In this document: positions 1-64,000 of the stretch, in pieces
Layout: each line of letters begins with the position of its first letter
How positions within the stretch are numbered: position 1 is the first letter of the stretch
IMG/VR virus record: IMGVR_UViG_3300021958_011541
Span: 1 to 64,000 of that record
Direction: 5' to 3' (one strand)
Length of the DNA stretch: 64,000 bases
Origin: a virus
Taxonomy: Duplodnaviria > Caudoviricetes
The notes under the pieces: generated by a model
What the model saw: the letters and a program-made list of their open reading frames with translations, nothing else
Database searches by the model: none
Told to the model about the DNA's origin: nothing
Made by a program: the position numbers and the translations under genes

Positions 1-767
1 TGAATAAAATTACCTACATCAACCCCTCTAAAAAATTTATGAGGTCTATAAGCGCCAAACCATTGCTCAGAAGTCTTTTCAAAAACAAAAACATATGGAC
101 TTCCAGCATCTGTTACAAATAATTTTCCTTCTTTATTAATTCTTACATCATGCGGGAATAAAATATCTGTAAATCTTGCTAAAGGGTCTTGCTGATTAAA
201 TTTTTCAACAGAATACATTAAGCATTCTCCAGTTCCATGAGATGCTACAAAGAAATAATCTTTGCAAGGAGATAGCAAAAGACTATCTGGGAACATTAGC
301 TCTCCACCGCCCGAAACTGAAATATTTTTACTAATGATTTGATAGTTTTGTTTAGATATTTTAAATCTTGATATGGAATGCTTAAAAACATTGCCTATAA
401 ATAATATTAAACATGTTGGCTCTTCTTTGGCGATAATACAAGTCGGCGCATCAATAAGCTCATCTGCTAATGTAAATTTGCTTTGCATTTTGTATGAAGA
501 AACATTGCTTACAAAAGATGGCAAGGTAAATAGCTCGACATTTCCCCATCGATTTGCTACAAAAAAATCTTTTTCATTTATAAAAAATAAACTATGCGGA
601 GCCTTAAGTTGATGGGAATAAATGATATAAGATTTAACTATCTCGCGCCCGTTAACTTCATTGGCATATATGCAATTATTTTTAAAATCCAAGATTAAAA
701 GAAATTTTCCGCACGGAGTAAATTGAAGATGCTCGCATCTTGGTCCGCTTTTAAATAGAGGTTTCAT
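1..767 (-). CDS. Beta-propeller (NHL/lactonase-like) protein, 3' end runs off the window
   Basis: Own translation from ATG at 767 is open to the window edge (MKPLFKSGPRCEHLQFTPCGK...). Repeated PH/PD-hydrophobic blades: APHSLFF..FFVAN, FPDSLLLSP..FFVAS, FPHDVRIN..LFVTDAG. Not in the ORF track. Confidence 0.65.
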   Translation of the reverse strand, partial: MKPLFKSGPRCEHLQFTPCGKFLLILDFKNNCIYANEVNGREIVKSYIIYSHQLKAPHSLFFINEKDFFVANRWGNVELFTLPSFVSNVSSYKMQSKFTLADELIDAPTCIIAKEEPTCLILFIGNVFKHSISRFKISKQNYQIISKNISVSGGGELMFPDSLLLSPCKDYFFVASHGTGECLMYSVEKFNQQDPLARFTDILFPHDVRINKEGKLFVTDAGSPYVFVFEKTSEQWFGAYRPHKFFRGVDVGNFI

Positions 768-771
768 TTTA

Positions 772-1410
772 TTATTTGAAATAGTCGGAAGGATAAGTTT
801 TAGTTTTTTCTGGCAAAAATAATTTATGTTCATGCCACTTCGAAGGTAGGATAACTAAATTAAACGCTAATTTAGGATATCGATTTTTAATTGACGCACA
901 AAGATCACGCATAACTTCTTTGGGATAATCAACATTATACATTGCAGGATCTGCCCAAGGATTGCGCTCGCAGTGTTTGGAGACGAAAATAAAATTTACC
1001 TTAAAAGATCCAGAATCACAATAAAAATCTAAATTTTTAATCCTTTGTTCGTATCTCTTTGCAAAGTTTTGAAAACCGTTTTTAATGAAATGATCTGACC
1101 CCTCTGTCCAAATATTTTTGTTTAAGTCTGCTTCTGGAGTAAAAGATTCATGATTGAAATAGAAACCATATTCATGATTAGATATAAGATAGTGTGCTTG
1201 GTCTTCAAAGGGTCGCCTGATTAGAAATGATCTCTCGGTAAATAAATTAAAGTTATCATTAAAACATTTTGTCACTCCCTTAACGTCCCCAACCATTAAA
1301 TCAAAGGGGCATGATTTGTAGCCCCCTTTTTTAGGGGGACGCATCTTGCTTCTTACACCAAATATACTGGATCTACAATCTTCTCCTAATGCTATTGATA
1401 TAATTGCCAT
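772..1410 (-). CDS. DUF1796-like putative papain-like peptidase
   Basis: N-terminal ISIALGEDC and SCPFDLM motifs, FNHE. Confidence 0.5.
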   Translation of the reverse strand: MAIISIALGEDCRSSIFGVRSKMRPPKKGGYKSCPFDLMVGDVKGVTKCFNDNFNLFTERSFLIRRPFEDQAHYLISNHEYGFYFNHESFTPEADLNKNIWTEGSDHFIKNGFQNFAKRYEQRIKNLDFYCDSGSFKVNFIFVSKHCERNPWADPAMYNVDYPKEVMRDLCASIKNRYPKLAFNLVILPSKWHEHKLFLPEKTKTYPSDYFK

Positions 1411-2393
1411 TATTTTTGAACTGATGAAACTTTATTCAAGAACTTGTTAAACTCGTATTTGCAAAATAAATCATTTTTAATAAAACTATCTCTAGCAATT
1501 TGAGACATTTGTAATTTCTTTTCTAGCGACAAATTAGTTAAAAGATTTACTGATCGTTTTAACTCTGCATGCTTAAAGGTTTGCAGGGGAATAGAAAAAA
1601 ATCCCCTTTCTGTTTTGCTTGTCGAATTAAGTAAAAAGCCAAAGTCTGAACGAATTAGCTCATTCATGGGAGGATAATCTGTAGATATAACAATTGAACC
1701 AAAACCTTTCGCTTCGTTTATGTAGTGCCCAAAAGATTCTGCTTCGCTGGGGCAAATGGCAAAACCACAACCTGACTGCAGTCTGAATTTATCTGATTCA
1801 TTCAACTTCTTAGAAAAGATTTTTATATTTTTTGATTTTTCGGCTTTTGCCATTAAATGTTCGCACTCCCTAAAGCAACTTCTATATTCTGGCCTATCTA
1901 AGCAAACTAAATTAAGTTCTGGGAAATTTGGTTCAGATAACCAGGTTTCTAAAACTATTCGAGTATTTTTTAATGGCGAAACTCCAGATAAATGTAAGAA
2001 TTTTTGATAATTTAAATTTTTAAGATCTATTTTGGGCGGGACTAGGCTTGTTGAGCTAATATATACAACTTCGTAGGTAAAATTATATACGTATTTTAAA
2101 TCTAAAAACAAATTCTTGCATAATTCTGACGCACAAAGAATATAATGAATTTTATCAAGATTGTCTATATTGAAAAAATGCTCTGGATAAGGCAATAGCA
2201 CATTAATTTTTGATCTTTTTAATAAATTTATATTTAATGATTCTAAGTGCAAGCAAACATCTAGAACTTCTCCTGCTTTTAAAACAGGATTTGTTTTAAC
2301 TCTAATACCATTCAGCTCTGCCTGCTTTTGAAAAAAGGCTACATATAATTGAGTTCCAAGGCCTGAGCCATGATTAATGCCCATTAAACCCAT
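1410..2393 (-). CDS. GT4-like (GT-B) glycosyltransferase
   Basis: C-terminal ICPSEAESFGHYINEAKGFGSIVISTDYPPMNE. Confidence 0.8.
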   Translation of the reverse strand: MGLMGINHGSGLGTQLYVAFFQKQAELNGIRVKTNPVLKAGEVLDVCLHLESLNINLLKRSKINVLLPYPEHFFNIDNLDKIHYILCASELCKNLFLDLKYVYNFTYEVVYISSTSLVPPKIDLKNLNYQKFLHLSGVSPLKNTRIVLETWLSEPNFPELNLVCLDRPEYRSCFRECEHLMAKAEKSKNIKIFSKKLNESDKFRLQSGCGFAICPSEAESFGHYINEAKGFGSIVISTDYPPMNELIRSDFGFLLNSTSKTERGFFSIPLQTFKHAELKRSVNLLTNLSLEKKLQMSQIARDSFIKNDLFCKYEFNKFLNKVSSVQK

Positions 2394-3025
2394 ATCGAAT
2401 GAGTGTAATGGTTTGCATGAGTTCCAGAGCCATTTCCAAATTCAGACATATTAAAAATATGTATATTACCTTTAAATAAATCTTTTTTTCTGAAAATCTC
2501 ATTTAACCTCTCTGGTCCAGTGTCCAGAAGAGGATTGTCGTGAACATTAAAAGCTAAAGAAATTTCATTTAAAATACATTTCAAATGATAAGATTGTTTT
2601 GGCGCTCCAAAAAACGCTTGCCCAATAACCCACTTGCCTTCAGAGTCTTCTTCGAAGCATTCGTTCCGCAATTCAATATTTCTATTTGCTTTGTAAGAAA
2701 CAAAATCGCAAGAATTAACTTTATCTGGCAGAGGGCGCGCAAAAATAAAGTCTAAATCCGCGTAAAAACCCCCAAAATTATAAATTAAAACATAGCGAAA
2801 AAAATCTACCTTTTTTATGTGGTGATCTAAGCAATGAAAGGTGTTTTTCCACAAAGAAGGCTGCGTATTCATATAAGAATGCATTTTCTCGTCTGTCCAT
2901 AATCTGTATCTGTAATCTTTAAAAAATTTAAGTATAGAATTCTTTGATTGCAGGCCTATTTTCCCATCTGAATAAGAAGAAAGTTCTTCTTCTCTCCAGG
3001 TTTGAAAGAAATTTTTTTGTATCAT
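2384..3025 (-). CDS. GT32 (OCH1-like, DXD) glycosyltransferase
   Basis: FFQTW, DFFRYVLIYNFGGFYADLD, TGP. Confidence 0.85.
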   Translation of the reverse strand: MIQKNFFQTWREEELSSYSDGKIGLQSKNSILKFFKDYRYRLWTDEKMHSYMNTQPSLWKNTFHCLDHHIKKVDFFRYVLIYNFGGFYADLDFIFARPLPDKVNSCDFVSYKANRNIELRNECFEEDSEGKWVIGQAFFGAPKQSYHLKCILNEISLAFNVHDNPLLDTGPERLNEIFRKKDLFKGNIHIFNMSEFGNGSGTHANHYTHSIWV

Positions 3026-3030
3026 ACCTA

Positions 3031-3609
3031 TTATATGCCTTTAGAAATTTTTTGCCAATGTTTTGCTTGAAGATTAAATTCTGGCAAAAACTTAATAACT
3101 TTATTTACGCTGTCTTTAGAGATATCAAAAATCAATAACCTATCTTTTTTATCCTTAAAGAAATCTTGAACTTCTTTTGAGTGATTTAAGAAATGAGATT
3201 CCCAATGTTTTATTAAATCTAATTTTGATATTTTAAGTATTTTTAAGCAATGATTCAGATATTTTCCATCGTCATGCTTTAGTCTTGAGTTTATCCATTC
3301 ATGCAAAGGTCTTATATTAAGAATGAATTTTGAATCTGGGAATTGATCAAATATTTCCCGATAAAATCTGTAAGAAAATATAGGCAAATAATTTGAACCG
3401 TAAACGTCTTCTAGGTCAGAAAAAAAAATAATATTTTCGTATTCTTTAGGAATGATTCTTTCTCCATTTAAAAAATTCGCAAGCATTTTTTTTGCAATTT
3501 TACCTTGATCTGTGTGCCAGTGCAGAGCGGGAACTGAATTGTCTGCAAAAAACCTATAAAGCGATCTTGTTCCACATTTATTAAAACCTACCTGAAATAC
3601 TTTATTCAT
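3031..3609 (-). CDS. Sulfotransferase-family protein (P-loop type, Sulfotransfer_4-like)
   Basis: KVFQVGFNKCGTRSL, FPDSKFILNIRPLHEWINS. Confidence 0.75.
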   Translation of the reverse strand: MNKVFQVGFNKCGTRSLYRFFADNSVPALHWHTDQGKIAKKMLANFLNGERIIPKEYENIIFFSDLEDVYGSNYLPIFSYRFYREIFDQFPDSKFILNIRPLHEWINSRLKHDDGKYLNHCLKILKISKLDLIKHWESHFLNHSKEVQDFFKDKKDRLLIFDISKDSVNKVIKFLPEFNLQAKHWQKISKGI

Positions 3610-4336
3610 CTAAGATTATGTACTTTTCTAGGTAGTTATAATATGCGAGGTAATCATCTATAAAAACAAAATTATCTTTAGACTTTAAGAACACCTCTTC
3701 AAGGAAAATGCCGTCTGCATTGTAGGCGTTTTCTGGGAAGCGGGAGTCACCGATTAGACCACGATCTATACAACACATGGAACTATCTATGTGATCAACT
3801 TTAGGGCTACATGGATAAAGACAATGTTCGTGGTCTTTTACACCTTTTAAAAGTTCTAAATAATTTTGAATAGCAAATTTAAAAGTGGGCACTCCAGACC
3901 TAGTAACTTTCTTGGTCTGATGTAAACCTAATAAAAAAAGATGCCATTCATTTTTAAATTTTCGTATAACTATAGGCTCTGCAGGAGTAAATTTACTTAA
4001 AAAAGAGTAAAATCTATTTGTTTGAAATAAACCAAAGTGCGCCCAAAATTTTGGATTAAATATATTATCGTCATCCAAGAAGTAAACTAAACCTGTTTTT
4101 ATTTCATTCAAGGCGAGATTTCTTAAACTGTTGCCCACAAAAGATTTTTCTAAAGCAAAATTCTGAATTATATTTATTCCGCCGTATGTTTCTGGCATTT
4201 CTACGTAAGGCTTAACTCCATAATCATATACTATATACCAGTAAACCTCCGTATCGTCTGGTTTCTGTATGCTTTTAAGTAAAAATTTTAAGTTCCCTGG
4301 CCTGGAGCATGGAGTAACAATATTTAAAATTTTCAT
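3602..4336 (-). CDS. GT2-like (GT-A) glycosyltransferase
   Basis: IVTPCSRP, RNLAL, VYFLDDDN, IDSS, YNADG. Confidence 0.7.
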   Translation of the reverse strand: MKILNIVTPCSRPGNLKFLLKSIQKPDDTEVYWYIVYDYGVKPYVEMPETYGGINIIQNFALEKSFVGNSLRNLALNEIKTGLVYFLDDDNIFNPKFWAHFGLFQTNRFYSFLSKFTPAEPIVIRKFKNEWHLFLLGLHQTKKVTRSGVPTFKFAIQNYLELLKGVKDHEHCLYPCSPKVDHIDSSMCCIDRGLIGDSRFPENAYNADGIFLEEVFLKSKDNFVFIDDYLAYYNYLEKYIILDE

Positions 4337-4353
4337 AAAGCCTAAAGAACTTT

Positions 4354-4536
4354 TTATTCACCATTTAAAAATTTATATAGTACTTGAAATTCGTTTAACC
4401 CAATGTATTTTACGAAATACAAACAAAACTCCGCTAATCTCGCGTGACTCCAATCTTCGGAAAAAATAATCTCTCCCACTTCAAAGTAATCTCCATCTTG
4501 CCATAGCTCCGTTAATTTTATAAATTCAGTCTTCAT
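4354..4536 (-). CDS. Hypothetical phage protein
   Basis: Tightly packed ORF in the dominant orientation. Confidence 0.55.
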   Translation of the reverse strand: MKTEFIKLTELWQDGDYFEVGEIIFSEDWSHARLAEFCLYFVKYIGLNEFQVLYKFLNGE

Positions 4537-4735
4537 ATTTTTTAATTAATTCCCATTTGTTAGAATACCTATTGTAGCACTCTATTGAAATAGTTGCAAC
4601 GTCTAAATGTTTTTTTGAGGTTATATAATCATGAAAAGATAGAGCTTCCTCGGCTCCTTCTGCCATATAATAATGATAGCTTGTTTTAATGGCATGATCA
4701 TGCCTATACTTAATTCTGTACTCCTCTAAAGCCAT
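4526..4735 (-). CDS. Hypothetical phage protein
   Basis: Overlapping start/stop with neighbours. Confidence 0.55.
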   Translation of the reverse strand: MALEEYRIKYRHDHAIKTSYHYYMAEGAEEALSFHDYITSKKHLDVATISIECYNRYSNKWELIKKYED

Positions 4736-5052
4736 GGTTGATTATTAAATACCGTTTCTTCTTTAAGTGATTGTATATAATCCATTGCATACTTAATTGC
4801 TAAGATTTGATTCTTGATAGATTCTAATTTTACAGGATCATCTGTTTCTATGCAAGAATAATTATTCAAAAGATCTCCAAGTGCTCCAATACAAAATCGC
4901 ATGCCTTCTTGGCGGCCCTTGGCGTAATTTAAGTCCAACTCTTCTTTGTGCAACTCCGTGCTAAAATTATTTGCTATTAAATCTTCTTCCGCTTCGGAAT
5001 ATCCATCATTAAAACCTCTAAGATATTCTTCTGAAAAGTCTTCTGAATCCAT
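4726..5052 (-). CDS. Hypothetical protein
   Basis: ORF with YxxGFxDGY-type repeats; C-terminus resembles that of 15662-15976 (IxAIKYxxDY). Confidence 0.55.
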   Translation of the reverse strand: MDSEDFSEEYLRGFNDGYSEAEEDLIANNFSTELHKEELDLNYAKGRQEGMRFCIGALGDLLNNYSCIETDDPVKLESIKNQILAIKYAMDYIQSLKEETVFNNQPWL

Positions 5053-5053
5053 T

Positions 5054-5719
5054 TTACTGTTCTATAAAAATAAAATTAGCGCCCGTTCCTGGCGAATTTA
5101 TATTCTCTCCACTTGAACTTCCAACAAAATTTGGACGAATTAAATAAATTTCATCTTTTTTAATTTCTCCCAAACTTAATGATTCTTGCAAACAATTGCC
5201 AAGACATATTTCTCCCGCATGCTCCGAAAGATCTAAAATATCGTTTGCGGGTTCGCCTGATGAGTTTTTCCGACCTGCAGAAACATCATAGTTCTTGATG
5301 TAATTCATCTGCCTCAGCCAAATGGGCGATCCTTTTACACTTGCAAAAAAACTATTTGTCATTCCGCCAAGATCTTGTTCGTTGGAAGCTAAAGAGCGAA
5401 GAACTAACTTGTGCCACTTGGGTATTAATGGATCTATGTTTCTTCGGAATTGTGTATTTATATCAGCATAAACTCCTCCATAGTGATGCATAATTGCAGG
5501 TATGGCCGCTTGCCATTTTTTTATTTGGGGATATAAATAAAACCAGGTTAGAAAAAAATCTGGATATTTACTTTGAATGAGGTCAAAAACATCATCTTCA
5601 GTCCAAAGCTTGTATTCCCAATCTGGATGAAACTTGAGGAAGTTTTGTTTCGCTAGATTGACTTTGTTTTCTGGCGATAAATGTGCTTGGTGTAATATTT
5701 GAGGAATTCTTTCTAACAT
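5054..5719 (-). CDS. GT32-like glycosyltransferase
   Basis: RIPQILHQ, HPDWEYKLWTE, HHYGGVYADIN. Confidence 0.8.
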   Translation of the reverse strand: MLERIPQILHQAHLSPENKVNLAKQNFLKFHPDWEYKLWTEDDVFDLIQSKYPDFFLTWFYLYPQIKKWQAAIPAIMHHYGGVYADINTQFRRNIDPLIPKWHKLVLRSLASNEQDLGGMTNSFFASVKGSPIWLRQMNYIKNYDVSAGRKNSSGEPANDILDLSEHAGEICLGNCLQESLSLGEIKKDEIYLIRPNFVGSSSGENINSPGTGANFIFIEQ

Positions 5720-5759
5720 ATATATTATATTATATATCGAATCATCAAAATATTAAACT

Positions 5760-7004
5760 TTAAGGCGATATTATCCTTCGTAATGCTGCTGTTATTTTTC
5801 TATCTCCTCTGTCATTTAAATGGTTCACATCTTTAGTGTCTTCAGGTTTTATGGTTTTAGACGCATTATAAAAACTAATTTCTAAATCTTGACAAAACTT
5901 TGAAAGGGTATCGATTAGCCGAGATCTATTAGGGAATTTATTAATATTAATGTGTGTGGTAATTATTAATTTTTTGCCTGCAGTTATTTGTTTTATAATC
6001 TTCAAATCATCATAAAGTTCTTGATCTGTTTGAATGCGGAAGTTGCCTTTATGATTTTCAGATCTCCCTGGCGCATCGCCACCATCAACAGCTAAATGAT
6101 GTAAATAAAACCCTTTTTCTTCGTAAATTTTGATAGAACAAATTTCAACGACAACTGTGTTAGAATGAGTATATTCATATAATAAAGAGCGTCTATTAAT
6201 AGAAATTAATGGCCGTTTTTTTTTGTTTTGAAGGTACTGCCTACGAAAAACTTTTGACTCTAAGTGGCTGGGTATATCTAAGTTGCCTTTAATATATTGA
6301 ATGTACTGAATAAACTCTTTAGTGTTATGAGTATGATGTATTCGATGATGATATGAGTCAGGGTTTAATGATTTATATCTACCTGATGTACTAATAAAGA
6401 TTGGGTCCTTCATCGCTTTTTCTCCAAATTTGTATCCAAGGTAATTAATATCTCTTTCGTATCTTTCGGCAACTATTTGTCTTGTTTCATTATCATAATA
6501 TTCTGTATAATCTTTTTTGTGAAATATTTGAACTTTTCTAGAATGAATGCTACTATCAATAGATACACCTATTTTCTCTGATATATATTCAAGGTCATTT
6601 GTTCTATTTTCGAAACGACCAATAAAATCTATTTGCTCGGGGTCAAAATAATCATGGAAGATTTCTCCTTGTTCATGACGTGGAGTTTTGTAATGTTCAA
6701 GAAAATATTTTAGCGATTTCCCTGCCTCCGCTCCAATTGCGGGCCCTCGTTTACAATGGCCAGAAAAGTAAGGGTCAAGATATTTTGATATCATCAAATC
6801 CCAAGGGTTTCTTACAAATGTAAATTTAAAATATTTATCAAACCGATTTTTTGGCTGTTTTTCTTTATACCAATATAAATTAAAATGCTTTCTATTTATA
6901 TCTTTATGAGAACTTCTGTTGCGGGCTTGAAAGAATGTTTCAATGCTTGTGCCGCCTGTTCTTGGGATATGAATGAAAATAAATTTATGCCTGTGATTAA
7001 TCAT
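5760..7004 (-). CDS. Sulfotransfer_2-family sulfotransferase fused to an unknown C-terminal protein
   Basis: FIHIPRTGGTS (5'-PSB), FVRNPWD (3'-PB), DFIGRFE, GYKFGE, then an internal ATG at 6413. Confidence 0.85.
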   Translation of the reverse strand: MINHRHKFIFIHIPRTGGTSIETFFQARNRSSHKDINRKHFNLYWYKEKQPKNRFDKYFKFTFVRNPWDLMISKYLDPYFSGHCKRGPAIGAEAGKSLKYFLEHYKTPRHEQGEIFHDYFDPEQIDFIGRFENRTNDLEYISEKIGVSIDSSIHSRKVQIFHKKDYTEYYDNETRQIVAERYERDINYLGYKFGEKAMKDPIFISTSGRYKSLNPDSYHHRIHHTHNTKEFIQYIQYIKGNLDIPSHLESKVFRRQYLQNKKKRPLISINRRSLLYEYTHSNTVVVEICSIKIYEEKGFYLHHLAVDGGDAPGRSENHKGNFRIQTDQELYDDLKIIKQITAGKKLIITTHININKFPNRSRLIDTLSKFCQDLEISFYNASKTIKPEDTKDVNHLNDRGDRKITAALRRIISP

Positions 7005-7111
7005 TCTAAGCGGGAATTAAATTATGTATATAAGTTTTTTTTCATTTCTTATAAGAAGATACACATTATTCTCTGTTAGTAATATAACACTCAATTGGAC
7101 TAAGTCATCTT

Positions 7112-7735
7112 TTATTCTCCAAATTTGTATCCAAAACGTTGAATATCTCTCGAAAATGCCGCAGCAATAATTTGTTTTGTTTCGTCATCATAGTATGATG
7201 CGTAGTGTTTGCGCTTTGTTTTGTTTAAATGCGGAAGTTTTTGATGACCAATTCCAATTTTTTCGCAGACAATGTCAAAATCTGCTTGAAAATTTTCGAA
7301 TTTTCCAATGAAATTTATCTTATCATTAAGCCAGTGTAACTGGCCATTATTTTGGTGATAGCATTCATTTATGAATGAGGAGTGTGTTTTTATGAAAAAA
7401 TTAAAACCCTTTTGTTTGAGTATGTGGCCGTATTTTTTTCTTATATTTGCCTTGGTATTTTGTACCCACCAATTATAAGAGGATACCATTAAATCCCATG
7501 GATTTCTCACAAATGCAAAGCAGAAAAAGTTTTGATGTTTCATGTCTAGCTCGTGCATTCTAGCATGCTTAATAGTCCATAACCTTGGATCTAGAACCTG
7601 GCACTCGCAACCCACTCTTCTTTCTTGCAAAGATTTGAATTCATTTCGAGATAAAACCGATGAAATCGTTGACCCTCCAGTTTTTGGTATATGTATAAAT
7701 GTCGCTTTATGTTTTTCACTGATCATTTTATCCAC
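7112..7735 (-). CDS. Sulfotransfer_2-family sulfotransferase
   Basis: FIHIPKTGGST, FVRNPWD, FIGKFE, GYKFGE*. Confidence 0.9.
   Translation of the reverse strand: MDKMISEKHKATFIHIPKTGGSTISSVLSRNEFKSLQERRVGCECQVLDPRLWTIKHARMHELDMKHQNFFCFAFVRNPWDLMVSSYNWWVQNTKANIRKKYGHILKQKGFNFFIKTHSSFINECYHQNNGQLHWLNDKINFIGKFENFQADFDIVCEKIGIGHQKLPHLNKTKRKHYASYYDDETKQIIAAAFSRDIQRFGYKFGE
7250..7317. repeat. 68-bp perfect direct repeat, second copy at 11013-11080
   Basis: aattccaattttttcgcagacaatgtcaaaatctgcttgaaaattttcgaattttccaatgaaattta, identical in two sulfotransferase genes. Confidence 0.9.
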
Positions 7736-7747
7736 TATTCCCGAATA

Positions 7748-8446
7748 CTATGATTTTAATAATTGTTTCTTTGGCCGCTTATACAAATAAGATGGTAGTC
7801 TATTGCTCCAGTCAGACAAAGCAGAGTGTGGTATTTTTTCATCTATTTGAACCATGTTATCTATAGTATATTTAATTCTGTCATCTCTGTCGTACAAGCG
7901 TGTTAGCGCTTTATGAGCTTCAAAATACTTAGATGGATTCACAACATTACCTCTAATTTTGCCAGTATTCCAATCTAATGGGCCAAATAGGAAATCATCT
8001 ATAAATTCATCGAGCCATGCTTTAATTAAATAATGCCTTTGAGAATTTGCTGCGAGAAACCAACTGGCGATTTCTCTTCGATATGACCGTTTTTTAAATC
8101 GATATGCAAAAAATCCAGTGTCGTTCAGTATATTATAAATAAAATGATCCAGTGGTAGCATTGGATACACGCTCGCGTCCGCCCAAATACCACCGTATTG
8201 ATTTAGTAATAATAATCTTATTAACTCACTCTTTGCCACAAGATTTCTGTCAAATTTGGATTCCTTGATAATATCAAAATATTTAGGAACATAGTTCGCA
8301 ATTGTTTTGTTTGAAAGAATATTTACTTGCCAGCCTGGATTAAGCTGTCTCCATTTTTTTATACATTCTTGATTTAATGGAGGCATACCAGTATCGTTTT
8401 CGCCCTGAAACCAACACATCCATATTGTTTTGTTCATCATAATCAA
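7748..8446 (-). CDS. Capsular polysaccharide synthesis protein (Caps_synth/GT32-like)
   Basis: TIWMCWFQG, SELIRLLLLNQYGGIWADAS, SWF. Confidence 0.85.
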   Translation of the reverse strand: MIMMNKTIWMCWFQGENDTGMPPLNQECIKKWRQLNPGWQVNILSNKTIANYVPKYFDIIKESKFDRNLVAKSELIRLLLLNQYGGIWADASVYPMLPLDHFIYNILNDTGFFAYRFKKRSYRREIASWFLAANSQRHYLIKAWLDEFIDDFLFGPLDWNTGKIRGNVVNPSKYFEAHKALTRLYDRDDRIKYTIDNMVQIDEKIPHSALSDWSNRLPSYLYKRPKKQLLKS

Positions 8447-8461
8447 AAAAAGAATATATCT

Positions 8462-9055
8462 TTATCCGAATGGAAAACCTTCTTTTAAATACTTCGCATG
8501 TTGTTCTGCATTGTAGTAATCCCAGCCTGTTTTTTCGCAAATTCTTTTAACTAATTCTAGGAAATATAACGCTTTAGGATGATATGCGTGATCTGTTGCT
8601 ATGGCATCTACCCCACATTCTTCTATAATTTTATGCGCCTGAATATCTAGATTAAACTTTTCCGCCCTTTCTTTCATGCCTAATAAACCCGTTATCTCTT
8701 CATATTCTTTTTTTTCTATCATGATTTTTTTATCTGGTTTTTGATAATAAAAGCAAGATATTGATATTAGTTTAGCATTATTTCTATATTTCTGAATATC
8801 TTCGTAATTAAAATATTTTAGTCTAGATGGCCTAATTGGTTGGTATATGATGTAGTCAGACTCTGCGAGTCTATTTTGGGCTTGATTGCAGTCTGCGATT
8901 GTTGGAGTGAGCCTACCTCTACAATAATTCTCTTTATGGTGCTGCCACGTTCCGATATCAATATATATATACTTAGTATCAAAACTTGGATCAAGCTGTT
9001 GAATGTACCAAGTCAGTGATTTTATTTGACAGTTTCCGATTAATGAAATTTTCAT
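8462..9055 (-). CDS. WcbI-like polysaccharide biosynthesis protein; likely start 9055
   Basis: N-terminal ISLIGNCQ, late HPK motif; the ORF-track extension to 9154 overlaps the upstream gene. Confidence 0.5.
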   Translation of the reverse strand: MKISLIGNCQIKSLTWYIQQLDPSFDTKYIYIDIGTWQHHKENYCRGRLTPTIADCNQAQNRLAESDYIIYQPIRPSRLKYFNYEDIQKYRNNAKLISISCFYYQKPDKKIMIEKKEYEEITGLLGMKERAEKFNLDIQAHKIIEECGVDAIATDHAYHPKALYFLELVKRICEKTGWDYYNAEQHAKYLKEGFPFG

Positions 9056-9077
9056 ATATAAATATATAATTATATAA

Positions 9078-9662
9078 TTATTCTCCGAATTTATACCCAA
9101 AATACTCAATATCTTTGGCGTATTTTTCCGAAACGATTTGCTTCGTTTCTTCATCGTAGTATTCGGCGTAGTGTTTGTGTTTGCTTTTGTTTAAATGTGG
9201 AAGTTTTTGTCGTGGAATTCCAACCTCGTCGCAAAAAGATGCAAAATCTGAAGCTAGATTTTCGTGCCTAAGTATACCAATTTTCTTGCCCCCGAAATAT
9301 TGATAATAGTTTATATCCATCCATTGATTGGAGAGTTTTAAGAAATCAAGAAATGATTCATTCTCTTGCAAGAATCTTCTGCGCCATAGCCACCAAGAAA
9401 CCATTCTTTCATATGGATTGCGTACTACTCCGTACAGTTTATATGTATTTATATAATCACTTGAATACGTTTTAAGTTCCGTGTGCTTTCTGTGCTCACT
9501 AGATCCATTCTCTAAAAAATCAAATGTACCAAGTGTCGGCTGATCGATTATCTTAGAGATATCTACAAAATCCATTAGCGCTTTAACCAAGGTTGTTGAT
9601 GCCGTCTTTGGTGGTAGTATTAGAATAAATTTATGTTTGTGAGATATCATTTTAGTATCCAA
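9078..9662 (-). CDS. Sulfotransfer_2-family sulfotransferase
   Basis: PPKTASTT, VVRNPYER, GYKFGE*. Confidence 0.85.
   Translation of the reverse strand: MDTKMISHKHKFILILPPKTASTTLVKALMDFVDISKIIDQPTLGTFDFLENGSSEHRKHTELKTYSSDYINTYKLYGVVRNPYERMVSWWLWRRRFLQENESFLDFLKLSNQWMDINYYQYFGGKKIGILRHENLASDFASFCDEVGIPRQKLPHLNKSKHKHYAEYYDEETKQIVSEKYAKDIEYFGYKFGE
9156..9223. repeat. 68-bp near-perfect direct repeat (2 mismatches), second copy at 10953-11020
   Basis: gtagtattcgg(c/t)gtagtgtttgtgtttgcttttgt(t/a)taaatgtggaagtttttgtcgtggaattccaa. Confidence 0.85.
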
Positions 9663-10309
9663 AGGTTTTTGTATTTTAAAAATTTCTCACGATTAATCTG
9701 TTTTGGTAAGAGTGGGTGAGCGACATATGTTTTTTCATCATGAGGTTGAGCTCTTGATACAATTGATTGATCTAAAGTTTTTAATTTTAAATTCTCATAT
9801 TCTGGATTATTAAAGAGTTCTAGATTAAATTCTTTTTGGTCGTCAAAGTTATCCTGTATGTCTTTATTTAAAATATTTTCAAATAACTGCTTAACGATAG
9901 TAGATGATTTATAGTATATCCACCCCATGCATAATGTATGTCCAATCTTTTCGTAAATATTTTGTGGGAATGTTCCTGTCGATGCAACAATATCATAATC
10001 TTTTTCTATAAAAATTAATGGATTTTTAAGCCAAATTGCATCAAGGTCAGAGTGTAAAACATTTATGCCTTCATTTAATAATTTAAAAATCGACTTTAAT
10101 CTTTTTCTCCAGCTCCATAAATGAGCTTCCCCTTTAAAAATATCTAAAGGTAATAATTCAGTGTTAATTTCATTTTCAACTAAATAATCATATATATCTT
10201 GATCTAAGGAATATATTGTATAGTTTTCAATTCCATGGCGATGCAAATAAAGAGCCCAATTGTGAGCTATTCTTTTGTATTTACTATCCCCGAATGCGAT
10301 TATTTTCAT
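9647..10309 (-). CDS. Nucleotide-diphospho-sugar transferase (GT77-like); likely start 10309
   Basis: VLHSDLDAIWLKNP, LCMGWIY, DDQKEFN. Confidence 0.75.
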   Translation of the reverse strand: MKIIAFGDSKYKRIAHNWALYLHRHGIENYTIYSLDQDIYDYLVENEINTELLPLDIFKGEAHLWSWRKRLKSIFKLLNEGINVLHSDLDAIWLKNPLIFIEKDYDIVASTGTFPQNIYEKIGHTLCMGWIYYKSSTIVKQLFENILNKDIQDNFDDQKEFNLELFNNPEYENLKLKTLDQSIVSRAQPHDEKTYVAHPLLPKQINREKFLKYKNLWILK

Positions 10310-10313
10310 AATT

Positions 10314-10871
10314 TCATTCTCCAAATTTATATCCAAAATACTCTATATCCTTTGCGTATTTTTGTGCAACAATCTCGCGAGTTTCGTCATCATAGTATTC
10401 GGTGTAGTGTTTGTGTTTTGATTTATTCGTGTGGGAAAGCTTTCGACGCGGAATTCCAATTTTGTCACAGGCTGTATTGAAATCTCTCTGGAGTTTTTCA
10501 AATTTTATTATATAATTCAAACTTATTTTACCACCTACTCTTATTCCATTATAGTTAAGGGCATTCGGTCGTTGACTAAAGGTATATAAATATTCTTTAA
10601 AACCATTTTGACAGTAGTCATTATCAATATGTTGAGGCTGTTGTTTTATAAATGTATACCTTGAAACTTCACGATCCCAAGGGTTTCGTACAGCTCCAAA
10701 TTTAAAATAAGATTGAAACACTTCTTCCGATAAACTTTCCTTAATTTCAGATATACCTGCGTGATGAGGATTGTGTAGTTCGTCATACTCGCGATAAAAC
10801 GCAGTCCGAATAGTTGTCCCTGCTGTTTTTGGAATGTGAACAAATATAAATTGATGCCTATGACTTATCAT
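10314..10871 (-). CDS. Sulfotransfer_2-family sulfotransferase
   Basis: FVHIPKTAGTT, VRNPWDR, GYKFGE*. Confidence 0.9.
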   Translation of the reverse strand: MISHRHQFIFVHIPKTAGTTIRTAFYREYDELHNPHHAGISEIKESLSEEVFQSYFKFGAVRNPWDREVSRYTFIKQQPQHIDNDYCQNGFKEYLYTFSQRPNALNYNGIRVGGKISLNYIIKFEKLQRDFNTACDKIGIPRRKLSHTNKSKHKHYTEYYDDETREIVAQKYAKDIEYFGYKFGE

Positions 10872-10874
10872 TTC

Positions 10875-11564
10875 TCATTCTCCAAATTCGTATCCAAAAT
10901 ACTCAATGTCTCGTACATACCTTTGCGCTACAATCTCACGAGTTTTACCGTTGTAGTATTCGGTGTAGTGTTTGTGTTTGCTTTTGTATAAATGTGGAAG
11001 TTTTTGTCGTGGAATTCCAATTTTTTCGCAGACAATGTCAAAATCTGCTTGAAAATTTTCGAATTTTCCAATGAAATTTAGATCTTTTATGTTTCCTAGT
11101 TGAGCTTCAAATTTATAAACTTGAGATTCCCAATGTGCGTCGTGAATCCGCAAAGTAAAATTTACAAAAGCTCGAAAAGAAAATTTATTTGGGTCAATAG
11201 GTTTTTTACCATAAAACGAAAGTATGTTGTGGTCTTCTGCTGGAAAATCGCCTATTTTTATTTCTTTTTTATTTATTTTTGCAATTATTTCATGTAGATG
11301 CGCAAACCTTGAAACCAGTCGATCGTAAGGATTTCTGACGAATGTAAAAATATAATCAAAATTTTTCTTTTTAAAAGGGTACCAGTCTCTTGCGCTGAAT
11401 TCATGTTTGTAAAGAGTCGTAACTATTGAAGTACATGCCGCTTTGTGATTTACTACGTATGCAGCTTTTTTTTCTTGATTGAGCGAACCAAATATTTTAT
11501 TTTTATATTCCATATCAAAATTCGTATTCAAATGTTTCAATATCTCTTGCGTATTTTTCAGCAA
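10875..11564 (-). CDS. Sulfotransfer_2-family sulfotransferase
   Basis: NHKAACTS, FVRNPYDRLVS, HW.SQ, FIGKFE, GYEFGE*. Confidence 0.85.
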   Translation of the reverse strand: MLKNTQEILKHLNTNFDMEYKNKIFGSLNQEKKAAYVVNHKAACTSIVTTLYKHEFSARDWYPFKKKNFDYIFTFVRNPYDRLVSRFAHLHEIIAKINKKEIKIGDFPAEDHNILSFYGKKPIDPNKFSFRAFVNFTLRIHDAHWESQVYKFEAQLGNIKDLNFIGKFENFQADFDIVCEKIGIPRQKLPHLYKSKHKHYTEYYNGKTREIVAQRYVRDIEYFGYEFGE

Positions 11565-12378
11565 CTATCTTTTTTGTTTCAGGGCTATAATACATTCTGT
11601 ATTTTTTATCTTCAGGCAAGATTAGTTTTTTCGAAGGTTTTTGACTTTTTCGCAAATAATTTGATCTGATTCTAAACCCTTCGTTAAAATGCGGAACCTT
11701 TCCAAGTTCAAGAGAGTTTATGTTGCAAAATTTTTCAAAATCTTTTTCGTAATTTTCAAATTTTCCTACAAAATCTAAAGCAAGTTGATAATTATTGTGA
11801 GTGAAACTATATTGATCTTTAAAGTGCGAAGCTCTGTTACCTGGCCCTTTTTTAAACTTAATATCTTGAAAAAAGCCTCGCTCTAAAAGAAAATCTTTTA
11901 AGGTATGGTTTTTAAATGATTTTCTTGATTCTCTACAAAGATAAGACCATTCAGAAACAGCCCTGCTCCAAGGATTTCTCACAAAAGCAAATTTAAAATA
12001 TTTATTCCAGGATTTTTTTGAAATCGTATTTATTATTTCTTTTGAAGTGAGATGCTGTAACCATGAATTAGTTGATGCTGACCAACCAACTAAGCGGCCT
12101 TTGTTAAGAAGTTGAGGATACCTATTTTCTTTAATTCCGCTTTCTATATAATGATTTTTACCCCACTCATGTTTTTTGTTTTTTGGATATTTAAATATAG
12201 GGACAGATATATTCTCAAAGTGATTTTTTAAGTCTGGAAAAAAATCTACATATTTTTTAAAGTCAAAATTCTCAATAAAATATTTTTCTATAAATTTTTT
12301 ATACAAAATGTTTTCAATGCTTGAGCCTCCAGTTCTTGGTATATGTATAAATATAATTTTTTCTGAATCTATTTTCAT
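11515..12378 (-). CDS. Sulfotransfer_2-family sulfotransferase
   Basis: FIHIPRTGGSS, FVRNPWSR, DFVGKFE. Confidence 0.85.
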   Translation of the reverse strand: MKIDSEKIIFIHIPRTGGSSIENILYKKFIEKYFIENFDFKKYVDFFPDLKNHFENISVPIFKYPKNKKHEWGKNHYIESGIKENRYPQLLNKGRLVGWSASTNSWLQHLTSKEIINTISKKSWNKYFKFAFVRNPWSRAVSEWSYLCRESRKSFKNHTLKDFLLERGFFQDIKFKKGPGNRASHFKDQYSFTHNNYQLALDFVGKFENYEKDFEKFCNINSLELGKVPHFNEGFRIRSNYLRKSQKPSKKLILPEDKKYRMYYSPETKKIVAEKYARDIETFEYEF

Positions 12379-12383
12379 GAAAG

Positions 12384-13103
12384 CTATAAAATATAGTTTA
12401 CGCCAAGTTTTTTGGTAAAAATAAAAACATTAATCATTCTTTCTAAAATAAAAGGAACAAAAGGCCAATAATTAAGACCTGTAGATAATTGTAAGCTTTT
12501 TGGAAAAGGCATAAAGTAATCTGAAGGAAGGTAAGCAAGATGCCTAACTTCTTCATCGTGTTTAATTAGTTCTATTGTCGGTTCTAAAAATTCATCAATG
12601 TAGGATCTTAGCACATGTTGTTTTGCCAAAAAAATATTTGTAAATATTTGAGTAATCGGTCGATCTAAATGATTTCCGTTGTTGAGATTCGGAATTTTTA
12701 ATTTTTTTAATATTAAATCCATGCATCTCCAGTAACCTGGAAATACAGGATGGCAATGAAGTATTCTTGGGTGTGCAGGACCTTGATTTAATTCTGACCA
12801 ATCATAAGAAGAAAGCTTTGGAGCTATTATATCGTGTGTGCTGGAATATTTATTCGCACATTTTTGGAGGTATTGAAGACTAAAATTTGGGTTTCTGGGA
12901 ATTTTTGATTTCACTTTCCAGGAAAAAACTCCCATCCAGTCAAAATCTACCCCTCTTTGCTTTGCACCTCTAAAAAGCTCAATTAGGACAGAGTTTTCGC
13001 AAAAAATTTCATTTTTTTGATTGAAAAAATGGTCAAATCCAGGCAGTAAGCTAGTTCGCTGAGATTGGTCGTAATAAATTTGGTAAGCGATTATTTTTTC
13101 CAT
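12384..13103 (-). CDS. Hypothetical glycan-cluster protein
   Basis: 239 aa ORF, YQIYYD start, PFILER end; family not assigned. Confidence 0.6.
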   Translation of the reverse strand: MEKIIAYQIYYDQSQRTSLLPGFDHFFNQKNEIFCENSVLIELFRGAKQRGVDFDWMGVFSWKVKSKIPRNPNFSLQYLQKCANKYSSTHDIIAPKLSSYDWSELNQGPAHPRILHCHPVFPGYWRCMDLILKKLKIPNLNNGNHLDRPITQIFTNIFLAKQHVLRSYIDEFLEPTIELIKHDEEVRHLAYLPSDYFMPFPKSLQLSTGLNYWPFVPFILERMINVFIFTKKLGVNYIL

Positions 13104-13261
13104 TTGCAGTAGCTTGGATTTTCTCTTCGTTTTTTTTGCATATACTCTCTTTTTTGTTTTCTGCGTCTTTCAATGTCAGACTCATCATATTTTGCCTGAG
13201 CCTTTTTTAAGGCTTCTTGACCCTTTGGGGTTGAGAAATACTTTTTTTGCCTGGATTCCAT
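13091..13261 (-). CDS. Small basic protein (56 aa), not in the ORF track
   Basis: MESRQKKYFSTPKGQEALKKAQAKYDESDIERRRKQKREYMQKKRRENPSYCKWKK; GTGTA motif 14 nt upstream. Confidence 0.6.
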   Translation of the reverse strand: MESRQKKYFSTPKGQEALKKAQAKYDESDIERRRKQKREYMQKKRRENPSYCKWKK

Positions 13262-13306
13262 AATTTTATATACACTTAAAATAAGTGTTAGTATGTATAT
13301 AGTCCA

Positions 13307-13435
13307 CTACCCTTTTTTTTTGTTTTTAATTTTTTTTTGGGGTCTTGGCTTTTTCCAGTTAATAGATTCGTAATTTGTTCTATATTTTTTAGAAAAATTA
13401 TTTCGAGGAGAATCTCCTTTGCCATTTGCACTCAT
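13307..13435 (-). CDS. Small basic protein (42 aa), not in the ORF track
   Basis: MSANGKGDSPRNNFSKKYRTNYESINWKKPRPQKKIKNKKKG; ATGA overlap with the upstream stop. Confidence 0.55.
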   Translation of the reverse strand: MSANGKGDSPRNNFSKKYRTNYESINWKKPRPQKKIKNKKKG

Positions 13436-13662
13436 AAAATTTGCCTGTGAATCCACAAGGTGCAAGAATTATTCTTGCGATCTTTTTGATATTGATCAAT
13501 AGAAAAATCATTTGATTCGCAAGCCAGCGAAAAATTCTGAAAGTCTTCTAGTTTTATAGTTAATTTCACTTCTTCAACTTTTATGAAGGTATAATCATTC
13601 TTCCTTACAAGCTTCTCAGAAACTTCTGAATTTGCACAATATTTTTCATAAAAAAACTTCAT
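13432..13662 (-). CDS. Hypothetical protein
   Basis: Packed ORF. Confidence 0.5.
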   Translation of the reverse strand: MKFFYEKYCANSEVSEKLVRKNDYTFIKVEEVKLTIKLEDFQNFSLACESNDFSIDQYQKDRKNNSCTLWIHRQIL

Positions 13663-13663
13663 A

Positions 13664-13906
13664 CTAAGCTTTTGTTAGCGAAATAATTCTATCGTGACGA
13701 AAAGATCTGTACTCTTTTCTTGCAAAACAAAAGGCTCTAAACCCAGCATTGTTTCTATGCTCGCTATTGTTTCCAAAAGATGCGTCTAATTTAGGCGTTG
13801 ATATTTCATAAGTTTTTACTTTGCCTTGAGAGTTTTTATAAACCAAAAAAAACTTTTTGGCTAAAAATTTATAATAAATAGAGTTTAATAAGTTTTGATT
13901 TTTCAT
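13664..13906 (-). CDS. Stand-alone WYL-like domain protein (80 aa); likely start 13906
   Basis: C-terminal FRAFC..RKEYRSFRHDRIISL resembles the WYL R-x-F-R-x-D-R-I motif; the promoter position fixes the start. Confidence 0.55.
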   Translation of the reverse strand: MKNQNLLNSIYYKFLAKKFFLVYKNSQGKVKTYEISTPKLDASFGNNSEHRNNAGFRAFCFARKEYRSFRHDRIISLTKA

Positions 13907-13912
13907 AAAAGA

Positions 13913-13941
13913 ATTATATTGAATAAGTAAAGTTAAGTCAA
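13913..13941 (-). promoter_or_regulatory. Sigma70-type promoter
   Basis: TTGACT-17 nt-TATAAT, 7 nt before the ATG at 13906. Confidence 0.75.
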
Positions 13942-14780
13942 GAAAATTGTGAGAAAAAACCAACCCTATGAATGTTACCAATCGGATTTGAATCTACAAT
14001 CGTATATTTTGGCAATTCATTTAATCCATGTGATTTATAGTGTTCTGAAACTTTTTCTGAAGTATCAAAAACAGAATCAAAATTATATACTCGAGATTTG
14101 TTTTGGTCAATATGATCTTGTTCATACCATTTTCTGTATTTGTTTACCGTTATCCCTTTCATTCCTACATCCTTTGGCGCATAAAAACGAGGGAAACCCT
14201 CCCATTTTGAGAAATTTTTTTCCATTATTCTTGAAAAATATTTTTGAGATGCATTATAACTCTTTAATTTCCAAACCTCCTCTGGAATCTTTCCTCCAAA
14301 TTCTAAATTCAACATTATTGGCTCATTAGATTTGTTGGTTATGGGCCAAAATTTTTTGTGAACGCTAAAAAAACTTAACCTTTTTTGAAAATCGGTATCT
14401 TCATAACCCCAACCACAATATTCATTGCTAAAACCATTTACGGCAGTAAAATCTGACGCAAGCATTTTAAATCCTCCCGCGCAAAGAAACCACCATTCTG
14501 GTTTATCTGAATATCTATAATCTATTCCTGACATCGGTAAGATATCAATATCATGGAAAACAAAATAGTCGCCTAAATTGTGTCTAATTGAGTAATCCGC
14601 GCCAACATTTATAGATAACCCTCTATTGAAGTAATGATCGTCTAGCTGTTCTGCCAAAATAACGCAAAAATCATCTTGAGTAAAATTGTTTTTATAGTGT
14701 AGATATTTTGTTAAACCCTTCAAGAATACGTCTAGAAAGGGTTTTCTGCCTCTATATGGAATAACAATTGAAAGTTTCAT
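13938..14780 (-). CDS. GT7-like (beta-1,4-galactosyltransferase type) glycosyltransferase
   Basis: IVIPYRGR, FNRGLSINVG, VFHDID, NGFSNEYCGWGYED. Confidence 0.85.
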   Translation of the reverse strand: MKLSIVIPYRGRKPFLDVFLKGLTKYLHYKNNFTQDDFCVILAEQLDDHYFNRGLSINVGADYSIRHNLGDYFVFHDIDILPMSGIDYRYSDKPEWWFLCAGGFKMLASDFTAVNGFSNEYCGWGYEDTDFQKRLSFFSVHKKFWPITNKSNEPIMLNLEFGGKIPEEVWKLKSYNASQKYFSRIMEKNFSKWEGFPRFYAPKDVGMKGITVNKYRKWYEQDHIDQNKSRVYNFDSVFDTSEKVSEHYKSHGLNELPKYTIVDSNPIGNIHRVGFFSQFS

Positions 14781-14796
14781 TCAAAGCTATTATAGC

Positions 14797-15237
14797 TTAT
14801 GAATCTTTCTGTGTCAAATATTTAATAGTTTTATCTATATCAGATATTATCTTTTTAATATCTTCATTATTTCCCCATTGAGTCATCTGCCATAAAAGCT
14901 CTGCGGCAATCTCAGCATTAGGTCGGTCGCAAGAATTTTTAAATTCCATACAAGCTATGTTCTCCCATTCGCAAACATCTAGACTGTAAACGCTTTCTGA
15001 ACCTTCTTCGTCTTGTTTGCAAATTTCTATTTCACCATTTTCATTTTCAAGTATATAAAGAAAAGCCGTAGAGACCTTTTTATCGCACCTTAAACTACAT
15101 AGGGAATCAACAGCTTTTTGCAATTGAAGGTCTACTTCTACTATAGAATTGGTAGAATAGTCTTGAAGGTGTTTTTTATAGACGGCATTAAAAATAGATT
15201 TATAATTTAAAGACTGAACTAAGTCTACTGCATTCAT
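14797..15237 (-). CDS. Hypothetical protein
   Basis: 146 aa packed ORF. Confidence 0.55.
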   Translation of the reverse strand: MNAVDLVQSLNYKSIFNAVYKKHLQDYSTNSIVEVDLQLQKAVDSLCSLRCDKKVSTAFLYILENENGEIEICKQDEEGSESVYSLDVCEWENIACMEFKNSCDRPNAEIAAELLWQMTQWGNNEDIKKIISDIDKTIKYLTQKDS

Positions 15238-15437
15238 ATTGGATCTTGAGTATTAAAAATAGGGGAAAGGTCTCTATTTTTATAATAATAAATTAATAAA
15301 TTTTGAGAAAGTATGGCTTCATGTTGAATAGATATAGTTTCTTTTAAATATTCTACCTCTTCTGTTTTTTTATGATAATCCCACAAAAAAAACGATGTTA
15401 CTAAAATAATTAGTATGGTTTTAATTTTTTCACTCAC
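15234..15437 (-). CDS. Small single-TM membrane protein
   Basis: N-terminal hydrophobic ILIILVTSFFLW; GTGTA motif 14 nt upstream. Confidence 0.55.
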   Translation of the reverse strand: MSEKIKTILIILVTSFFLWDYHKKTEEVEYLKETISIQHEAILSQNLLIYYYKNRDLSPIFNTQDPI

Positions 15438-15458
15438 TAAAGTAGTTACACAATATAT

Positions 15459-15689
15459 TTATTGATTTTCAAAATCTTTTATATTTAATGGAGGGCACAA
15501 TAAAACCAAGTCAACTATCGATTCACTTAAAACATCATCAATGTCTGGACTTTCTTTTGACATATAAATTGCCGCCCTAATTCCATCTTGATCGTACCAG
15601 TCTATTTTAAGTAAATGTCTTGATTCAATTTCTTTTGGAAAGGTATTATCAAAATGATAATTTAAATATTGTTCCCCGATGTCTTGCAT
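15459..15689 (-). CDS. Hypothetical protein
   Basis: Packed ORF. Confidence 0.5.
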   Translation of the reverse strand: MQDIGEQYLNYHFDNTFPKEIESRHLLKIDWYDQDGIRAAIYMSKESPDIDDVLSESIVDLVLLCPPLNIKDFENQ

Positions 15690-15976
15690 TGCTTTAACAT
15701 TAATTTTACGTAATCATAGGTGTATTTAATTGCAGCTATCTTAATGTCTAAAATTTCTATCTCTGTAGTTAAGAGTTCTATATGAGGAGAATCTTCTATA
15801 GATTGTTTTGAAGTTTTATTTTTAAGCATTTGATTAATTTGATCTTTAATTTCTTCAGAAGAAATAGAAATTAATTCTGCCTCTTTATCTTCAAGCATCT
15901 TTTGGTGAGCTTGAAGAACTTCTTGTATTAAAGATAATGCGTGTCTAGATTCTTCGTCTTTTTTTATATAAAACAT
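15662..15976 (-). CDS. Hypothetical coiled-coil protein
   Basis: Helical, charged ORF. Confidence 0.55.
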   Translation of the reverse strand: MFYIKKDEESRHALSLIQEVLQAHQKMLEDKEAELISISSEEIKDQINQMLKNKTSKQSIEDSPHIELLTTEIEILDIKIAAIKYTYDYVKLMLKQCKTSGNNI

Positions 15977-15993
15977 TTTTGGTTTAAAAAATA

Positions 15994-16225
15994 GGTGTGG
16001 GAAGGGATTACTGTATACCCTCAGCTTTCAGTGTGAACATCAGTTCTACGAGTTCCTACTTGCACTACGCTTGGACTGGGAATCCTGCCTCAAATCATTC
16101 GATTCATTGGCACGCCACCACAGAGAAACGTATACTTTATCTCGCTCACAACGAGATTATTCAGTCACCCACAGGAGATCTCCGTCGAGATTTCCAAAGT
16201 CATTAAAATGTTAAAGATCAATTAT
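15994..16225 (-). ncRNA. Candidate structured non-coding RNA (unassigned)
   Basis: GC-elevated intergenic segment after a sigma70 promoter. Hairpins AUCUC-GACG-GAGAU, AUCUCG-N7-CGAGAU, UGCC..GGCA, GAAC-UGAU-GUUC. Nested long-range pairs GUGGG/CCCAC, GUAUAC/GUAUAC, UUUC/GAAA, UGUG/CACA. Confidence 0.6.
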
Positions 16226-16231
16226 TCGTAT

Positions 16232-16260
16232 ATAATACGAAAACTAACTAGATTTGTCAA
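16232..16260 (-). promoter_or_regulatory. Sigma70-type promoter for the candidate RNA
   Basis: TTGACA-17 nt-TATTAT. Confidence 0.75.
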
Positions 16261-16495
16261 CATTTTTTTTGCAAAAATTAAAAACTAAAAATATATTTTT
16301 TATATGCTTTATAAAAACATAACTTTTGTTAAAGAAGTTTGGCGCTGGTTTGACTTTGTCCACCCTGTCTATTGATGACTGGGTTAAACTATTTAACATT
16401 GGACACAATAACTTAACTTCTCTTTCAGAAAGGAAAAGTTTTTTATTTTTAAAATAAACAAACCAAAAATCTTCTTCGTGGTATATATTTTTCAA
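16244..16495 (-). CDS. Hypothetical protein
   Basis: Packed ORF. Confidence 0.45.
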   Translation of the reverse strand: MKNIYHEEDFWFVYFKNKKLFLSEREVKLLCPMLNSLTQSSIDRVDKVKPAPNFFNKSYVFIKHIKNIFLVFNFCKKNVDKSS

Positions 16496-17013
16496 TGTAA
16501 CCTTGCATAACAGTGAACAATATTATTATGTAATAAAGACTCGTAGTAATCATAATTAAATAATTCTGAATTTGAATCTACATAATCTTTTGACTCCGCA
16601 AAATCTAAAAAATTTATAGAACCATCATTAAAAACTTGAATCGATTCTGTGTTTCTAACATGCTTAACTAAAATGTATACTTTTGTTTTAAATTTCATAA
16701 AGTTTGATTTGTTCATTATTCGCTTTTTAATTAAGTATTCTGCTACGGTTTGCGCAGCAACTTTTGATTTGTATTTAACTTTTTGATGAGTATTTTTAAT
16801 TAAACAGTAATACTCTTTATTTTCAAAACTTAAACCTACTAGCGCATGCGGAGCAGCGGTGTCAAAAGTTCCTGTAGGAGAAAAGCCCTGCCTGACTGTT
16901 TGAAACCTACTAAATACAGAGGCTCTTACTAGATTTGAAATAAACATAGCATTGTTTTTACCCCAATTTCTATCATTTATATTCTCTGTATATTTTGTAG
17001 TATATTCTTTCAT
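16492..17013 (-). CDS. Hypothetical protein
   Basis: 173 aa ORF with 4-nt overlaps to neighbours. Confidence 0.55.
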   Translation of the reverse strand: MKEYTTKYTENINDRNWGKNNAMFISNLVRASVFSRFQTVRQGFSPTGTFDTAAPHALVGLSFENKEYYCLIKNTHQKVKYKSKVAAQTVAEYLIKKRIMNKSNFMKFKTKVYILVKHVRNTESIQVFNDGSINFLDFAESKDYVDSNSELFNYDYYESLLHNNIVHCYARLH

Positions 17014-17732
17014 TTTGGAAGTTTTGAAAAATTCTGAATTTTTTGAATTATAAACTTCAAAATTTTGCTTCTTTTAATATCTGAATGATTAAAAAAGAAA
17101 GTATGTATCCCTTTTTTAACACTATCTTCATCATTGAAAATCTTAATGAAATCTGGTAAGCCACTTTTTCCGTTGATGTCACTTTGCATTGGATCTCCAC
17201 AAATAAACAAAGTGCAATTTTCTCCTATACGGGTAATAAGCGTAGTTAATTCTTTAAAAGAGAAATTCTGGGCTTCGTCAGCTATAATAATTTTGTTATT
17301 CCAGCTCGCTCCCCGAAGGAAATTAACTGGTAATGCGGAAATTCTACCTTTATTTAATAAATCAGTTTTAAGTGTGTTGTTTTTGGGCAGAACCTCATCA
17401 AGTTTATCGAGCAAAGGTAATATATAGGGGTTGAACTTTTCTTCTAAATCTCCAGGCAAAGCGCCCATGCCTTTGTCTGCGCTTTCAATTACTGTTCGAA
17501 TATATATTAAGTCTTTGTTTGGATCTGCAGAAAGCAAGCGCATAGCTGAGTAAACAGACATATATGTTTTACTTGTGCCTGCTGGTCCTGCGACCAACAT
17601 TACTTTGGTGTCTTCTGATAAACTTTTTTCTAGAAAACTTAACTGTTTTTCGTCAAGCTTGAGACAATTTACTGTTATAGTTTGTTCTAGTTGAGGTATT
17701 TGGAATGTTTTTTTCTTTTTAGAAACTGCCAT
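17010..17732 (-). CDS. phoH: PhoH-family ATPase
   Basis: AGPAGTSKT, GALPGDLEEKFNPY, FLRGAS, ADEAQN, TRIGE, GDPMQSD. Confidence 0.95.
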   Translation of the reverse strand: MAVSKKKKTFQIPQLEQTITVNCLKLDEKQLSFLEKSLSEDTKVMLVAGPAGTSKTYMSVYSAMRLLSADPNKDLIYIRTVIESADKGMGALPGDLEEKFNPYILPLLDKLDEVLPKNNTLKTDLLNKGRISALPVNFLRGASWNNKIIIADEAQNFSFKELTTLITRIGENCTLFICGDPMQSDINGKSGLPDFIKIFNDEDSVKKGIHTFFFNHSDIKRSKILKFIIQKIQNFSKLPK

Positions 17733-17741
17733 ATAAAAGTA

Positions 17742-17746
17742 TACAC
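17742..17746 (-). promoter_or_regulatory. Representative copy of the recurrent GTGTA upstream motif
   Basis: GTGTA lies 12-18 nt upstream of 11 start codons in the window (see findings). Confidence 0.6.
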
Positions 17747-17750
17747 ATTT

Positions 17751-17939
17751 TTACTTTAATGATATACCTTTTGATTCGCAAATTCCAACTGAATATCCAA
17801 CTTTATAGTTAAAGCAATTAATGTAACACGCCAGAGCCAAAATAATATAGGGTTCAAATTTATAGAAACCAAAATTTAAAAATAGCAATGCTCCTATAAT
17901 TAGGAATGGCATGAATTTATTTAATAAATAATTGGTCAT
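17751..17939 (-). CDS. Small membrane protein
   Basis: Two hydrophobic segments. Confidence 0.5.
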   Translation of the reverse strand: MTNYLLNKFMPFLIIGALLFLNFGFYKFEPYIILALACYINCFNYKVGYSVGICESKGISLK

Positions 17940-18130
17940 TACGTAATAGTGTGAGGATGTTTTGTTTTGACAAAGCTTACCTTAGTGGCATCTGGATCTT
18001 TCCAACGCTTCAAGGTTTCTACTAAAGCCGAAGCTCTTTCTTGAACTTCTTCAATAGTTTTATAGCTTTCTGGTTCAACCCGTCTTTTATTGCGGGTAAC
18101 AACATATACATATTCTGTGTTAATTGTCAT
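17939..18130 (-). CDS. Hypothetical protein
   Basis: Packed ORF. Confidence 0.55.
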   Translation of the reverse strand: MTINTEYVYVVTRNKRRVEPESYKTIEEVQERASALVETLKRWKDPDATKVSFVKTKHPHTIT

Positions 18131-18131
18131 A

Positions 18132-18668
18132 TTATTTTTTCCACTTAGTTATATTTTTTAGTTTAAGTAAATCTTCGACTTTTACTTGTGTAATTTGATC
18201 TCTTCTTCCAGACCTTTGATAAATTCTATATTTTGCTTGAGAGGCCCTGTCTACATAATCTAAATCAAATCTAACGTTAGATTTAACGACCTCTATTAAA
18301 ACTTTTCTTGGGCAAAGAATAAAACAATCTTGTTGCTCAAAAGCAATAAAATCTGACTGACCATATAACCAACCATCTCTACCTTGAACATTTTTAATTT
18401 CTACCCAAACCCAAGAATCATTAAACTTTGAATCTTTTCTACTAGTCTTTTTTCTAGCTTTAATATCCACAGTAATTGTGTGGTCGCTTCCTGTATCTTT
18501 GCTCCGACCAGTGAGATAAAAATCGATATGATCAAAAATGTTTTGATTTCTCGTTGCTTTTTTAACAACATAATTTCTTGCTGTTGCCATATCTAAGAAT
18601 AGTTCTTCTGCGCTAGCACCTTGAGTAGCGCATTCTCCACTTTTGTCAAATTTGTTTTGGTATGTCAT
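18132..18668 (-). CDS. PD-(D/E)XK-like nuclease-fold protein
   Basis: DHIDFYL..TVDIKARKK, WVEIKN, GWLYG. Confidence 0.55.
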   Translation of the reverse strand: MTYQNKFDKSGECATQGASAEELFLDMATARNYVVKKATRNQNIFDHIDFYLTGRSKDTGSDHTITVDIKARKKTSRKDSKFNDSWVWVEIKNVQGRDGWLYGQSDFIAFEQQDCFILCPRKVLIEVVKSNVRFDLDYVDRASQAKYRIYQRSGRRDQITQVKVEDLLKLKNITKWKK

Positions 18669-18680
18669 GATTATGGTTAT

Positions 18681-18709
18681 ATAATACTAGTATATATTGA
18701 AAAAGTCAA
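18681..18709 (-). promoter_or_regulatory. Sigma70-type promoter
   Basis: TTGACT-17 nt-TATTAT. Confidence 0.65.
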
Positions 18710-18712
18710 GGG

Positions 18713-19144
18713 TTATTTTCCAGAAGAACCAAATCCTCCTGTTCCTCTGTCTGAGTCAGAAAGCTCTGAGACTTCTTGCAGTTCAATTTTAGGCAACCTA
18801 AGAAAAACGATTTGTCCAATTTTATCCCCAATACTATAGCCTGAAGCAGTAGGATCTTCGGTGAATCTAAATTTAACTTCTCCTCTATACCCCGAATCAA
18901 TTACTCCAACAGAATTTCTTAAGGAGTGTCTGGTATTGCTAATACTTGAGCGAGGAAACAGAAGGCCTACGTAACCCCTGGGAATATCAAAACAAACTCC
19001 TGTTCCGTACTCGATATATAATCCTGTATTATTCATTGTTGGCTCTTGTTTGCTTTCTGCGTATAAATCAAAACCTGCATCATATTCGTGAGCCTTTGTT
19101 ATACCTTTGCTGAACTGTTCTAATTTTTTATATTTTATTTTCAT
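18713..19144 (-). CDS. dut: Trimeric dUTPase
   Basis: AGFDL, RSS, GVIDSGYRG, IGQ, RGTGGFGSSG. Confidence 0.95.
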   Translation of the reverse strand: MKIKYKKLEQFSKGITKAHEYDAGFDLYAESKQEPTMNNTGLYIEYGTGVCFDIPRGYVGLLFPRSSISNTRHSLRNSVGVIDSGYRGEVKFRFTEDPTASGYSIGDKIGQIVFLRLPKIELQEVSELSDSDRGTGGFGSSGK

Positions 19145-19563
19145 ATAATGTTATGTACTTGTATGTTTGCTTTTGATAGAAGGTCTACGCCCTCAAAATC
19201 TTTGTAAAATTCTTTATAAACAACTCTTTTGATTTCTGATTGTATAATCAATTTTGCGCACTCAACGCATGGATTAATTGTAATATACATTGTTGCGTCA
19301 ATGCTTGATTGAGTTGATTTTGCTAATTTAGTTATTGCATTACTTTCTGCATGTAAAACTTCTGGCTTAGTAGTCAAAGACGATCCTTTTTGATCTTCAC
19401 AGCAATTATCAAATCCAGCAGGAGTTCCGTTAAAACCATCAGAAATTACACATCCATTTTTAACAATTAAGCATCCAACTTTTTTTCTCTGGGCTTTTGA
19501 TAAACTTGCCCAAGTTTCAGCCATAGATAAATAAGTTTTATCTAACTCTGTTTGATTTGCCAT
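19141..19563 (-). CDS. dCMP deaminase
   Basis: VGCLIV, GFNGTP, HAESNAI, PCVECAK zinc motif. Confidence 0.92.
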   Translation of the reverse strand: MANQTELDKTYLSMAETWASLSKAQRKKVGCLIVKNGCVISDGFNGTPAGFDNCCEDQKGSSLTTKPEVLHAESNAITKLAKSTQSSIDATMYITINPCVECAKLIIQSEIKRVVYKEFYKDFEGVDLLSKANIQVHNII

Positions 19564-19569
19564 GCCCCC

Positions 19570-19598
19570 ATGATACCCTATTTAAAAATAAGAGTCAA
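19570..19598 (-). promoter_or_regulatory. Sigma70-type promoter
   Basis: TTGACT-17 nt-TATCAT. Confidence 0.65.
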
Positions 19599-19603
19599 TA
19601 GTT

Positions 19604-19858
19604 TTATCTTCTTCGTGGTCTCCTTAAAGGTTTTTTGCTTGGACTATTTTTTTTTGTTAGCCCTTTTTTGGACATAGACTCCTTTAGTTCCACAACAAAA
19701 TCGGTGACGATTGTACTATCTGGATCTTCTAACTGTTCTTTTCCTATAAAAAAAGAAAAAGTTAAAGGTTTATCTGGCAGTCTGCTACCAACAACAGTTA
19801 TAGTTTGATTATCTTTAGTCCAAGAATAAAACTGCAAGTTTTTCCCCTTTTCGATCAT
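19604..19858 (-). CDS. Hypothetical protein
   Basis: Packed ORF, basic C-terminus. Confidence 0.5.
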   Translation of the reverse strand: MIEKGKNLQFYSWTKDNQTITVVGSRLPDKPLTFSFFIGKEQLEDPDSTIVTDFVVELKESMSKKGLTKKNSPSKKPLRRPRRR

Positions 19859-20178
19859 ATAAAAAATTTACATACTTGTCCTAGGCTTGCTGTATGCATA
19901 AGATTCTGAGTTTTAATTTGAGAATCTGAAAAGCCCTCTGCTATTGCCCATTTTGTCATTGATTCAGACCAATTTGGTGCATAAATCGCTGCTTCGAAAA
20001 TATTATGCTCTGCCGAAATGCTTGCCATATCACCCCTGTTGTTTACTATAATAGAATGAAACACGGGTTCTTCAACGTATTCGTGATCTAATTCTACATC
20101 TAATAACAAGCAAGTTTCTAAAATGAATTTAGTTTTCTCGATAACAATTTTTTTATTTTTATCTTCCATATAAGGCAT
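19855..20178 (-). CDS. Hypothetical protein
   Basis: Packed ORF. Confidence 0.5.
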   Translation of the reverse strand: MPYMEDKNKKIVIEKTKFILETCLLLDVELDHEYVEEPVFHSIIVNNRGDMASISAEHNIFEAAIYAPNWSESMTKWAIAEGFSDSQIKTQNLMHTASLGQVCKFFI

Positions 20179-20527
20179 TTAGTATTTCTTTTGACCTTGC
20201 TCTAAGCCTAGCTTGTTCTCTTTGCTCTGCCTCAAGCAATTCTTTTTGTTTTTCAACTTCAGATTTTTGCTTTGCTTCTTCAGCTTTTAATCTTGCTAAC
20301 TCAGCTTCTTCTTGTTCGATTCTTTCCTTTTCTGCAGCCTCTTCTTCTGGAGTTCCATGAGCAACAACTAAAACCATCACTTTTTCCGATGGTTTTCTAG
20401 GATCAAGATTCTTGGCATACTCTACAAGATCATACCATTGTTCTTTATCAACTTCCATAAAGGAAGAAGAAGCTCTAAGCTTTTCTGGTACAGCCGAGCT
20501 AGTTATTAGCCCGTACTCTACCTCCAT
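20159..20527 (-). CDS. Hypothetical protein with charged coiled-coil C-terminus
   Basis: E/K/A-rich helix. Confidence 0.6.
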   Translation of the reverse strand: MEVEYGLITSSAVPEKLRASSSFMEVDKEQWYDLVEYAKNLDPRKPSEKVMVLVVAHGTPEEEAAEKERIEQEEAELARLKAEEAKQKSEVEKQKELLEAEQREQARLRARSKEILNALYGR

Positions 20528-20910
20528 TAGGTTATAACTTCTCCGTTGATATCCATGCTGCCCACACCGTACTGGAAGCTGACTGTATAAGTTCTACGAC
20601 TCGTTGCTTCGCCAGTGAAGGAAAGAGCTCCTCTAGTAAGCGTAAAATTATCAATTGCAGTGTCAGCATCTAGTTCAGACATATGCTTATAATAGGCTTC
20701 AAGTACCCCCCAGGCAATCTTTCTGTGGTCATTCTGAGCTTCAGTGGCTGTTAGTTCGTGATCCGTGGGAGCTCCTGACTGGCCTACTAAAGTGCTAAGA
20801 GGCAAAAATATACCATCTTCTGGTATAGTTGGGGTTGCTCCTGTTGTGTAAACTGAATAATTGGTTCCAAAAACGCCCGATGGATGTAAATTGAATTCTC
20901 TTCCTGCCAT
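20527..20910 (-). CDS. Hypothetical protein, paralogue of 39017-39448
   Basis: Shared GIF(L/I)P, D.R.(I/L).W..LE and R..Y.(V/I)S motifs. Confidence 0.6.
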   Translation of the reverse strand: MAGREFNLHPSGVFGTNYSVYTTGATPTIPEDGIFLPLSTLVGQSGAPTDHELTATEAQNDHRKIAWGVLEAYYKHMSELDADTAIDNFTLTRGALSFTGEATSRRTYTVSFQYGVGSMDINGEVIT

Positions 20911-20989
20911 AATAAATAAAAGTTAGTGTGTTAAATAGTTACAAGATATTACACACTAAAATATTTTTTTGCCAGAAAAAAAGAAAATT

Positions 20990-21328
20990 TTATTTAAGCA
21001 GTTCCTCAAGCTCTTGTTCAAGATTATCTTCTTGATCATTTTTTGCAGCAGAAGTTTTTTGAGTCTGCTGTTTTTGCGCAGGCTCAGACTTATAAACTAC
21101 AAAATCAGGAGCTTTTTCATTGTCGTTCTTGTATTTATTTGAAAAAACAACTAGACGCACTTCTTGCGGATCTAACTCGTCTCCCATTTTAACATACCCT
21201 GATAAGTATTTTTGGCTCTTGCCACTGCGTCTCCACAGAGCTCCAATTTCGCGTTCTTTCCAATCGTTAGTTTGATTATTATCGTTTTCCATAATTTTAT
21301 TATTGTTTTGAGTTGTGAATAGTTTCAA
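20990..21328 (-). CDS. DUF736-like putative ssDNA-binding protein
   Basis: EIGALW..GKSQKYLSG, NEKAPDF, acidic tail. Confidence 0.5.
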   Translation of the reverse strand: MKLFTTQNNNKIMENDNNQTNDWKEREIGALWRRSGKSQKYLSGYVKMGDELDPQEVRLVVFSNKYKNDNEKAPDFVVYKSEPAQKQQTQKTSAAKNDQEDNLEQELEELLK

Positions 21329-21470
21329 GATTCTTAATAAATTTTTCTCTGTCTTCTCTATTCATTGAATTATATTGTTTTTTTGCTAGTCTGTAAGCTT
21401 TTTTACTTGTTGCATCTCCTTCTTTAGGATTAAAGAGAAGCTTTAATCTTTTGGATGACTTTCCGTTCAT
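21300..21470 (-). CDS. Small basic hypothetical protein; likely start 21470
   Basis: MNGKSSKRLK...; ATG overlaps the upstream stop. Confidence 0.45.
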   Translation of the reverse strand: MNGKSSKRLKLLFNPKEGDATSKKAYRLAKKQYNSMNREDREKFIKNLETIHNSKQ

Positions 21471-21838
21471 TTTTGAGTGGACTGCTGTGATACTTGACCC
21501 TTTGCAAACCATTTGTCCATTGCGCCAACCAAAGAGTCGTATTTTTCTGCCTCTTCGATTTTAGATTTTATTGTCTCTCCTACATTTGCGTGGTCTCCTA
21601 CTCCCACTCCGTGCTGCAAAAGCATTGATATGTCTGCGAGAGCTTGTTCTCTAAGGCCAACATACTGATTAAAAATTGACTGAATATATTGTTGGGTTGG
21701 TAGTTTCGGGCTTGCGCCCTGTAAGGCATCTCCAAGCATGGCGTTAAGTTGTTCTGGTGTAGGAGTAAATGAATCTCCTAATCTCGTTGCTCCCTCTAAA
21801 GGGTTTTTTGGACTGTTTGTCATTTCTTCTTGAGTCAT
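21467..21838 (-). CDS. Hypothetical phage protein
   Basis: GVGVGDHANVGETI motif. Confidence 0.55.
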   Translation of the reverse strand: MTQEEMTNSPKNPLEGATRLGDSFTPTPEQLNAMLGDALQGASPKLPTQQYIQSIFNQYVGLREQALADISMLLQHGVGVGDHANVGETIKSKIEEAEKYDSLVGAMDKWFAKGQVSQQSTQK

Positions 21839-21926
21839 AATTAAAATTTTCCTTTCTCTAAAACTTGATAAAATAAATAGCTAAAAATAATGAATAATAT
21901 TAAATCGAACATAAGTATTTTCTATA

Positions 21927-22463
21927 TTATCTGAATTGTTTTTGTAATAGTCTCCATCTATCTGAATCTATTGGTTTGTTTCCATTGTCTATAGCATACA
22001 ACATTTCAACAACTTCGTCAAGACTATTATAAATATATTTATGTGGCAACATGCCGAGCATCCATAGAGGAGTTTTAGCTTTGCCTCCCTCCATGCTAAT
22101 GAAAATTGGTTTTTTCATGCGTACAGCTGTTACAATTTCTTCTGCGCTACCCCATGAAGCTACATCTGGAACAAGATGGGCTATGATAAAGTCCGAACGA
22201 TCTACCAAATTTAAATCATAAGATCTTACGGTTTTCATTCTGTCAGTAACCCTATCGTATTGTTTAGTTTTCATCCATGTTTCCATTTCTATTCTTGAAG
22301 CTTCATCTTCTTCTACATCTTTCATGAATGGCTTTTTGTATGGATCAAAACAAGTAATCTCTAGCGGCTGAAGTTTATCTGTAACTTCTTCGCGCCAGTT
22401 TCGGCCACTAAGATATTGCATGTGGCCGACTAAATATGTTTTTGTTTTATATAAGAGATTCAT
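21927..22463 (-). CDS. Nucleoside 2-deoxyribosyltransferase-like protein
   Basis: TYLVGHM..NWRE, FDPYKKP, DLNLVDRSDFIIA, SWGSAEE. Confidence 0.7.
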   Translation of the reverse strand: MNLLYKTKTYLVGHMQYLSGRNWREEVTDKLQPLEITCFDPYKKPFMKDVEEDEASRIEMETWMKTKQYDRVTDRMKTVRSYDLNLVDRSDFIIAHLVPDVASWGSAEEIVTAVRMKKPIFISMEGGKAKTPLWMLGMLPHKYIYNSLDEVVEMLYAIDNGNKPIDSDRWRLLQKQFR

Positions 22464-22527
22464 TGTTGGGTATTATTGCACATAATATATTATTTGTCAA
22501 GAAAAATGGCGGAGCGTATATCCTATA

Positions 22528-23136
22528 CTATTTAATAAAATACCAAGTAGGAAAGGCTGATTCCATAGTTGTTGTCACTTCTTTACTAATACTTGATGCA
22601 AAATCATCAACAGCACCTTTTACACTTCTTGGTTCTATTGTGCCATCTTCACATATAGACCAGTCTTGGTCTGGTGTTACTCTCTTAACGTCTGCTGCGG
22701 TCATATAATCATGACCACTCACAATACCTCCTCGTTTAACTTTTGGGTAATAACACTCTATGTCCTCCTTACAGCCAAGATAGTCATGTCTTGCATCTAT
22801 AAAAACCCAGTCTAAACTATCGTTAGGTATCTCATGGCACATGATTGAGGAGCGGCCTCTCAGTATAGTAACTTTATCTTTCCATGGATGTATGTTATGT
22901 AGTGTTTCTTGATAGTAGGATTCTTGTATGTCGTTGTTGACATTAGCGCGGTCGTTATAATTGGACTGTCGTTCCCATATATCTATTAAGTATAATTTTT
23001 CTATAGAAGGTATGCATTCAAGTATTAGTTTTGAGAAAAAACCTTTTTGGACGCCTACTTCGCATACAACTCTTGGTTTATATTCATCATAAAATCCTTT
23101 AAGCATATGCCTTCTGCGTGTTCTGTATCTTTTCAT
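22528..23136 (-). CDS. Class I SAM methyltransferase (Methyltransf_24-like)
   Basis: CEVGVQKG, LDWVFIDARHDY, GGIVSGHDY. Confidence 0.85.
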   Translation of the reverse strand: MKRYRTRRRHMLKGFYDEYKPRVVCEVGVQKGFFSKLILECIPSIEKLYLIDIWERQSNYNDRANVNNDIQESYYQETLHNIHPWKDKVTILRGRSSIMCHEIPNDSLDWVFIDARHDYLGCKEDIECYYPKVKRGGIVSGHDYMTAADVKRVTPDQDWSICEDGTIEPRSVKGAVDDFASSISKEVTTTMESAFPTWYFIK

Positions 23137-23182
23137 AAATAATATTTATTATATTTTTGTATTAAATTTATCTGAAGTTTAT

Positions 23183-23211
23183 AGAATACAATTTTTTTAC
23201 ATTAGAGTCAA
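23183..23211 (-). promoter_or_regulatory. Sigma70-type promoter
   Basis: TTGACT-17 nt-TATTCT. Confidence 0.55.
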
Positions 23212-23242
23212 GAAAAAATTTGAATATCGTGTATATTTTATC

Positions 23243-23332
23243 ATGACAAAGAGAAAAATACTAATTATGGGGCTTCCTGGTTCTGGAAAAACAACCCTTG
23301 CTGAGAAGCTTGTGGAGAAATTAAATGCCGCG
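23243..23332 (+). pseudogene. 5' fragment of a P-loop kinase (adenylylsulfate-kinase-like)
   Basis: MTKRKILIMGLPGSGKTTLAEKLVEKLNAA, then switches into unrelated antisense sequence and stops at codon 38; GTGTA motif 14 nt upstream. Confidence 0.7.
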
Positions 23333-23408
23333 CTTCGCGCCAATTTCTGCCGCTAAGATATTGCATGTGTCCAACTAAATAAGTTTTTGTATTTTCGAGT
23401 AAATTCAT
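23333..23408 (-). pseudogene. 5' fragment (25 codons) of a second copy of the 21927-22463 gene
   Basis: MNLLENTKTYLVGHMQYLSGRNWRE vs MNLLYKTKTYLVGHMQYLSGRNWRE; 63/76 nt identical to 22388-22463. Confidence 0.85.
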
Positions 23409-23419
23409 TTGATGATGAT

Positions 23420-23448
23420 ATATTACTATTAATAGAATCCAATGTCAA
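23420..23448 (-). promoter_or_regulatory. Sigma70-type promoter upstream of the truncated gene
   Basis: TTGACA-17 nt-TAATAT. Confidence 0.6.
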
Positions 23449-23497
23449 GCTATAAATTATAAATTTGAACAAAAGCTAGTTGGTTTTATAATATAAC

Positions 23498-23632
23498 ATG
23501 AATAATTTAATAGACTGTTTTACTTCTGCCTGTCACCACCCTGAGCACTTGATTATACCCTTGCTTGTTGTTGCGAGCATTGGGGTAATTTTTTATAGCT
23601 TTTGTAAAGCGAAAAAATCTAAATCGAGATAA
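23498..23632 (+). CDS. Small membrane peptide (44 aa), not in the ORF track
   Basis: MNNLIDCFTSACHHPEHLIIPLLVVASIGVIFYSFCKAKKSKSR; TTGAAC-16-TATAAT directly upstream. Confidence 0.5.
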   Translation: MNNLIDCFTSACHHPEHLIIPLLVVASIGVIFYSFCKAKKSKSR

Positions 23633-24902
23633 TATCTAAAACAGGCTCTCCTTTGTTTGAAACCTGAAAAGGTCGCCCAGAAGGAGAGTAATGAATATCA
23701 TTTAATGATAAACCCATTAAATGAGCAATTGTTGCATTTAAATCTTCAGGTTGAATAGGGTTTTCGACAACCTCCATAGCTCTATCATCGCTTTGCCCAT
23801 AAGTTGTTCCTCCCTTAATGCCTCCACCCACTAGCAAAGCAGAAAAAGCTTTCGGCCAATGATCTCTTCCGTTTCCTGGATTAATAATTGGCGTTCTGCC
23901 GAATTCAGAAGTTAAAACAACTAAAGTATCATAAAGCATGCCTCTAATTTCTAAATCTTGAAGCAAGGCACTAACAGCTTTATCTACATCTTGACAATTT
24001 GCCTCAACCCTTTCGAAATTATTACTATGCGTATCCCAACCGCCTTTCGTAACCTCTATATACCTAACATTGTGTTCTGCTAATCTTCGAGCGAGCAAGC
24101 AACCTTGCCCAAAGTTCGAAGAGCCATATAATTCATGCATGGATTCTGGTTCCGCAGTAATATCAAAAGCTTCAATGTCTTTACTTCTCATTAATTTTAC
24201 AGCATCTTTATATAAATCACTATAAGCTCTAACTTGTTTTTGGTTATATTTATTTACAAAATCTGAATTTAATGTTTGAGAGAGTAATATTCTGCTGTCA
24301 AATTGACTTTCGGTTAAATATTCATGCATTTTACTATTTGCGAGTCCAGCTTTTGGGTTTCCGATAGGTACTGCGTTATATTTTGCCTCAAGAAATCCAG
24401 CGTTTCCTCCTGCTCCGCCTCCAATTTTTACATGGGGTGGTATGCTTCTATTTAATGTTCCAGTTAATTTTACCGCCCAACTTCCAAAAGTAGGATGAGT
24501 AATCGTTCCTCGCTTCTGATAGCTCGTATGCATCAGATAGCTGGCTTGCATATGAGCTCCTTGGTTGCTAGTTAAAGACCTTATGATTGCTCCATTATGT
24601 AAGTGTTGGCCAATCTTTTGGAAATTCTGAGATATAAAAATTCCGTCTGCACTGGTTGGAACTGCTTCAACTGGGCCTTGAACTTCTGGGCCAGAATCTG
24701 GCTTTGGATCTAATGTGTCTATGTGAGACATTGCACCTGCCATATTTAAGTATATGACTTTGCGAGCCTTAGCAATCTTTTTTGTTGTTTCTATTCCATG
24801 CGCAAGATTATGGATGTAGTTGCCTGTCAGAGAAAATAAACCTACTCCGAGACAACTCTTAGCCATGCTTGCTATTACTTGTCTGCGAGATAATTCGTTC
24901 AT
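23619..24902 (-). CDS. DUF1501-like protein with Tat-type signal
   Basis: SRRQVI signal, VIYLNMAGAMSHIDTLDPKP, FGQGCLLARRL, GGWDTH, SEFGRTP..N..GRDHWP. Confidence 0.85.
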   Translation of the reverse strand: MNELSRRQVIASMAKSCLGVGLFSLTGNYIHNLAHGIETTKKIAKARKVIYLNMAGAMSHIDTLDPKPDSGPEVQGPVEAVPTSADGIFISQNFQKIGQHLHNGAIIRSLTSNQGAHMQASYLMHTSYQKRGTITHPTFGSWAVKLTGTLNRSIPPHVKIGGGAGGNAGFLEAKYNAVPIGNPKAGLANSKMHEYLTESQFDSRILLSQTLNSDFVNKYNQKQVRAYSDLYKDAVKLMRSKDIEAFDITAEPESMHELYGSSNFGQGCLLARRLAEHNVRYIEVTKGGWDTHSNNFERVEANCQDVDKAVSALLQDLEIRGMLYDTLVVLTSEFGRTPIINPGNGRDHWPKAFSALLVGGGIKGGTTYGQSDDRAMEVVENPIQPEDLNATIAHLMGLSLNDIHYSPSGRPFQVSNKGEPVLDIISI

Positions 24903-24929
24903 TGTGTTTTTTTGTTTGGGTTAATAAAA

Positions 24930-25363
24930 TGGTGGAGGTGGCGGGAGTTGAACCCGCGTCCTGATAGCCTTCAAGCTAACACGTCTACAAGTATAGTTAA
25001 TTTTTTTTATGGTTTTGATATTAACATCCAACCCTCTGTTTCAATTATTCACCTAGAACTAGGGCCCCCGAATACTCAGTGGTACAGTTTTTGATACAGA
25101 TAAACTTTTTCTGTTTTGCAGATCGATGACCCCTTTGCCTCTTTATCTGCGTCAAGAAGTAAGAGGCTAACAGCCTATGCTGCTAGGGCGAGCTTGCGGC
25201 TCTTGTAACCGAAGCGCTTTGCAGCGATACGATTTTTGAAGCCGAGAGCTCTAACATGTTTTTTAGCGCCATGTAAAGCTTTTGCACATTGATAGGGGAG
25301 CCGTAGTGCAATCTCCCTCTTGCAGTGTTAGAATTCAACTTCAGTCAAATCCAGAACACCCCC
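24930..25363 (-). ncRNA. ssrA: tmRNA
   Basis: 5' GGGGGUG-UUCUGGAUUUGAC; 3' T-arm GCGGG-UUCAACU-CCCGC then CACCUCC-A-CCA with G3:U70; pk1 (GGGAG/CUCCC, UUGCAC/GUGCAA); tag frame ends ...KLALAA-UAG at 25175. Confidence 0.95.
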
Positions 25364-25387
25364 ATAAACTGTTAAAGAACTAAGTAT

Positions 25388-25415
25388 AGTATATACACTA
25401 GAAAAGTTAAGTCAA
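25388..25415 (-). promoter_or_regulatory. Putative tmRNA promoter
   Basis: TTGACT-16 nt-TATACT with an embedded GTGTA. Confidence 0.5.
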
Positions 25416-27857
25416 ATTAATTTTTAACTTTCCTTTTGAAATACTAAGAGTTAAACTCGAGGAAGATATTGGACAAGAGGAAGACTTACTTTCTAAAATT
25501 ATTTTAGCAAGGTCATTTTCTAATTCTTTTTTAATTATATGTTTAACTGGCCTTGCCCCATCATTTAATTTAATTGCTTTATCTGAAATATATTTGTATA
25601 CAGCAGGTTTAACGACAATATTATTAATCGAAGAATTGATTTTAGAAAGACTTTTGTCTAGCTCTAATTTAGAAATTTTGAGTAAATCTTGTTCTGAAAA
25701 TGTATTAAATACAGCAAAAGTTTCTATACGATTAACTAATTCAGGTTTTAATTTTTTCTTTGCCGCTTCAAGAATTTTATCAGTTTGATCTTCCTTGGTA
25801 TTTGAACTCATGAAACCAACTGTAGAGCTTTTTTTAAGAAAGTCTGATCCAATATTTCCTGTTATTATAATAATACAGTTTCGAAAAGAAATCAATCTTC
25901 CCGAGCTATCAGTTAATTTTCCTTCTTCAAGAATTTGAAGCAATAAATTTGTTACATCTTCGTGAGCCTTTTCCACTTCGTCAAAAAGCAAAACCGAATA
26001 AGGTTTTTTTCTAACTCTTTCTGTCAAAGCTCCAGAAGATTCAAAGCCTACATATCCTGGTGAAGCTCCCACAAATTTTGCCGTTGAAGCTTGTTCTGAA
26101 TACTCTGACATATCAATATGTATTAAGCTTTTTTTATCTCCAAAAGCTAAATTTGCAACTTGTTTTGCTAAGTATGTTTTTCCTACACCACTAGTTCCCA
26201 GACATAAAAAACTACCTATTGGCTTTTCTTCATCTTTTAAACCTGCCTTATTTCTAATTAAGGTCTCGCAAATAGAGTGAATTGCTTCGCCTTGGCCAAT
26301 AACAACGTTTTTAAGTAAAGATTCTAGCTTTAAAAATTTGTCAGCTTCTGAAGTTGAAATGTCATCAATTGGAACTCCAGTTTTTTGAGATACAACTTTA
26401 TATAAATCTTTTTTACTAACTACAATTTCTTTAGAAGTGGAGTCTTCTGCCCAATCTTCAATAACTTCTTGGTATTTTTTCATTAACTTGTCTCTTTTTC
26501 GCATAATAATATTAGGCTCGCTTGATTTTAGCTCGACTTCGTATAGTTTATTAATTTCTGATTCAATCAGCAATGCTTCTTCGGGCCTTTTGAATGCATG
26601 AATTTTTGATTTTGCCCCTGCTTGATCAATTAAATCAATTGCTTTATCTGGCAATTGTCGATCTAATATAAATCTCGAAGCAAGCTTTATAGATTCTTCT
26701 AATAATTCATCTTCATATCTTACTCCATGAAAAATTTCATACTTTTCTTTTAAACCTTTAAGAATCTCAAGGCAATCTTTTTCATTTGGCTCTTCTATTA
26801 AAATAGGTTGAAACCTTCTATCTAATGCTGCGTCTTTTAAAATTGTTTTTCTATATTCTTCTTGGGTCGTTGCGCCTATGCACATGATATCTCCCCTGGC
26901 AAGCATAGGTTTAAGTATATTGGCTGCATCCATTGTACCCTCTGCACTACCAGCTCCAACTATCGAGTGTATTTCATCAATAAATACAATTGCATTTGGG
27001 TCTTTTTTAATTTCATCCATAGTATTCTTTAAACGTTCTTCAAACTGACCTCTATATTTCGTGCCTGCAATCATGCTTGCCATATCTAAAGAGTAAATTT
27101 TTTTCTTGTATAAAAATTCAGTTACAGTTCCTTCGATAATTTTTTGAGTTAAACCTTCTATCACTGCAGTTTTTCCTACACCAGCATCCCCTAAAAGAAT
27201 CGGATTATTCTTACTTCTCCTACAAAGAACTTCTGAAATATCTTTAATTTCTTTATCTCTGCCTATGACTTTATCATACTTTCCCAGTTCTGCTTTAGAA
27301 TTCATACAAAAGAAAAAATTAGATTTAAGAGATTCTTTATTGTCTTCAATTTCTTTTGGAAGATACTTGGCTTCCGCAGATAATCTTGTAGATTCTAAAG
27401 TATCTGCACTTGATATCAAAAACTGAGATCTTATTGTCAGAATACAGGATTGTAAACTCACTTCATTGCTTAGAAAAAATTCAGAAATTAAATTTTCTTC
27501 CTTTTTGAAGATTGATAAAAGTATGTGTTGTACTCCTATGTAATCATGCTCGTGCTTTTCTGCTTCCAATACTGCTCCGCCCAAAATAGATTTGTATTCT
27601 GCTGAAAAATAATTTTTTTTCGTTGGAGATGTTTGATTCTTTTTTAGTTTTTTAGAAATAAAAATTGTGAGATCTTTTCTATTCAAAGAAAAAGTATCAA
27701 ATAAAACCTCCAACGCTTGATTGTCAACTTTAGCTAATGCTAAACATAAGTGGTCTTCATTCACTACTCTTTTGTTATAAGAAAGCGCAAGCTTTCTTGA
27801 AGCTGCAATAATTTCTTGCGCTCTTGGGGTAAAATTAGGTTTAAGGTCCATATTCAT
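25407..27857 (-). CDS. clpC: ClpA/ClpC-family AAA+ chaperone
   Basis: N-terminal repeat domain, D1 GDAGVGKT/FIDEIH, D2 GTSGVGKT/FDEVEKAH, VGF ClpP-docking loop. Confidence 0.93.
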   Translation of the reverse strand: MNMDLKPNFTPRAQEIIAASRKLALSYNKRVVNEDHLCLALAKVDNQALEVLFDTFSLNRKDLTIFISKKLKKNQTSPTKKNYFSAEYKSILGGAVLEAEKHEHDYIGVQHILLSIFKKEENLISEFFLSNEVSLQSCILTIRSQFLISSADTLESTRLSAEAKYLPKEIEDNKESLKSNFFFCMNSKAELGKYDKVIGRDKEIKDISEVLCRRSKNNPILLGDAGVGKTAVIEGLTQKIIEGTVTEFLYKKKIYSLDMASMIAGTKYRGQFEERLKNTMDEIKKDPNAIVFIDEIHSIVGAGSAEGTMDAANILKPMLARGDIMCIGATTQEEYRKTILKDAALDRRFQPILIEEPNEKDCLEILKGLKEKYEIFHGVRYEDELLEESIKLASRFILDRQLPDKAIDLIDQAGAKSKIHAFKRPEEALLIESEINKLYEVELKSSEPNIIMRKRDKLMKKYQEVIEDWAEDSTSKEIVVSKKDLYKVVSQKTGVPIDDISTSEADKFLKLESLLKNVVIGQGEAIHSICETLIRNKAGLKDEEKPIGSFLCLGTSGVGKTYLAKQVANLAFGDKKSLIHIDMSEYSEQASTAKFVGASPGYVGFESSGALTERVRKKPYSVLLFDEVEKAHEDVTNLLLQILEEGKLTDSSGRLISFRNCIIIITGNIGSDFLKKSSTVGFMSSNTKEDQTDKILEAAKKKLKPELVNRIETFAVFNTFSEQDLLKISKLELDKSLSKINSSINNIVVKPAVYKYISDKAIKLNDGARPVKHIIKKELENDLAKIILESKSSSCPISSSSLTLSISKGKLKINLT

Positions 27858-27868
27858 AATAGGTTACA

Positions 27869-30439
27869 CTAATCTACATCACTAAGTTTCATATAAATCT
27901 TGTGATCTAAGATATTCATGCTGTTTGCGAATAAAATATCATCTCCCTTTCTTCCAGTTACTGTAATTATATTGCCTTTCTCTGGAATAATTCCGCCAGA
28001 ATCGGTATATTTTGATAAAGTTAATCTATTTCCAAAGTCTCCCATCATAATATCCATACTTCCCACTTCATCAGTCATTGTTAGTTTAACATAAGGATTT
28101 CCATTTCTGGACTTTCTTTTTATAACATCCGATACAGTGCCTATAAAAACGTCAGACTCGTCTTTAGATAAAGATCTAAAATCAAAACTGTCTTTTATAA
28201 GATGTCCCGAGGACTTAAAAATTGAGTTAAGTTTACAGGTATAAGAATATCCTAATAATTTATTCTCGAAATACCAATTTGCAAATAATTCATGAGATTT
28301 ATTTTTGTCATAGATTTTTTTATAAGAATCAAATTTCTTTTTAAATGTTGCAAAACGCTTTTCTGTCATTAGTTTTTTGCCGTCATCTCCTACCAATATT
28401 CCTTTTTTTGCATCTGAAATTGCTTTTAATAAACTAAAGTTATACTTTTCTCCTAACTGATAAAAGTTTCTTTTTTCCCTCTCAGTTAATAGATTAAAAG
28501 ACTGGGCTTCCAAAACTAAAAGCGATCGATTGGTTTTATAGCTAGACAGCGCTCCTGCCTGAATTAAGGAAGATAAGGCTCCAATGTTTAGGCCCGCTTG
28601 CTTTGCAGCAATAAAGATATCGTATTTATTTGGAGTGTCTGAATCTCTAAAATCTCTCAGAGCTTCAAAGGATTTTTCGCTAACACCCTTAATGCTATTT
28701 AAGCCAAATCTAATGTTTGATTCTTCTATAGAAAAGTCTATGTTTGACTTAGCTAAATCAGGAGGAAGTAATTGAAAATTAAACCGAGAAAGTTCTTGGC
28801 AAATCTTATTGATTTCTTCCTGAGGAGACGGCTCGAATTTAGTCATCTTAAGCAAAGATAAGAAAAACTGTTGAGGATATTTAAATTTTAAGTATACTGT
28901 CCAAGCAGAAAGTATTGCATAACTGATACTGTGAGACTTATTAAAAGAATAGTTTGCGCTATCTTCTGCAACCCTCCACAGAACATCTCCTGCATCTTCT
29001 GAAAGATTGTTTTCTTCAATTTTAGATTTGATTTTTTCTTGCCAAGCAGGCATTTGATCTACCTTTTTCTTTCCAACGATTCTTCTTAATTGCTCGGCTT
29101 CATCAAGAGTGAAGCCTATTTTAACCGCCATTTGCATTAACTGTTCTTGGTAAAGAGGAATGCCTGCTGTAGGCTCTAAAATTTCATCAAATAGTTCGTG
29201 AACGCTTTGAGAGTTTCCTGTTTCTCTATAGGCCGAGTAGTCGTTTAAAAAATCTAGGGCTCCAGGCCTTGCAATAGCAATTACAGCACTAAGCTCATCT
29301 AGATTTCTAGGTTTAATTTTTTTGCATACTCTAAAATCTGTATCCGCTTCAATTTGAAATATTCCATGAGGAGAAATCAAGTCTTGCAAGCTATCATATA
29401 TAAGCTTGTCTGAAGTCTTGATGTCTTGAGGTTTGATATTTAAAGCATTACAAGTATTGTATATTACACTCAAAGTTCTTAAGCCTAAAATGTCAAACTT
29501 AACAGTAAGTTCTGCTACCCAATTCATATCATAACCACTAATAATATCTCCTTCGGAGTTGGTCTGTAAGGGGCAAATATCCTCTAATTTTTGATATGAA
29601 ATTGCTATGCCACTTGGGTGAACGCCTGTATTTTTATTAAGGCCCTCTAACTTTTTTGCAATTTTTATAATGTGCTTGTTATCTTTAGACCAAGCGTTAA
29701 ACTTTTCGCTTTCTTTTGCAGCTTCTTCTATAGGTAAGACTTTACCAAACCTTTTAGGAATAAAGTCGCTAACTTCATTTACTTCTTGTTCTGTAAGATT
29801 ACCTACTAATTTACCACATTCTTTAATGCAAAGTTTGGAGCTTAGGGTATTAAGCGTTAAGATTTTGCATGTTCTTGATGGATACTTATTTTCAATATAT
29901 TTAATTACTTTTTGTCTATGTTCGTAAGCAATATCATTATCTACGTCTGCAAGTAGACTGCCATCTAAATAAGTTATACCATTCTCTTCTATTTTCTTTG
30001 CCCTACTCTTAGAAACAAATCGCTCAAAGAATAAATCGTTCTCTATAGGATCTACTTGCGTTACCCCAATAAGATAAAGAACTAAACTACCTGCAGCAGA
30101 GCCTCTTCCTGGCCCTGTAGGTATGTTATTGTTATGGCAATAATTTAATATATCCCAGTTAAGCAATATATAATCTATGAAACCTAGTTCATTAAGAATT
30201 GATAGCTCTTCCTTTACCCTTTCTTTGTAAGATTTAATATTCTTTTTATTAATAGGTTTTTCTTTTAAGCCTTGAAGGCATAAAGATGTCAGGAATTTTG
30301 TATTCGAAGAATCTGCACTTAAGCCTAACCCTTCATACATTTCTTTCTCGATAATAATTTCTGGCAATCTTACTCCAGGAGGAGCAAAATTTTTGTAAGT
30401 TTCAAACCCTTCTTCAAAACTCATATTTCTACCTCCCAT
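27869..30439 (-). CDS. dnaE: DNA polymerase III alpha (palm-thumb-fingers-OB, no PHP); start possibly 30424
   Basis: GPGRGSAAGSLV.Y, LFFERF, ADVDND, HPSG, KFDILGL, RPG, YQEQ.M, YSFNKSH. Confidence 0.95.
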   Translation of the reverse strand: MGGRNMSFEEGFETYKNFAPPGVRLPEIIIEKEMYEGLGLSADSSNTKFLTSLCLQGLKEKPINKKNIKSYKERVKEELSILNELGFIDYILLNWDILNYCHNNNIPTGPGRGSAAGSLVLYLIGVTQVDPIENDLFFERFVSKSRAKKIEENGITYLDGSLLADVDNDIAYEHRQKVIKYIENKYPSRTCKILTLNTLSSKLCIKECGKLVGNLTEQEVNEVSDFIPKRFGKVLPIEEAAKESEKFNAWSKDNKHIIKIAKKLEGLNKNTGVHPSGIAISYQKLEDICPLQTNSEGDIISGYDMNWVAELTVKFDILGLRTLSVIYNTCNALNIKPQDIKTSDKLIYDSLQDLISPHGIFQIEADTDFRVCKKIKPRNLDELSAVIAIARPGALDFLNDYSAYRETGNSQSVHELFDEILEPTAGIPLYQEQLMQMAVKIGFTLDEAEQLRRIVGKKKVDQMPAWQEKIKSKIEENNLSEDAGDVLWRVAEDSANYSFNKSHSISYAILSAWTVYLKFKYPQQFFLSLLKMTKFEPSPQEEINKICQELSRFNFQLLPPDLAKSNIDFSIEESNIRFGLNSIKGVSEKSFEALRDFRDSDTPNKYDIFIAAKQAGLNIGALSSLIQAGALSSYKTNRSLLVLEAQSFNLLTEREKRNFYQLGEKYNFSLLKAISDAKKGILVGDDGKKLMTEKRFATFKKKFDSYKKIYDKNKSHELFANWYFENKLLGYSYTCKLNSIFKSSGHLIKDSFDFRSLSKDESDVFIGTVSDVIKRKSRNGNPYVKLTMTDEVGSMDIMMGDFGNRLTLSKYTDSGGIIPEKGNIITVTGRKGDDILFANSMNILDHKIYMKLSDVD

Positions 30440-31062
30440 AATTGTTTTTTGAGCACTTCATAATTAATATTAATATCGTATAATGCATCATGAAGTTTAT
30501 TTGGATCAAAATCTATTTTATATTTCTTTGCACACATTTGCAAGCTTGTTCTTAAACCTTTTTCAATATGATTGTTTAGGCTATACTGCCAGCAAATAGA
30601 GCTTTTATTCTGGGGTTTTGTAAGCTTTTTAGCTATACCTTTTGCTAGGCAATTTGTGTCAATAATTCTATTGATATAACTATAATCAGAAGACATATTT
30701 AAAAGCTTTCTATGTATATTATGAATATATACATCAAAACCTAAAACATTATGACCTGCTGGAATATATTCTTCGTTATAAAGATAAGACTCAAAATGAG
30801 ATAAAACTTCTAAAGGGCAGACAGCGAGTTTATTATACTTTGCCATTGAGAAACCAGTAATTTTTGCCGCGTCTTTAGAAATTTCTAAGTCGTCCCATTT
30901 TAAATAATAATCATGGGTTTCGAGGACTTTGTTGTTAGCAGCTATAATAAAAGATAACTGCCAAGGTTTGTTCTTTGTGCTGCAAAGATTGAGATTGCAA
31001 GTTTCATAATCAAAGATTAGGAATTTTTGATTTTTATTAAATCTTAATAAATTGTTATTCAT
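30421..31062 (-). CDS. DEDDh 3'-5' exonuclease (DnaQ-like)
   Basis: FDYET, GHNVLGFD, LHDALYD. Confidence 0.9.
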   Translation of the reverse strand: MNNNLLRFNKNQKFLIFDYETCNLNLCSTKNKPWQLSFIIAANNKVLETHDYYLKWDDLEISKDAAKITGFSMAKYNKLAVCPLEVLSHFESYLYNEEYIPAGHNVLGFDVYIHNIHRKLLNMSSDYSYINRIIDTNCLAKGIAKKLTKPQNKSSICWQYSLNNHIEKGLRTSLQMCAKKYKIDFDPNKLHDALYDININYEVLKKQLWEVEI

Positions 31063-31067
31063 TGCAA

Positions 31068-31796
31068 TTAGATTTGTTGTAAGCTTTCAATACAAAATTC
31101 TTGGCTTCCGCAGTGATCTAGATTGGGACATTCCAAAGAAGTACTTTTACCTTTCCATCCTGATCGATTGCATATTAATTTATAAGATTGAAAAGCTGAA
31201 AAGTCTTCTCTATTTTTATAATAAATAGTTTTAACCATTTCAGTTTCAAGGTTATTCTTTTTTGCAAACTTTAATACTTCATCTTTTACAATTGAATCAA
31301 AAGGTAATTGATTTTCTTCTATAAATAAGGTTGGCTTAGTAAAATTAAAGCTGGGCATGCATTTTGAAAACAATAAAGTATTATTAAATATAAAAGAATC
31401 ATAAAAGGGGATTACAAGCTTAAGGTTTTCTTCGCTCCATAAGTTTTTAAAATCTTTAAGTAAAATACTGTTTCCTCCTTCACTAAAGGTTTTTGTGTAA
31501 ATTTTATTTAATAGCTTACAACCTTCTCCATTTTTTGCAAAGACTATTAATTTGTGACAGTCTCCCTTAGACGAGGTTGAATCCGACTCGCAAACTGAAA
31601 TTCTTAAACCAAACACAAAATCAATATCGTAACATTTACTCATTTTTGCTGTTTCTAGAAAACCAGTTAAGCTATCTTCTACGATAAAAATTTTTTTTAG
31701 TTTAAGGTCTCTAGCTATATCAAATATTCCTTCTCCTCCTCCGAGCCTGAGAATACTTTTACCTATACTGAAGTGAGATTTAAATAAAGGAATCAT
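31068..31796 (-). CDS. Stand-alone PHP domain of DNA polymerase III alpha
   Basis: KSHFSIGKS, FVFGLRI, LIVFAKNGEGCKLL correspond to the DnaE N-terminus. Confidence 0.85.
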   Translation of the reverse strand: MIPLFKSHFSIGKSILRLGGGEGIFDIARDLKLKKIFIVEDSLTGFLETAKMSKCYDIDFVFGLRISVCESDSTSSKGDCHKLIVFAKNGEGCKLLNKIYTKTFSEGGNSILLKDFKNLWSEENLKLVIPFYDSFIFNNTLLFSKCMPSFNFTKPTLFIEENQLPFDSIVKDEVLKFAKKNNLETEMVKTIYYKNREDFSAFQSYKLICNRSGWKGKSTSLECPNLDHCGSQEFCIESLQQI

Positions 31797-31830
31797 ATGT
31801 GTTATATGATACCACCATGAAGCTATATTG

Positions 31831-32052
31831 TCAAGGTTTAAACTTCTCTAAAATGCTTTTTACAACTAACTCTCTAGTGTTATCTACCTCATCTGGAAGA
31901 CTAGTCTTTTTTCCTATAAGAGACTCAGCTTCAAGTATAGAATTATCTATAATTTTTTGCATTTCCCCACTGTATATTGAATGCTCTTTAATATAGTCTG
32001 CAAGAATCAATAAGTTTTCTATTGCAGTTTTTTGTTTTTTGTTTAACATCAT
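31831..32052 (-). CDS. Hypothetical protein
   Basis: GTGTA motif 12 nt upstream. Confidence 0.55.
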   Translation of the reverse strand: MMLNKKQKTAIENLLILADYIKEHSIYSGEMQKIIDNSILEAESLIGKKTSLPDEVDNTRELVVKSILEKFKP

Positions 32053-32897
32053 AATTTATTACACAAAAAATTATCCAAAGCAACTTCTTCAAAAGTTTGC
32101 AATTTTTCAAATTCAATTGGAGGTTGCAAGTAACAACAACCATCTGAAATATAAGGATTTGCCAAGTAAGCTCTATATGCAGGCATTCCAAACACAGAAA
32201 GTTTTTGATTGTAAATACTGCACACACCACTAAATGCAGACACTCCATATCTAAACAATATATCTGCTGATATCATATCGTGCATACATCTTTTTAATGG
32301 AGTTTTATAATGCGTATAGATTGAAAATTTAGGATCTCGATAAAGATCGTGGTCCCACTTTAAATGTAAATGTTCGTTTGAATAGATGTGTACGCTAATA
32401 AGATCGGCATTAACAGTTGCAAGCTTTCTAAAACAAGCAGGTATATAAGATTCAGGAGCCTCCCTGATTTCCCACATAGATTTATTAGGGTCGTTTCCCT
32501 CTTTATGTTTTTCTTTAGAGCATCCCCTGATATGTATTGCAACTTTCAAGCCTTTTGATGCTTTAAATTTTTCGGAATTTACTTTTTGTTCTAAGAAATA
32601 TTTATATCTTAATTTTGCAACAAAAGTTTTGTTAAATTTTATAGGGTTATACCTACAGAAATCTCTGGACAAGAAAGCTGGGATTATTTTATCTCCAATA
32701 TCTTCAATTGAATCTTTACAATCTGATGCAGGCTTACTGTTAAAACCTAAATTAAAAAAATTTTCAAAGTTTTTATACCTTTTAGGGAATGGCGTGTGAA
32801 AATACTCTAAATTATTAGCTTCTGCATAAGCCATGGCGTAAATCCTGCAATATAGTTGCATTCCTAGCTGGTCTTTTCTACTTGCGGTTATTTTCAT
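32049..32897 (-). CDS. GT11-like (alpha-1,2-fucosyltransferase-like) protein
   Basis: DQLGMQL (G.GNQ-like), VAIHIRG, HIYS, DMISAD, SAFS. Confidence 0.55.
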   Translation of the reverse strand: MKITASRKDQLGMQLYCRIYAMAYAEANNLEYFHTPFPKRYKNFENFFNLGFNSKPASDCKDSIEDIGDKIIPAFLSRDFCRYNPIKFNKTFVAKLRYKYFLEQKVNSEKFKASKGLKVAIHIRGCSKEKHKEGNDPNKSMWEIREAPESYIPACFRKLATVNADLISVHIYSNEHLHLKWDHDLYRDPKFSIYTHYKTPLKRCMHDMISADILFRYGVSAFSGVCSIYNQKLSVFGMPAYRAYLANPYISDGCCYLQPPIEFEKLQTFEEVALDNFLCNKL

Positions 32898-33817
32898 TTA
32901 TTTTTTAAAAACTTTTTGTGACACAAGACGGCTTTGGGAAATTTAGTTTGCACCTCTTTTATAGCTGTCTTTCTGTCTATGGCTAGAGATAGATCTAAAA
33001 TCAAATCTATATCCATAATTTTATTATTAGTATTGTTTAGCTTAAAAAGATCTGGGCCGACTTCTTTACAGTACCTATAAATTGCAACATCATAATTCAT
33101 AATTAGTGAATTTCTTTTACGATTATTTTTTTGATCGTTAAACCAATTAGTAATATTAGAAGGGGTCTCTAGAGTTAAGTCCCAAGACTTTTGACCTATA
33201 TCATTTGCTTGAATTCTTTGTTCGGCTATCTTGTTTATTAAATATAATTTAACTGATCGAACTAAATCATGCAAGAATTTTGAGTTTTTGTAAATAGCAA
33301 CTCCGTTTATGTGATTCCATTCCGTTTGTAAACAGTAAGGGTTTAGCCCTTTGTATTTACTTCCCGCAATAAGAAAATTTTTATTACAAAAAGATAAAAT
33401 CTTATCTAGCCAGTAATCTTGCAATGCAAATACGTCTGTCTCTAAGCATAAAAAATATTTATACCTTTTTCTTTGCATTAAATTTAAAGCCCCAAAGAAT
33501 AAAGAGTTTGGTCCAGCACTTAAGCCGAGTTCGCTTTTGGCTTCTTCTTTTCCTCGGGAAAGATAAACGTCGTCTTTATTATCTATATTTAAAAAATGTA
33601 TTTTAAGTTTTGAGTAGCTATTTTTTGGTAGACATTCTGATAAGTATTTAATATCTACTGGGAAGGATTTATTAAAAACAAAATAAAAAGAAATAGCATT
33701 ATCTTTACTTGCCGTAAATTTATTAAATAATTGATTTAAGCAAGATTTTATTGCCCCAGATTTATATTCAGCATATGTTACTAAAAATATTAGAGCAAAA
33801 TCCTGTCGAAGATTCAT
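32894..33817 (-). CDS. Putative GT-A-like protein
   Basis: FLCLETD, LIAGSKYKG, HINGVAIY, MNYDV; same domain as the N-terminus of 36151-38673. Confidence 0.55.
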   Translation of the reverse strand: MNLRQDFALIFLVTYAEYKSGAIKSCLNQLFNKFTASKDNAISFYFVFNKSFPVDIKYLSECLPKNSYSKLKIHFLNIDNKDDVYLSRGKEEAKSELGLSAGPNSLFFGALNLMQRKRYKYFLCLETDVFALQDYWLDKILSFCNKNFLIAGSKYKGLNPYCLQTEWNHINGVAIYKNSKFLHDLVRSVKLYLINKIAEQRIQANDIGQKSWDLTLETPSNITNWFNDQKNNRKRNSLIMNYDVAIYRYCKEVGPDLFKLNNTNNKIMDIDLILDLSLAIDRKTAIKEVQTKFPKAVLCHKKFLKNK

Positions 33818-35475
33818 TATTTTGGACTCTGGAAAGCGTGTTGCATGAAGTCATCATAAGCATGTTGGATTTTATTTACATATTTTGGATCTCCAGTAAA
33901 AGCTTGACACTCAAAAGTCCAAGATGTTTTATATTTAAGTTCATCATCGCTAGTGCAAAAGAATCCAATAACGCTTGAACAATCTCCTAAGTCTGACTTT
34001 TGGATTTTGTATATATTATCCTCTTCAGTATGTATAATATCCGCTCCATTGTTCTTTTTTAAATTTAATGAAAATTTTTGATCACTGTTTTCGTTAAGGT
34101 TTGAATGAATTAATAACTCGTCTTGTTTGAACTCGCAAAAAGATAAATTAAAATCTGCGGCTAGTAGAGGCTCTCGACCGTTAGATTGCCTACCTATATA
34201 CTCCATTAAATGAATTCTTATTTTGTCAGTAGGTTTAATCCCTAAATCATCTATTGAAAATTCCGCACACCCATAAGGGTGACCACCATTTTTGATAACT
34301 TTTTGTTCGCTTGTGCCAAATCCAGTAAAAAGCTTTAATATTAGATGGGAGTCTTTATGTTTTGAATCTCTATTATCTTCCCAAAAAAGTTTAGCCCTAA
34401 AGGGTTCTAGCCTAATATGAACACCTATGTCTTCATTTTGTATGGGCAATATTCCTTGTGATGCTTGAGCTTGATTGTTAACCGAAAGATCTTTATAAAT
34501 ATAATTTCTTAAATCTAAACTCATAGAAGCCGTAGATTTAAATTTATAAAAATGTTGCCTGCAAGACTGCTCATACTGCAGGAAAAGAGATTTTAAAAAT
34601 TTATTGTAAGAATTTCTTAGGCCTGGATTATTGATAAAAAACTTTTTAAAAAATGTTTCATCTTGTTGACGAAAATTTCCGTCAGACCAAACATGTTCTC
34701 CACCCCTGCAATCTTCTTGTCTCCAGACTCCAGCTTTGCTTTGTCCATCTAAGTGAATATTGTTTCTTGAGGGGTGTATACATCCACCGAAACGAGCCCA
34801 CGAAGAAAGATCTCCTTCTTCTATTTTGGATAACTCTGACTGTATGGAATCTTCTAAAAAATGCGTAACTTCTGGCCGATAAAATTCATCAATAATTGAT
34901 TGAAACTTATCTTTTTTTACGATGCAGCAATTATCCTGATTCCCAAAAGAAATTTTACAATCGTCCCAGTATGGATTGCTACAATAGTCTGGATGTTTTT
35001 GGATAGGGGTATTTCTCCACCAGGTTGGATCTAAGCTATTACTTGTATGCCTTGGAAACATTAAAATGTTAACAAAATCTGGAAAATTTCTCAACACGTT
35101 TAAAAAATCTACTCCAAACATTAGGTCAGTAAACACGGTATCGTGATTCATTAATAATACATACGGCGTTTTGATTAAACTTTCGTTCCATGCCTGCATA
35201 TAGTTCATTGTTAAGCCTATATGTTTTTTTGATCTTATTAAGCTAATATCTTTTAAATTAATATTAATTGAATTTAAATAATCCTCATAAAGTTTCTTAT
35301 TTTCTTCTTTGTTAAAATTAGATCTTGGGTTAACTCCATCTGCCGTTATTATAAACTCACAATCTTTTAGTGCAGAAGATTTAATCAAAGAATAATTAAA
35401 CTCAATCATAGAAATATCTGAACCAAATCTATGCGGGCTGGTTGCGCAGACAACTGTAAGTAGATTTTTTACCAT
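33817..35475 (-). CDS. GT2-like N-terminal domain plus unknown C-terminal region
   Basis: IITADG, YVLLMNHD, IHLDG. Confidence 0.5.
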   Translation of the reverse strand: MVKNLLTVVCATSPHRFGSDISMIEFNYSLIKSSALKDCEFIITADGVNPRSNFNKEENKKLYEDYLNSININLKDISLIRSKKHIGLTMNYMQAWNESLIKTPYVLLMNHDTVFTDLMFGVDFLNVLRNFPDFVNILMFPRHTSNSLDPTWWRNTPIQKHPDYCSNPYWDDCKISFGNQDNCCIVKKDKFQSIIDEFYRPEVTHFLEDSIQSELSKIEEGDLSSWARFGGCIHPSRNNIHLDGQSKAGVWRQEDCRGGEHVWSDGNFRQQDETFFKKFFINNPGLRNSYNKFLKSLFLQYEQSCRQHFYKFKSTASMSLDLRNYIYKDLSVNNQAQASQGILPIQNEDIGVHIRLEPFRAKLFWEDNRDSKHKDSHLILKLFTGFGTSEQKVIKNGGHPYGCAEFSIDDLGIKPTDKIRIHLMEYIGRQSNGREPLLAADFNLSFCEFKQDELLIHSNLNENSDQKFSLNLKKNNGADIIHTEEDNIYKIQKSDLGDCSSVIGFFCTSDDELKYKTSWTFECQAFTGDPKYVNKIQHAYDDFMQHAFQSPK

Positions 35476-35510
35476 TTGAATATAATATAAATGAACGCCG
35501 CTATTTCAAA

Positions 35511-36188
35511 ATGGTAATTAAAGATTTTAATAAAAATAATATAATTTTTGTACATGTCCCTAAAACTGCAGGAGGTACAGTTGAAAATATAATACTAAAT
35601 GAATATTTTAAATATAAAAATCATGAAAATCATGACTTAACTGAAGAAAGAAAAGCTTTACATAGTCTTAATAAAAAATGGACTCAGCATGATACTATCA
35701 CAGAAATAATTAGTTCTAGGAAAATTTATAATCCAGAAGATTATTTTAAGTTCGCTTTTGTTAGGAACCCTTGGGATAGAGTGGTGAGTGAGTTTTTATA
35801 TGTTAAAAACCAAGGAGGTTGCGCATGTAGAGGAAATATAAGAAGAATGCCTAAGAATTTTACAGAATACATTAAGCAAAACTTTAAATGCAGTTGGAGA
35901 AACCATGTAATCCCTCAGTATAAATTTATATATAATTCAAAAAATGAAATCAAGGTTGATTTTATTGGGAGGTTTGAAAATCTTGAAGAAGATATTAAAA
36001 AAGTTTTAAGAACGTTGAATATAAACGAGCCTTACGAGCTACCGAAAGTTAATCAGTCTAGAAATTTAAAACAAAAATTAATTAAACCATACTGGTTATA
36101 TTACGATAAAGAAACAAAAGAAATTGTTGAGGATAAGTTTAAAAAAGATATTAAACTTTTTGGATATCATTTTGAATCTCCAAATTAG
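35511..36188 (+). CDS. Sulfotransfer_2-family sulfotransferase (counter-oriented)
   Basis: FVHVPKTAGGT, FVRNPWDRVVS, DFIGRFENL. Confidence 0.9.
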   Translation: MVIKDFNKNNIIFVHVPKTAGGTVENIILNEYFKYKNHENHDLTEERKALHSLNKKWTQHDTITEIISSRKIYNPEDYFKFAFVRNPWDRVVSEFLYVKNQGGCACRGNIRRMPKNFTEYIKQNFKCSWRNHVIPQYKFIYNSKNEIKVDFIGRFENLEEDIKKVLRTLNINEPYELPKVNQSRNLKQKLIKPYWLYYDKETKEIVEDKFKKDIKLFGYHFESPN

Positions 36189-38673
36189 TATTTTCAAAAT
36201 CTTTATACTCTATAAAATCTGAATCTATTGCGCTCAAATTTGTAGACCTTACCCAACCTAGCTGCTTGATGTCGTCAAATAATAAATATAAGATATTGCC
36301 TAAGGTAAAATTAAAATTAAAATCTTGATTAACTAAAGATTTGATTTTGTGTTTATTGTCAAAAAGAAACCTTAGTAAAGAAACTGCTTGATCTGAATTG
36401 CAGCTAAAAAAATTAGCATAATGAGAGTCCATAAAATGGAAAATTGAATCTGGCTCCCAAGCTTGAAAGGTTTTGTTATATATAAAGGGCTGAGAAAAAT
36501 AAAAAGGTTCCGAGGAATTCAATTCTGCAGCTGCAATCAAAGGATAAAAAGATTCGATTTCAAAGTTATTGAAACTGGAATCACTAAGATTTAAGACTTT
36601 TTCCTCTGAGCCTACTGTATAGTTTATAAGATTACTTGACAAATATTTTGCAAATAACTTTAATTCAGGCAGCAATAAAGAATTTAAAACAGAAGATTCT
36701 TTTTTAATTAAAGCATTAAACCCTTTACTTTCCCAAGATGACATCCAAGAATTAACAAGATCTTTTCTTGCAAAAGATTCCGAAATAAAAGTAAAAATAG
36801 TTAACTGTCTAGAGCTTAATTCAAAATCAAATAAATTACTTTTAACCGATCGGTTTTTATAAAATAAATCTATTTTAGGATCTTTAGGAATAAATGTTGC
36901 ATATAATAAGTCGTCAAAAAATACTCTACCTTTAAAATATTCTCCAAGATTAATGTTTTTATTTTTTTTATAAATATATCCTTCTAAATCTTTTTGAGAT
37001 AATGAAACTAAATGCTGCGATTTGAGTGAGTATTTACTGTTTTTTTGAAAAAAAGAAATTGGACGATCAATGCCAAATGTTTTTTTAAAAGAAGTTGTTA
37101 GAAGATCATCTGTTTGAGAGATGTCAAATAAAGAAAATTCTTCTAAAATTCTTATAGCTTCTTCGTAATGAAAAAACTCTATTTCAGAAGGTTTAACTAC
37201 ATTTGTTAAGGTTCTTATTAAAAAACTGTCTGGTAATTGATTAGAATTTAAAAAATTAATAAACGATTCTTTTGAGGACGTTGTTGGATTTAGTTTTTCG
37301 GTATACAGTGACTTTGTTTTATCAAAAGACTTTCTTAACACCGCATAGAAGTCAAGATTGTAACCAAAAAAGTTTTCTTTAATAAATAAACTTAATAAAG
37401 TTCTAAAATTATTACTATGAGTAAAAGGGTCGTTACATATTAATATCGGCCTAACAAATTCTTTTATTTCTGCATAAACTGTCCTGAATTGAGCTGGAGT
37501 TAATTCCGCAGTAGCGCTTTTAAAGCCCCTCTTAAAAGACTCGATTAGCCTGTTTGACATAAAAAAAAAGTCACATACTGTATGCTTTTTAGTTTTTGGT
37601 ATTGGTACTTTAATTTTTAAGAAATAAGGGACTGGGTAGGCATCTTGTATGTAATTGCTAGTTAAGGCTATGCTTGCTGTAATTGAATTTATTAGCCAAT
37701 TTCCTGCACCTCTCGGCTGCCTTAAAAGAAACATGCAAGACTCTGGATAGTTCTTGGAGCTAAATAAACCTTTGAATTCGTCTTCAACATATTTTCTCCT
37801 GAATTTCTGAAGATTTTGATATTTTTTTTGATGAATAATAATTGTATTAGGGTGATTATCTAGAATATTTTTTTCTGATAAATAATAGTCATTAGGATCG
37901 CTAACGTTAGTTATGAAATCCGTGTTAATAAAAGGGTTTTTATGATTAATTACGCTCTTTCCTTTATGAGTTTGTAAAAATTTATAAAGTAAAATATCAA
38001 AATTAATGCACCAGTCTGATTCATTGATAACCGTAGAATTATAATCTTTGCAAGATTTGACAAAATCTAAAAGCCGCTTGTCGTTTTTATAGATTCCTAT
38101 TCCATTTAAGTGATCTTTATAATTAAGTACGTAGTGCCACTTTTGGTGGCCTTTGTATTTACTCCCAGCAATTAAAAAATCTTTTTCATCTACATAATCA
38201 AACATATGATCAAACCAATAATCTTGGCAAGGCCTACTATCATGTTCTACCATAAAGAAGTAATCATGCTTATATCTAGAAAAAAGAATCTCTATAGCTA
38301 AATAAAAACCTAAATTTGGACCAGACGCTCCCCCTAAGGCAGGAAGAAATTCAGGCATTTTAACTTGAGTATATTCGATTTTTTCTAATTCATTAGAAAA
38401 TCTAAGGCTGTGTTGCCTGATGTAAACATCTTCTTTTTCTGGTATTTTTTCATTAATTAAATAAATTTTATTAATATTTGGATGTCCCTCATAAATTAAA
38501 AGGTCTTTATAATTTTCTTCTTCTCCTCTATTAAACATAAAAAACCAATCGAATTTATATTTAGAAGAGGGAACCTTTATTAAATAATTTTCTAAAAGCT
38601 CTTGAAGCTTGCCTTCTGCGTGTTCGAAATGAGTGCAGGGGTCAAAGATGGCGATTTTAGCAGTGTAGTCCAT
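36151..38673 (-). CDS. Multidomain glycan-related protein (N-terminal GT-A-like domain)
   Basis: FFMVEHD, LIAGSKYKG, HLNGIGIY, INFDI; central QPRGAG..DSF.IR region weakly sulfotransferase-like. Confidence 0.55.
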   Translation of the reverse strand: MDYTAKIAIFDPCTHFEHAEGKLQELLENYLIKVPSSKYKFDWFFMFNRGEEENYKDLLIYEGHPNINKIYLINEKIPEKEDVYIRQHSLRFSNELEKIEYTQVKMPEFLPALGGASGPNLGFYLAIEILFSRYKHDYFFMVEHDSRPCQDYWFDHMFDYVDEKDFLIAGSKYKGHQKWHYVLNYKDHLNGIGIYKNDKRLLDFVKSCKDYNSTVINESDWCINFDILLYKFLQTHKGKSVINHKNPFINTDFITNVSDPNDYYLSEKNILDNHPNTIIIHQKKYQNLQKFRRKYVEDEFKGLFSSKNYPESCMFLLRQPRGAGNWLINSITASIALTSNYIQDAYPVPYFLKIKVPIPKTKKHTVCDFFFMSNRLIESFKRGFKSATAELTPAQFRTVYAEIKEFVRPILICNDPFTHSNNFRTLLSLFIKENFFGYNLDFYAVLRKSFDKTKSLYTEKLNPTTSSKESFINFLNSNQLPDSFLIRTLTNVVKPSEIEFFHYEEAIRILEEFSLFDISQTDDLLTTSFKKTFGIDRPISFFQKNSKYSLKSQHLVSLSQKDLEGYIYKKNKNINLGEYFKGRVFFDDLLYATFIPKDPKIDLFYKNRSVKSNLFDFELSSRQLTIFTFISESFARKDLVNSWMSSWESKGFNALIKKESSVLNSLLLPELKLFAKYLSSNLINYTVGSEEKVLNLSDSSFNNFEIESFYPLIAAAELNSSEPFYFSQPFIYNKTFQAWEPDSIFHFMDSHYANFFSCNSDQAVSLLRFLFDNKHKIKSLVNQDFNFNFTLGNILYLLFDDIKQLGWVRSTNLSAIDSDFIEYKDFENTNLEIQNDIQKV

Positions 38674-38687
38674 GATTATAATATACT

Positions 38688-39008
38688 TTATTCGTGCTTT
38701 TTAAAAGAATTGATTGAAGAAATTAAAAAATTTAAATTTTCATAACAAATTCTATCTACATTTATATTACAAGAAGTTGTTCCTATTGTAAAACCATGTT
38801 CTTTTTCATGGTTTAAAATTAAATCATCAACAAAATCAAAAGCTCCATAGTTTTTTAACCAATCTCTATAAAAAGTTCTAGTACCTGATTCACACTTTAA
38901 TAAAACAATATCAAATGCAAAACACTTTGCATACAAAGTTAAATCTCTAAAACAATAAACTTTACTAGGTGGAGCAGATAAACTTGAATCTATAATTAAC
39001 TGACTCAA
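38688..39008 (-). CDS. Hypothetical protein
   Basis: Packed ORF. Confidence 0.5.
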   Translation of the reverse strand: MSQLIIDSSLSAPPSKVYCFRDLTLYAKCFAFDIVLLKCESGTRTFYRDWLKNYGAFDFVDDLILNHEKEHGFTIGTTSCNINVDRICYENLNFLISSINSFKKHE

Positions 39009-39016
39009 GCCTAGAA

Positions 39017-39448
39017 TTAATTTTCGTATGTTTTATCTATATTAAAATCTAGGTTCTCTGAAATCTCTAATTGAGTTAAAGGTTTAAACCAAAGAGATAT
39101 ATTATAATCTTTCTTTCTTAAACTTCCAAGGTCAGACTGGAAGAAATTAATATTGGACTCTGATATAGAGATTGATCTATACTCAGGTTGCTCGAAGGCT
39201 ATATAGTCAGAAAGTCTTTCAAGCATATTCCATATTAAATATCTACTATCTTGATTTGGATTGTCTGTATCAACTTTATCAACTTCATATTTAAAGTCGC
39301 AAGCAGGAATAAATATTCCAGATTCATTTGCTCCTAGAGTTAGCGTTTCTCCAGAATTAAGAAACTGGGCTGGGTGGTGTTCATCACTTGTTAAAGCAGA
39401 TCCCGACCAACCAGGAAACAACTCGGCTACATCATATATACTTGGCAT
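39017..39448 (-). CDS. Hypothetical protein, paralogue of 20527-20910
   Basis: Shared motifs (see findings). Confidence 0.6.
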   Translation of the reverse strand: MPSIYDVAELFPGWSGSALTSDEHHPAQFLNSGETLTLGANESGIFIPACDFKYEVDKVDTDNPNQDSRYLIWNMLERLSDYIAFEQPEYRSISISESNINFFQSDLGSLRKKDYNISLWFKPLTQLEISENLDFNIDKTYEN

Positions 39449-39450
39449 AA

Positions 39451-40152
39451 TTAATCATCTTTCTTTTGTTGGGCTTTTTTCCATGATTTTGGATCTGGTC
39501 GATCTTTATCTCCAGGCTTTGCGGCTTTATATTTTTTGCCCATTCTTTTTTTCTTGTCTCTGATATTATCCCATAATCCTCGTTTTGCTTCTGACTCTTC
39601 GCTTTTTTCTTCTTTTTTGTTGGAATATTTTTTGTCGGCATCTTTTTTATTAGGAGTTTTTTTGTCTTTGCTTTGATTTTTTAGAATTTTTTTCTGTACT
39701 GCAGGTGGTAATTTTTTTTGTTGTTCTGTAAGCTCTCCTTCTGATTCATCTAGAAATGCGAGGACTTCTTCATCTGTCATATCTGAACCTTTGGTGATCT
39801 TATTGACACTTTTTCCTGACCACATTCTGCAACTCCAGTATCTAGCTTTCCATTTTGGGCCAGGGTTGCTGCAGTTGTGGCGAGCTCTAAAAGATTTTTT
39901 TCTTTCGGGGTTGTCTCGCTTTATAGACATATTCGGGTCTCCAAAATTTACTTTAACTACATTGCCTTTATCGTTTTTAACATAAACAGAAAATTTCTTT
40001 GGTCCTCCAGAGGTTCTAAAAGGTTTATTTAATGCTTTACCTTTATTTTTTTCTTCTGCCCATGCTTCAAAACTGACTTCTGTTTCTAGGCCTTCAGTTT
40101 CGCATGCGTAGCACTCCATATATTTTATTTCTTCTGAAAAGTCTAATTCCAT
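39451..40152 (-). CDS. Modular basic phage protein
   Basis: CxxC N-terminus; KKFSVYVKN..VNFGDP..RKKSFRARHNC..KARYWSCRMW module; C-terminal GLWDNIRDKKKR module; GTGTA 14 nt upstream. Confidence 0.7.
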   Translation of the reverse strand: MELDFSEEIKYMECYACETEGLETEVSFEAWAEEKNKGKALNKPFRTSGGPKKFSVYVKNDKGNVVKVNFGDPNMSIKRDNPERKKSFRARHNCSNPGPKWKARYWSCRMWSGKSVNKITKGSDMTDEEVLAFLDESEGELTEQQKKLPPAVQKKILKNQSKDKKTPNKKDADKKYSNKKEEKSEESEAKRGLWDNIRDKKKRMGKKYKAAKPGDKDRPDPKSWKKAQQKKDD

Positions 40153-40185
40153 AAACTATTATACACGAAAAAAAGAATGTTTGTG

Positions 40186-40213
40186 CAAAAAAAAAGCCGC
40201 CCGAAGGCGGCTT
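40186..40213 (-). terminator. Rho-independent terminator
   Basis: AAGCCGCC-TTCG-GGCGGCTT followed by a long T tract. Confidence 0.9.
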
Positions 40214-40235
40214 AAAAAGTAATTATTAAATTTAA

Positions 40236-40478
40236 TTACTTGCTTTTGCAGCAGTTTTTGTTGAGTAGACCAACAATAAGTAGTAAAGTTACTAAACCTG
40301 CCAGACTTGCTCCTGGACCGACAAAGCCGCTAACAATGCTTTGTAGGTTGCCAATGACATTCATACCTGCAGCTTCACCGAAAACTACTTGAGCTACGAT
40401 AAGTAAGCCTACGATTGATACGAGTAATCCGAAAAGACCAGTAATTGCGGTCTTGAGTGTGTTAATGATATTATCCAT
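40236..40478 (-). CDS. Small multi-TM membrane protein
   Basis: Almost entirely hydrophobic, 80 aa. Confidence 0.75.
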   Translation of the reverse strand: MDNIINTLKTAITGLFGLLVSIVGLLIVAQVVFGEAAGMNVIGNLQSIVSGFVGPGASLAGLVTLLLIVGLLNKNCCKSK

Positions 40479-40497
40479 GATATTATTATTGTTTTGA

Positions 40498-41148
40498 TTA
40501 GAAATTTACATTAAGAGCGATTCCAAATACATTATCTTCAGCAGAAAGATCTGAATCTACGTAGTCGTAGGTTAACTCAATATCTGCTGAGTCAGAAATG
40601 CTTACAGATGTACCTGCGCTAAGTACGTAATATGTTTCATCTGTGGATTCTGTAATATCTGTATAACCATATAAAGCTCCAAAGCTTAATGTTAGATCTT
40701 TTAAAGTTACATCGTGAGAAACTGACCCTTCAAAAGTATAAAGGTCATCATCAGTATCTCTAGCAACATAAAGACCAGGATTAAGTGCAGAGTTGATGCC
40801 AACTTCTGCGGCAACATCTAGATCTGCATCCCCATTAAGCGTTTCAAAATGCTCAAGTCCAACATAAACATTGAGAAGTTCTCCTAGCTGTGTTCCTGCA
40901 CCGCCTTTAATAAGATATGTGTCTTCTTCAGCTCCAGTTGGCTGGTTAGAGAAAACAGATCCGCTTAACCGTAGCCCAGACACATCCGCTGAATAACCTA
41001 CAGACGCTTGAAGAGCTTCTGCTGAAACAAGAGCTCCTCTTCGCACATAGTCCGAGGAATAACCCAAGGAAAGTGCTCCTGCGCCAAGCAGGGATACGTT
41101 AGAAATCAAGGCCAAAAAGGCCGTAAGAATAGTTGTTTTTGTTTTCAT
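40498..41148 (-). CDS. Outer-membrane beta-barrel protein (TorF/TIGR02001-like putative porin)
   Basis: Signal peptide, YSSDYVRRG, alternating beta-strands, C-terminal Phe (IALNVNF). Confidence 0.7.
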   Translation of the reverse strand: MKTKTTILTAFLALISNVSLLGAGALSLGYSSDYVRRGALVSAEALQASVGYSADVSGLRLSGSVFSNQPTGAEEDTYLIKGGAGTQLGELLNVYVGLEHFETLNGDADLDVAAEVGINSALNPGLYVARDTDDDLYTFEGSVSHDVTLKDLTLSFGALYGYTDITESTDETYYVLSAGTSVSISDSADIELTYDYVDSDLSAEDNVFGIALNVNF

Positions 41149-41183
41149 AATAAAAATAAAGTAATATGTTATACTTTAAAAAA

Positions 41184-41600
41184 TTAATTTCTATTTTTTA
41201 TATAACTTTTTATAACTTTTATAATTTCTTCATCTATGGGTTCTATAGTATGAAGATGTTCTATTAAAAATGTTCCTTGTTCTGTATGCTCCTCATCTAA
41301 AACTACTTCTGGAATTGAATCAAGTTCTACAACAAACAAATGAAAATCTTTATTGTATTGTTCGTTTATAGTTCTTAAAATAGTCTTATTAAACTTAAAA
41401 AGTTCTATAGGTAAATCAATTTCAGATTCTTCATATAGTTCTCGTTTGGCTGCTTGAGCTGGAGTTTCTCCTTGTTCAATAGCACCTGCAAATGGAGACC
41501 AAAAACCTCCGTACGGCAATCTCTGACCTTCAAAAAACTCAGCCCGCTTACATAACAAGACTAAATCTCCAGAAATTAAAACTACCCCCGCAGCAGACAT
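41184..41600 (-). CDS. NUDIX hydrolase
   Basis: GAIEQGETPAQAAKRELYEESEI. Confidence 0.9.
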   Translation of the reverse strand: MSAAGVVLISGDLVLLCKRAEFFEGQRLPYGGFWSPFAGAIEQGETPAQAAKRELYEESEIDLPIELFKFNKTILRTINEQYNKDFHLFVVELDSIPEVVLDEEHTEQGTFLIEHLHTIEPIDEEIIKVIKSYIKNRN

Positions 41601-42613
41601 TAGAAATCGTCTTCTAGAGAACCGCTTTGTTGGTACTCTCTGACTCTTCTTTCAAAAAAGTTGCCCATAGCTTGTACATCAACAACTTCTCCTAGCCATG
41701 GAAATGGATTATTATCACTTGGGAACCTATAATCTAAACCAATTGCTTCAAGCCTTCGATTGCCAATGTAATGCATGTAATCTACAAACATATCAGCGTT
41801 TAAACCTAAGATTCCAGTCGGTAATACATCATGTGCATATTTAATCTCTAACTCAACAGCTTTTTTAATGTGTTCTACGAATTCTTCTTGAATAGCTTTA
41901 GTCCATATAGAAGGGTTCTGCTCAATTAAAGTATTAATCAAGTAAGTTCCGAAAGCAATATGAGAACTTTCATCTCTCAAGGTATATTTGATTTGATCTG
42001 AAATGCCTTGAAGTTTATTTTGTCTACCCAAAGCAAGCAGCATAGCAAAACCACTAAAGAAAAACGTTCCCTCGCAAACAATCCAATAAGTTAAAAAGTT
42101 TCTTAAAATTTCTTGTTTGCCTTCTTTAGAATGAGGGTTAAAGTCTTGTCTACTGATATCATTCGTAATCTCCATCAAGAAATCATCTTTAGCTTTAATA
42201 CTAGGGATAGTTTCATAAGCGGCAAACACTTCATCTATATCTAAATCTAGACTGTCGCAGATATATACAATAGTTAAATTGTGAAGACTCTCTTCAAATG
42301 CTTGGCGCAAGATATACTGACGGCACTCAGCGTCTGTAATATACTTAAAGGCGCTAAGCAAAAGATTATTACCAACCAAAGACTCAGATCCAGCGAAAAA
42401 CCCAAGACAGCGTTTAACAAGTAATTTTTCATCATCTGTAATTTCATTGTTTTTCCATTGTTTGATATCGTTTTGCATAGAAATTTCTGTTGGCATCCAA
42501 TTGTTTGCACAACTTTTTAGAAATAAGTCCCATGCATATTTGTGTTTGTGGGGGAGTATGCGGTTTACTCCTGCGATATTTTTAGTTAAAAGTTCTCCTG
42601 TTTTGTCATTCAT
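41600..42613 (-). CDS. nrdB: Ribonucleotide reductase beta subunit, class Ic (R2c)-like
   Basis: Ligands E77, E108, H111, E181, E215, H218; Ile115 at the radical-Tyr position. Confidence 0.92.
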   Translation of the reverse strand: MNDKTGELLTKNIAGVNRILPHKHKYAWDLFLKSCANNWMPTEISMQNDIKQWKNNEITDDEKLLVKRCLGFFAGSESLVGNNLLLSAFKYITDAECRQYILRQAFEESLHNLTIVYICDSLDLDIDEVFAAYETIPSIKAKDDFLMEITNDISRQDFNPHSKEGKQEILRNFLTYWIVCEGTFFFSGFAMLLALGRQNKLQGISDQIKYTLRDESSHIAFGTYLINTLIEQNPSIWTKAIQEEFVEHIKKAVELEIKYAHDVLPTGILGLNADMFVDYMHYIGNRRLEAIGLDYRFPSDNNPFPWLGEVVDVQAMGNFFERRVREYQQSGSLEDDF

Positions 42614-42664
42614 ATCTATATATAACGATCATAACATAAATAAGGACCAAAAACAAGAAAAAAA

Positions 42665-42925
42665 TTAAGCTTTAATTCCTGTTACAGTTGTAGGTCTGAA
42701 GCCTGCATCATAGGTATCGTTGATTGCAGTTAATTCAGTGGTCATTCCAAAATTATACAACTTACTAAATAATTCTCTACCCGTATGATTTTTATAATAA
42801 ATCTCGTCTTCAACTCTATTTGCTAAGAGAACGGTTTTTATACTGTTTTTCCACGTGGATAAATTGGATTGTAGTTCCGCTTTTGTTGCGGAATGTATTT
42901 TATTATTTAGTTCAACTAGATCCAT
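42665..42925 (-). CDS. Hypothetical protein
   Basis: GTGTA motif 15 nt upstream. Confidence 0.55.
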   Translation of the reverse strand: MDLVELNNKIHSATKAELQSNLSTWKNSIKTVLLANRVEDEIYYKNHTGRELFSKLYNFGMTTELTAINDTYDAGFRPTTVTGIKA

Positions 42926-42950
42926 CTATTATATATACACGTATTTTTAT

Positions 42951-45395
42951 TTATTGGCAACTCTCACAAGTTTCTCCGTTTTTCATTGCTTCAATGCTGC
43001 AAGCCGTAGCTTCTTCGCTATTATGTGTAGTATCAACATTAGATTTTTCAACTTTAGATGCGGCCCTATTTCTTAAGTAATAAGTTGTTTTTAAACCTTC
43101 TTCCCAGCATGCCATATATATGTCATTTAAATATTTAAGAGATGTAGACTTATTATAAAGATTGAAACTTACTGCTTGGTCTATCCATTTTTGGCGAACT
43201 CCATTAGCTTTAATTAATTGAAACATGTCTCTGTCAAATGCCGTTTTGTATTTATTTACAATATTTTCTGGTATTACTTCTTTTAGTAAAGATAAATCTC
43301 CGTCTGCATTCTTTACCATAGTGGCAATTTCAGAGGACCAAAGACCTGCATCTTTCATATCTTTAACAAAATGAGGGTTTGTAATATAAAAGTTTCCGCT
43401 TTTATTTTCGTAAACAAATAAGACTGAAAAGTTTGGTTCAATGCTTTGTTCAACGCCATTAATGTAACCAATTGTAGCAGTTGGAGCGATTGCCATAACA
43501 TTACTATTACGCATTCCGTTTTCTGCAATGCTATTGCGAACAATGTCCCAATCTAGTGAAGTCTCTTGTTTAAATTCTTTACGCTTGTACTTCATTAAGT
43601 CTGCATAAGAGTCTATCGGCAACTTATTTTGACTCCATAAAGAACCTTCAAAGGTTTGATACTTGCCTTTTTCTTTTGCTAATTTAGAACTTGCAAGAAT
43701 AGCATGGTAAGAATAAAATTCAAACAGTTTATCATTGAATTCAATAGCTTCATCGCTATCAATATTGATATTCATTCTGTGACAAACATCATGCAGGGCC
43801 ATCATTCCTAAGCCGATAGGCCTATGTCTTAAATTACTATTTTCAGCTTCTTTAGTTGGGTAAAAGTTAATATCTACCACACTATCTAGAGCTCTAATAG
43901 CAGTATGTATTGTTGATTCTAGCTTTTCGAAATCTAAAGTATTGTCTTCTTTTAAGTGGTTTAATAAATTAACTGAACCAAGATTACAAACCGCTGTTTC
44001 TCCTACTTCAATCTTTTCTCCTTTTTTGTATTTCGATGCTTTTGTATGCAAAGTGATTTCTGTACAAAGATTCGAACTCCTGACAACTCCTTCTTGCTGA
44101 TTTGTATAACGAATGTTACATGGGTCTTTAAAAGTATTCCAAGGGTGAGAAGTTTCAAAAAGAACTTTTAACATTTTTTTCCAGAGTTCTTTGGCTGGAA
44201 TTTTTCTAAAATTTTTAATCTCTCCATATTCCGCAGCTCGACAAGCGTCTTCATACCTGTCATCAAAAGCTTTACCAAAATAATCGTGAAGAGTTTTTCC
44301 ATCTTCATAAACCATTTCGCCTGGATCAAAGAAATACCAATCCTCTTCGTTCTTAACTCTACGCATGAACTCATCTGGTATCCATGAAGCCGTATTCATA
44401 TCATGACAACGCAAGCGGTCATCACCAGTATTCCTTCTTAAGTTAAGAAAATCTTCAAAGTCTAAGTGCCAAGGCTCTAGGTAAGCACATCCAGCGCCTG
44501 GCCTCTTACCACCTTGATTTACTGCCACCAAAAGATCGTTGTATATTTTAAGCCAAGGAACAAGCCCGCTAGAGATGCCGTTAGTTCCCTGAATATGAGA
44601 GCCTGTAGAACGAAAAGGGGTAACATCAAGGCCAAGGCCACCAGCGTATTTTGATTTCCTAGCTTCTTGCCAAGCACCGTCAAAGATACCATCAATACTA
44701 TCGTCAAAAGTATTAAGATAACAGGAACTAAGTTGTGAATGTGTTGTTCCACTATTAAAAAGCGTTGGGGTTGATGAGGTGTATAAAAACTGACTAAATA
44801 GATTATAGTATTTTATTGCCCACTCTTCTTTATTTTCTTCGTTAAGTGCTAAACCCATAGATACACGCATCCAGAAACTTTGAGGAGCTTCCATAATTTT
44901 TCCATCTTGTCTAATAAAATATCTATCGGCTAAAATTTGTATGCCTAGATACTTAAAAGATTTATCTCTTCTAATTTTTAAAGCTTCTGATAATTTACCT
45001 AAATCATATTCTAGTAGTTTAGGATTAAGGAATCCTTCTTTTACTAATTTTTTAGTGTTTTGTATAAAACTTTTTCTATATTGAAGTTTAAAGGCATCTG
45101 AATCTGCGCTCTCTTTGAATACTTCTTTATATAAAGTGTTAAGTAGTAGTCCTGCTGCAGCGTAAGAATAATTCGGCTCTTTTTCTATTTTTTCTCTTGC
45201 TGAAAGTATTAAGGCTTTATCTATATCTGTTGTTTTAATCTTGTCGAACAATTGTAATTGAGCATCTAAAACTATTTCGCTGGCTGAGACATTTTCTATG
45301 TTTTCACACGCTCTTTGAGCGCATGCATTGATCTTATCAACATTAAAATCTTCAAGCCTTCCGTTCCTCTTTTTTACGTTCATGGGGGTGGTCAT
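42951..45395 (-). CDS. nrdA: Ribonucleotide reductase class I alpha subunit with ATP cone
   Basis: VKKRNG ATP cone, TPTLFNSG..SSC, SNLCTEI, RPIGLG, APTAT, TTYYLR, C-terminal CxxxxxxxxxxCESCQ. Confidence 0.97.
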   Translation of the reverse strand: MTTPMNVKKRNGRLEDFNVDKINACAQRACENIENVSASEIVLDAQLQLFDKIKTTDIDKALILSAREKIEKEPNYSYAAAGLLLNTLYKEVFKESADSDAFKLQYRKSFIQNTKKLVKEGFLNPKLLEYDLGKLSEALKIRRDKSFKYLGIQILADRYFIRQDGKIMEAPQSFWMRVSMGLALNEENKEEWAIKYYNLFSQFLYTSSTPTLFNSGTTHSQLSSCYLNTFDDSIDGIFDGAWQEARKSKYAGGLGLDVTPFRSTGSHIQGTNGISSGLVPWLKIYNDLLVAVNQGGKRPGAGCAYLEPWHLDFEDFLNLRRNTGDDRLRCHDMNTASWIPDEFMRRVKNEEDWYFFDPGEMVYEDGKTLHDYFGKAFDDRYEDACRAAEYGEIKNFRKIPAKELWKKMLKVLFETSHPWNTFKDPCNIRYTNQQEGVVRSSNLCTEITLHTKASKYKKGEKIEVGETAVCNLGSVNLLNHLKEDNTLDFEKLESTIHTAIRALDSVVDINFYPTKEAENSNLRHRPIGLGMMALHDVCHRMNINIDSDEAIEFNDKLFEFYSYHAILASSKLAKEKGKYQTFEGSLWSQNKLPIDSYADLMKYKRKEFKQETSLDWDIVRNSIAENGMRNSNVMAIAPTATIGYINGVEQSIEPNFSVLFVYENKSGNFYITNPHFVKDMKDAGLWSSEIATMVKNADGDLSLLKEVIPENIVNKYKTAFDRDMFQLIKANGVRQKWIDQAVSFNLYNKSTSLKYLNDIYMACWEEGLKTTYYLRNRAASKVEKSNVDTTHNSEEATACSIEAMKNGETCESCQ

Positions 45396-45489
45396 TTATG
45401 TTTGTACACAGACATTCTATGTTATGTTTTTTGTTATTGTATTTTGTTTAAAAAGGTATTTTAGCATTTATTTTTGTGTATATCAAGCG

Positions 45490-46494
45490 TTAATCAAGCT
45501 TGTTAATAACTTGCAATGCTGAACCTATAGCTTGGTGCATATCTATATACTTATAAGTTGCTAATCTACCGAGAAATATTACGTCTTTTTTATTTTTAGC
45601 GAGTTGTCTATATTTTTCATATAGCTCAGCGCCTTCTCCAAAATTTTTAGGATAAATCGGTTCATTTTTTCCTGGAACGTATTCTTCTGGGTAGTCTTTT
45701 GTAAGCACCGTATACTCAGGGCGTTGATCTAAGAATACAGAAGAATCAGAGGTTCTATTGAATGGTTTTTTATTGCATTCATTAATGACCCCGCCAAGAT
45801 TAAAAGAAAATTTATTATGATCTCTTTTCGTTTTTTTATGTACAAATTTTAAAGATCGATATGGTAGTTCTCCTAACTGAGAGTCAAAGTATTGAGATAT
45901 TGGAGCGGTCCAAATAGTTAAATCTGCTTTAAGTTTTTTACACGTATCTCTGTCTACCGATAGATTTACCTTAATTCCATCAAGCATAGCATTAAACATT
46001 GGGGTGTAACCATTTATAGGTATACCTTGGTACTTTGATGTAAAATACCTATCATCGTAATTATCTCTTTTATTTGGGATCCTTTTCGATATTGATTTAG
46101 GAAGTTTATTCCAAGGTATTCCCCAGTGCCTTTCTGAATACTCTTTAAAAATTAAATCTATAATTTCTTTGCTGTTTAAATCTTTACCTATTTGTTCTAT
46201 AGTTTTTTTGCTAAAAGGTATAGATATTAAGCCCTCCTTTGTATTTGCTCGCGTTTTATGAATGTAATTATTAAATTCAGAGTATCTATTTACGAATTCC
46301 CATACTTTTTTGTTGCTAGTATGAAAAATATGGCATCCGTACTCGTGAACATTGACACCTTCGACTTCATGGTCATAGCAATTTCCCCCTATATGATTTC
46401 TGGTTTCAAAAATTTCTACCTTATGACCTTTTTCTTTAAGTTTAATCGCCGCAGTAACCCCAGAAAGACCGCAGCCTACAATATTGACCCTCAT
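45490..46494 (-). CDS. glf: UDP-galactopyranose mutase
   Basis: GCGLSG, RNHIGGNCYD, HEYGCHIFHT, FLGRLATYKYIDMHQ. Confidence 0.92.
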   Translation of the reverse strand: MRVNIVGCGLSGVTAAIKLKEKGHKVEIFETRNHIGGNCYDHEVEGVNVHEYGCHIFHTSNKKVWEFVNRYSEFNNYIHKTRANTKEGLISIPFSKKTIEQIGKDLNSKEIIDLIFKEYSERHWGIPWNKLPKSISKRIPNKRDNYDDRYFTSKYQGIPINGYTPMFNAMLDGIKVNLSVDRDTCKKLKADLTIWTAPISQYFDSQLGELPYRSLKFVHKKTKRDHNKFSFNLGGVINECNKKPFNRTSDSSVFLDQRPEYTVLTKDYPEEYVPGKNEPIYPKNFGEGAELYEKYRQLAKNKKDVIFLGRLATYKYIDMHQAIGSALQVINKLD

Positions 46495-47543
46495 AAATCA
46501 AAATCATCTTTTTGATTCCAATGTGGACAACCTTCGTAATACTGTTTAATTATTTTATCTGAATCTTGTTTTAAATTTTCAAGATCTGACTTGTTCATTG
46601 AGGTTTTAATTAATTCTCCATCTTTATTTAATAATTTAAAATAGTTATAAGGAAATTTATGAGGGCAATGCCACATTTTAGTCCCATCTTTTTTGAGTTG
46701 GCCTGGTTTTTTTGCAAAACCACAAGATAAGGGGCCTCCGAAGCTTCCATCTGAAGGATAGTCTTGTGTTGCCGCCAAGTTAGATTCAGCATCTCTTTCA
46801 TTAAAGTTATCAACTACAGATTGTATTTCAGTCAAAAAATACTCAAAGCCTTTAAGCTCTGCATCTCTTATATTTGAGATATTAACAACCCCTTCTCCTT
46901 TGCCTCCTAGCATATCATCTTCAAGATTGAACTTTAAAAATAAAAATTCAGCATCTCTATTCTTGATTTTAGGGTATAATTTACTAACTGCAAGAGTATA
47001 CATTAGGGCTTGCAAATTATCTGTAACATCTTTTCCTGTAAAAACTTTTTTACTAGTTTTAAAATCTCTAATTAAGGCGAGTGACTTTTTTTTATATAAA
47101 AATAGTTTATCTATGAAACCTCTAATGGAGTATTTAACGTCTTCAGTATCTTCATGAATTAAAAAAGATTTTTCTGATATTGCTTCTGATGGTTTACTTT
47201 CTGACCCACCAAAAAAATCATATTTTAAACCATTCATTATCATATCGTTAATTAAAGCTAAATTCTCTTCGTTATCTACATTTAAACTTGAAGATAGAGT
47301 TTTTATATATCTTGATATCACTTTATTTTTCCATATATTTCCGCTTTTTATTATTGAATTGTAGTGTTTTTTGTGCCTAGGGTTGCCTAGGCACTCGAAC
47401 AATTGGTGGCATACTGTACCTCTAGAAGCTCCATCATTTGCAGTGTCTGGCAGTTTTAAATGATAAGAACACCAATATAACCAAGAGCAACTTTGTAATG
47501 TTTTTATTTTACTCGCTGAGAGCGGTGACCTATCTTCAGACAT
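46491..47543 (-). CDS. PD-(D/E)XK (RecB/Cas4-like) exonuclease
   Basis: SASKIKTLQSC, RGTVCH, RGFIDK..IRDFKT, Q..MY, C-terminal Cys cluster. Confidence 0.85.
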   Translation of the reverse strand: MSEDRSPLSASKIKTLQSCSWLYWCSYHLKLPDTANDGASRGTVCHQLFECLGNPRHKKHYNSIIKSGNIWKNKVISRYIKTLSSSLNVDNEENLALINDMIMNGLKYDFFGGSESKPSEAISEKSFLIHEDTEDVKYSIRGFIDKLFLYKKKSLALIRDFKTSKKVFTGKDVTDNLQALMYTLAVSKLYPKIKNRDAEFLFLKFNLEDDMLGGKGEGVVNISNIRDAELKGFEYFLTEIQSVVDNFNERDAESNLAATQDYPSDGSFGGPLSCGFAKKPGQLKKDGTKMWHCPHKFPYNYFKLLNKDGELIKTSMNKSDLENLKQDSDKIIKQYYEGCPHWNQKDDFDL

Positions 47544-47544
47544 A

Positions 47545-48555
47545 TTATAGTTTTTTTAAATTATTGAGCAAGGTTTTTGACAATTTTATTTTTTTTGAGT
47601 AGTCTATTATATAGCTAGACTGATCTTTGTTAAATATATTATTTAGTTTATTATTAAATGAGTCGTAATCTTCTTTATTCATGTCTCCGAAATCATTTTT
47701 AACAGGTAAACAAATATTAAGTTTAGACTGATCAAAAAACGAAAGTAACTTTAAGTAGTTTTTGATAGCTCCATTTAACCCTCTGTTTTCAGAAGAGCTA
47801 GAATCGTTATTAAAAGATATAATAATTTTTTCAGGGTTAATGGATACCAAAAACGTTAGTAAAGTAGGAGACACTTCTAAACCAAATGTAACCAAACAAT
47901 CATAATCGGAATGACTTTTTATTGAAAGCATATCTCCAACACTCTCAACTAAAAGAACTTGAGAATAATTTTCAATGTTTAGATTATAATGAGGGTAAAT
48001 CCAGTTACTCTTTCTGCCGATATGTTTCCATTTAGGTCTGGTAGAACTGTTTGACATATCTCTTCCAGCAAAACCATGAATTTGATTATATTCATTCCTA
48101 ATAGGAAATACATAGCGTTGGTACATTTGACCCTTAGTTGCTAAACCAGAATCTAATTCAATTAATAAATCTTTTGGAATACCTTTATTTTGATAAAATT
48201 TATAATGAGGTAGTAAATCTTCCAAACATAATTCATTATATAGATCTTCATATAAAACTGTTGAGTTTTCATTTTTAACTAATGGTTCATTTATGGATTC
48301 ATTTTTTAAAATAGCTTCCAACTCTTCCTTAGTTAAGTTATGACTACTCTTTTTAACTAAAGCTGAAAATGGTAAAAATTTACTATCTTCTACATAATCT
48401 TTCCAAACTCCAGAATTTTTATAAATTTGTATAGCTGTAGGGTTATCTCCGTCTCTAAATACTGCTGAAGTTTGCCAATAGTCTCCACGGTCATTCAACG
48501 AATAACCTAAAGTTTCTAATATTGACTCAAAGTCTACATCTACTTCACTACTCAT
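47545..48555 (-). CDS. dnaG: DNA primase (Toprim)
   Basis: YVFPIRN, GFAGR, KWK, LLVESVGD, ISFNND, DFGD. Confidence 0.85.
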   Translation of the reverse strand: MSSEVDVDFESILETLGYSLNDRGDYWQTSAVFRDGDNPTAIQIYKNSGVWKDYVEDSKFLPFSALVKKSSHNLTKEELEAILKNESINEPLVKNENSTVLYEDLYNELCLEDLLPHYKFYQNKGIPKDLLIELDSGLATKGQMYQRYVFPIRNEYNQIHGFAGRDMSNSSTRPKWKHIGRKSNWIYPHYNLNIENYSQVLLVESVGDMLSIKSHSDYDCLVTFGLEVSPTLLTFLVSINPEKIIISFNNDSSSSENRGLNGAIKNYLKLLSFFDQSKLNICLPVKNDFGDMNKEDYDSFNNKLNNIFNKDQSSYIIDYSKKIKLSKTLLNNLKKL

Positions 48556-50084
48556 ATATCTAAAAGTAAGTCGTCTTCGTTTGAGGTCAAGGATATGTTA
48601 TTTGAGTTTTGATAATTAACCATATCTTGAAGATCTCCTACGTCTTTGATGTCAAAGTTATTCATCTCAAGATTAATGTAATTCTTTTTCTTTCTTCCGT
48701 CTGGGAGCTCTACTTCATTTAATGCTCGCTCGGCATCTTTACCTAAAAATCTATTCTTGAAGCATATTAATTTATGAGTTCCGAAACCTTCGGGGTCTTC
48801 AGCTAGTTCATCGAGAGTTTTCTTTCGTAGAGAAAACAAATGAGAGCTGAATTGAGTTATTTGATCTGATAAAGAAACAATGCTCTCGTCGTCCACAACG
48901 TTATCAGAGTTTCTGTTATTTGTGATACCTAACCTGTTCGATTGGACGCTAGTTAACATTCCTATAACTGGACCATCTTCAAAAACGATCTCGTCCTGAA
49001 TGAAGTTTTTAAATTTTGTAACCATATCTCCAACTAATTGCCAGTGAGATAAGTTGTTTGAGTTTTGTTCAGAGGTAGTTTTAATGTAATCAAAACTAAA
49101 AATCATTTTGTTGCCTCTTCCTACTTTGGAAAAATAAAATCTGCGCATTATATTTATCATTTGATCTACTGATTGACCTGCTACATTATAATAATATAAT
49201 TTCATATTTTTAATTACTGGCCAAACCTTCCTTACCTTCTCTACTAAATCTGGATTTTGCCTCCAAGAACCTGTTTCTAGGTAATACATTGGAACTCCTG
49301 ATAAGGCTGCGCACTGACGCATCATTATTTCTTCTTCGCTCATTTCACCATTATCAAAATGCAAAACAGGGACATTATCATATTTGAGCGATACTTTTGT
49401 ACAGTAATCCAAACAAAAGGTTGTCTTTCCTACTCCAGATCTAGAAACTATAACGGTAATGTTTCCTGGCCTTAATAAAGATCCATATAAATTATTAATA
49501 CTTTCATGAGGACCCATTAACCCAAATTCTGTTTGAGGGTTATTACCTCTTTCTTCAATAATCTCCTCCATTTTATCAAAAATGTTTTCTGGAGTATGTT
49601 TTCTTCTAAAGTATAGGTCTATATTTGAGTTGTATTTAGAATCTGCTGCATCAATTATCTCATCAAAACTTGAGGCAGTACTAATTTTTTTCATGGTATT
49701 TGCAACATTTAATGCAGATCCCATGATTTCATTTCTAACAGTAAATTTTTTAAGATCTTTCGCTACATCTAATATTGAAGCTTCAGAGATTTTTCTCATG
49801 GATAAAGATTTAATAAAATCTGTAGGATTTACTTTGCTCGCAAAGCTTATATTTAAATCTTTAACTCTCTGGGCAATTAATATATCATCTACTGTATCTC
49901 CAGCTTCTATACATTGCTTTAATATTTTAAAAATAGTTTTGTTTAAGTCTTCGTCACTTGCTCTAAAATCATCTTCATTTATGAAGTTTGATATTTGAAA
50001 AAAGCTGTTTGGATATTTTAATAATCCTGCAAGAAGGTGTTGTTCTAATTCGTGTGAAAAAATCATTAAAAAGTAATATATCAA
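48552..50084 (-). CDS. dnaB: Replicative helicase DnaB; likely start 50066
   Basis: SRSGVGKT, GEMS, FDYIK, SVQSNR, KNRF. Confidence 0.9.
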   Translation of the reverse strand: MIYYFLMIFSHELEQHLLAGLLKYPNSFFQISNFINEDDFRASDEDLNKTIFKILKQCIEAGDTVDDILIAQRVKDLNISFASKVNPTDFIKSLSMRKISEASILDVAKDLKKFTVRNEIMGSALNVANTMKKISTASSFDEIIDAADSKYNSNIDLYFRRKHTPENIFDKMEEIIEERGNNPQTEFGLMGPHESINNLYGSLLRPGNITVIVSRSGVGKTTFCLDYCTKVSLKYDNVPVLHFDNGEMSEEEIMMRQCAALSGVPMYYLETGSWRQNPDLVEKVRKVWPVIKNMKLYYYNVAGQSVDQMINIMRRFYFSKVGRGNKMIFSFDYIKTTSEQNSNNLSHWQLVGDMVTKFKNFIQDEIVFEDGPVIGMLTSVQSNRLGITNNRNSDNVVDDESIVSLSDQITQFSSHLFSLRKKTLDELAEDPEGFGTHKLICFKNRFLGKDAERALNEVELPDGRKKKNYINLEMNNFDIKDVGDLQDMVNYQNSNNISLTSNEDDLLLDI

Positions 50085-50103
50085 ATATTACTTATTAAGT
50101 CAA
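50075..50103 (-). promoter_or_regulatory. Sigma70-type promoter for dnaB
   Basis: TTGACT-17 nt-TATATT; places the start at ATG 50066. Confidence 0.6.
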
Positions 50104-50109
50104 GGAATA

Positions 50110-50382
50110 TTATTGAGGGTCTAGGCCTCCAGATTCACTTTCTTCTAGTTCAATTAAATACTTTTCGAGACCTTTTCTTAAACCTAAGTCAATAATCTGG
50201 CTATCTGCCTTATGTATAACCATTACTTCTCCATTTTGTGTGACATAAGATAAACAAAATCCCCTATCTTTATTGGTAGAACCTGTAAAATCATAAAGCC
50301 TTTCTAGCATGCTCTTAGGTATTGCAAATTGTTCGATTTGTTCTGGGTCAAATTCTTCTGGATCAAATTCTTCTTTACTCAT
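50110..50382 (-). CDS. Hypothetical phage protein
   Basis: EEFDPEEFDPE start; GTGTA 18 nt upstream. Confidence 0.6.
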   Translation of the reverse strand: MSKEEFDPEEFDPEQIEQFAIPKSMLERLYDFTGSTNKDRGFCLSYVTQNGEVMVIHKADSQIIDLGLRKGLEKYLIELEESESGGLDPQ

Positions 50383-50383
50383 G

Positions 50384-50797
50384 TTATAATAATATTACAC
50401 CTTGTTTTTTAAATAGCATTTTATTTATTTTATCGTCAGGATAGATTTCAACAAGTTTTATGTCGTTTAACCTGCAAAAATTTAATTTATCTTTATCTCT
50501 TTTAAGTTGTGCTATAAAATTAGACTTGCTGTTGCCATGAAAGAAGGGAGTGTATTTTGTGTGCTGTGCTCCTTGGACTTCTACAGCAATCTTTTTAGAG
50601 GCATTAAAAAAATCCAAGCTTAATTTTGTTCCTGCAATTGGAAATTCTTCAAATACTACGTGATTAGACCAAAAAGGTTCTAGAAATTTTTTAACAGAGA
50701 ATTGAAATTCGCTTAAACTTTTGCCACCCCATGAAATTAAATATTTCTGAGGTTTTTTTACTGATCTTACTGCCCCGTGGAGAGTTTGAAATTTCAT
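50384..50797 (-). CDS. Vsr/DUF559-like PD-(D/E)XK endonuclease
   Basis: VFEEFP, LDFF, IAVEVQGAQH, RD..K..FC..N.I.L. Confidence 0.7.
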   Translation of the reverse strand: MKFQTLHGAVRSVKKPQKYLISWGGKSLSEFQFSVKKFLEPFWSNHVVFEEFPIAGTKLSLDFFNASKKIAVEVQGAQHTKYTPFFHGNSKSNFIAQLKRDKDKLNFCRLNDIKLVEIYPDDKINKMLFKKQGVILL

Positions 50798-51888
50798 TAA
50801 ATATTAGATATTAATTTATTTATAAAATCTAACAAAAATGTTTGAGTTTCTAAACTTTCCTCTATTAAATTAACTAACTTTTGCTCTCCTTGTATTTTTT
50901 CTGGCAGTTCGATTTTTTCTTTTGCAGCAGCTTCAATAATATCTTTGTCGAAATTGATCCAAGCCCCTTTTTGTTCAATCAAGCCCCAGATTCTTAACAT
51001 ATCCAATAGCTCTTTTTCTACCCATATACTTCTTCCATCTGTCATTCCGTATCTAATGGGGTATCTTACTGAAGCATTGGTTTTTTCATTAATACTTTTT
51101 CTAAATTTAATTTTACAAATATGTCCGATAGGATTGCCTTTATCTTCTATTCTTGCTGCAGATGGATTTTCCCATATAATGTCATTAGAGTAACGCTCTT
51201 CAAATTCTAGTATGTAATTAGCATAATGCTTAACCGCGTTTCCTCCTGCTTGTTTAGTCTTTGGCCCTCCTCTCGAAGCATATGGATTTGAAGAAACTTC
51301 AATCCTAACTTGAGAAGTTAAAATCATTACGTGGTTTGATTTCATTATAGGGAGAACCATTTTCTTTAAAAATACAGAAGTAATTAAAGCTCCTCCTGCA
51401 ACTTGTTCTGATTCTACGAAAGGCTTATTATAATCGTTTTCTCTACAAAGCGCGTCAACGCTATCAATTATAAAGAAAAACTTTTTATTATCTTTATTTT
51501 CTGACACCAACATTCTGATTAGTTCAAAAACTTTTTCAAATACATTACAATCAAAAACGAAAAAGCTTTCTTTATCTGTATTAATTCCAGATCTTTTTAG
51601 AGATTCTGGAGATAATCTCCCTTCACTTCTTATATATACAACCATTCCATCTTTAGGAAACATCTCTTGAAAGTTCCTAGCGAACATCATGGCGCAACTA
51701 GTTTTGCCCCCTTCGTTTATTCCTGTAAACCTATGAACTCCTGCTGGTAAGCCTCCGTCTAAAGCTAGATCTAGGTTAAGGCTTCCACTTGGGATTTTGT
51801 AATTAATTTCTTCGTGATGATTGAAGTGAAATTTTTTATTTTCTTTTGCATTAAGAAAATCTTCTATTAGTTCTTGTGTTGCTCCCAT
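50797..51888 (-). CDS. uvsX: RecA/UvsX-like recombinase
   Basis: IPSGSLNLDLALDGGLP, GINEGGKTS, IIDSVDAL, TSQVR, GGNAVKH. Confidence 0.88.
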   Translation of the reverse strand: MGATQELIEDFLNAKENKKFHFNHHEEINYKIPSGSLNLDLALDGGLPAGVHRFTGINEGGKTSCAMMFARNFQEMFPKDGMVVYIRSEGRLSPESLKRSGINTDKESFFVFDCNVFEKVFELIRMLVSENKDNKKFFFIIDSVDALCRENDYNKPFVESEQVAGGALITSVFLKKMVLPIMKSNHVMILTSQVRIEVSSNPYASRGGPKTKQAGGNAVKHYANYILEFEERYSNDIIWENPSAARIEDKGNPIGHICKIKFRKSINEKTNASVRYPIRYGMTDGRSIWVEKELLDMLRIWGLIEQKGAWINFDKDIIEAAAKEKIELPEKIQGEQKLVNLIEESLETQTFLLDFINKLISNI

Positions 51889-52217
51889 TATTTTAAAAAT
51901 TGATTAATTGTTGATGGTTGTTTTTTTATTTTTTTATCCTCTCCTATTTTTTCTTCTAGTTTAGGAGATTTTATTTCTGGTAACTTATAATTATATTCAT
52001 TGAATCTCTTTTTTAACATTTTTTTTCCATATTCAGATATAAAATAAGCTAGGCTATCATACTTATCTCTAAAGGAAAGATCTCGCCAGAATTTTTCATT
52101 GTTAAATTCAGACATAAGTCCATTAAGCATTTTCATTTCCCTTGCCCAAAAAGGTCTTTTTTGGGTTTTTGGTACTATGACTAATTTTTCTATTATATGC
52201 TTTTTATTTAACTTCAC
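51888..52217 (-). CDS. Hypothetical phage protein
   Basis: ORF directly after a promoter. Confidence 0.6.
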   Translation of the reverse strand: MKLNKKHIIEKLVIVPKTQKRPFWAREMKMLNGLMSEFNNEKFWRDLSFRDKYDSLAYFISEYGKKMLKKRFNEYNYKLPEIKSPKLEEKIGEDKKIKKQPSTINQFLK

Positions 52218-52223
52218 CGTAAT

Positions 52224-52252
52224 AGTATACGGTAATTAAAGAAAAAAGTCAA
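52224..52252 (-). promoter_or_regulatory. Sigma70-type promoter for the recombination/replication block
   Basis: TTGACT-17 nt-TATACT. Confidence 0.7.
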
Positions 52253-52260
52253 GCTGTACT

Positions 52261-53604
52261 TTATTGATTCCAATGGTTTCTGCCACTACCAATTTTAGAA
52301 GAATTAATCTTGTCTTTAATTTCTCGAAGTTGTTTGATTTCTTTCTCTAATTGAGTTTTTTTATTTTGTATATCTTGCTGAATTGAAGATAATTCTCCAT
52401 CTATTTTAGATTTTAGTTTTTGATTTTCTTGGGAAAGAATTTTTTCTGATTTATTAATATATTTTTGATATTCTTGTTCCAACTTTAATATTTGAACTTC
52501 TGCTTCTGCAACTTGTTGTTCTAAGGCTGTGGCTTTTTTTATTTTTCCATAAGAAGTAGTTAAGGAATGTACAGATATAACAATAAGAATAACTGCCAAT
52601 GGATCAAAAACAAAAATTAAAGATATAATTACAAAGCGAACTGCTGTCCCTAGGGATACATCTTTATCAAAAAAGTCTCCTACTAATTCAACTATATATT
52701 TTACTGGTCCAACTTCTACTTCAAGTTCTCTCATTGAGTTTTCAAAATCAAACTTTTCTAGGGCTAATTCATCGATAATTGCTTGAGCTTCGTCTATTTT
52801 TTTCTGAGCTAAATCAGCATCTTCGCTTTTACCTGTTGTTCTTTCGATAATGGAGTTTTGTAACTCTTTGATTTTATCGGTGATTTCTTTTATATTATTT
52901 TGGTTATTATTTTTAATCGACTGTATTGAATCTTCTGCTCCTGATATTTTTTTATTTAATCCTTCTATAATGGGAGCCTGTCTGATTTGTTCTGCTTCTA
53001 TTTTCTTTTTATTATTAGAGAATAAACCAGATTTTTTTTCTAAATCAGATATAATTTGATTAAGTTGTTGTATTTCTGTTTTCCATCTATTTATATTTGA
53101 TTCTTCTTGAGCAATAGATTCTTTTGCTATTGTATTTAATTTTGATATTCTTTCTTCTTCTTGTTTAATGAAAACTGTAATTTTATCCGTGGTATTTACT
53201 GATTGGTCTCTTCGAGAATCAATAATTTTTTGAGCTTCAGCGATAATAAATTGTTGCCTTTCGATTTTATTTTCTATTTGAGTTAATTTAGCAGCTTCTT
53301 TGTTTGTTTGCGCTTCGTGAATAACGTAAGACTTACTTAGAAAGCCGAAAATTCCCATGCTGGTTATAAACATTAATATAACTACGGCAATACATAAATA
53401 TGTTTTTACTAGCTTAGCTAACGAATTCCAATGGCCGTGAAGCCATAAAGCTGCAATAATTTTTCCTAGCTCTAGTACTCCACCCATGAGTATGATTGCC
53501 CCTTCTGCACCAGGGAACATGGTTGCTAAACCAATTATACTAAAATATGCTGCCGTTATAGATATACTTAAGGCAGTAATTGCTGTTAATATAGATAAAA
53601 CCAT
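52261..53604 (-). CDS. Membrane-anchored coiled-coil protein
   Basis: Three N-terminal TM helices (AAYFSIIGLA, ELGKII, FITSMGIFGFLSK), long coiled coil, EVGPVKY, IFVFDPLAV. Confidence 0.8.
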   Translation of the reverse strand: MVLSILTAITALSISITAAYFSIIGLATMFPGAEGAIILMGGVLELGKIIAALWLHGHWNSLAKLVKTYLCIAVVILMFITSMGIFGFLSKSYVIHEAQTNKEAAKLTQIENKIERQQFIIAEAQKIIDSRRDQSVNTTDKITVFIKQEEERISKLNTIAKESIAQEESNINRWKTEIQQLNQIISDLEKKSGLFSNNKKKIEAEQIRQAPIIEGLNKKISGAEDSIQSIKNNNQNNIKEITDKIKELQNSIIERTTGKSEDADLAQKKIDEAQAIIDELALEKFDFENSMRELEVEVGPVKYIVELVGDFFDKDVSLGTAVRFVIISLIFVFDPLAVILIVISVHSLTTSYGKIKKATALEQQVAEAEVQILKLEQEYQKYINKSEKILSQENQKLKSKIDGELSSIQQDIQNKKTQLEKEIKQLREIKDKINSSKIGSGRNHWNQ

Positions 53605-53624
53605 AGGTTTAGTATTACACTAAA

Positions 53625-54029
53625 CTAAAGAAAAAGAGTATTATCTGGAGTCTCGAATTTTTCTGGTCTATCATAATCATCTTCTATGCGTATGATATCA
53701 TCTTCACCAAAATAGCTTCCTGTTTGAACTTCAATAAAAATCAAGTCTTTTTTAGGGTCTTTGTTTTCTACCCTATGCTTTGCTTTAAGAGGGATTAAAG
53801 CTGTTGATCCAGTTTGATAATCTTTTATCTCATCATTTAAAGTAATTGTTGCAGTCCCTTGGATAATTGTCCAGGCTTCTTGACGCTTGAAGTGATATTG
53901 ATAACTTAGTCTTTGTTGAGGTTTTACGATAATTCTTTTTACTTTACAAGTTTCAGATTCGTAAAGCACTTCATATCTGCCCCAAGGTCTTATAGGGCCA
54001 ATTGGGTTAGATGTATCTATGATTGCCAT
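53625..54029 (-). CDS. Cupin, mannose-6-phosphate isomerase type II C-terminal-like
   Basis: RPWGRY, LSYQYHFKRQEAW, EVQTGSYFGEDDIIR. Confidence 0.88.
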   Translation of the reverse strand: MAIIDTSNPIGPIRPWGRYEVLYESETCKVKRIIVKPQQRLSYQYHFKRQEAWTIIQGTATITLNDEIKDYQTGSTALIPLKAKHRVENKDPKKDLIFIEVQTGSYFGEDDIIRIEDDYDRPEKFETPDNTLFL

Positions 54030-54979
54030 AATTGGAGAGCGTGTTGATAAGTTTTTAATAAGGCTTCTTCTAGAGAATATTTTTGTTTGAAGCCGAGGTT
54101 CTTAATTAAAGTATTATCCATCTTCTTTCTCATTGTTCCATCTGGTTTGGAGCTATCAAATTTTAAATAACCCTCATAACCTATAACTTTACATATAATT
54201 TCAGCCAATTCTTTAATTGATACTTCGTCATCAGACCCTATGTTAATATGACTAATATTTTGACTGTATATATCTTTTGCTTCAACATTAGTTATGCAGG
54301 TTTCAACTGCTCTCGCTAAATCTTGAACGTATAAAAATTCTCTAAGAGGTTTGCCTGAACCCCATACCTCAACAAACTCAGAATTTTGCTCTTTAGCTTC
54401 ATGGACTTTTCTTATTAATGCTGGTAGAACATGAGATGTTTCCAAGTCGAAATTATCATTTTCACCAAAAAGATTACAAGGCATTATAGAGTAAAAATTA
54501 CTATTGTATTGATCATAATAGCTTTCACACATTTTGAGTCCAGCGATTTTTGCTATCGCATAAGGTTCATTAGTATATTCTAAAGATGAAGTAAGTAGAT
54601 ATTCCTCTTTAATGGGTTGTGGGCAAGATTTAGGGTATATGCAAGATGAACCTAGAAAGATTAATTTTTCTACTCCTTGGCAGTGGGCTGCATGAATTAA
54701 ATTTGAAGCAATAGATAAATTATCATATAAGAATTGGCCTCTGTATGTATTATTCGCTAAAATTCCACCAACCTTGGCAGCGCAAATTATAACAACTTCA
54801 GGTCTTTCATGAACCATAAAATCATTAACTTTCTGTTGGCTTCTTAAGTCTACTGAATGCCTATCACTTACAATGAGTTTTTTGTAACCTTGATCGAATA
54901 GCCTGTCTACCACTGCAGAACCAACCATTCCGTTGTGACCAGCGATGTATATTTTTTTATCTAAGTAATTTGATGTCAT
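54017..54979 (-). CDS. fcl: GDP-L-fucose synthase
   Basis: AGHNGMVGSA, AAKVGGI, LGSSCIYP, YAIAK, PCNLFG, HVLPAL. Confidence 0.95.
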   Translation of the reverse strand: MTSNYLDKKIYIAGHNGMVGSAVVDRLFDQGYKKLIVSDRHSVDLRSQQKVNDFMVHERPEVVIICAAKVGGILANNTYRGQFLYDNLSIASNLIHAAHCQGVEKLIFLGSSCIYPKSCPQPIKEEYLLTSSLEYTNEPYAIAKIAGLKMCESYYDQYNSNFYSIMPCNLFGENDNFDLETSHVLPALIRKVHEAKEQNSEFVEVWGSGKPLREFLYVQDLARAVETCITNVEAKDIYSQNISHINIGSDDEVSIKELAEIICKVIGYEGYLKFDSSKPDGTMRKKMDNTLIKNLGFKQKYSLEEALLKTYQHALQLWQS

Positions 54980-56018
54980 TCTCTACCATTTTTTGAACCA
55001 AGCCCATAAAGTTTACATCTCTTTTCCAGCCAAGCTCTTTCTCAGCTTTGGTTGGATCTCCCAAGAGTTGATGAACTTCTGCAGGTCTATAATATTTTGG
55101 GTCAACCGATACTATTAATTTGCCATCATTGGTATAAAATTTTTCCTCACTTCCAGAACCTTCTCTTTTATAACTTATTTCTGCGAAAAATAAAGCGTGT
55201 TGCACGAATTCTCTAACAGTATGCATTTCTCCACTAGCCAAAACATATTCTTTTGGTTCTTTGTTATTAACCATTAACCAAACTCCAGCCATAAAGTCTT
55301 CCGCATCAGTCCAGTCTCTTTGGGCATCTAGATTTCCTAACTTTAGTACGGGAGGCTCCTTGCCGTTTTCAAGAGCTATTTTTATTTTTGCTACTCCATT
55401 AGAGATTTTTCTCGTTACGAAATCCAAACCTCTTCTTACTCCTTCATGGTTGAATAGCCAGCCTTGTACTGCAAATAAATTATAAGACTCTCTGTATACT
55501 CTAACCAAATGTCTTGCCGCACATTTAGCTGCTCCATAAGGAGACTGAGGTCTTAGTGGGTGTTCTTCTGATTGAGGCGAAGTTACAATATCTCCAAATT
55601 CTTCCGAGGATCCAGCATTATAGAACTTACATTTTGGCGCAAACCTCCTTATGGACTCTAGGATATGTAGTACAGCATTAGCATCCGTATCCCAAGTTTG
55701 TATAGGGTATTTCCAGCTTCCAGCTACAAATGATTGTGCTGCAAAATTTAAAAAGTAATCTGGTTGTATATCTATTATAACATCTCTAATACTGTGAGCG
55801 TCATTTAAATCCATATCTATTAAAGTAAAATTAGGATCGCTCTCTAAGTGTAAAATGTTTTCGTGATTTTTAACACTCAGTCTTCTAACCGCTCCATGAA
55901 GCATAAAACTATCTTGACCCAGATCCTCTCTTAAAAATTTAAGAAGATAATCTGCCATATGACTTCCGTCTTGACCTGTAACGCCAGTTATAATAATATT
56001 TTTTACTTTTTTAACCAT
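54957..56018 (-). CDS. gmd: GDP-mannose 4,6-dehydratase
   Basis: TGVTGQDGS, AAQSFV, SSEEFG, SPYGAAK, FNHE, FVTRKI, LGNLDAQRDW. Confidence 0.95.
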   Translation of the reverse strand: MVKKVKNIIITGVTGQDGSHMADYLLKFLREDLGQDSFMLHGAVRRLSVKNHENILHLESDPNFTLIDMDLNDAHSIRDVIIDIQPDYFLNFAAQSFVAGSWKYPIQTWDTDANAVLHILESIRRFAPKCKFYNAGSSEEFGDIVTSPQSEEHPLRPQSPYGAAKCAARHLVRVYRESYNLFAVQGWLFNHEGVRRGLDFVTRKISNGVAKIKIALENGKEPPVLKLGNLDAQRDWTDAEDFMAGVWLMVNNKEPKEYVLASGEMHTVREFVQHALFFAEISYKREGSGSEEKFYTNDGKLIVSVDPKYYRPAEVHQLLGDPTKAEKELGWKRDVNFMGLVQKMVENDIKLLR

Positions 56019-56680
56019 GTGTTTTTGTGATTTAAATATTGGTAGGGATCTTTTGATGTTTTATTTATAATAGGGGTTGTTTTATAAAAATTAAAAAAAT
56101 TTTTAAATTTACTATTAATCATTTCTTCAAAAGATACGACCAATGGTTTTATTACACCAGAATATAGGTTTCCGTCTTTGATGATTGAATCTCTTGATCG
56201 TATATAAAATATATTATTCTCTAAAACACAGGGTTCTAATAAGGGTTCTTCTCTGTAATTTATTGAAAAATTGTAGGGTTGATTATTTTTCCATAAAGGA
56301 AAATCGCAAGAGTTGATACAAGAAAAGCTAGAATCAAATTTTTTTAAAGAAGCTTCGTGCGAATATTGCATTATGGTTGACTGCTCTAAGTTAGGGTAGT
56401 CTGGGTTGATGAAAAAACCGTAAGAGAAAAGATATTTTTTTGCCGCAATACTCATCCACCCGCTTAACTTTTTTTGCTCTTCAAAAATACATTCAATAGA
56501 ATATTTTCTTGCTTCTAGTTTTGCGTGATTGCAATTTGTTAATAAAACTATTTTTGAGAAATCGCACTTCCTTACTTTATTTATGCAAATTTCTAAAAGA
56601 GATTCTCCTTGGAAGCTTTCAATTGATGAAGAAATTTCACTTTCCTTGTCTTTTATAACGTATATAAAACAGATTTTCAT
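56003..56680 (-). CDS. Degenerate NeuA-like acylneuraminate cytidylyltransferase
   Basis: Overall layout (G..LL, DSSFSC, EN..FYI, Y.G) retained, but no PAR.GSKG..KN motif. Confidence 0.5.
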   Translation of the reverse strand: MKICFIYVIKDKESEISSSIESFQGESLLEICINKVRKCDFSKIVLLTNCNHAKLEARKYSIECIFEEQKKLSGWMSIAAKKYLFSYGFFINPDYPNLEQSTIMQYSHEASLKKFDSSFSCINSCDFPLWKNNQPYNFSINYREEPLLEPCVLENNIFYIRSRDSIIKDGNLYSGVIKPLVVSFEEMINSKFKNFFNFYKTTPIINKTSKDPYQYLNHKNTWLKK

Positions 56681-56736
56681 ACTTTGTTTGAGTTTATTGG
56701 TTAATCGAATCCTTTATAATGTTTTACTTGAGTTCA

Positions 56737-57405
56737 TTAGACTGTGTGTCTGTGCCAAGTATTTATATTAAATGAAGGATTTAGTAAATCGTTCATTTTC
56801 TTTGCTTCATTATTAACATATACTGCATCGAATTGTGACATCATATTTTCAATATAACAGATGTCATTAATGTGAAATAAACTGAAATTATTATCAGTAA
56901 GAATATTATTTATTTGTGTGAATCGCCCTATAAAGCATTCAATTATAACGAAGCAAAATTTATCTAAATTATTCAGGCCACTATTAAGGATGTTGATTTC
57001 TTCTCCATCTACATCAATTTTCAGTAATGACCACTTATTTATATTAAATTCCTCGCATAATCTGTCTAAGGTTTTAGTCTTAACTTTTATTTGAGACTTT
57101 TCTGTGCTAATATGGTTGTGTGTTGAGATTTCGCTTCCCCAGTGGTATTCCTCATGTAAATACATTTCTCCATTATAATTCGTGCAGGCAGAATTATCCA
57201 AAGTATAATCAATTCCTTTGTAATTAGACTCAATTAATTTATTATACGACTTTTGTGGCTCGATTAATATTTGCTTTTTATCTTTAAAAAATTTCCTTAA
57301 TACATGGGTTTGTGATTGGACTCCAATGTCTAAAACTTGCGAAATGTTAATATCTAGCGAGGTAATAAAATCGCAAGAAAATGAAGAAGTGGGATTTGGT
57401 TTCAT
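56737..57405 (-). CDS. FkbM-family methyltransferase
   Basis: VLDIG, LIEP, TLD, LLKIDVDGEE. Confidence 0.85.
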   Translation of the reverse strand: MKPNPTSSFSCDFITSLDINISQVLDIGVQSQTHVLRKFFKDKKQILIEPQKSYNKLIESNYKGIDYTLDNSACTNYNGEMYLHEEYHWGSEISTHNHISTEKSQIKVKTKTLDRLCEEFNINKWSLLKIDVDGEEINILNSGLNNLDKFCFVIIECFIGRFTQINNILTDNNFSLFHINDICYIENMMSQFDAVYVNNEAKKMNDLLNPSFNINTWHRHTV

Positions 57406-57420
57406 ATTATTTCCTAAGTC

Positions 57421-58095
57421 TTAAATAAGTATCTTGGGAGGCAGCTTTTTCCATGATACTTCGTAGTGGTGAATGCAGTAAGTATTTTCATTTTGATCAA
57501 TAAATAAGTCTTCTCCATGTGCTTGCTCGTTATACCAGTTTGGTATGCCAGGAGAAAAAAATTCATGCGTATATATATTTATGTCTTCAATTTTTTGATT
57601 CTTGTATTCATTTAAACCCATTTCCTTTAAGACATCTGTTGTGATTCTTGGGCTGGAAAGGTTAGCTTCTTCTGTTCCGTCATATTGTCTTTGAATTTCT
57701 TTAAACATTTTTTCCATAAATGGAAATCCTTTTACAGATCCCATGGTTGCATTATTTACCCATTGTTTTGATATTATTCTTTTGCTCTGAAAGCCTATAA
57801 AGCATTTATGTTCCAGTAGTGGGCTGAACGTTTTAATTGCCTCAATATCTGTATCTAGGTAAATACCTCCCTCGCGAGACAAGGCGTAATACCTTGTTAG
57901 GTTTGCGGCGTTGGCGTATTTTTTATTTTTAAGGGCTGTTTGCAAATAAGGTATATTTGTTGGAGAGTTACTCTCGTTCCATTCTTTAATGGTGAAATCT
58001 GGCATTATTTCTGTCCAGCTGTTTATGCATTTTTTTATTAAGTCTGACTTTTCTGCTTGCCCGTACCAGCAGTAATGTATTGTTTTGGGTATCAT
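57421..58095 (-). CDS. GT32 glycosyltransferase
   Basis: MIPKTIHYCWYG, R..AL...GGIYLDTD, HHY..SW. Confidence 0.9.
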   Translation of the reverse strand: MIPKTIHYCWYGQAEKSDLIKKCINSWTEIMPDFTIKEWNESNSPTNIPYLQTALKNKKYANAANLTRYYALSREGGIYLDTDIEAIKTFSPLLEHKCFIGFQSKRIISKQWVNNATMGSVKGFPFMEKMFKEIQRQYDGTEEANLSSPRITTDVLKEMGLNEYKNQKIEDINIYTHEFFSPGIPNWYNEQAHGEDLFIDQNENTYCIHHYEVSWKKLPPKILI

Positions 58096-58763
58096 GTCTG
58101 TACTGTAAATTTTTCGCTATTTTCTTTTATGCAGCATTTTTGTTTTGGACAGTTTTCGTATCTTTTTTTATCGAGATGAGGGTTGTGGTATATAAAAAGC
58201 TCATCTTTATTCATTTCTAATATTTTCTTTTTTAGACCCGAGTCTTCGAGCCTTAGGTAGCAGTCTCTATCGTCATACCCGTAATTTTCTATTGCTTCAT
58301 TCCAGCCTCCAATTTTATTTAAGTCATCTTTCCTTACATACAAAAATCCATTAAGGAATCTCATAAAACCTGCGCCGTTATCAATTGAGTTTAAGGGGAA
58401 CCACTCTGCATTAATAAATTCTCCTTTCTTTAGTTCAAGGTAATCAAATATATTAAAATATGGGTTAAGAATATAGTCTGCGTCAAGCTTCATTATTATT
58501 TCATTGCTTGCGTTATGTAGGGCTAGGTTGTAGGCTTTGGTTAGTCTCCATTTTTTTTTACCATTAACCCTTATTATTTTTATTCTTTGATCTAACTTTT
58601 CGAGATCTGGGATAGGGGGAGTTGATGACCAGTCTACTATGATAAATTCATCTATATTTTTGTTTTGTATCCAAGAATGTATTGAAACTTTTAATATCTC
58701 TGTTCTGTTCATGACCGCACAGATTGCTGAGACTTTATCTCTAGACTGAATGCTAGTGGTCAT
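58092..58763 (-). CDS. GT2/GT7C-like glycosyltransferase
   Basis: IVDWSS, MKLDAD, GGWNE..YGYDD. Confidence 0.8.
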   Translation of the reverse strand: MTTSIQSRDKVSAICAVMNRTEILKVSIHSWIQNKNIDEFIIVDWSSTPPIPDLEKLDQRIKIIRVNGKKKWRLTKAYNLALHNASNEIIMKLDADYILNPYFNIFDYLELKKGEFINAEWFPLNSIDNGAGFMRFLNGFLYVRKDDLNKIGGWNEAIENYGYDDRDCYLRLEDSGLKKKILEMNKDELFIYHNPHLDKKRYENCPKQKCCIKENSEKFTVQT

Positions 58764-58768
58764 GTTTT

Positions 58769-59323
58769 TTATTTCTGTATGACGTATATTTCTGAATTAA
58801 AATCAGTCGCCTGCTTTCCTAGACTCCAATGTTTATTTAAGTAATCTGTTGCAGCCATATAATCAGGATGGTTGTAATCGTGAACTAATATAGCTCCTCC
58901 TTTTTCTAATCTTGGCCATAAGTTTTCTAAGCAAAGTTTCGTATTATCTAAGGAATGATCATGGTCTATAAAAATATAAGAATATGTTTGTTTTAAATGA
59001 TGCTTCTGTGCGAAGAATTTTCCGCAAGCCATGTTGTAAAAAGAGAGTGTTTTTTCAAAGCCATTATTTTTGATGTTTGGTAAAAATGTTTCATAATTAT
59101 TTATATCTACTGAATGCATTTGTTTTTTTCCTTGAGTACTTTCTAGAGCGCAGAGGGTTGAAGCTCCTTGGTAACACCCTATTTCAAGTAGATCCCCTTT
59201 TAATTCTAGTGATGATTTACTCCAATGAATTAAGGTATCTATATCTCCTTGAGATAGTAAAATATTTGGGGCGGTTTTGTGACAAGTTGGTAATAATTTA
59301 TTTGATAGATTTTCTATTTTCAT
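58769..59323 (-). CDS. Class I SAM methyltransferase (Methyltransf_24-like)
   Basis: LEIGCYQGAST, IFIDHDH, GGAILVHDY. Confidence 0.85.
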   Translation of the reverse strand: MKIENLSNKLLPTCHKTAPNILLSQGDIDTLIHWSKSSLELKGDLLEIGCYQGASTLCALESTQGKKQMHSVDINNYETFLPNIKNNGFEKTLSFYNMACGKFFAQKHHLKQTYSYIFIDHDHSLDNTKLCLENLWPRLEKGGAILVHDYNHPDYMAATDYLNKHWSLGKQATDFNSEIYVIQK

Positions 59324-59328
59324 TTATC

Positions 59329-60303
59329 TTATTGGTTAGGTTTAGTATTTTTCTTAAAAATTTTAATAACATCTTCTTGGTACATTCCTACCCTCATCTT
59401 TTCGAAAAAATTATCATGAAAAAATTTCGATGGATCAATATCGGAGATTCCAAATGTTCTTAATACGCAACCTAAAACACTGATAAATTTACCCCTGAAT
59501 ACTCCCATTTTTTTAATATGTTCTTCTCTTATTAATTCTGGGTCTAATTTTTTTTCAATTATTTGTTTGACAGCTTTAATTACGTCTTCTTGATTAGGTT
59601 CAGTTATTATACTATTGTTTGAATTATACCATAATTGCCTGCCTCCTTTCGATTGAGTTGATACAACTGGCACTCCGCAAAGCAAGTATTCTGCAGAACA
59701 AAAAGATGCCCCTTCTTCTTCTGATAGACAAAGTCCGCAATGGCTTTCGTTTATAATATTAATAACTTCTTCTCTATTAAGATTTTTGAAAGGGTCATTT
59801 AAACTTTTGGGTAATTCTACCTTTGGATTGTTGTGGTTATGCCCTCCAGCTGCCAAGGCTAATTTTTCTAGACCTGATGCTAGATAATGCCTCTTAAATT
59901 CTGAGGGCCTTGCGATATATAAAGCGTCATATTTTTTTTCAGATTGAATGATTTTGAATTTTGATTCATCCATCCAGGCTGCCTGGGGAATTAAATCTCC
60001 GTTAAAACCTGCGTCGCTACCATAAGCCATTTCGTCTAAGTCGTTATAAAGTATGAAGAAATGTTTTTGATTAATTCCTAATTCACTCAGAACTCTTTTA
60101 TTGGTTTGAGCTATATATTCACTCATATTCCAGCCAGATAGAACAAAAAAGAAGTCCGTATCCTTTATTGAATCTTTGACTTGTTTTAACCAATTATAAT
60201 TATGAAAGATATTTTCAATTATAAAAATCCTACATTCTGGCCTATCTAAATATAGGCGGAATGGGAATGCATTTCCTGGCCAGGTATAAAAACTTTCTTT
60301 CAT
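59329..60303 (-). CDS. GT4-like glycosyltransferase
   Basis: GLCLSEEEGASFCSAEYLLCGVPVVST. Confidence 0.75.
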   Translation of the reverse strand: MKESFYTWPGNAFPFRLYLDRPECRIFIIENIFHNYNWLKQVKDSIKDTDFFFVLSGWNMSEYIAQTNKRVLSELGINQKHFFILYNDLDEMAYGSDAGFNGDLIPQAAWMDESKFKIIQSEKKYDALYIARPSEFKRHYLASGLEKLALAAGGHNHNNPKVELPKSLNDPFKNLNREEVINIINESHCGLCLSEEEGASFCSAEYLLCGVPVVSTQSKGGRQLWYNSNNSIITEPNQEDVIKAVKQIIEKKLDPELIREEHIKKMGVFRGKFISVLGCVLRTFGISDIDPSKFFHDNFFEKMRVGMYQEDVIKIFKKNTKPNQ

Positions 60304-60327
60304 GAAGTTGGGTTATGAATAAAAAAA

Positions 60328-60852
60328 TTAATTAAGAGCTGTCCACCAATTATAATACGCTTCTGTATTTAATTTTAAATTTGTATGAGCGCTAAAAAAT
60401 TCATCAATAGCTTTAGTGCAACCTGTAAAATTACCATGTTTGTAATCATGTCCAGCAAGAACTTTATTGCATTTAGGGAACCAGGCTTCTAGTTCTGATT
60501 TAACCGAATCATAACTATGATCCGCATCTATATAAACCAAGTCAAAAGATTTATCTTTTAGTAATTCTGCTGCCTCTATTGAGTCTATTGTTAATTGAGT
60601 GAGGTTTTTGTATTTTTTGTGTAAATCAGGCCTGAGGTGATTTATGTCAATAGAATGCACTTCCATATCTGGAAAACGCTTAGCCATAAGTTCACTTAAG
60701 CCTCCTGACTGGGATCCAATCTCTACAACCGATTTAATGTTGTATTGTTCGATTAATTTAATTAATACTGGACCGCTTTGAGCATGTCCCCATCTATCTT
60801 TAGTTAACCCTAGAAATTCTAGGCAGTCTTGTTCTGTTTTAAGGTTATTCAT
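60328..60852 (-). CDS. Class I SAM methyltransferase (Methyltransf_24-like)
   Basis: VEIGSQSG, DLVYIDADHSY, LAGHDY. Confidence 0.85.
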   Translation of the reverse strand: MNNLKTEQDCLEFLGLTKDRWGHAQSGPVLIKLIEQYNIKSVVEIGSQSGGLSELMAKRFPDMEVHSIDINHLRPDLHKKYKNLTQLTIDSIEAAELLKDKSFDLVYIDADHSYDSVKSELEAWFPKCNKVLAGHDYKHGNFTGCTKAIDEFFSAHTNLKLNTEAYYNWWTALN

Positions 60853-60888
60853 AATGTTGTATATTATACTATAGAGTTTTAAAAAAAA

Positions 60889-61764
60889 TTATATTTTTTG
60901 TAAGTGTGGGTTGCCTTTTATTAAGGGAAAGGTCCAGCCTGCGGATTTTAATTTATTAATATGTTCTTGTGGAGGTTTATTTTTAAAACAAAAAACGCAA
61001 ACAAATTGACCTATATTAGTTGAGTGTCTATCGTGGAATTGTTTGATTAAATTTCTGATATGGGGTTCTGTTTTTTTGAATTCTTCTCCTCCTACATAAC
61101 CCCCGTTTTCGTTGATTATAAATTCAATCTCAAATAAGTTTCTATAGCAAATATTGGTATAACCTAAGGCGATAAAAGATTTTATTAATTCTTTGATTGA
61201 GAACGCAAATTTAAAATTCCCGCAAGACTCATAGGGTTCGTCTCCTATGCTGTAGCTATTGTCTTGCGGTTCTACTATATATATTCCCTCTTTGCAGACT
61301 CTTAGCATTTCATAGATTGCCATGTACGGCCTTGGTAAATGATGTAAGGATTCCTTTACGACAACATAGTCGAATGATTCGTTTTCGAATGATAGTTCTT
61401 CAGCGTCTTGCTTTGAATATTCGTCGATAAACCCTATGTCTTTTGCTGCTTTTAAGGCTTCTATTGATATATCCGCTGAGCACGATTTATGTCCTAAGGA
61501 ATTAAAAAAATGGCCTTCGCACCCACCTTTGCCATCCATGAGGTTTAGGATCTTGCTTTGAGGCAAGGACTTCCAAAATTCCTTGCAAGCATAAAAGGGA
61601 AATGTGTGCCTTAAATAGTTTGAGTTTTGACTATTCCACCACCAATTACTTGCTAAACTGCCAGACTCTAAAGCTTTATCAACCTTTGATTGGAAGTCTA
61701 GACTGTGATGCGATTCCTGTAGATTTTTTAATTTATCCGCTTGAGTGTTTAGTTTATTCTTCAT
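60889..61764 (-). CDS. Class I SAM methyltransferase (Methyltransf_11-like)
   Basis: DAEELSFENESFD, SLHHL, EMLRV. Confidence 0.8.
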   Translation of the reverse strand: MKNKLNTQADKLKNLQESHHSLDFQSKVDKALESGSLASNWWWNSQNSNYLRHTFPFYACKEFWKSLPQSKILNLMDGKGGCEGHFFNSLGHKSCSADISIEALKAAKDIGFIDEYSKQDAEELSFENESFDYVVVKESLHHLPRPYMAIYEMLRVCKEGIYIVEPQDNSYSIGDEPYESCGNFKFAFSIKELIKSFIALGYTNICYRNLFEIEFIINENGGYVGGEEFKKTEPHIRNLIKQFHDRHSTNIGQFVCVFCFKNKPPQEHINKLKSAGWTFPLIKGNPHLQKI

Positions 61765-62677
61765 AATAATCTCTTATACATTTTGTAAAATTTTTACCAG
61801 AGACTTGTTTGTATGCTTTGATACAATTTTCTCTTAGTTCTTTTTCTTTGTCAGGAGTAATGTTATTTATTATGCCTCTTAGATCTTTATAGTCTGATTC
61901 AGGTATTTTTATAATACAGCTATCCCAATTTAAGCCTTTTATTTCTGGCAAAAGCATTGTATCTGAAATTAATATAGGTATGGATCCAGCACTAAGACTT
62001 TCGTAAAATCTAATAGAGGAAGGCCCTACTCCTCCAGGACATAAGGAGAATCTTGATCTGTTTAATAGATCTATGTATTCGTTTTTATTTATAGCAGAAA
62101 ATAAATCATCTAATTGTGTTTTCTGTAGACTTCCTACTTGATTTCCGTAAACATCACTATCAAAATGCCATTTCTGCCTTTCTATAATCTCACAATTTTT
62201 GGGGTGATTGTCATTAAAGATTTCTCTTCTTATGGAAGAAACGTAGTCAGATCTATGCATTCCGCAAAAAGAATATAATAAATCCTTAGGGGAATTAGAA
62301 TTAAGTTCATTATGTAATGGGTTAAATAGAGGAAAAGGTAATATTTTTATTCCGTCTATAACCTTTTTTTCTTTTGTGGCGTGAGGAGTGAAAACAGTAT
62401 CTATTTTTAGCCTTTTAAAATGGCTAATTAATTCTTCAAAACGGTAAGTCTGGCAAATAGTAAAACTTGGAGTGTCATTTTTTAAGGAGTTAATGAAATC
62501 ATTAGCGATTCTAAACTTAGGAAAATCAGGGGTTAGGTTAATTATGCAATCTATTAGAGTTGCCCACGGAACCTGAAAGTAAGCTTTTGAATTTATTGGA
62601 TTTTCTTTTAAGAGTTCGTAGCTATACTGTTCAGTTATAACTGGCTTTTGCCAATCTATTCCATTTGGTAAATTCAT
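61754..62677 (-). CDS. Exostosin-family (GT47-like) protein
   Basis: LLYSFCG, SRFSLCPGGVGPSSIRFYESLSAGSIPILISD. Confidence 0.85.
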   Translation of the reverse strand: MNLPNGIDWQKPVITEQYSYELLKENPINSKAYFQVPWATLIDCIINLTPDFPKFRIANDFINSLKNDTPSFTICQTYRFEELISHFKRLKIDTVFTPHATKEKKVIDGIKILPFPLFNPLHNELNSNSPKDLLYSFCGMHRSDYVSSIRREIFNDNHPKNCEIIERQKWHFDSDVYGNQVGSLQKTQLDDLFSAINKNEYIDLLNRSRFSLCPGGVGPSSIRFYESLSAGSIPILISDTMLLPEIKGLNWDSCIIKIPESDYKDLRGIINNITPDKEKELRENCIKAYKQVSGKNFTKCIRDYYEE

Positions 62678-63963
62678 GATATAAGACTCCTGTTCTTTAG
62701 ACTTGTAAAGGTTTGGTGAATTGGAACTCCAAAAAGTTTAGATTGTTTTGAGTTCCATCGGGATAATTTAGTTTCCGTGCTCCATTTCTGTTCGTGAAAC
62801 AATTGAAATATGAACCCGCCACTGCATTGATCAAATAGTTTTACTTGTTTTGATTTTGTTAGAACATGAAAAAGGCCTATGTCCCACTCTGGCTCACCTA
62901 TTAAATAATCTGGCAAACCTGCTTGAATAACTGGCCATAGAGATTTTCTGAATAGAAAGAAATCTCTACCTCCCCTTAATGGTATTAGAGCTTTAGATTC
63001 TTTCGCTTCATTTAAATCTTTAACTTCTGGAGAAATACTGTATGTCATAGAAGATATTGCATTGTAACCCAGTGAGTATATCTCGGATAACCGAGGTAAA
63101 AAATCTTTTGAAAAAATAACATCTGCATTTACATAACCTACCCAGTCACAATTTGATTGACAGGCTTTTTCAATTAAGTCTTTTAAGAAAGGTTTATCTG
63201 TTTCTGATTTTAGAAATGAAGAATTTTTATTAGGTAAGTGATTTATAAATCTTATATTATTTTCACTTGCTTCCTCTGTTAGTTTCCTGCTTTCATTCGC
63301 AAGATTAAATCTTTTGTCTTTTAAGTGTATTGGTTGATTGTACACAACAACTGTTTTTGGTATTTCTTTTTGATTGTCAGGTTTTATTGAGCCGTTGATT
63401 TTAAACTCGTCTAATTTTATTTTAATTAAGTCAACGTACGCTTTCAGATTTTCAAAAGAGTTCTCAAACTGTGATACTAGTTGATGAGTTTCGTTACCCA
63501 ATGTTTGAAGGTTCTCGAGTTGAGAATTGTTTATTAATTTCGTTTGTGATTGAAGCCTTGTTTTATGTTTTAAAAATAAATCCATACATTCTTGCACGTC
63601 TTTTACATTGGATACTCTATCATAGTGACAAGAATAAAATGCTTTAGGTAGTTCTAATATTTTAGCTTTTTCGAATATTTTCTCATAGACTTTATTAAAA
63701 ACTACTGTAGGTAAATGTATAAATCTACTGTCGATAGCTTTGATTCTGCAATAATTTTTGGATAAAATGTTAAATATAGAAGCTAGTCCAGCTGATTGGT
63801 AAGTTTGATTGAGTGGGGAATTTACAGAAGTGCATTCTAACACTTTTTGGAAAAACTGTTTAGTTTGAGAATTTGCTTTAATATATAAAAATGATAGCGT
63901 CAAACCATTAGGGGTGCTTATTGCTAGTATATCTTTGTCTTGTATTTGGAATTTTAACTCCAA
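62674..63963 (-). CDS. Composite protein: coiled coil plus C-terminal GT-A-like domain
   Basis: GYVNADVIF, GRDFFLF, GEPEWD. Confidence 0.55.
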   Translation of the reverse strand: MELKFQIQDKDILAISTPNGLTLSFLYIKANSQTKQFFQKVLECTSVNSPLNQTYQSAGLASIFNILSKNYCRIKAIDSRFIHLPTVVFNKVYEKIFEKAKILELPKAFYSCHYDRVSNVKDVQECMDLFLKHKTRLQSQTKLINNSQLENLQTLGNETHQLVSQFENSFENLKAYVDLIKIKLDEFKINGSIKPDNQKEIPKTVVVYNQPIHLKDKRFNLANESRKLTEEASENNIRFINHLPNKNSSFLKSETDKPFLKDLIEKACQSNCDWVGYVNADVIFSKDFLPRLSEIYSLGYNAISSMTYSISPEVKDLNEAKESKALIPLRGGRDFFLFRKSLWPVIQAGLPDYLIGEPEWDIGLFHVLTKSKQVKLFDQCSGGFIFQLFHEQKWSTETKLSRWNSKQSKLFGVPIHQTFTSLKNRSLIS

Positions 63964-64000
63964 AGAAAAATCATGATAGATATTGATTCCTGGCTCAGAT

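Follow-up and report, generated by a model that had tools for sequence, protein, structure and literature searches.

A manA-family RNA behind its own promoter and a boxA-like leader in an uncultured estuarine or marine phage

The window (the whole stretch of 64,000 nucleotides of phage DNA analysed here) encodes a manA RNA on its minus strand, at 15992..16192. The Rfam model of this family (RF01745) is matched over its full length (model positions 1-192) with 76.7 bits and an E-value of 1.7e-19, where the gathering score used as cut-off is 55.2 bits. The element is a genuine structured RNA, driven by a promoter of its own, and its family has already been catalogued. A short leader that resembles the boxA of rRNA operons lies between the promoter and the RNA. 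As the best explanation of this arrangement, to which we give a probability of about 0.6, we propose an RNA that is stable and free-standing, works in trans and is made like rRNA under boxA/Nus protection, and not a ligand-sensing switch of the next gene. The source is an uncultured estuarine or marine phage that encodes a DnaE-type polymerase and has a genome of about 130 kb.

A divergent member of the manA family

The manA RNA motif was described in T4-like cyanophages (Weinberg et al. 2010, PMC2864571). Its structure was revised in Rfam 14.3, which lists 48 significantly covarying pairs at the level of the family (PMC7779021), and Rfam types it as Cis-reg. An earlier sequence-only reading of the window had taken this segment for a novel, unassigned phage non-coding RNA with its own promoter. 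The significant full-length match to manA refutes the novelty, by the very outcome that this reading had named as refuting, whereas the sigma70-type promoter and the same match bear out a phage non-coding RNA with its own promoter; manA was in fact among the Rfam families that this reading had proposed for checking. The conserved blocks of the family (the junction that follows P1, and the loops of GUGGUG and of the 3' hairpin) are aligned here with high posterior probability, and they are invariant or nearly so across 28 sequences. The 80-kb viral record from which the window comes holds one manA copy. In a blastn comparison of the element and the 8 kb around it with 50,697 phage records, nothing relevant was found.

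Relatives were collected from IMG/VR with patterns of the RNA core and of the leader, and further ones from GTDB genomes; as many leader-bearing loci were retrieved by the leader itself, this part of the sample carries an ascertainment bias. Two loci, L021 and L093, were set aside as chance matches of the core patterns. Twelve related loci scored 73-88 bits as manA in the Rfam model, and cyanophage copies scored 114-137 bits, so that the RNA of the window falls into a divergent subgroup of the family.

The 3' end had also been called loosely tRNA-like. Its topology does recall a T-arm and acceptor stem, since the 3' hairpin leads into the 3' strand of P1 and then into a short single-stranded tail, and cyanophage copies of manA lie flush against tRNAs. 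A mimic recognised by tRNA enzymes, or else a new RNA class, is nevertheless very improbable: the manA match is full-length, the hairpin loop has 11 nt in place of 7, and the tail does not read CCA. The tRNA-like character also went unsupported by the searches, in which ARAGORN called only a tmRNA in the window and no Rfam model other than manA, including those of tRNA, tmRNA and RNase P, matched this segment at E<=1.

Structure and covariation

To assess the fold, we used 21 sequences of this manA subgroup, with 500 shuffles and slid controls. In the nested structure of the Rfam type, 95.2% of cells were paired and 20 pairs had changed on both sides, a level of pairing that was reached by none of the 500 shuffles, while the slid controls stayed at or below 51%. 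The covariation check among homologues that had been suggested earlier thus came out in favour of the nested manA structure. RNAalifold independently recovered P1 and the hairpins from the same 21 sequences. Thermodynamic stability alone was not significant (MFE z-score -1.57), and the significance of the fold therefore comes from homology and covariation.

Most of the helices drawn by eye in the sequence-only reading can be recognised in this structure. Its outer helix corresponds to P1 of the manA model (helix 2), UGUGGG (16173-16168) with CCCACA (16001-15996), which is 97.6% paired and nearly invariant. All five of its local hairpins are present, and four of them are well supported in the 21 relatives, the GGAUU/AGUCC hairpin being weaker at 74% paired. 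The 5' hairpin (helix 1) is 99% paired, with four pairs that changed on both sides. In contrast, the three inner pairings that had been proposed (GUAUAC/GUAUAC, UUUC/GAAA and UGUG/CACA) fail, as they are 77.6% paired, which equals the shuffle mean and is matched by 366 of the 500 shuffles; what the family forms instead is a 6-bp multiloop helix, ACGUUU/AAGCGU.

One helix of the consensus is not formed. This is the 7-bp helix that encloses a 4-bp hairpin in the 3' half of the model, in which four non-canonical pairs were flagged, and no alternative helix of at least 3 bp was found for it in the subgroup. The helix is peripheral, and a 2026 preprint on manA RNAs reports that peripheral helices vary between manA sets (bioRxiv 10.64898/2026.07.01.735769). 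Two further observations had been made from the letters and hold: the G+C content is raised (0.41-0.47 over 16000-16224 and 0.23-0.30 in the flanks), and no credible ORF is present, as none of at least 20 aa was found on the transcribed strand in 15985-16235, where ORFs are antisense only. The coordinates of the features are given in Table 1.

Table 1. Features of the manA locus in the window, in the order of transcription.
Feature	Position	Strand	Remarks
sigma70-type promoter	16232..16260	-	-35 TTGACA, 17-nt spacer, -10 TATTAT
17-nt leader	16205..16221	-	boxA-like element at 16209-16219 and spacer; proposed NusB/NusE loading site
5' hairpin	16174..16195	-	9 bp, one mismatch, loop GACG; extends the first hairpin of the model
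manA RNA (RF01745)	15992..16192	-	full model 1-192; covariation in 21 relatives
P1, 5' strand	16168..16173	-	pairs with 15996-16001
P1, 3' strand	15996..16001	-	comes immediately behind the conserved 3' hairpin (16004-16024)
U-rich tail after P1	15986..15991	-	shared across the subgroup; relatives continue with a terminator hairpin, which is deleted in the window
first downstream ORF, 104 aa	15662..15976	-	no family; starts 16 nt after manA

Promoter and boxA-like leader

The promoter that had been noticed in the sequence stands up well: it agrees with the consensus at 11 of 12 positions, and 2.5 kb of sequence contain no better site. Four syntenic relatives (L016, L024, L025 and L028) also have a promoter here. 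In the window, transcription would start near 16225. The promoter overlaps the 3' end of an 83-aa ORF on the same strand (16244-16495). This ORF has no family match and is probably a real gene, as it is conserved in L016 (48% identity) and L024 (41%).

The leader that follows is identical at 15 of 17 positions to the boxA and spacer of the E. coli rrn operons (PMC2724277, Table 1). In the gamma-proteobacterial boxA consensus, GYTCTTTAANA, the fourth base, C, is the critical one (Baniulyte et al. 2017, 10.1101/091223). The core of the leader agrees with this consensus at 10 of 11 positions, keeps C4 and has an A at position 2, where the consensus has Y. The element is promoter-proximal, lies within the transcript upstream of an untranslated RNA, and is unpaired in the MFE fold.

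The leader precedes manA in more than 20 viral contigs. In one relative (G001, with a DnaE that is 67% identical) it is identical over its 17 nt, where the surrounding flanks do not align. Among the ten loci retrieved by the RNA core alone, seven carry G-N-TCTTTAA-N-A; of the remaining three, one has a one-off variant, another is truncated by the end of its contig and the third is without the element. The variation occurs at the degenerate positions of the consensus. One manA locus without a boxA is L019. The boxA stays beside the promoter even where 60-130 nt of other hairpins stand before manA, and in relatives a small hairpin is usually found upstream of it, as in the boxB-boxA order of rrn leaders. 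Exact matches to the 17-mer numbered 65, of which about 40 were taken as chance or unrelated matches, since they lie in apparently coding DNA of unrelated contigs.

The same 17-mer also occurs in another phage group (L027, L040, L045, L058, L072, L074 and L073), with a PhoH that is about 50% identical, and is followed there by a conserved stretch that is not manA. Over the 80-kb record, at 59% completeness, a search for NusB and NusG encoded by the phage itself found neither. Eight nucleotides of the leader are complementary to the start-codon region of the 104-aa ORF; this match was dismissed, as L024 does not conserve it and the leader is kept also where no such ORF follows.

Besides manA, the window has a single non-coding RNA gene, a phage tmRNA at 24930-25363 on the minus strand, and a second boxA-like site precedes it. 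This site (25380-25370) lies 6 nt before the 5' end of the tmRNA, matches the consensus at 11 of 11 positions and stands behind a promoter of its own (TTGACT/TATACT). Sites of this kind number only three on the minus strand of the 64 kb. The same arrangement of boxA and tmRNA was found in a related phage contig (L096), and no boxA precedes the tmRNA of another related phage (G003, L095). Stable RNAs of phages may share an rRNA-style leader.

The transcription unit in relatives and the loss of its terminator

In the subgroup, manA typically forms a transcription unit of its own. An intrinsic terminator follows within 175 nt in 21 of the 24 assessable loci, and a new TTGACA promoter stands after the terminator in 16 of them; in L082 the terminator lies at about +230. 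Relative G001 has this leader and RNA elsewhere in its genome and in the opposite orientation, followed by a strong terminator and then a new promoter. Conserved hairpin modules of 45-140 nt, which have no Rfam match at the gathering score, are present in some of the units, either between leader and manA (L024/L025, L042/L051/L034/L052, L050 and L069/L015) or after manA (L018/L070/L091/L082).

The window differs from this layout. In the syntenic loci L025 and L028 an intrinsic terminator separates manA from an ORF of the same family as the 104-aa ORF, and alignment with these two loci shows that a terminator segment of 25-60 nt is missing from the window (at 15977-15993) and from L024. No terminator-like site was found in the window between 15000 and 17500. 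Since L025 and L028 keep the terminator and the window and L024 are without that segment, this alignment marks the arrangement in which manA runs directly into the ORF as the derived state. As the terminator is gone, read-through into the downstream ORFs is likely in this phage.

What lies downstream bears on the suggestion that the RNA is a cis-regulatory leader, in which the fold would sense a ligand or condition and control the 104-aa ORF and the glycan genes behind it. The 104-aa ORF is followed on the same strand by ORFs of 76 and 67 aa, a DUF6557 gene and a GT7-like transferase gene, and a sulfotransferase/glycosyltransferase locus occupies 1410-13103 on the minus strand. Over 1410-14780 the co-directional minus-strand genes include at least four Sulfotransfer_2 genes and glycosyltransferases of the GT7-like, Caps_synth, Nucleotid_trans and GT1 types. 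These genes loosely fit the sugar-metabolism genes that have been reported downstream of manA RNAs (PMC2864571), and the Rfam typing of manA points the same way. A cis role is possible in this phage because no terminator separates the RNA from the ORF 16 nt downstream, and an ORF with a Shine-Dalgarno sequence lies about 20 nt downstream of manA in three cyanophage-type loci; no Shine-Dalgarno sequence is visible for the 104-aa ORF. The proximity that prompted the suggestion therefore stands, but the relatives speak against regulation as the primary role, as manA ends at a terminator in 21 of 24 of them and is terminated before the same ORF family in L025 and L028, and most relatives then add a new promoter. 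We also found no expression platform of a riboswitch: a terminator/antiterminator alternative is absent over 15000-17500, and no conserved pairing with the start region of the ORF occurs in the window or L024. The downstream genes differ among loci, and in cyanophages they are tRNAs. Thus, we consider a leader or riboswitch of this kind unlikely.

The cyanophage-type loci show another way in which manA is embedded. Here manA begins some 6 nt behind its promoter, and tRNAs lie 0-12 nt from the RNA on one or both sides (L007, L009, L008/L010 and L104). In the cultured cyanophage S-SSM6a (L104), the manA match ends where the annotated tRNA-Gly begins. This spacing of 0-12 nt implies that cyanophage manA RNAs would be released by tRNA-processing enzymes. 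The stretches 4480-5126 of L007 and 2478-2955 of L009 are of this type, and in L007 manA also adjoins a permuted tmRNA of the cyanobacterial type. The neighbours of manA in S-SSM4 and P-RSM1 are pstS and gp23, and no single downstream gene accompanies manA.

A further reading starts from the boxA. The rrn leaders, and the PUT and EAR RNAs of polysaccharide operons, are analogues that act by processive antitermination, and the boxA, perhaps together with the manA fold, could likewise modify RNA polymerase for read-through of the 14-kb glycan/sulfotransferase locus. The boxA-like element at the start of the transcript would suit this role, as would the loss of the terminator in the window and L024, which fuses the unit to a long co-directional operon. 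However, the unit of most relatives ends at a strong intrinsic terminator, with a promoter of its own for the next gene; a boxA also precedes the tmRNA, behind which there is no operon; and nothing links the manA fold itself to a modification of the polymerase. We therefore give little credence to an antitermination leader as the primary role of this RNA.

Phage, host and genomic context

The genes of the phage include a DnaE-type polymerase, a ClpC-like ATPase, the tmRNA, ribonucleotide reductase, DnaB and PhoH, and nearly all genes of the window lie on the minus strand. Judging by the gene set with the DnaE-type polymerase, ClpC and tmRNA, and by the lack of DNA similarity to cultured phages, this phage does not belong to the T4-like cyanophages. 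For a related record, 128.6 kb long, the completeness is rated at 95%. The order PhoH, 173-aa ORF, 83-aa ORF, manA and 104-aa ORF family is common to four phages. A first search for relatives of the 104-aa ORF came back empty, and its homologues were found later by local tblastn in loci that had been obtained otherwise.

We claim no host. Three MAG contigs carry the subgroup, with the labels Cellvibrionales, 'Rickettsiales' and Neomarinimicrobiota; these labels disagree, and the contigs are phage-like. One of them (L090) is a 210-kb contig (G002:C4) of a Cellvibrionales MAG, with a subgroup manA and its leader, a terminator, the next promoter, and a tmRNA of its own that is distinct from that of the bacterium. 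It looks like a phage genome that was binned with the MAG, which makes it a weak hint to the host at most.

Representation in RNA libraries

The stretch is present in estuary and marine metagenomes, and in one DNA run it is covered over the whole 2.8 kb around manA. In the metatranscriptomes of three studies, the contigs are confined to 15998-16184, 16013-16177 and 16030-16181. Each of the three aligns end to end with the window, has no loose ends and contains no joints, and the first shares a variant at 16114 with the DNA run. No RNA contig of the three RNA runs covers the flanks at 15000-15940 and 16222-17800, although such missing cover alone proves nothing. As these are assembled contigs and not reads, they do not give true ends or levels. 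The restriction of the RNA contigs to manA is a weak hint at a discrete, stable RNA.

A model for the manA transcript

In the explanation that we prefer, a free-standing trans-acting RNA, the host-type RNA polymerase would start from the strong sigma70 promoter (16260-16232), and the transcript would open with the boxA-like leader (16221-16205) and then fold into the manA RNA of about 200 nt (16192-15992). By its likeness to the rrn leader, the boxA would recruit host NusB/NusE, with NusA, NusG and SuhB, as on rRNA operons. The Nus factors would shield the untranslated, co-transcriptionally folding RNA from Rho and aid its folding. Its product is probably a homo-oligomeric RNA particle, by analogy with what has been reported in vitro for other manA RNAs. 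In the window and L024, where the terminator is lost, the promoter and boxA may also feed the 104-aa ORF and the glycan/sulfotransferase genes; in such a fused unit, manA would be cut out of the mRNA or outlive it.

The analogy with particles draws on the 2026 preprint, which describes other manA RNAs that form pentamer-based 8-, 10- and 60-mers in vitro (bioRxiv 10.64898/2026.07.01.735769). There, manA is still termed a putative cis-regulator and no biology is offered. ROOL and GOLLD are RNAs of phages and prophages that are often found beside tRNA islands and form RNA-only nanocages, and their function is unknown (Kretsch et al. 2025, PMC12286853).

On its own, the finding of a manA RNA in this phage is ordinary, as the family is known and the RNA is not new. 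The window contributes the loss of the terminator, the fusion to the glycan locus and a boxA in front of the tmRNA as well. Since 2010, manA has counted as an orphan riboswitch candidate, and in the 2026 preprint it became the first short natural RNA to be reported as a 60-subunit cage. The layout of promoter, boxA and RNA, in most loci with a terminator, and the tRNA arrays of cyanophages point to a stable, abundant, trans-acting phage RNA that is made like rRNA. These sequences also suggest that phages may borrow the Nus machinery of the host for their own structured RNAs, the tmRNA included.

More speculatively, and with clear doubt, the same view might be extended to manA as a whole family. 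Its members would not be riboswitches but stable phage RNAs, made with rRNA-style Nus antitermination. Inside infected cells they would assemble into cages, as smaller equivalents of ROOL and GOLLD, and they would be released either through a promoter and terminator of their own or through the processing of tRNAs. In the phage studied here, the boxA unit would in addition be fused to, and drive, a 14-kb glycan-sulfation operon.

Comparison with known systems

With the manA RNAs of Rfam, the RNA described here shares the conserved blocks, P1, the hairpins, and its phage and marine origin. It differs from them in belonging to a subgroup with lower scores than the cyanophage copies, without the consensus 7-bp helix and with a longer 5' hairpin, and this subgroup occurs in phages with a DnaE-type polymerase and not in T4-like cyanophages. 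Whereas Rfam lists the family as Cis-reg, the subgroup is organised as a unit of promoter, boxA, RNA and terminator, of which the terminator is missing in the window.

Similar to the rrn leader with its boxA/Nus complex, a near-consensus boxA and spacer stand just after the promoter and before structured RNAs, here manA and the tmRNA. Unlike in rRNA operons, the candidate boxA of manA is located in a phage, precedes an RNA of 200 nt and has an A at position 2.

By analogy, ROOL and GOLLD appear to be the nearest counterparts of manA. Like them, manA RNAs are borne by phages, lie in tRNA arrays in cyanophages and have been reported, in the preprint, to form cages of 8, 10 and 60 subunits. Unlike them, manA has about 200 nt and not about 580 to more than 800 nt, and has no sequence or Rfam relationship to either; the copy in this window, moreover, does not lie beside tRNAs.

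Follow-up and report, generated by a model that had tools for sequence, protein, structure and literature searches.

A phage-encoded tmRNA with a 31-codon basic tag frame, from a family of phage tmRNAs with long charged tags

The DNA analysed here (the window) is a stretch of 64,000 nt, covering positions 1 to 64,000 of IMG/VR virus record IMGVR_UViG_3300021958_011541. The viral contig is 80 kb long, with a CheckV completeness estimate of 59%, and the record has a G+C content of about 32% and closely packed minus-strand genes. The one tmRNA gene that ARAGORN found in the window has a ClpC-like gene and a DnaE gene as its upstream neighbours and a DUF1501 gene downstream. The DUF1501 family gene (23619-24902, minus strand, 371 bits) starts 28 nt past the CCA end of the tmRNA and has homologues in two related contigs, L021 (61% identity) and L037 (47%). 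The DnaE protein is present as a catalytic core of 856 aa, without a PHP domain hit, within 27869-31796 (minus strand); it is preceded in this interval by a separate RNase_T-type exonuclease gene and a 242-aa gene without a Pfam hit, an order that is identical in L010. The most conserved protein near the tmRNA is encoded by a nucleoside 2-deoxyribosyltransferase-like gene (21927-22463, minus strand), which is 69-94% identical in nine related contigs, and a manA RNA motif (RF01745) is found at 15992-16192 on the minus strand (76.7 bits, threshold 55.2).

The tmRNA is a complete, one-piece molecule of 434 nt at 24930-25363 on the minus strand. A 434-nt tmRNA had been read at this place in the original prediction, which had proposed ARAGORN and Rfam RF00023 as checks; both located a complete tmRNA at these coordinates, the Rfam match scoring 102.6 bits (gathering score 47, E 6e-39) over the full model (1-374). 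The acceptor stem is formed by 25357-25363 and the 3' strand within 24930-24961, where the 5' GGGGGUG pairs with the 3' CACCUCC, followed by ACCA, and the G3:U70 pair is present in the sequence. The 3' half of the tRNA-like domain, comprising the T arm, the 3' strand of the acceptor stem and the CCA, occupies 24930-24961 in the Rfam alignment, with high posterior probability for the T arm. Pseudoknot 1 was placed at 25282-25318 (minus strand) by the Rfam structure line, and its loop motifs are common to verrucomicrobial tmRNAs. From its terminal GTGCAA (25287-25282), 11 nt lead to the resume codon GGC (Gly, 25270-25268), called by ARAGORN and aligned with the GCA of the Rfam consensus; the frame-setting upstream sequence UACAU, with U-5 and A-4, lies immediately before it at 25271-25275. 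The tag reading frame of 31 codons ends at a TAG (25175-25177) and so extends over 25175-25270, with the stop codon held in the loop of helix 5 (25167-25186, from Rfam and folding). The spacing, the resume codon and the length of the frame had all been noted in the original prediction and can be read directly in the sequence, and the tag reported by ARAGORN (25178-25270, minus strand) is identical, letter by letter, to the 31-residue peptide given there. Alignments also showed an extra 33-nt stem-loop in the pseudoknot 3/4 region (25050-25082, minus strand). A putative sigma-70-like promoter, TTGACT-16-TATACT (25388-25415, minus strand), overlaps the stop codon of the ClpC-like gene; it is a consensus match of 10 out of 12 positions.

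Sequence of this tmRNA was present in six metatranscriptome runs from aquatic and salt-marsh samples. Two of the runs, salt-marsh metatranscriptomes, yielded assembled RNA contigs of 423 and 424 nt, at depths of 85 and 54, which span 24932-25354/5, although ends and strand are not provable from assembled contigs. Four runs were aligned to the window, and cover was zero on the ClpC flank and almost nil on the DUF1501 flank. Carry-over of DNA is disfavoured because its cover would not end at gene borders in all four runs. These data indicated that the tmRNA is expressed as a discrete RNA of about 424 nt in environmental libraries.

The tag contains six lysines and four arginines and no aspartate or glutamate, for a net charge of +10, and its C-terminus is LALAA. 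The frame is also open 5' of the GGC. These features were described in the original prediction (10 K/R, no D/E, a frame open upstream) and all were read in the sequence. The prediction had further called the tag exceptionally long and purely basic. Known tags are 8-35 aa in length (PMC8012679), so that 31 aa is at the upper end of the known lengths and not beyond it; what is unusual is the charge of +10 without a single acidic residue.

Relatives were collected by scanning viral contigs for exact matches to the 3' 32 nt, and then viral, metagenome and species-genome collections for tag patterns. The 3' 32 nt (24930-24961) had an exact match in 28 viral contigs, and this first scan returned contigs with related tmRNAs carrying the same 31-codon tag. 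The 5' part of the tag was found in 76 loci, which gave 31 distinct 31-codon frames and 21 distinct 20-codon frames, the metagenome share being 53 marine contigs. A backbone pattern outside the tag was found in 91 viral stretches, and the carriers were all phage-like contigs. Three contigs (L016, L019 and L020) carry a different type of phage tmRNA, with a 13-residue tag, a double stop codon and two adjoining tRNA-Asn genes, which has only the 3' 32 nt in common with the tmRNA of the window.

Substitutions among the 31 distinct 31-codon relatives followed the codon phase of the tag frame. The pN/pS ratio was 0.26 in the tag frame, versus 1.09 and 1.67 in the other two frames, and variable sites at codon positions 1, 2 and 3 numbered 11, 9 and 21. 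Codons 1 and 3-6 were set by the search pattern and codons 7-31 are free of this ascertainment; codons 7-26 taken alone gave a pN/pS of 0.23, versus 1.3 and 1.9 off-frame. The 20-codon class gave a similar value (0.265). Constraint from RNA structure on the same nucleotides could distort substitution counts, but it cannot explain the codon-phase signal. Leucine was preserved across changes between CTC and TTA, and insertions in the frame were always multiples of three and stop-free among the 31 and 21 distinct sequences. The comparisons thus indicate that the 31-codon frame from GGC 25270 is under purifying selection at the level of the peptide.

The start of the tag was supported in three further ways. 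The consensus resume codon falls on GGC 25270 in the Rfam alignment, in which a 60-nt insertion lies inside the tag frame. The U-5/A-4 pair precedes the first codon in 112 of the 113 family members; the equivalent E. coli residues, U85 and A86, are determinants of the resume codon (PMC2481249). In the relative L012, the resume codon GGC is replaced by GCC (Ala). Codon-phase purifying selection, the U-5/A-4 context and this Gly-to-Ala replacement together argue that translation uses the long basic frame, as the original prediction had it in placing the resume point at GGC. From these comparisons the 31-residue tag appears to be real, with a start that we infer.

Within the tag frame lies a predicted hairpin of 20 pairs with a GCAA tip (25190-25251, minus strand). 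Across the 31 distinct sequences 94.5% of cells were paired, versus 25-47% in controls in which the 3' strand was slid, and three pairs were changed on both sides (G-C to A-U, U-A to C-G, and C-G to U-A). The 31-codon form differs from the 20-codon form by 11 extra codons (33 nt, 25205-25237, minus strand), which make up the tip of the hairpin and lie between direct repeats of GGYTTCAAGA. The 20-codon class has a shorter hairpin in the equivalent position, with changes on both sides at five pairs when this named structure was counted; RNAalifold run on the 20-codon class did not return it. A long hairpin was also found when the 40-codon acidic frames of two relatives (L028 and L146) were folded, with z of about -3.5 to -3.8. 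The predicted fold of the basic classes leaves codons 1-6 single-stranded, which suggests that a hairpin placed after six free codons lets the frame lengthen without disturbing its loading into the mRNA channel. The structural rule offered by the family would be that a tag frame can be extended if the added codons fold into a hairpin past the first six. From the comparison of the two classes, the 31-aa form appears to have grown from the 20-aa basic form through the 11-codon insertion.

The census of the family contained 113 resolved loci with 60 distinct tags, with 23 loci unresolved and one (L125) mis-assigned by the distance rule. The 60 distinct tags were 19-40 aa long (median 21) with net charges of -11 to +12 (median +5), which puts the tag of the window near the basic extreme. 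Fifty-four of the 60 begin with Gly and 49 terminate in ALAA. Sister tmRNAs on the same scaffold have acidic tags of 34 or 40 residues, net -9 to -11, which end in LEMVA, LEMAA or LPMAA (L013:4306-4747, L012:4476-4886, L025:3843-4280, L030:593-1035, L032:6300-6681, L028:3670-4046 and L146:1777-2211). Outside the tag, the tmRNA of the window is 79-85% identical to the acidic members and 73-88% identical to the other members with 31-codon basic tags, while the tag cassettes are unrelated. The extra 33-nt stem-loop (25050-25082) is shared by the window, L021 and several acidic-tag members, is lacking in most basic-tag members, and is thus scattered across tag types. This mosaic of scaffold, cassettes and scattered stem-loop points to replacement or exchange of cassettes.

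ARAGORN recovered only the last 16-28 residues of the tags of the acidic sisters, starting from an internal codon (Ala); this internal start is contradicted by the UACAU-GGC context that the sisters have in common. Seven other members (L105, L107, L110, L112, L113, L115 and L116) were mis-framed by ARAGORN, with a 15-residue tag begun inside pseudoknot 1, and five (L018, L021, L039, L041 and L129) had no ARAGORN call and Rfam scores of 102-137 bits. Virome surveys that rely on ARAGORN probably under-report such tags, and the family is abundant in marine, estuarine and salt-marsh metagenomes.

In cellular genomes the tag was not found among 185,579 species representatives, and family tmRNAs were present there only on contigs of metagenome-assembled genomes (MAGs). 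The backbone pattern had 42 matches in the species genomes, nearly all by chance; at least four (L039, L125, L129 and L146) were family tmRNAs on MAG contigs. Two Methylophilaceae chromosomes that matched a 24-nt tag pattern were also discarded as chance, the match lying in a protein gene and the single tmRNA of each having an ordinary 10-aa tag. The MAG contigs with a family tmRNA were of 13 to 211 kb, with sizes of 47, 49, 100 and 211 kb among them: PBIO01000024.1 (L039), JAYPYG010000001.1 (L125), JAYQMT010000004.1 (L129), JAQBUS010000001.1 (L146) and CBFHLR010000063.1 (L147/L172). Each of the four MAGs that were searched also has a separate tmRNA with an ordinary tag, and the labels of the MAGs (Halobacteriovorax, Neomarinimicrobiota, Cellvibrionales, Coraliomargarita and 'Proteobacteria') were rejected as evidence of the host for this reason. 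The family contigs in these assemblies look like phage contigs that were mis-binned into bacterial MAGs.

To investigate the host lineage, one family tmRNA was compared by BLAST with whole genomes sampled from several groups, and the genomes with a match at E ≤ 1e-10 were counted. Matches were found in about 16 of 401 genomes of Verrucomicrobiota, one native match in 300 Gammaproteobacteria, and none in 301 Bacteroidota, 201 Cyanobacteriota or 251 Planctomycetota. Host phyla could be told apart by the BLAST tallies and by a multiple alignment, but not by global pairwise identity. Verrucomicrobial tmRNAs were the closest cellular ones found, with 52-56% overall identity, versus 44-47% for one gammaproteobacterial and one bacteroidete tmRNA. 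An earlier guess at a PVC host, made from the DUF1501 gene, fits with the Verrucomicrobiota being the best of the six groups sampled, a tentative assignment at only 52-56% identity. Among the 29 best-matching verrucomicrobial tmRNAs, 17 have the tag GEEQFALAA or GEEQFAMAA, and 28 of the 29 tags are 9-10 aa long. The original prediction had allowed that long basic tags might be normal in the host lineage; with short acidic tags in the closest cellular lineage found, the long basic tag does not appear to be a host habit.

The gene upstream of the tmRNA encodes a ClpC-like double AAA+ unfoldase of 816 aa (25407-27857, minus strand; Pfam Clp_N, AAA, AAA_lid_9, AAA_2 and ClpB_D2-small) and ends 43 nt before the tmRNA on the same strand. 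It has Walker A motifs at residues 223 (GDAGVGKT) and 554 (GTSGVGKT) and a ClpP-docking-type loop, VGF, at residue 680, and 19 of 20 aligned ClpC sequences from phages have the xGF of this loop. On these features the protein is predicted to be a full ClpC-type Hsp100 unfoldase. Homologues, 40-44% identical, were found in one of four records with 31-codon basic tags (all fragments), three of five with acidic tags and five of five with 20-codon basic tags, two of the last being complete genomes (194 and 203 kb). Neither smpB (PF01668) nor clpP was found in the record of the window or in five relatives, two of which are complete. The 4-kb flanks of nine ClpC relatives contained no tmRNA, and three of those contigs carry a family tmRNA elsewhere.

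The best-supported account of these observations is that the tmRNA depends on host factors and rescues ribosomes during infection, with a tag on which selection has acted through peptide and RNA fold alike. Alanyl-tRNA synthetase of the host would charge the phage tmRNA, which has the G3:U70 pair, and host SmpB is presumed to deliver it to stalled ribosomes, since no smpB was found in the phage. The ribosome would then resume at GGC and add alanine and the 31 residues ending in LALAA. Given that 49 of the 60 distinct tags still end in ALAA, proteolytic marking appears to be retained, and the tagged product is most likely still handed to host proteases of the ClpXP/ClpAP type. The long, charged middle of the tag would be a phage-specific add-on. 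As a single backbone carries cassettes of net -11 to +12, the middle may act as a specificity module, altering the adaptor or unfoldase by which tagged proteins are handled, or the speed of their handling; this is the weakest step and is put forward tentatively. We infer that the hypervariable charged middle provides a second, selectable function, the simplest being the choice of adaptor or unfoldase or the kinetics of degradation. As a whole, the reading of the locus as a working phage-encoded tmRNA with a 31-residue tag, in which the ALAA degron is kept and the charged middle is a phage-specific add-on, is considered probable.

As one possibility, the original prediction had proposed that the tag may redirect rescued proteins to a different protease or adaptor, and had named the adjacent ClpC. 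In a specific form of this proposal, the basic stretch would be a recognition element for phage ClpC docked on host ClpP, with the phage supplying both the tag and its reader. The short distance on the same strand, the adjacency found again in L021 and L018 (there and in the window only, ClpC is at most about 100 nt upstream) and the 1.4 kb that separate the genes in L022 are in keeping with this, as are the two Walker A motifs, the conserved docking-type loop and the failure to find a phage clpP in the records searched. ClpC and tmRNA also occur together in both complete genomes and in most of the large fragments. However, ClpC accompanies 31-codon basic, 20-codon basic and acidic tags alike, and the two genes are kilobases to tens of kilobases apart in the other members. 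Charge complementarity between the N-domain of ClpC and the tag was looked for and not seen: the net charge of the domain was +3 in the window, +4 in L021 and -12 in another phage with a 31-codon basic tag, and -2, +4 and -6 in phages with acidic tags. Nothing ties ClpC to the basic tag, and the proposal in this form is improbable; across the clade at large, ClpC may be functionally linked to tagged proteins.

Somewhat less probable again is that the main job of the tag is something other than degradation, such as neutralising, aggregating or relocating truncated proteins, binding nucleic acid (in the basic form), or slowing or saturating the host Clp proteases. Net charges of -11 to +12 over 19-40 aa go far past the needs of a C-terminal degron, and unrelated cassettes on backbones that are 79-88% identical across tag types suggest selection on the cassette itself. 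Nearly all of the tags nevertheless retain a terminal ALAA or a close variant, as expected of a Clp degron, and no known feature of a binding or targeting peptide was found in the sequence. That the 60-nt segment is in essence an RNA element, with a short true tag resumed downstream or a peptide that is irrelevant, would agree with the ordinary 11-residue tag that the frame reads without it and with its 20-pair, covarying hairpin, but is very improbable in view of the codon-phase selection in codons 7-26, the in-frame, stop-free insertions and the lack of U-5/A-4 ahead of any in-frame codon near the stop, where the original prediction had allowed that the true resume codon might lie.

In a bolder reading, the mRNA-like domain of this tmRNA family may be regarded as an exchangeable specificity cassette, whose replacement or rebuilding outpaces the divergence of the scaffold and through which the phage sets the fate of every protein from stalled ribosomes in the infected cell. 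This cassette reading is speculative, and its various forms would include a choice between host and phage unfoldases or adaptors, and an escape from, or jamming of, host proteolysis. If it is true, trans-translation would be a contested interface between phage and host, and not housekeeping that is merely topped up by the phage. The tags of tmRNAs are usually seen as short and fairly uniform degrons, and this family keeps the scaffold and the ALAA while the middle is long and strongly charged, with either sign, and under selection at the level of the peptide. If the charged part sets the choice of protease or adaptor, these tags would be natural variants with which to study how sequence upstream of a degron steers Clp machines, and phages would be tuning protein quality control beyond the supply of ribosomes.

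Phage tmRNAs have been reported from the mycobacteriophage Bxz1 group and Bacillus phage G (PMC4131195), from the OM43 phage Melnitz, which has a two-piece tmRNA, in a study that found tmRNA genes in 2.3% of phage genomes (PMC9004378), and from huge phages (PMC7162821). The tmRNA of the window resembles them in being phage-borne and dependent on host factors, and differs in that no long, strongly charged tags or cassette variation were described in those reports. Long charged phage tags were likewise not described in anything that searches of the literature brought up, and a blastn search with the tmRNA had no hit among GenBank phages.

Among cellular systems, the tmRNA is built like the one-piece SsrA of the E. 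coli type (RF00023), with G3:U70 and CCA, pseudoknot 1 placed 11 nt before the resume codon, U-5/A-4, a stop codon in helix 5 and an ALAA tag end. Unlike that type, its tag is about three times longer, with a charge of +10 and no acidic residue, there is a conserved extra hairpin in the frame, and no smpB was found in the phage. Verrucomicrobial tmRNAs with the GEEQFALAA tag, such as that of a Coraliomargarita MAG (L168), share the 5' end, the loop motifs of pseudoknot 1, the 3' end, the GGC resume codon and a frame that starts GGC-GAA, whereas their tag is acidic and 9 aa long, there is no hairpin in the frame, and the region of pseudoknots 2-4 has diverged.

A further comparison is with the long tags of Mycoplasma tmRNAs, whose recognition by Clp is reported, in work attributed to Gur and Sauer (2008), to have given way to recognition by Lon. 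These tags belong to cellular tmRNAs in genomes that have lost ClpXP, and are neither basic nor terminated by ALAA, in which they are unlike the tag of the window; they are nonetheless a precedent for a lengthened and rewritten tag that redirects tagged proteins to another protease.
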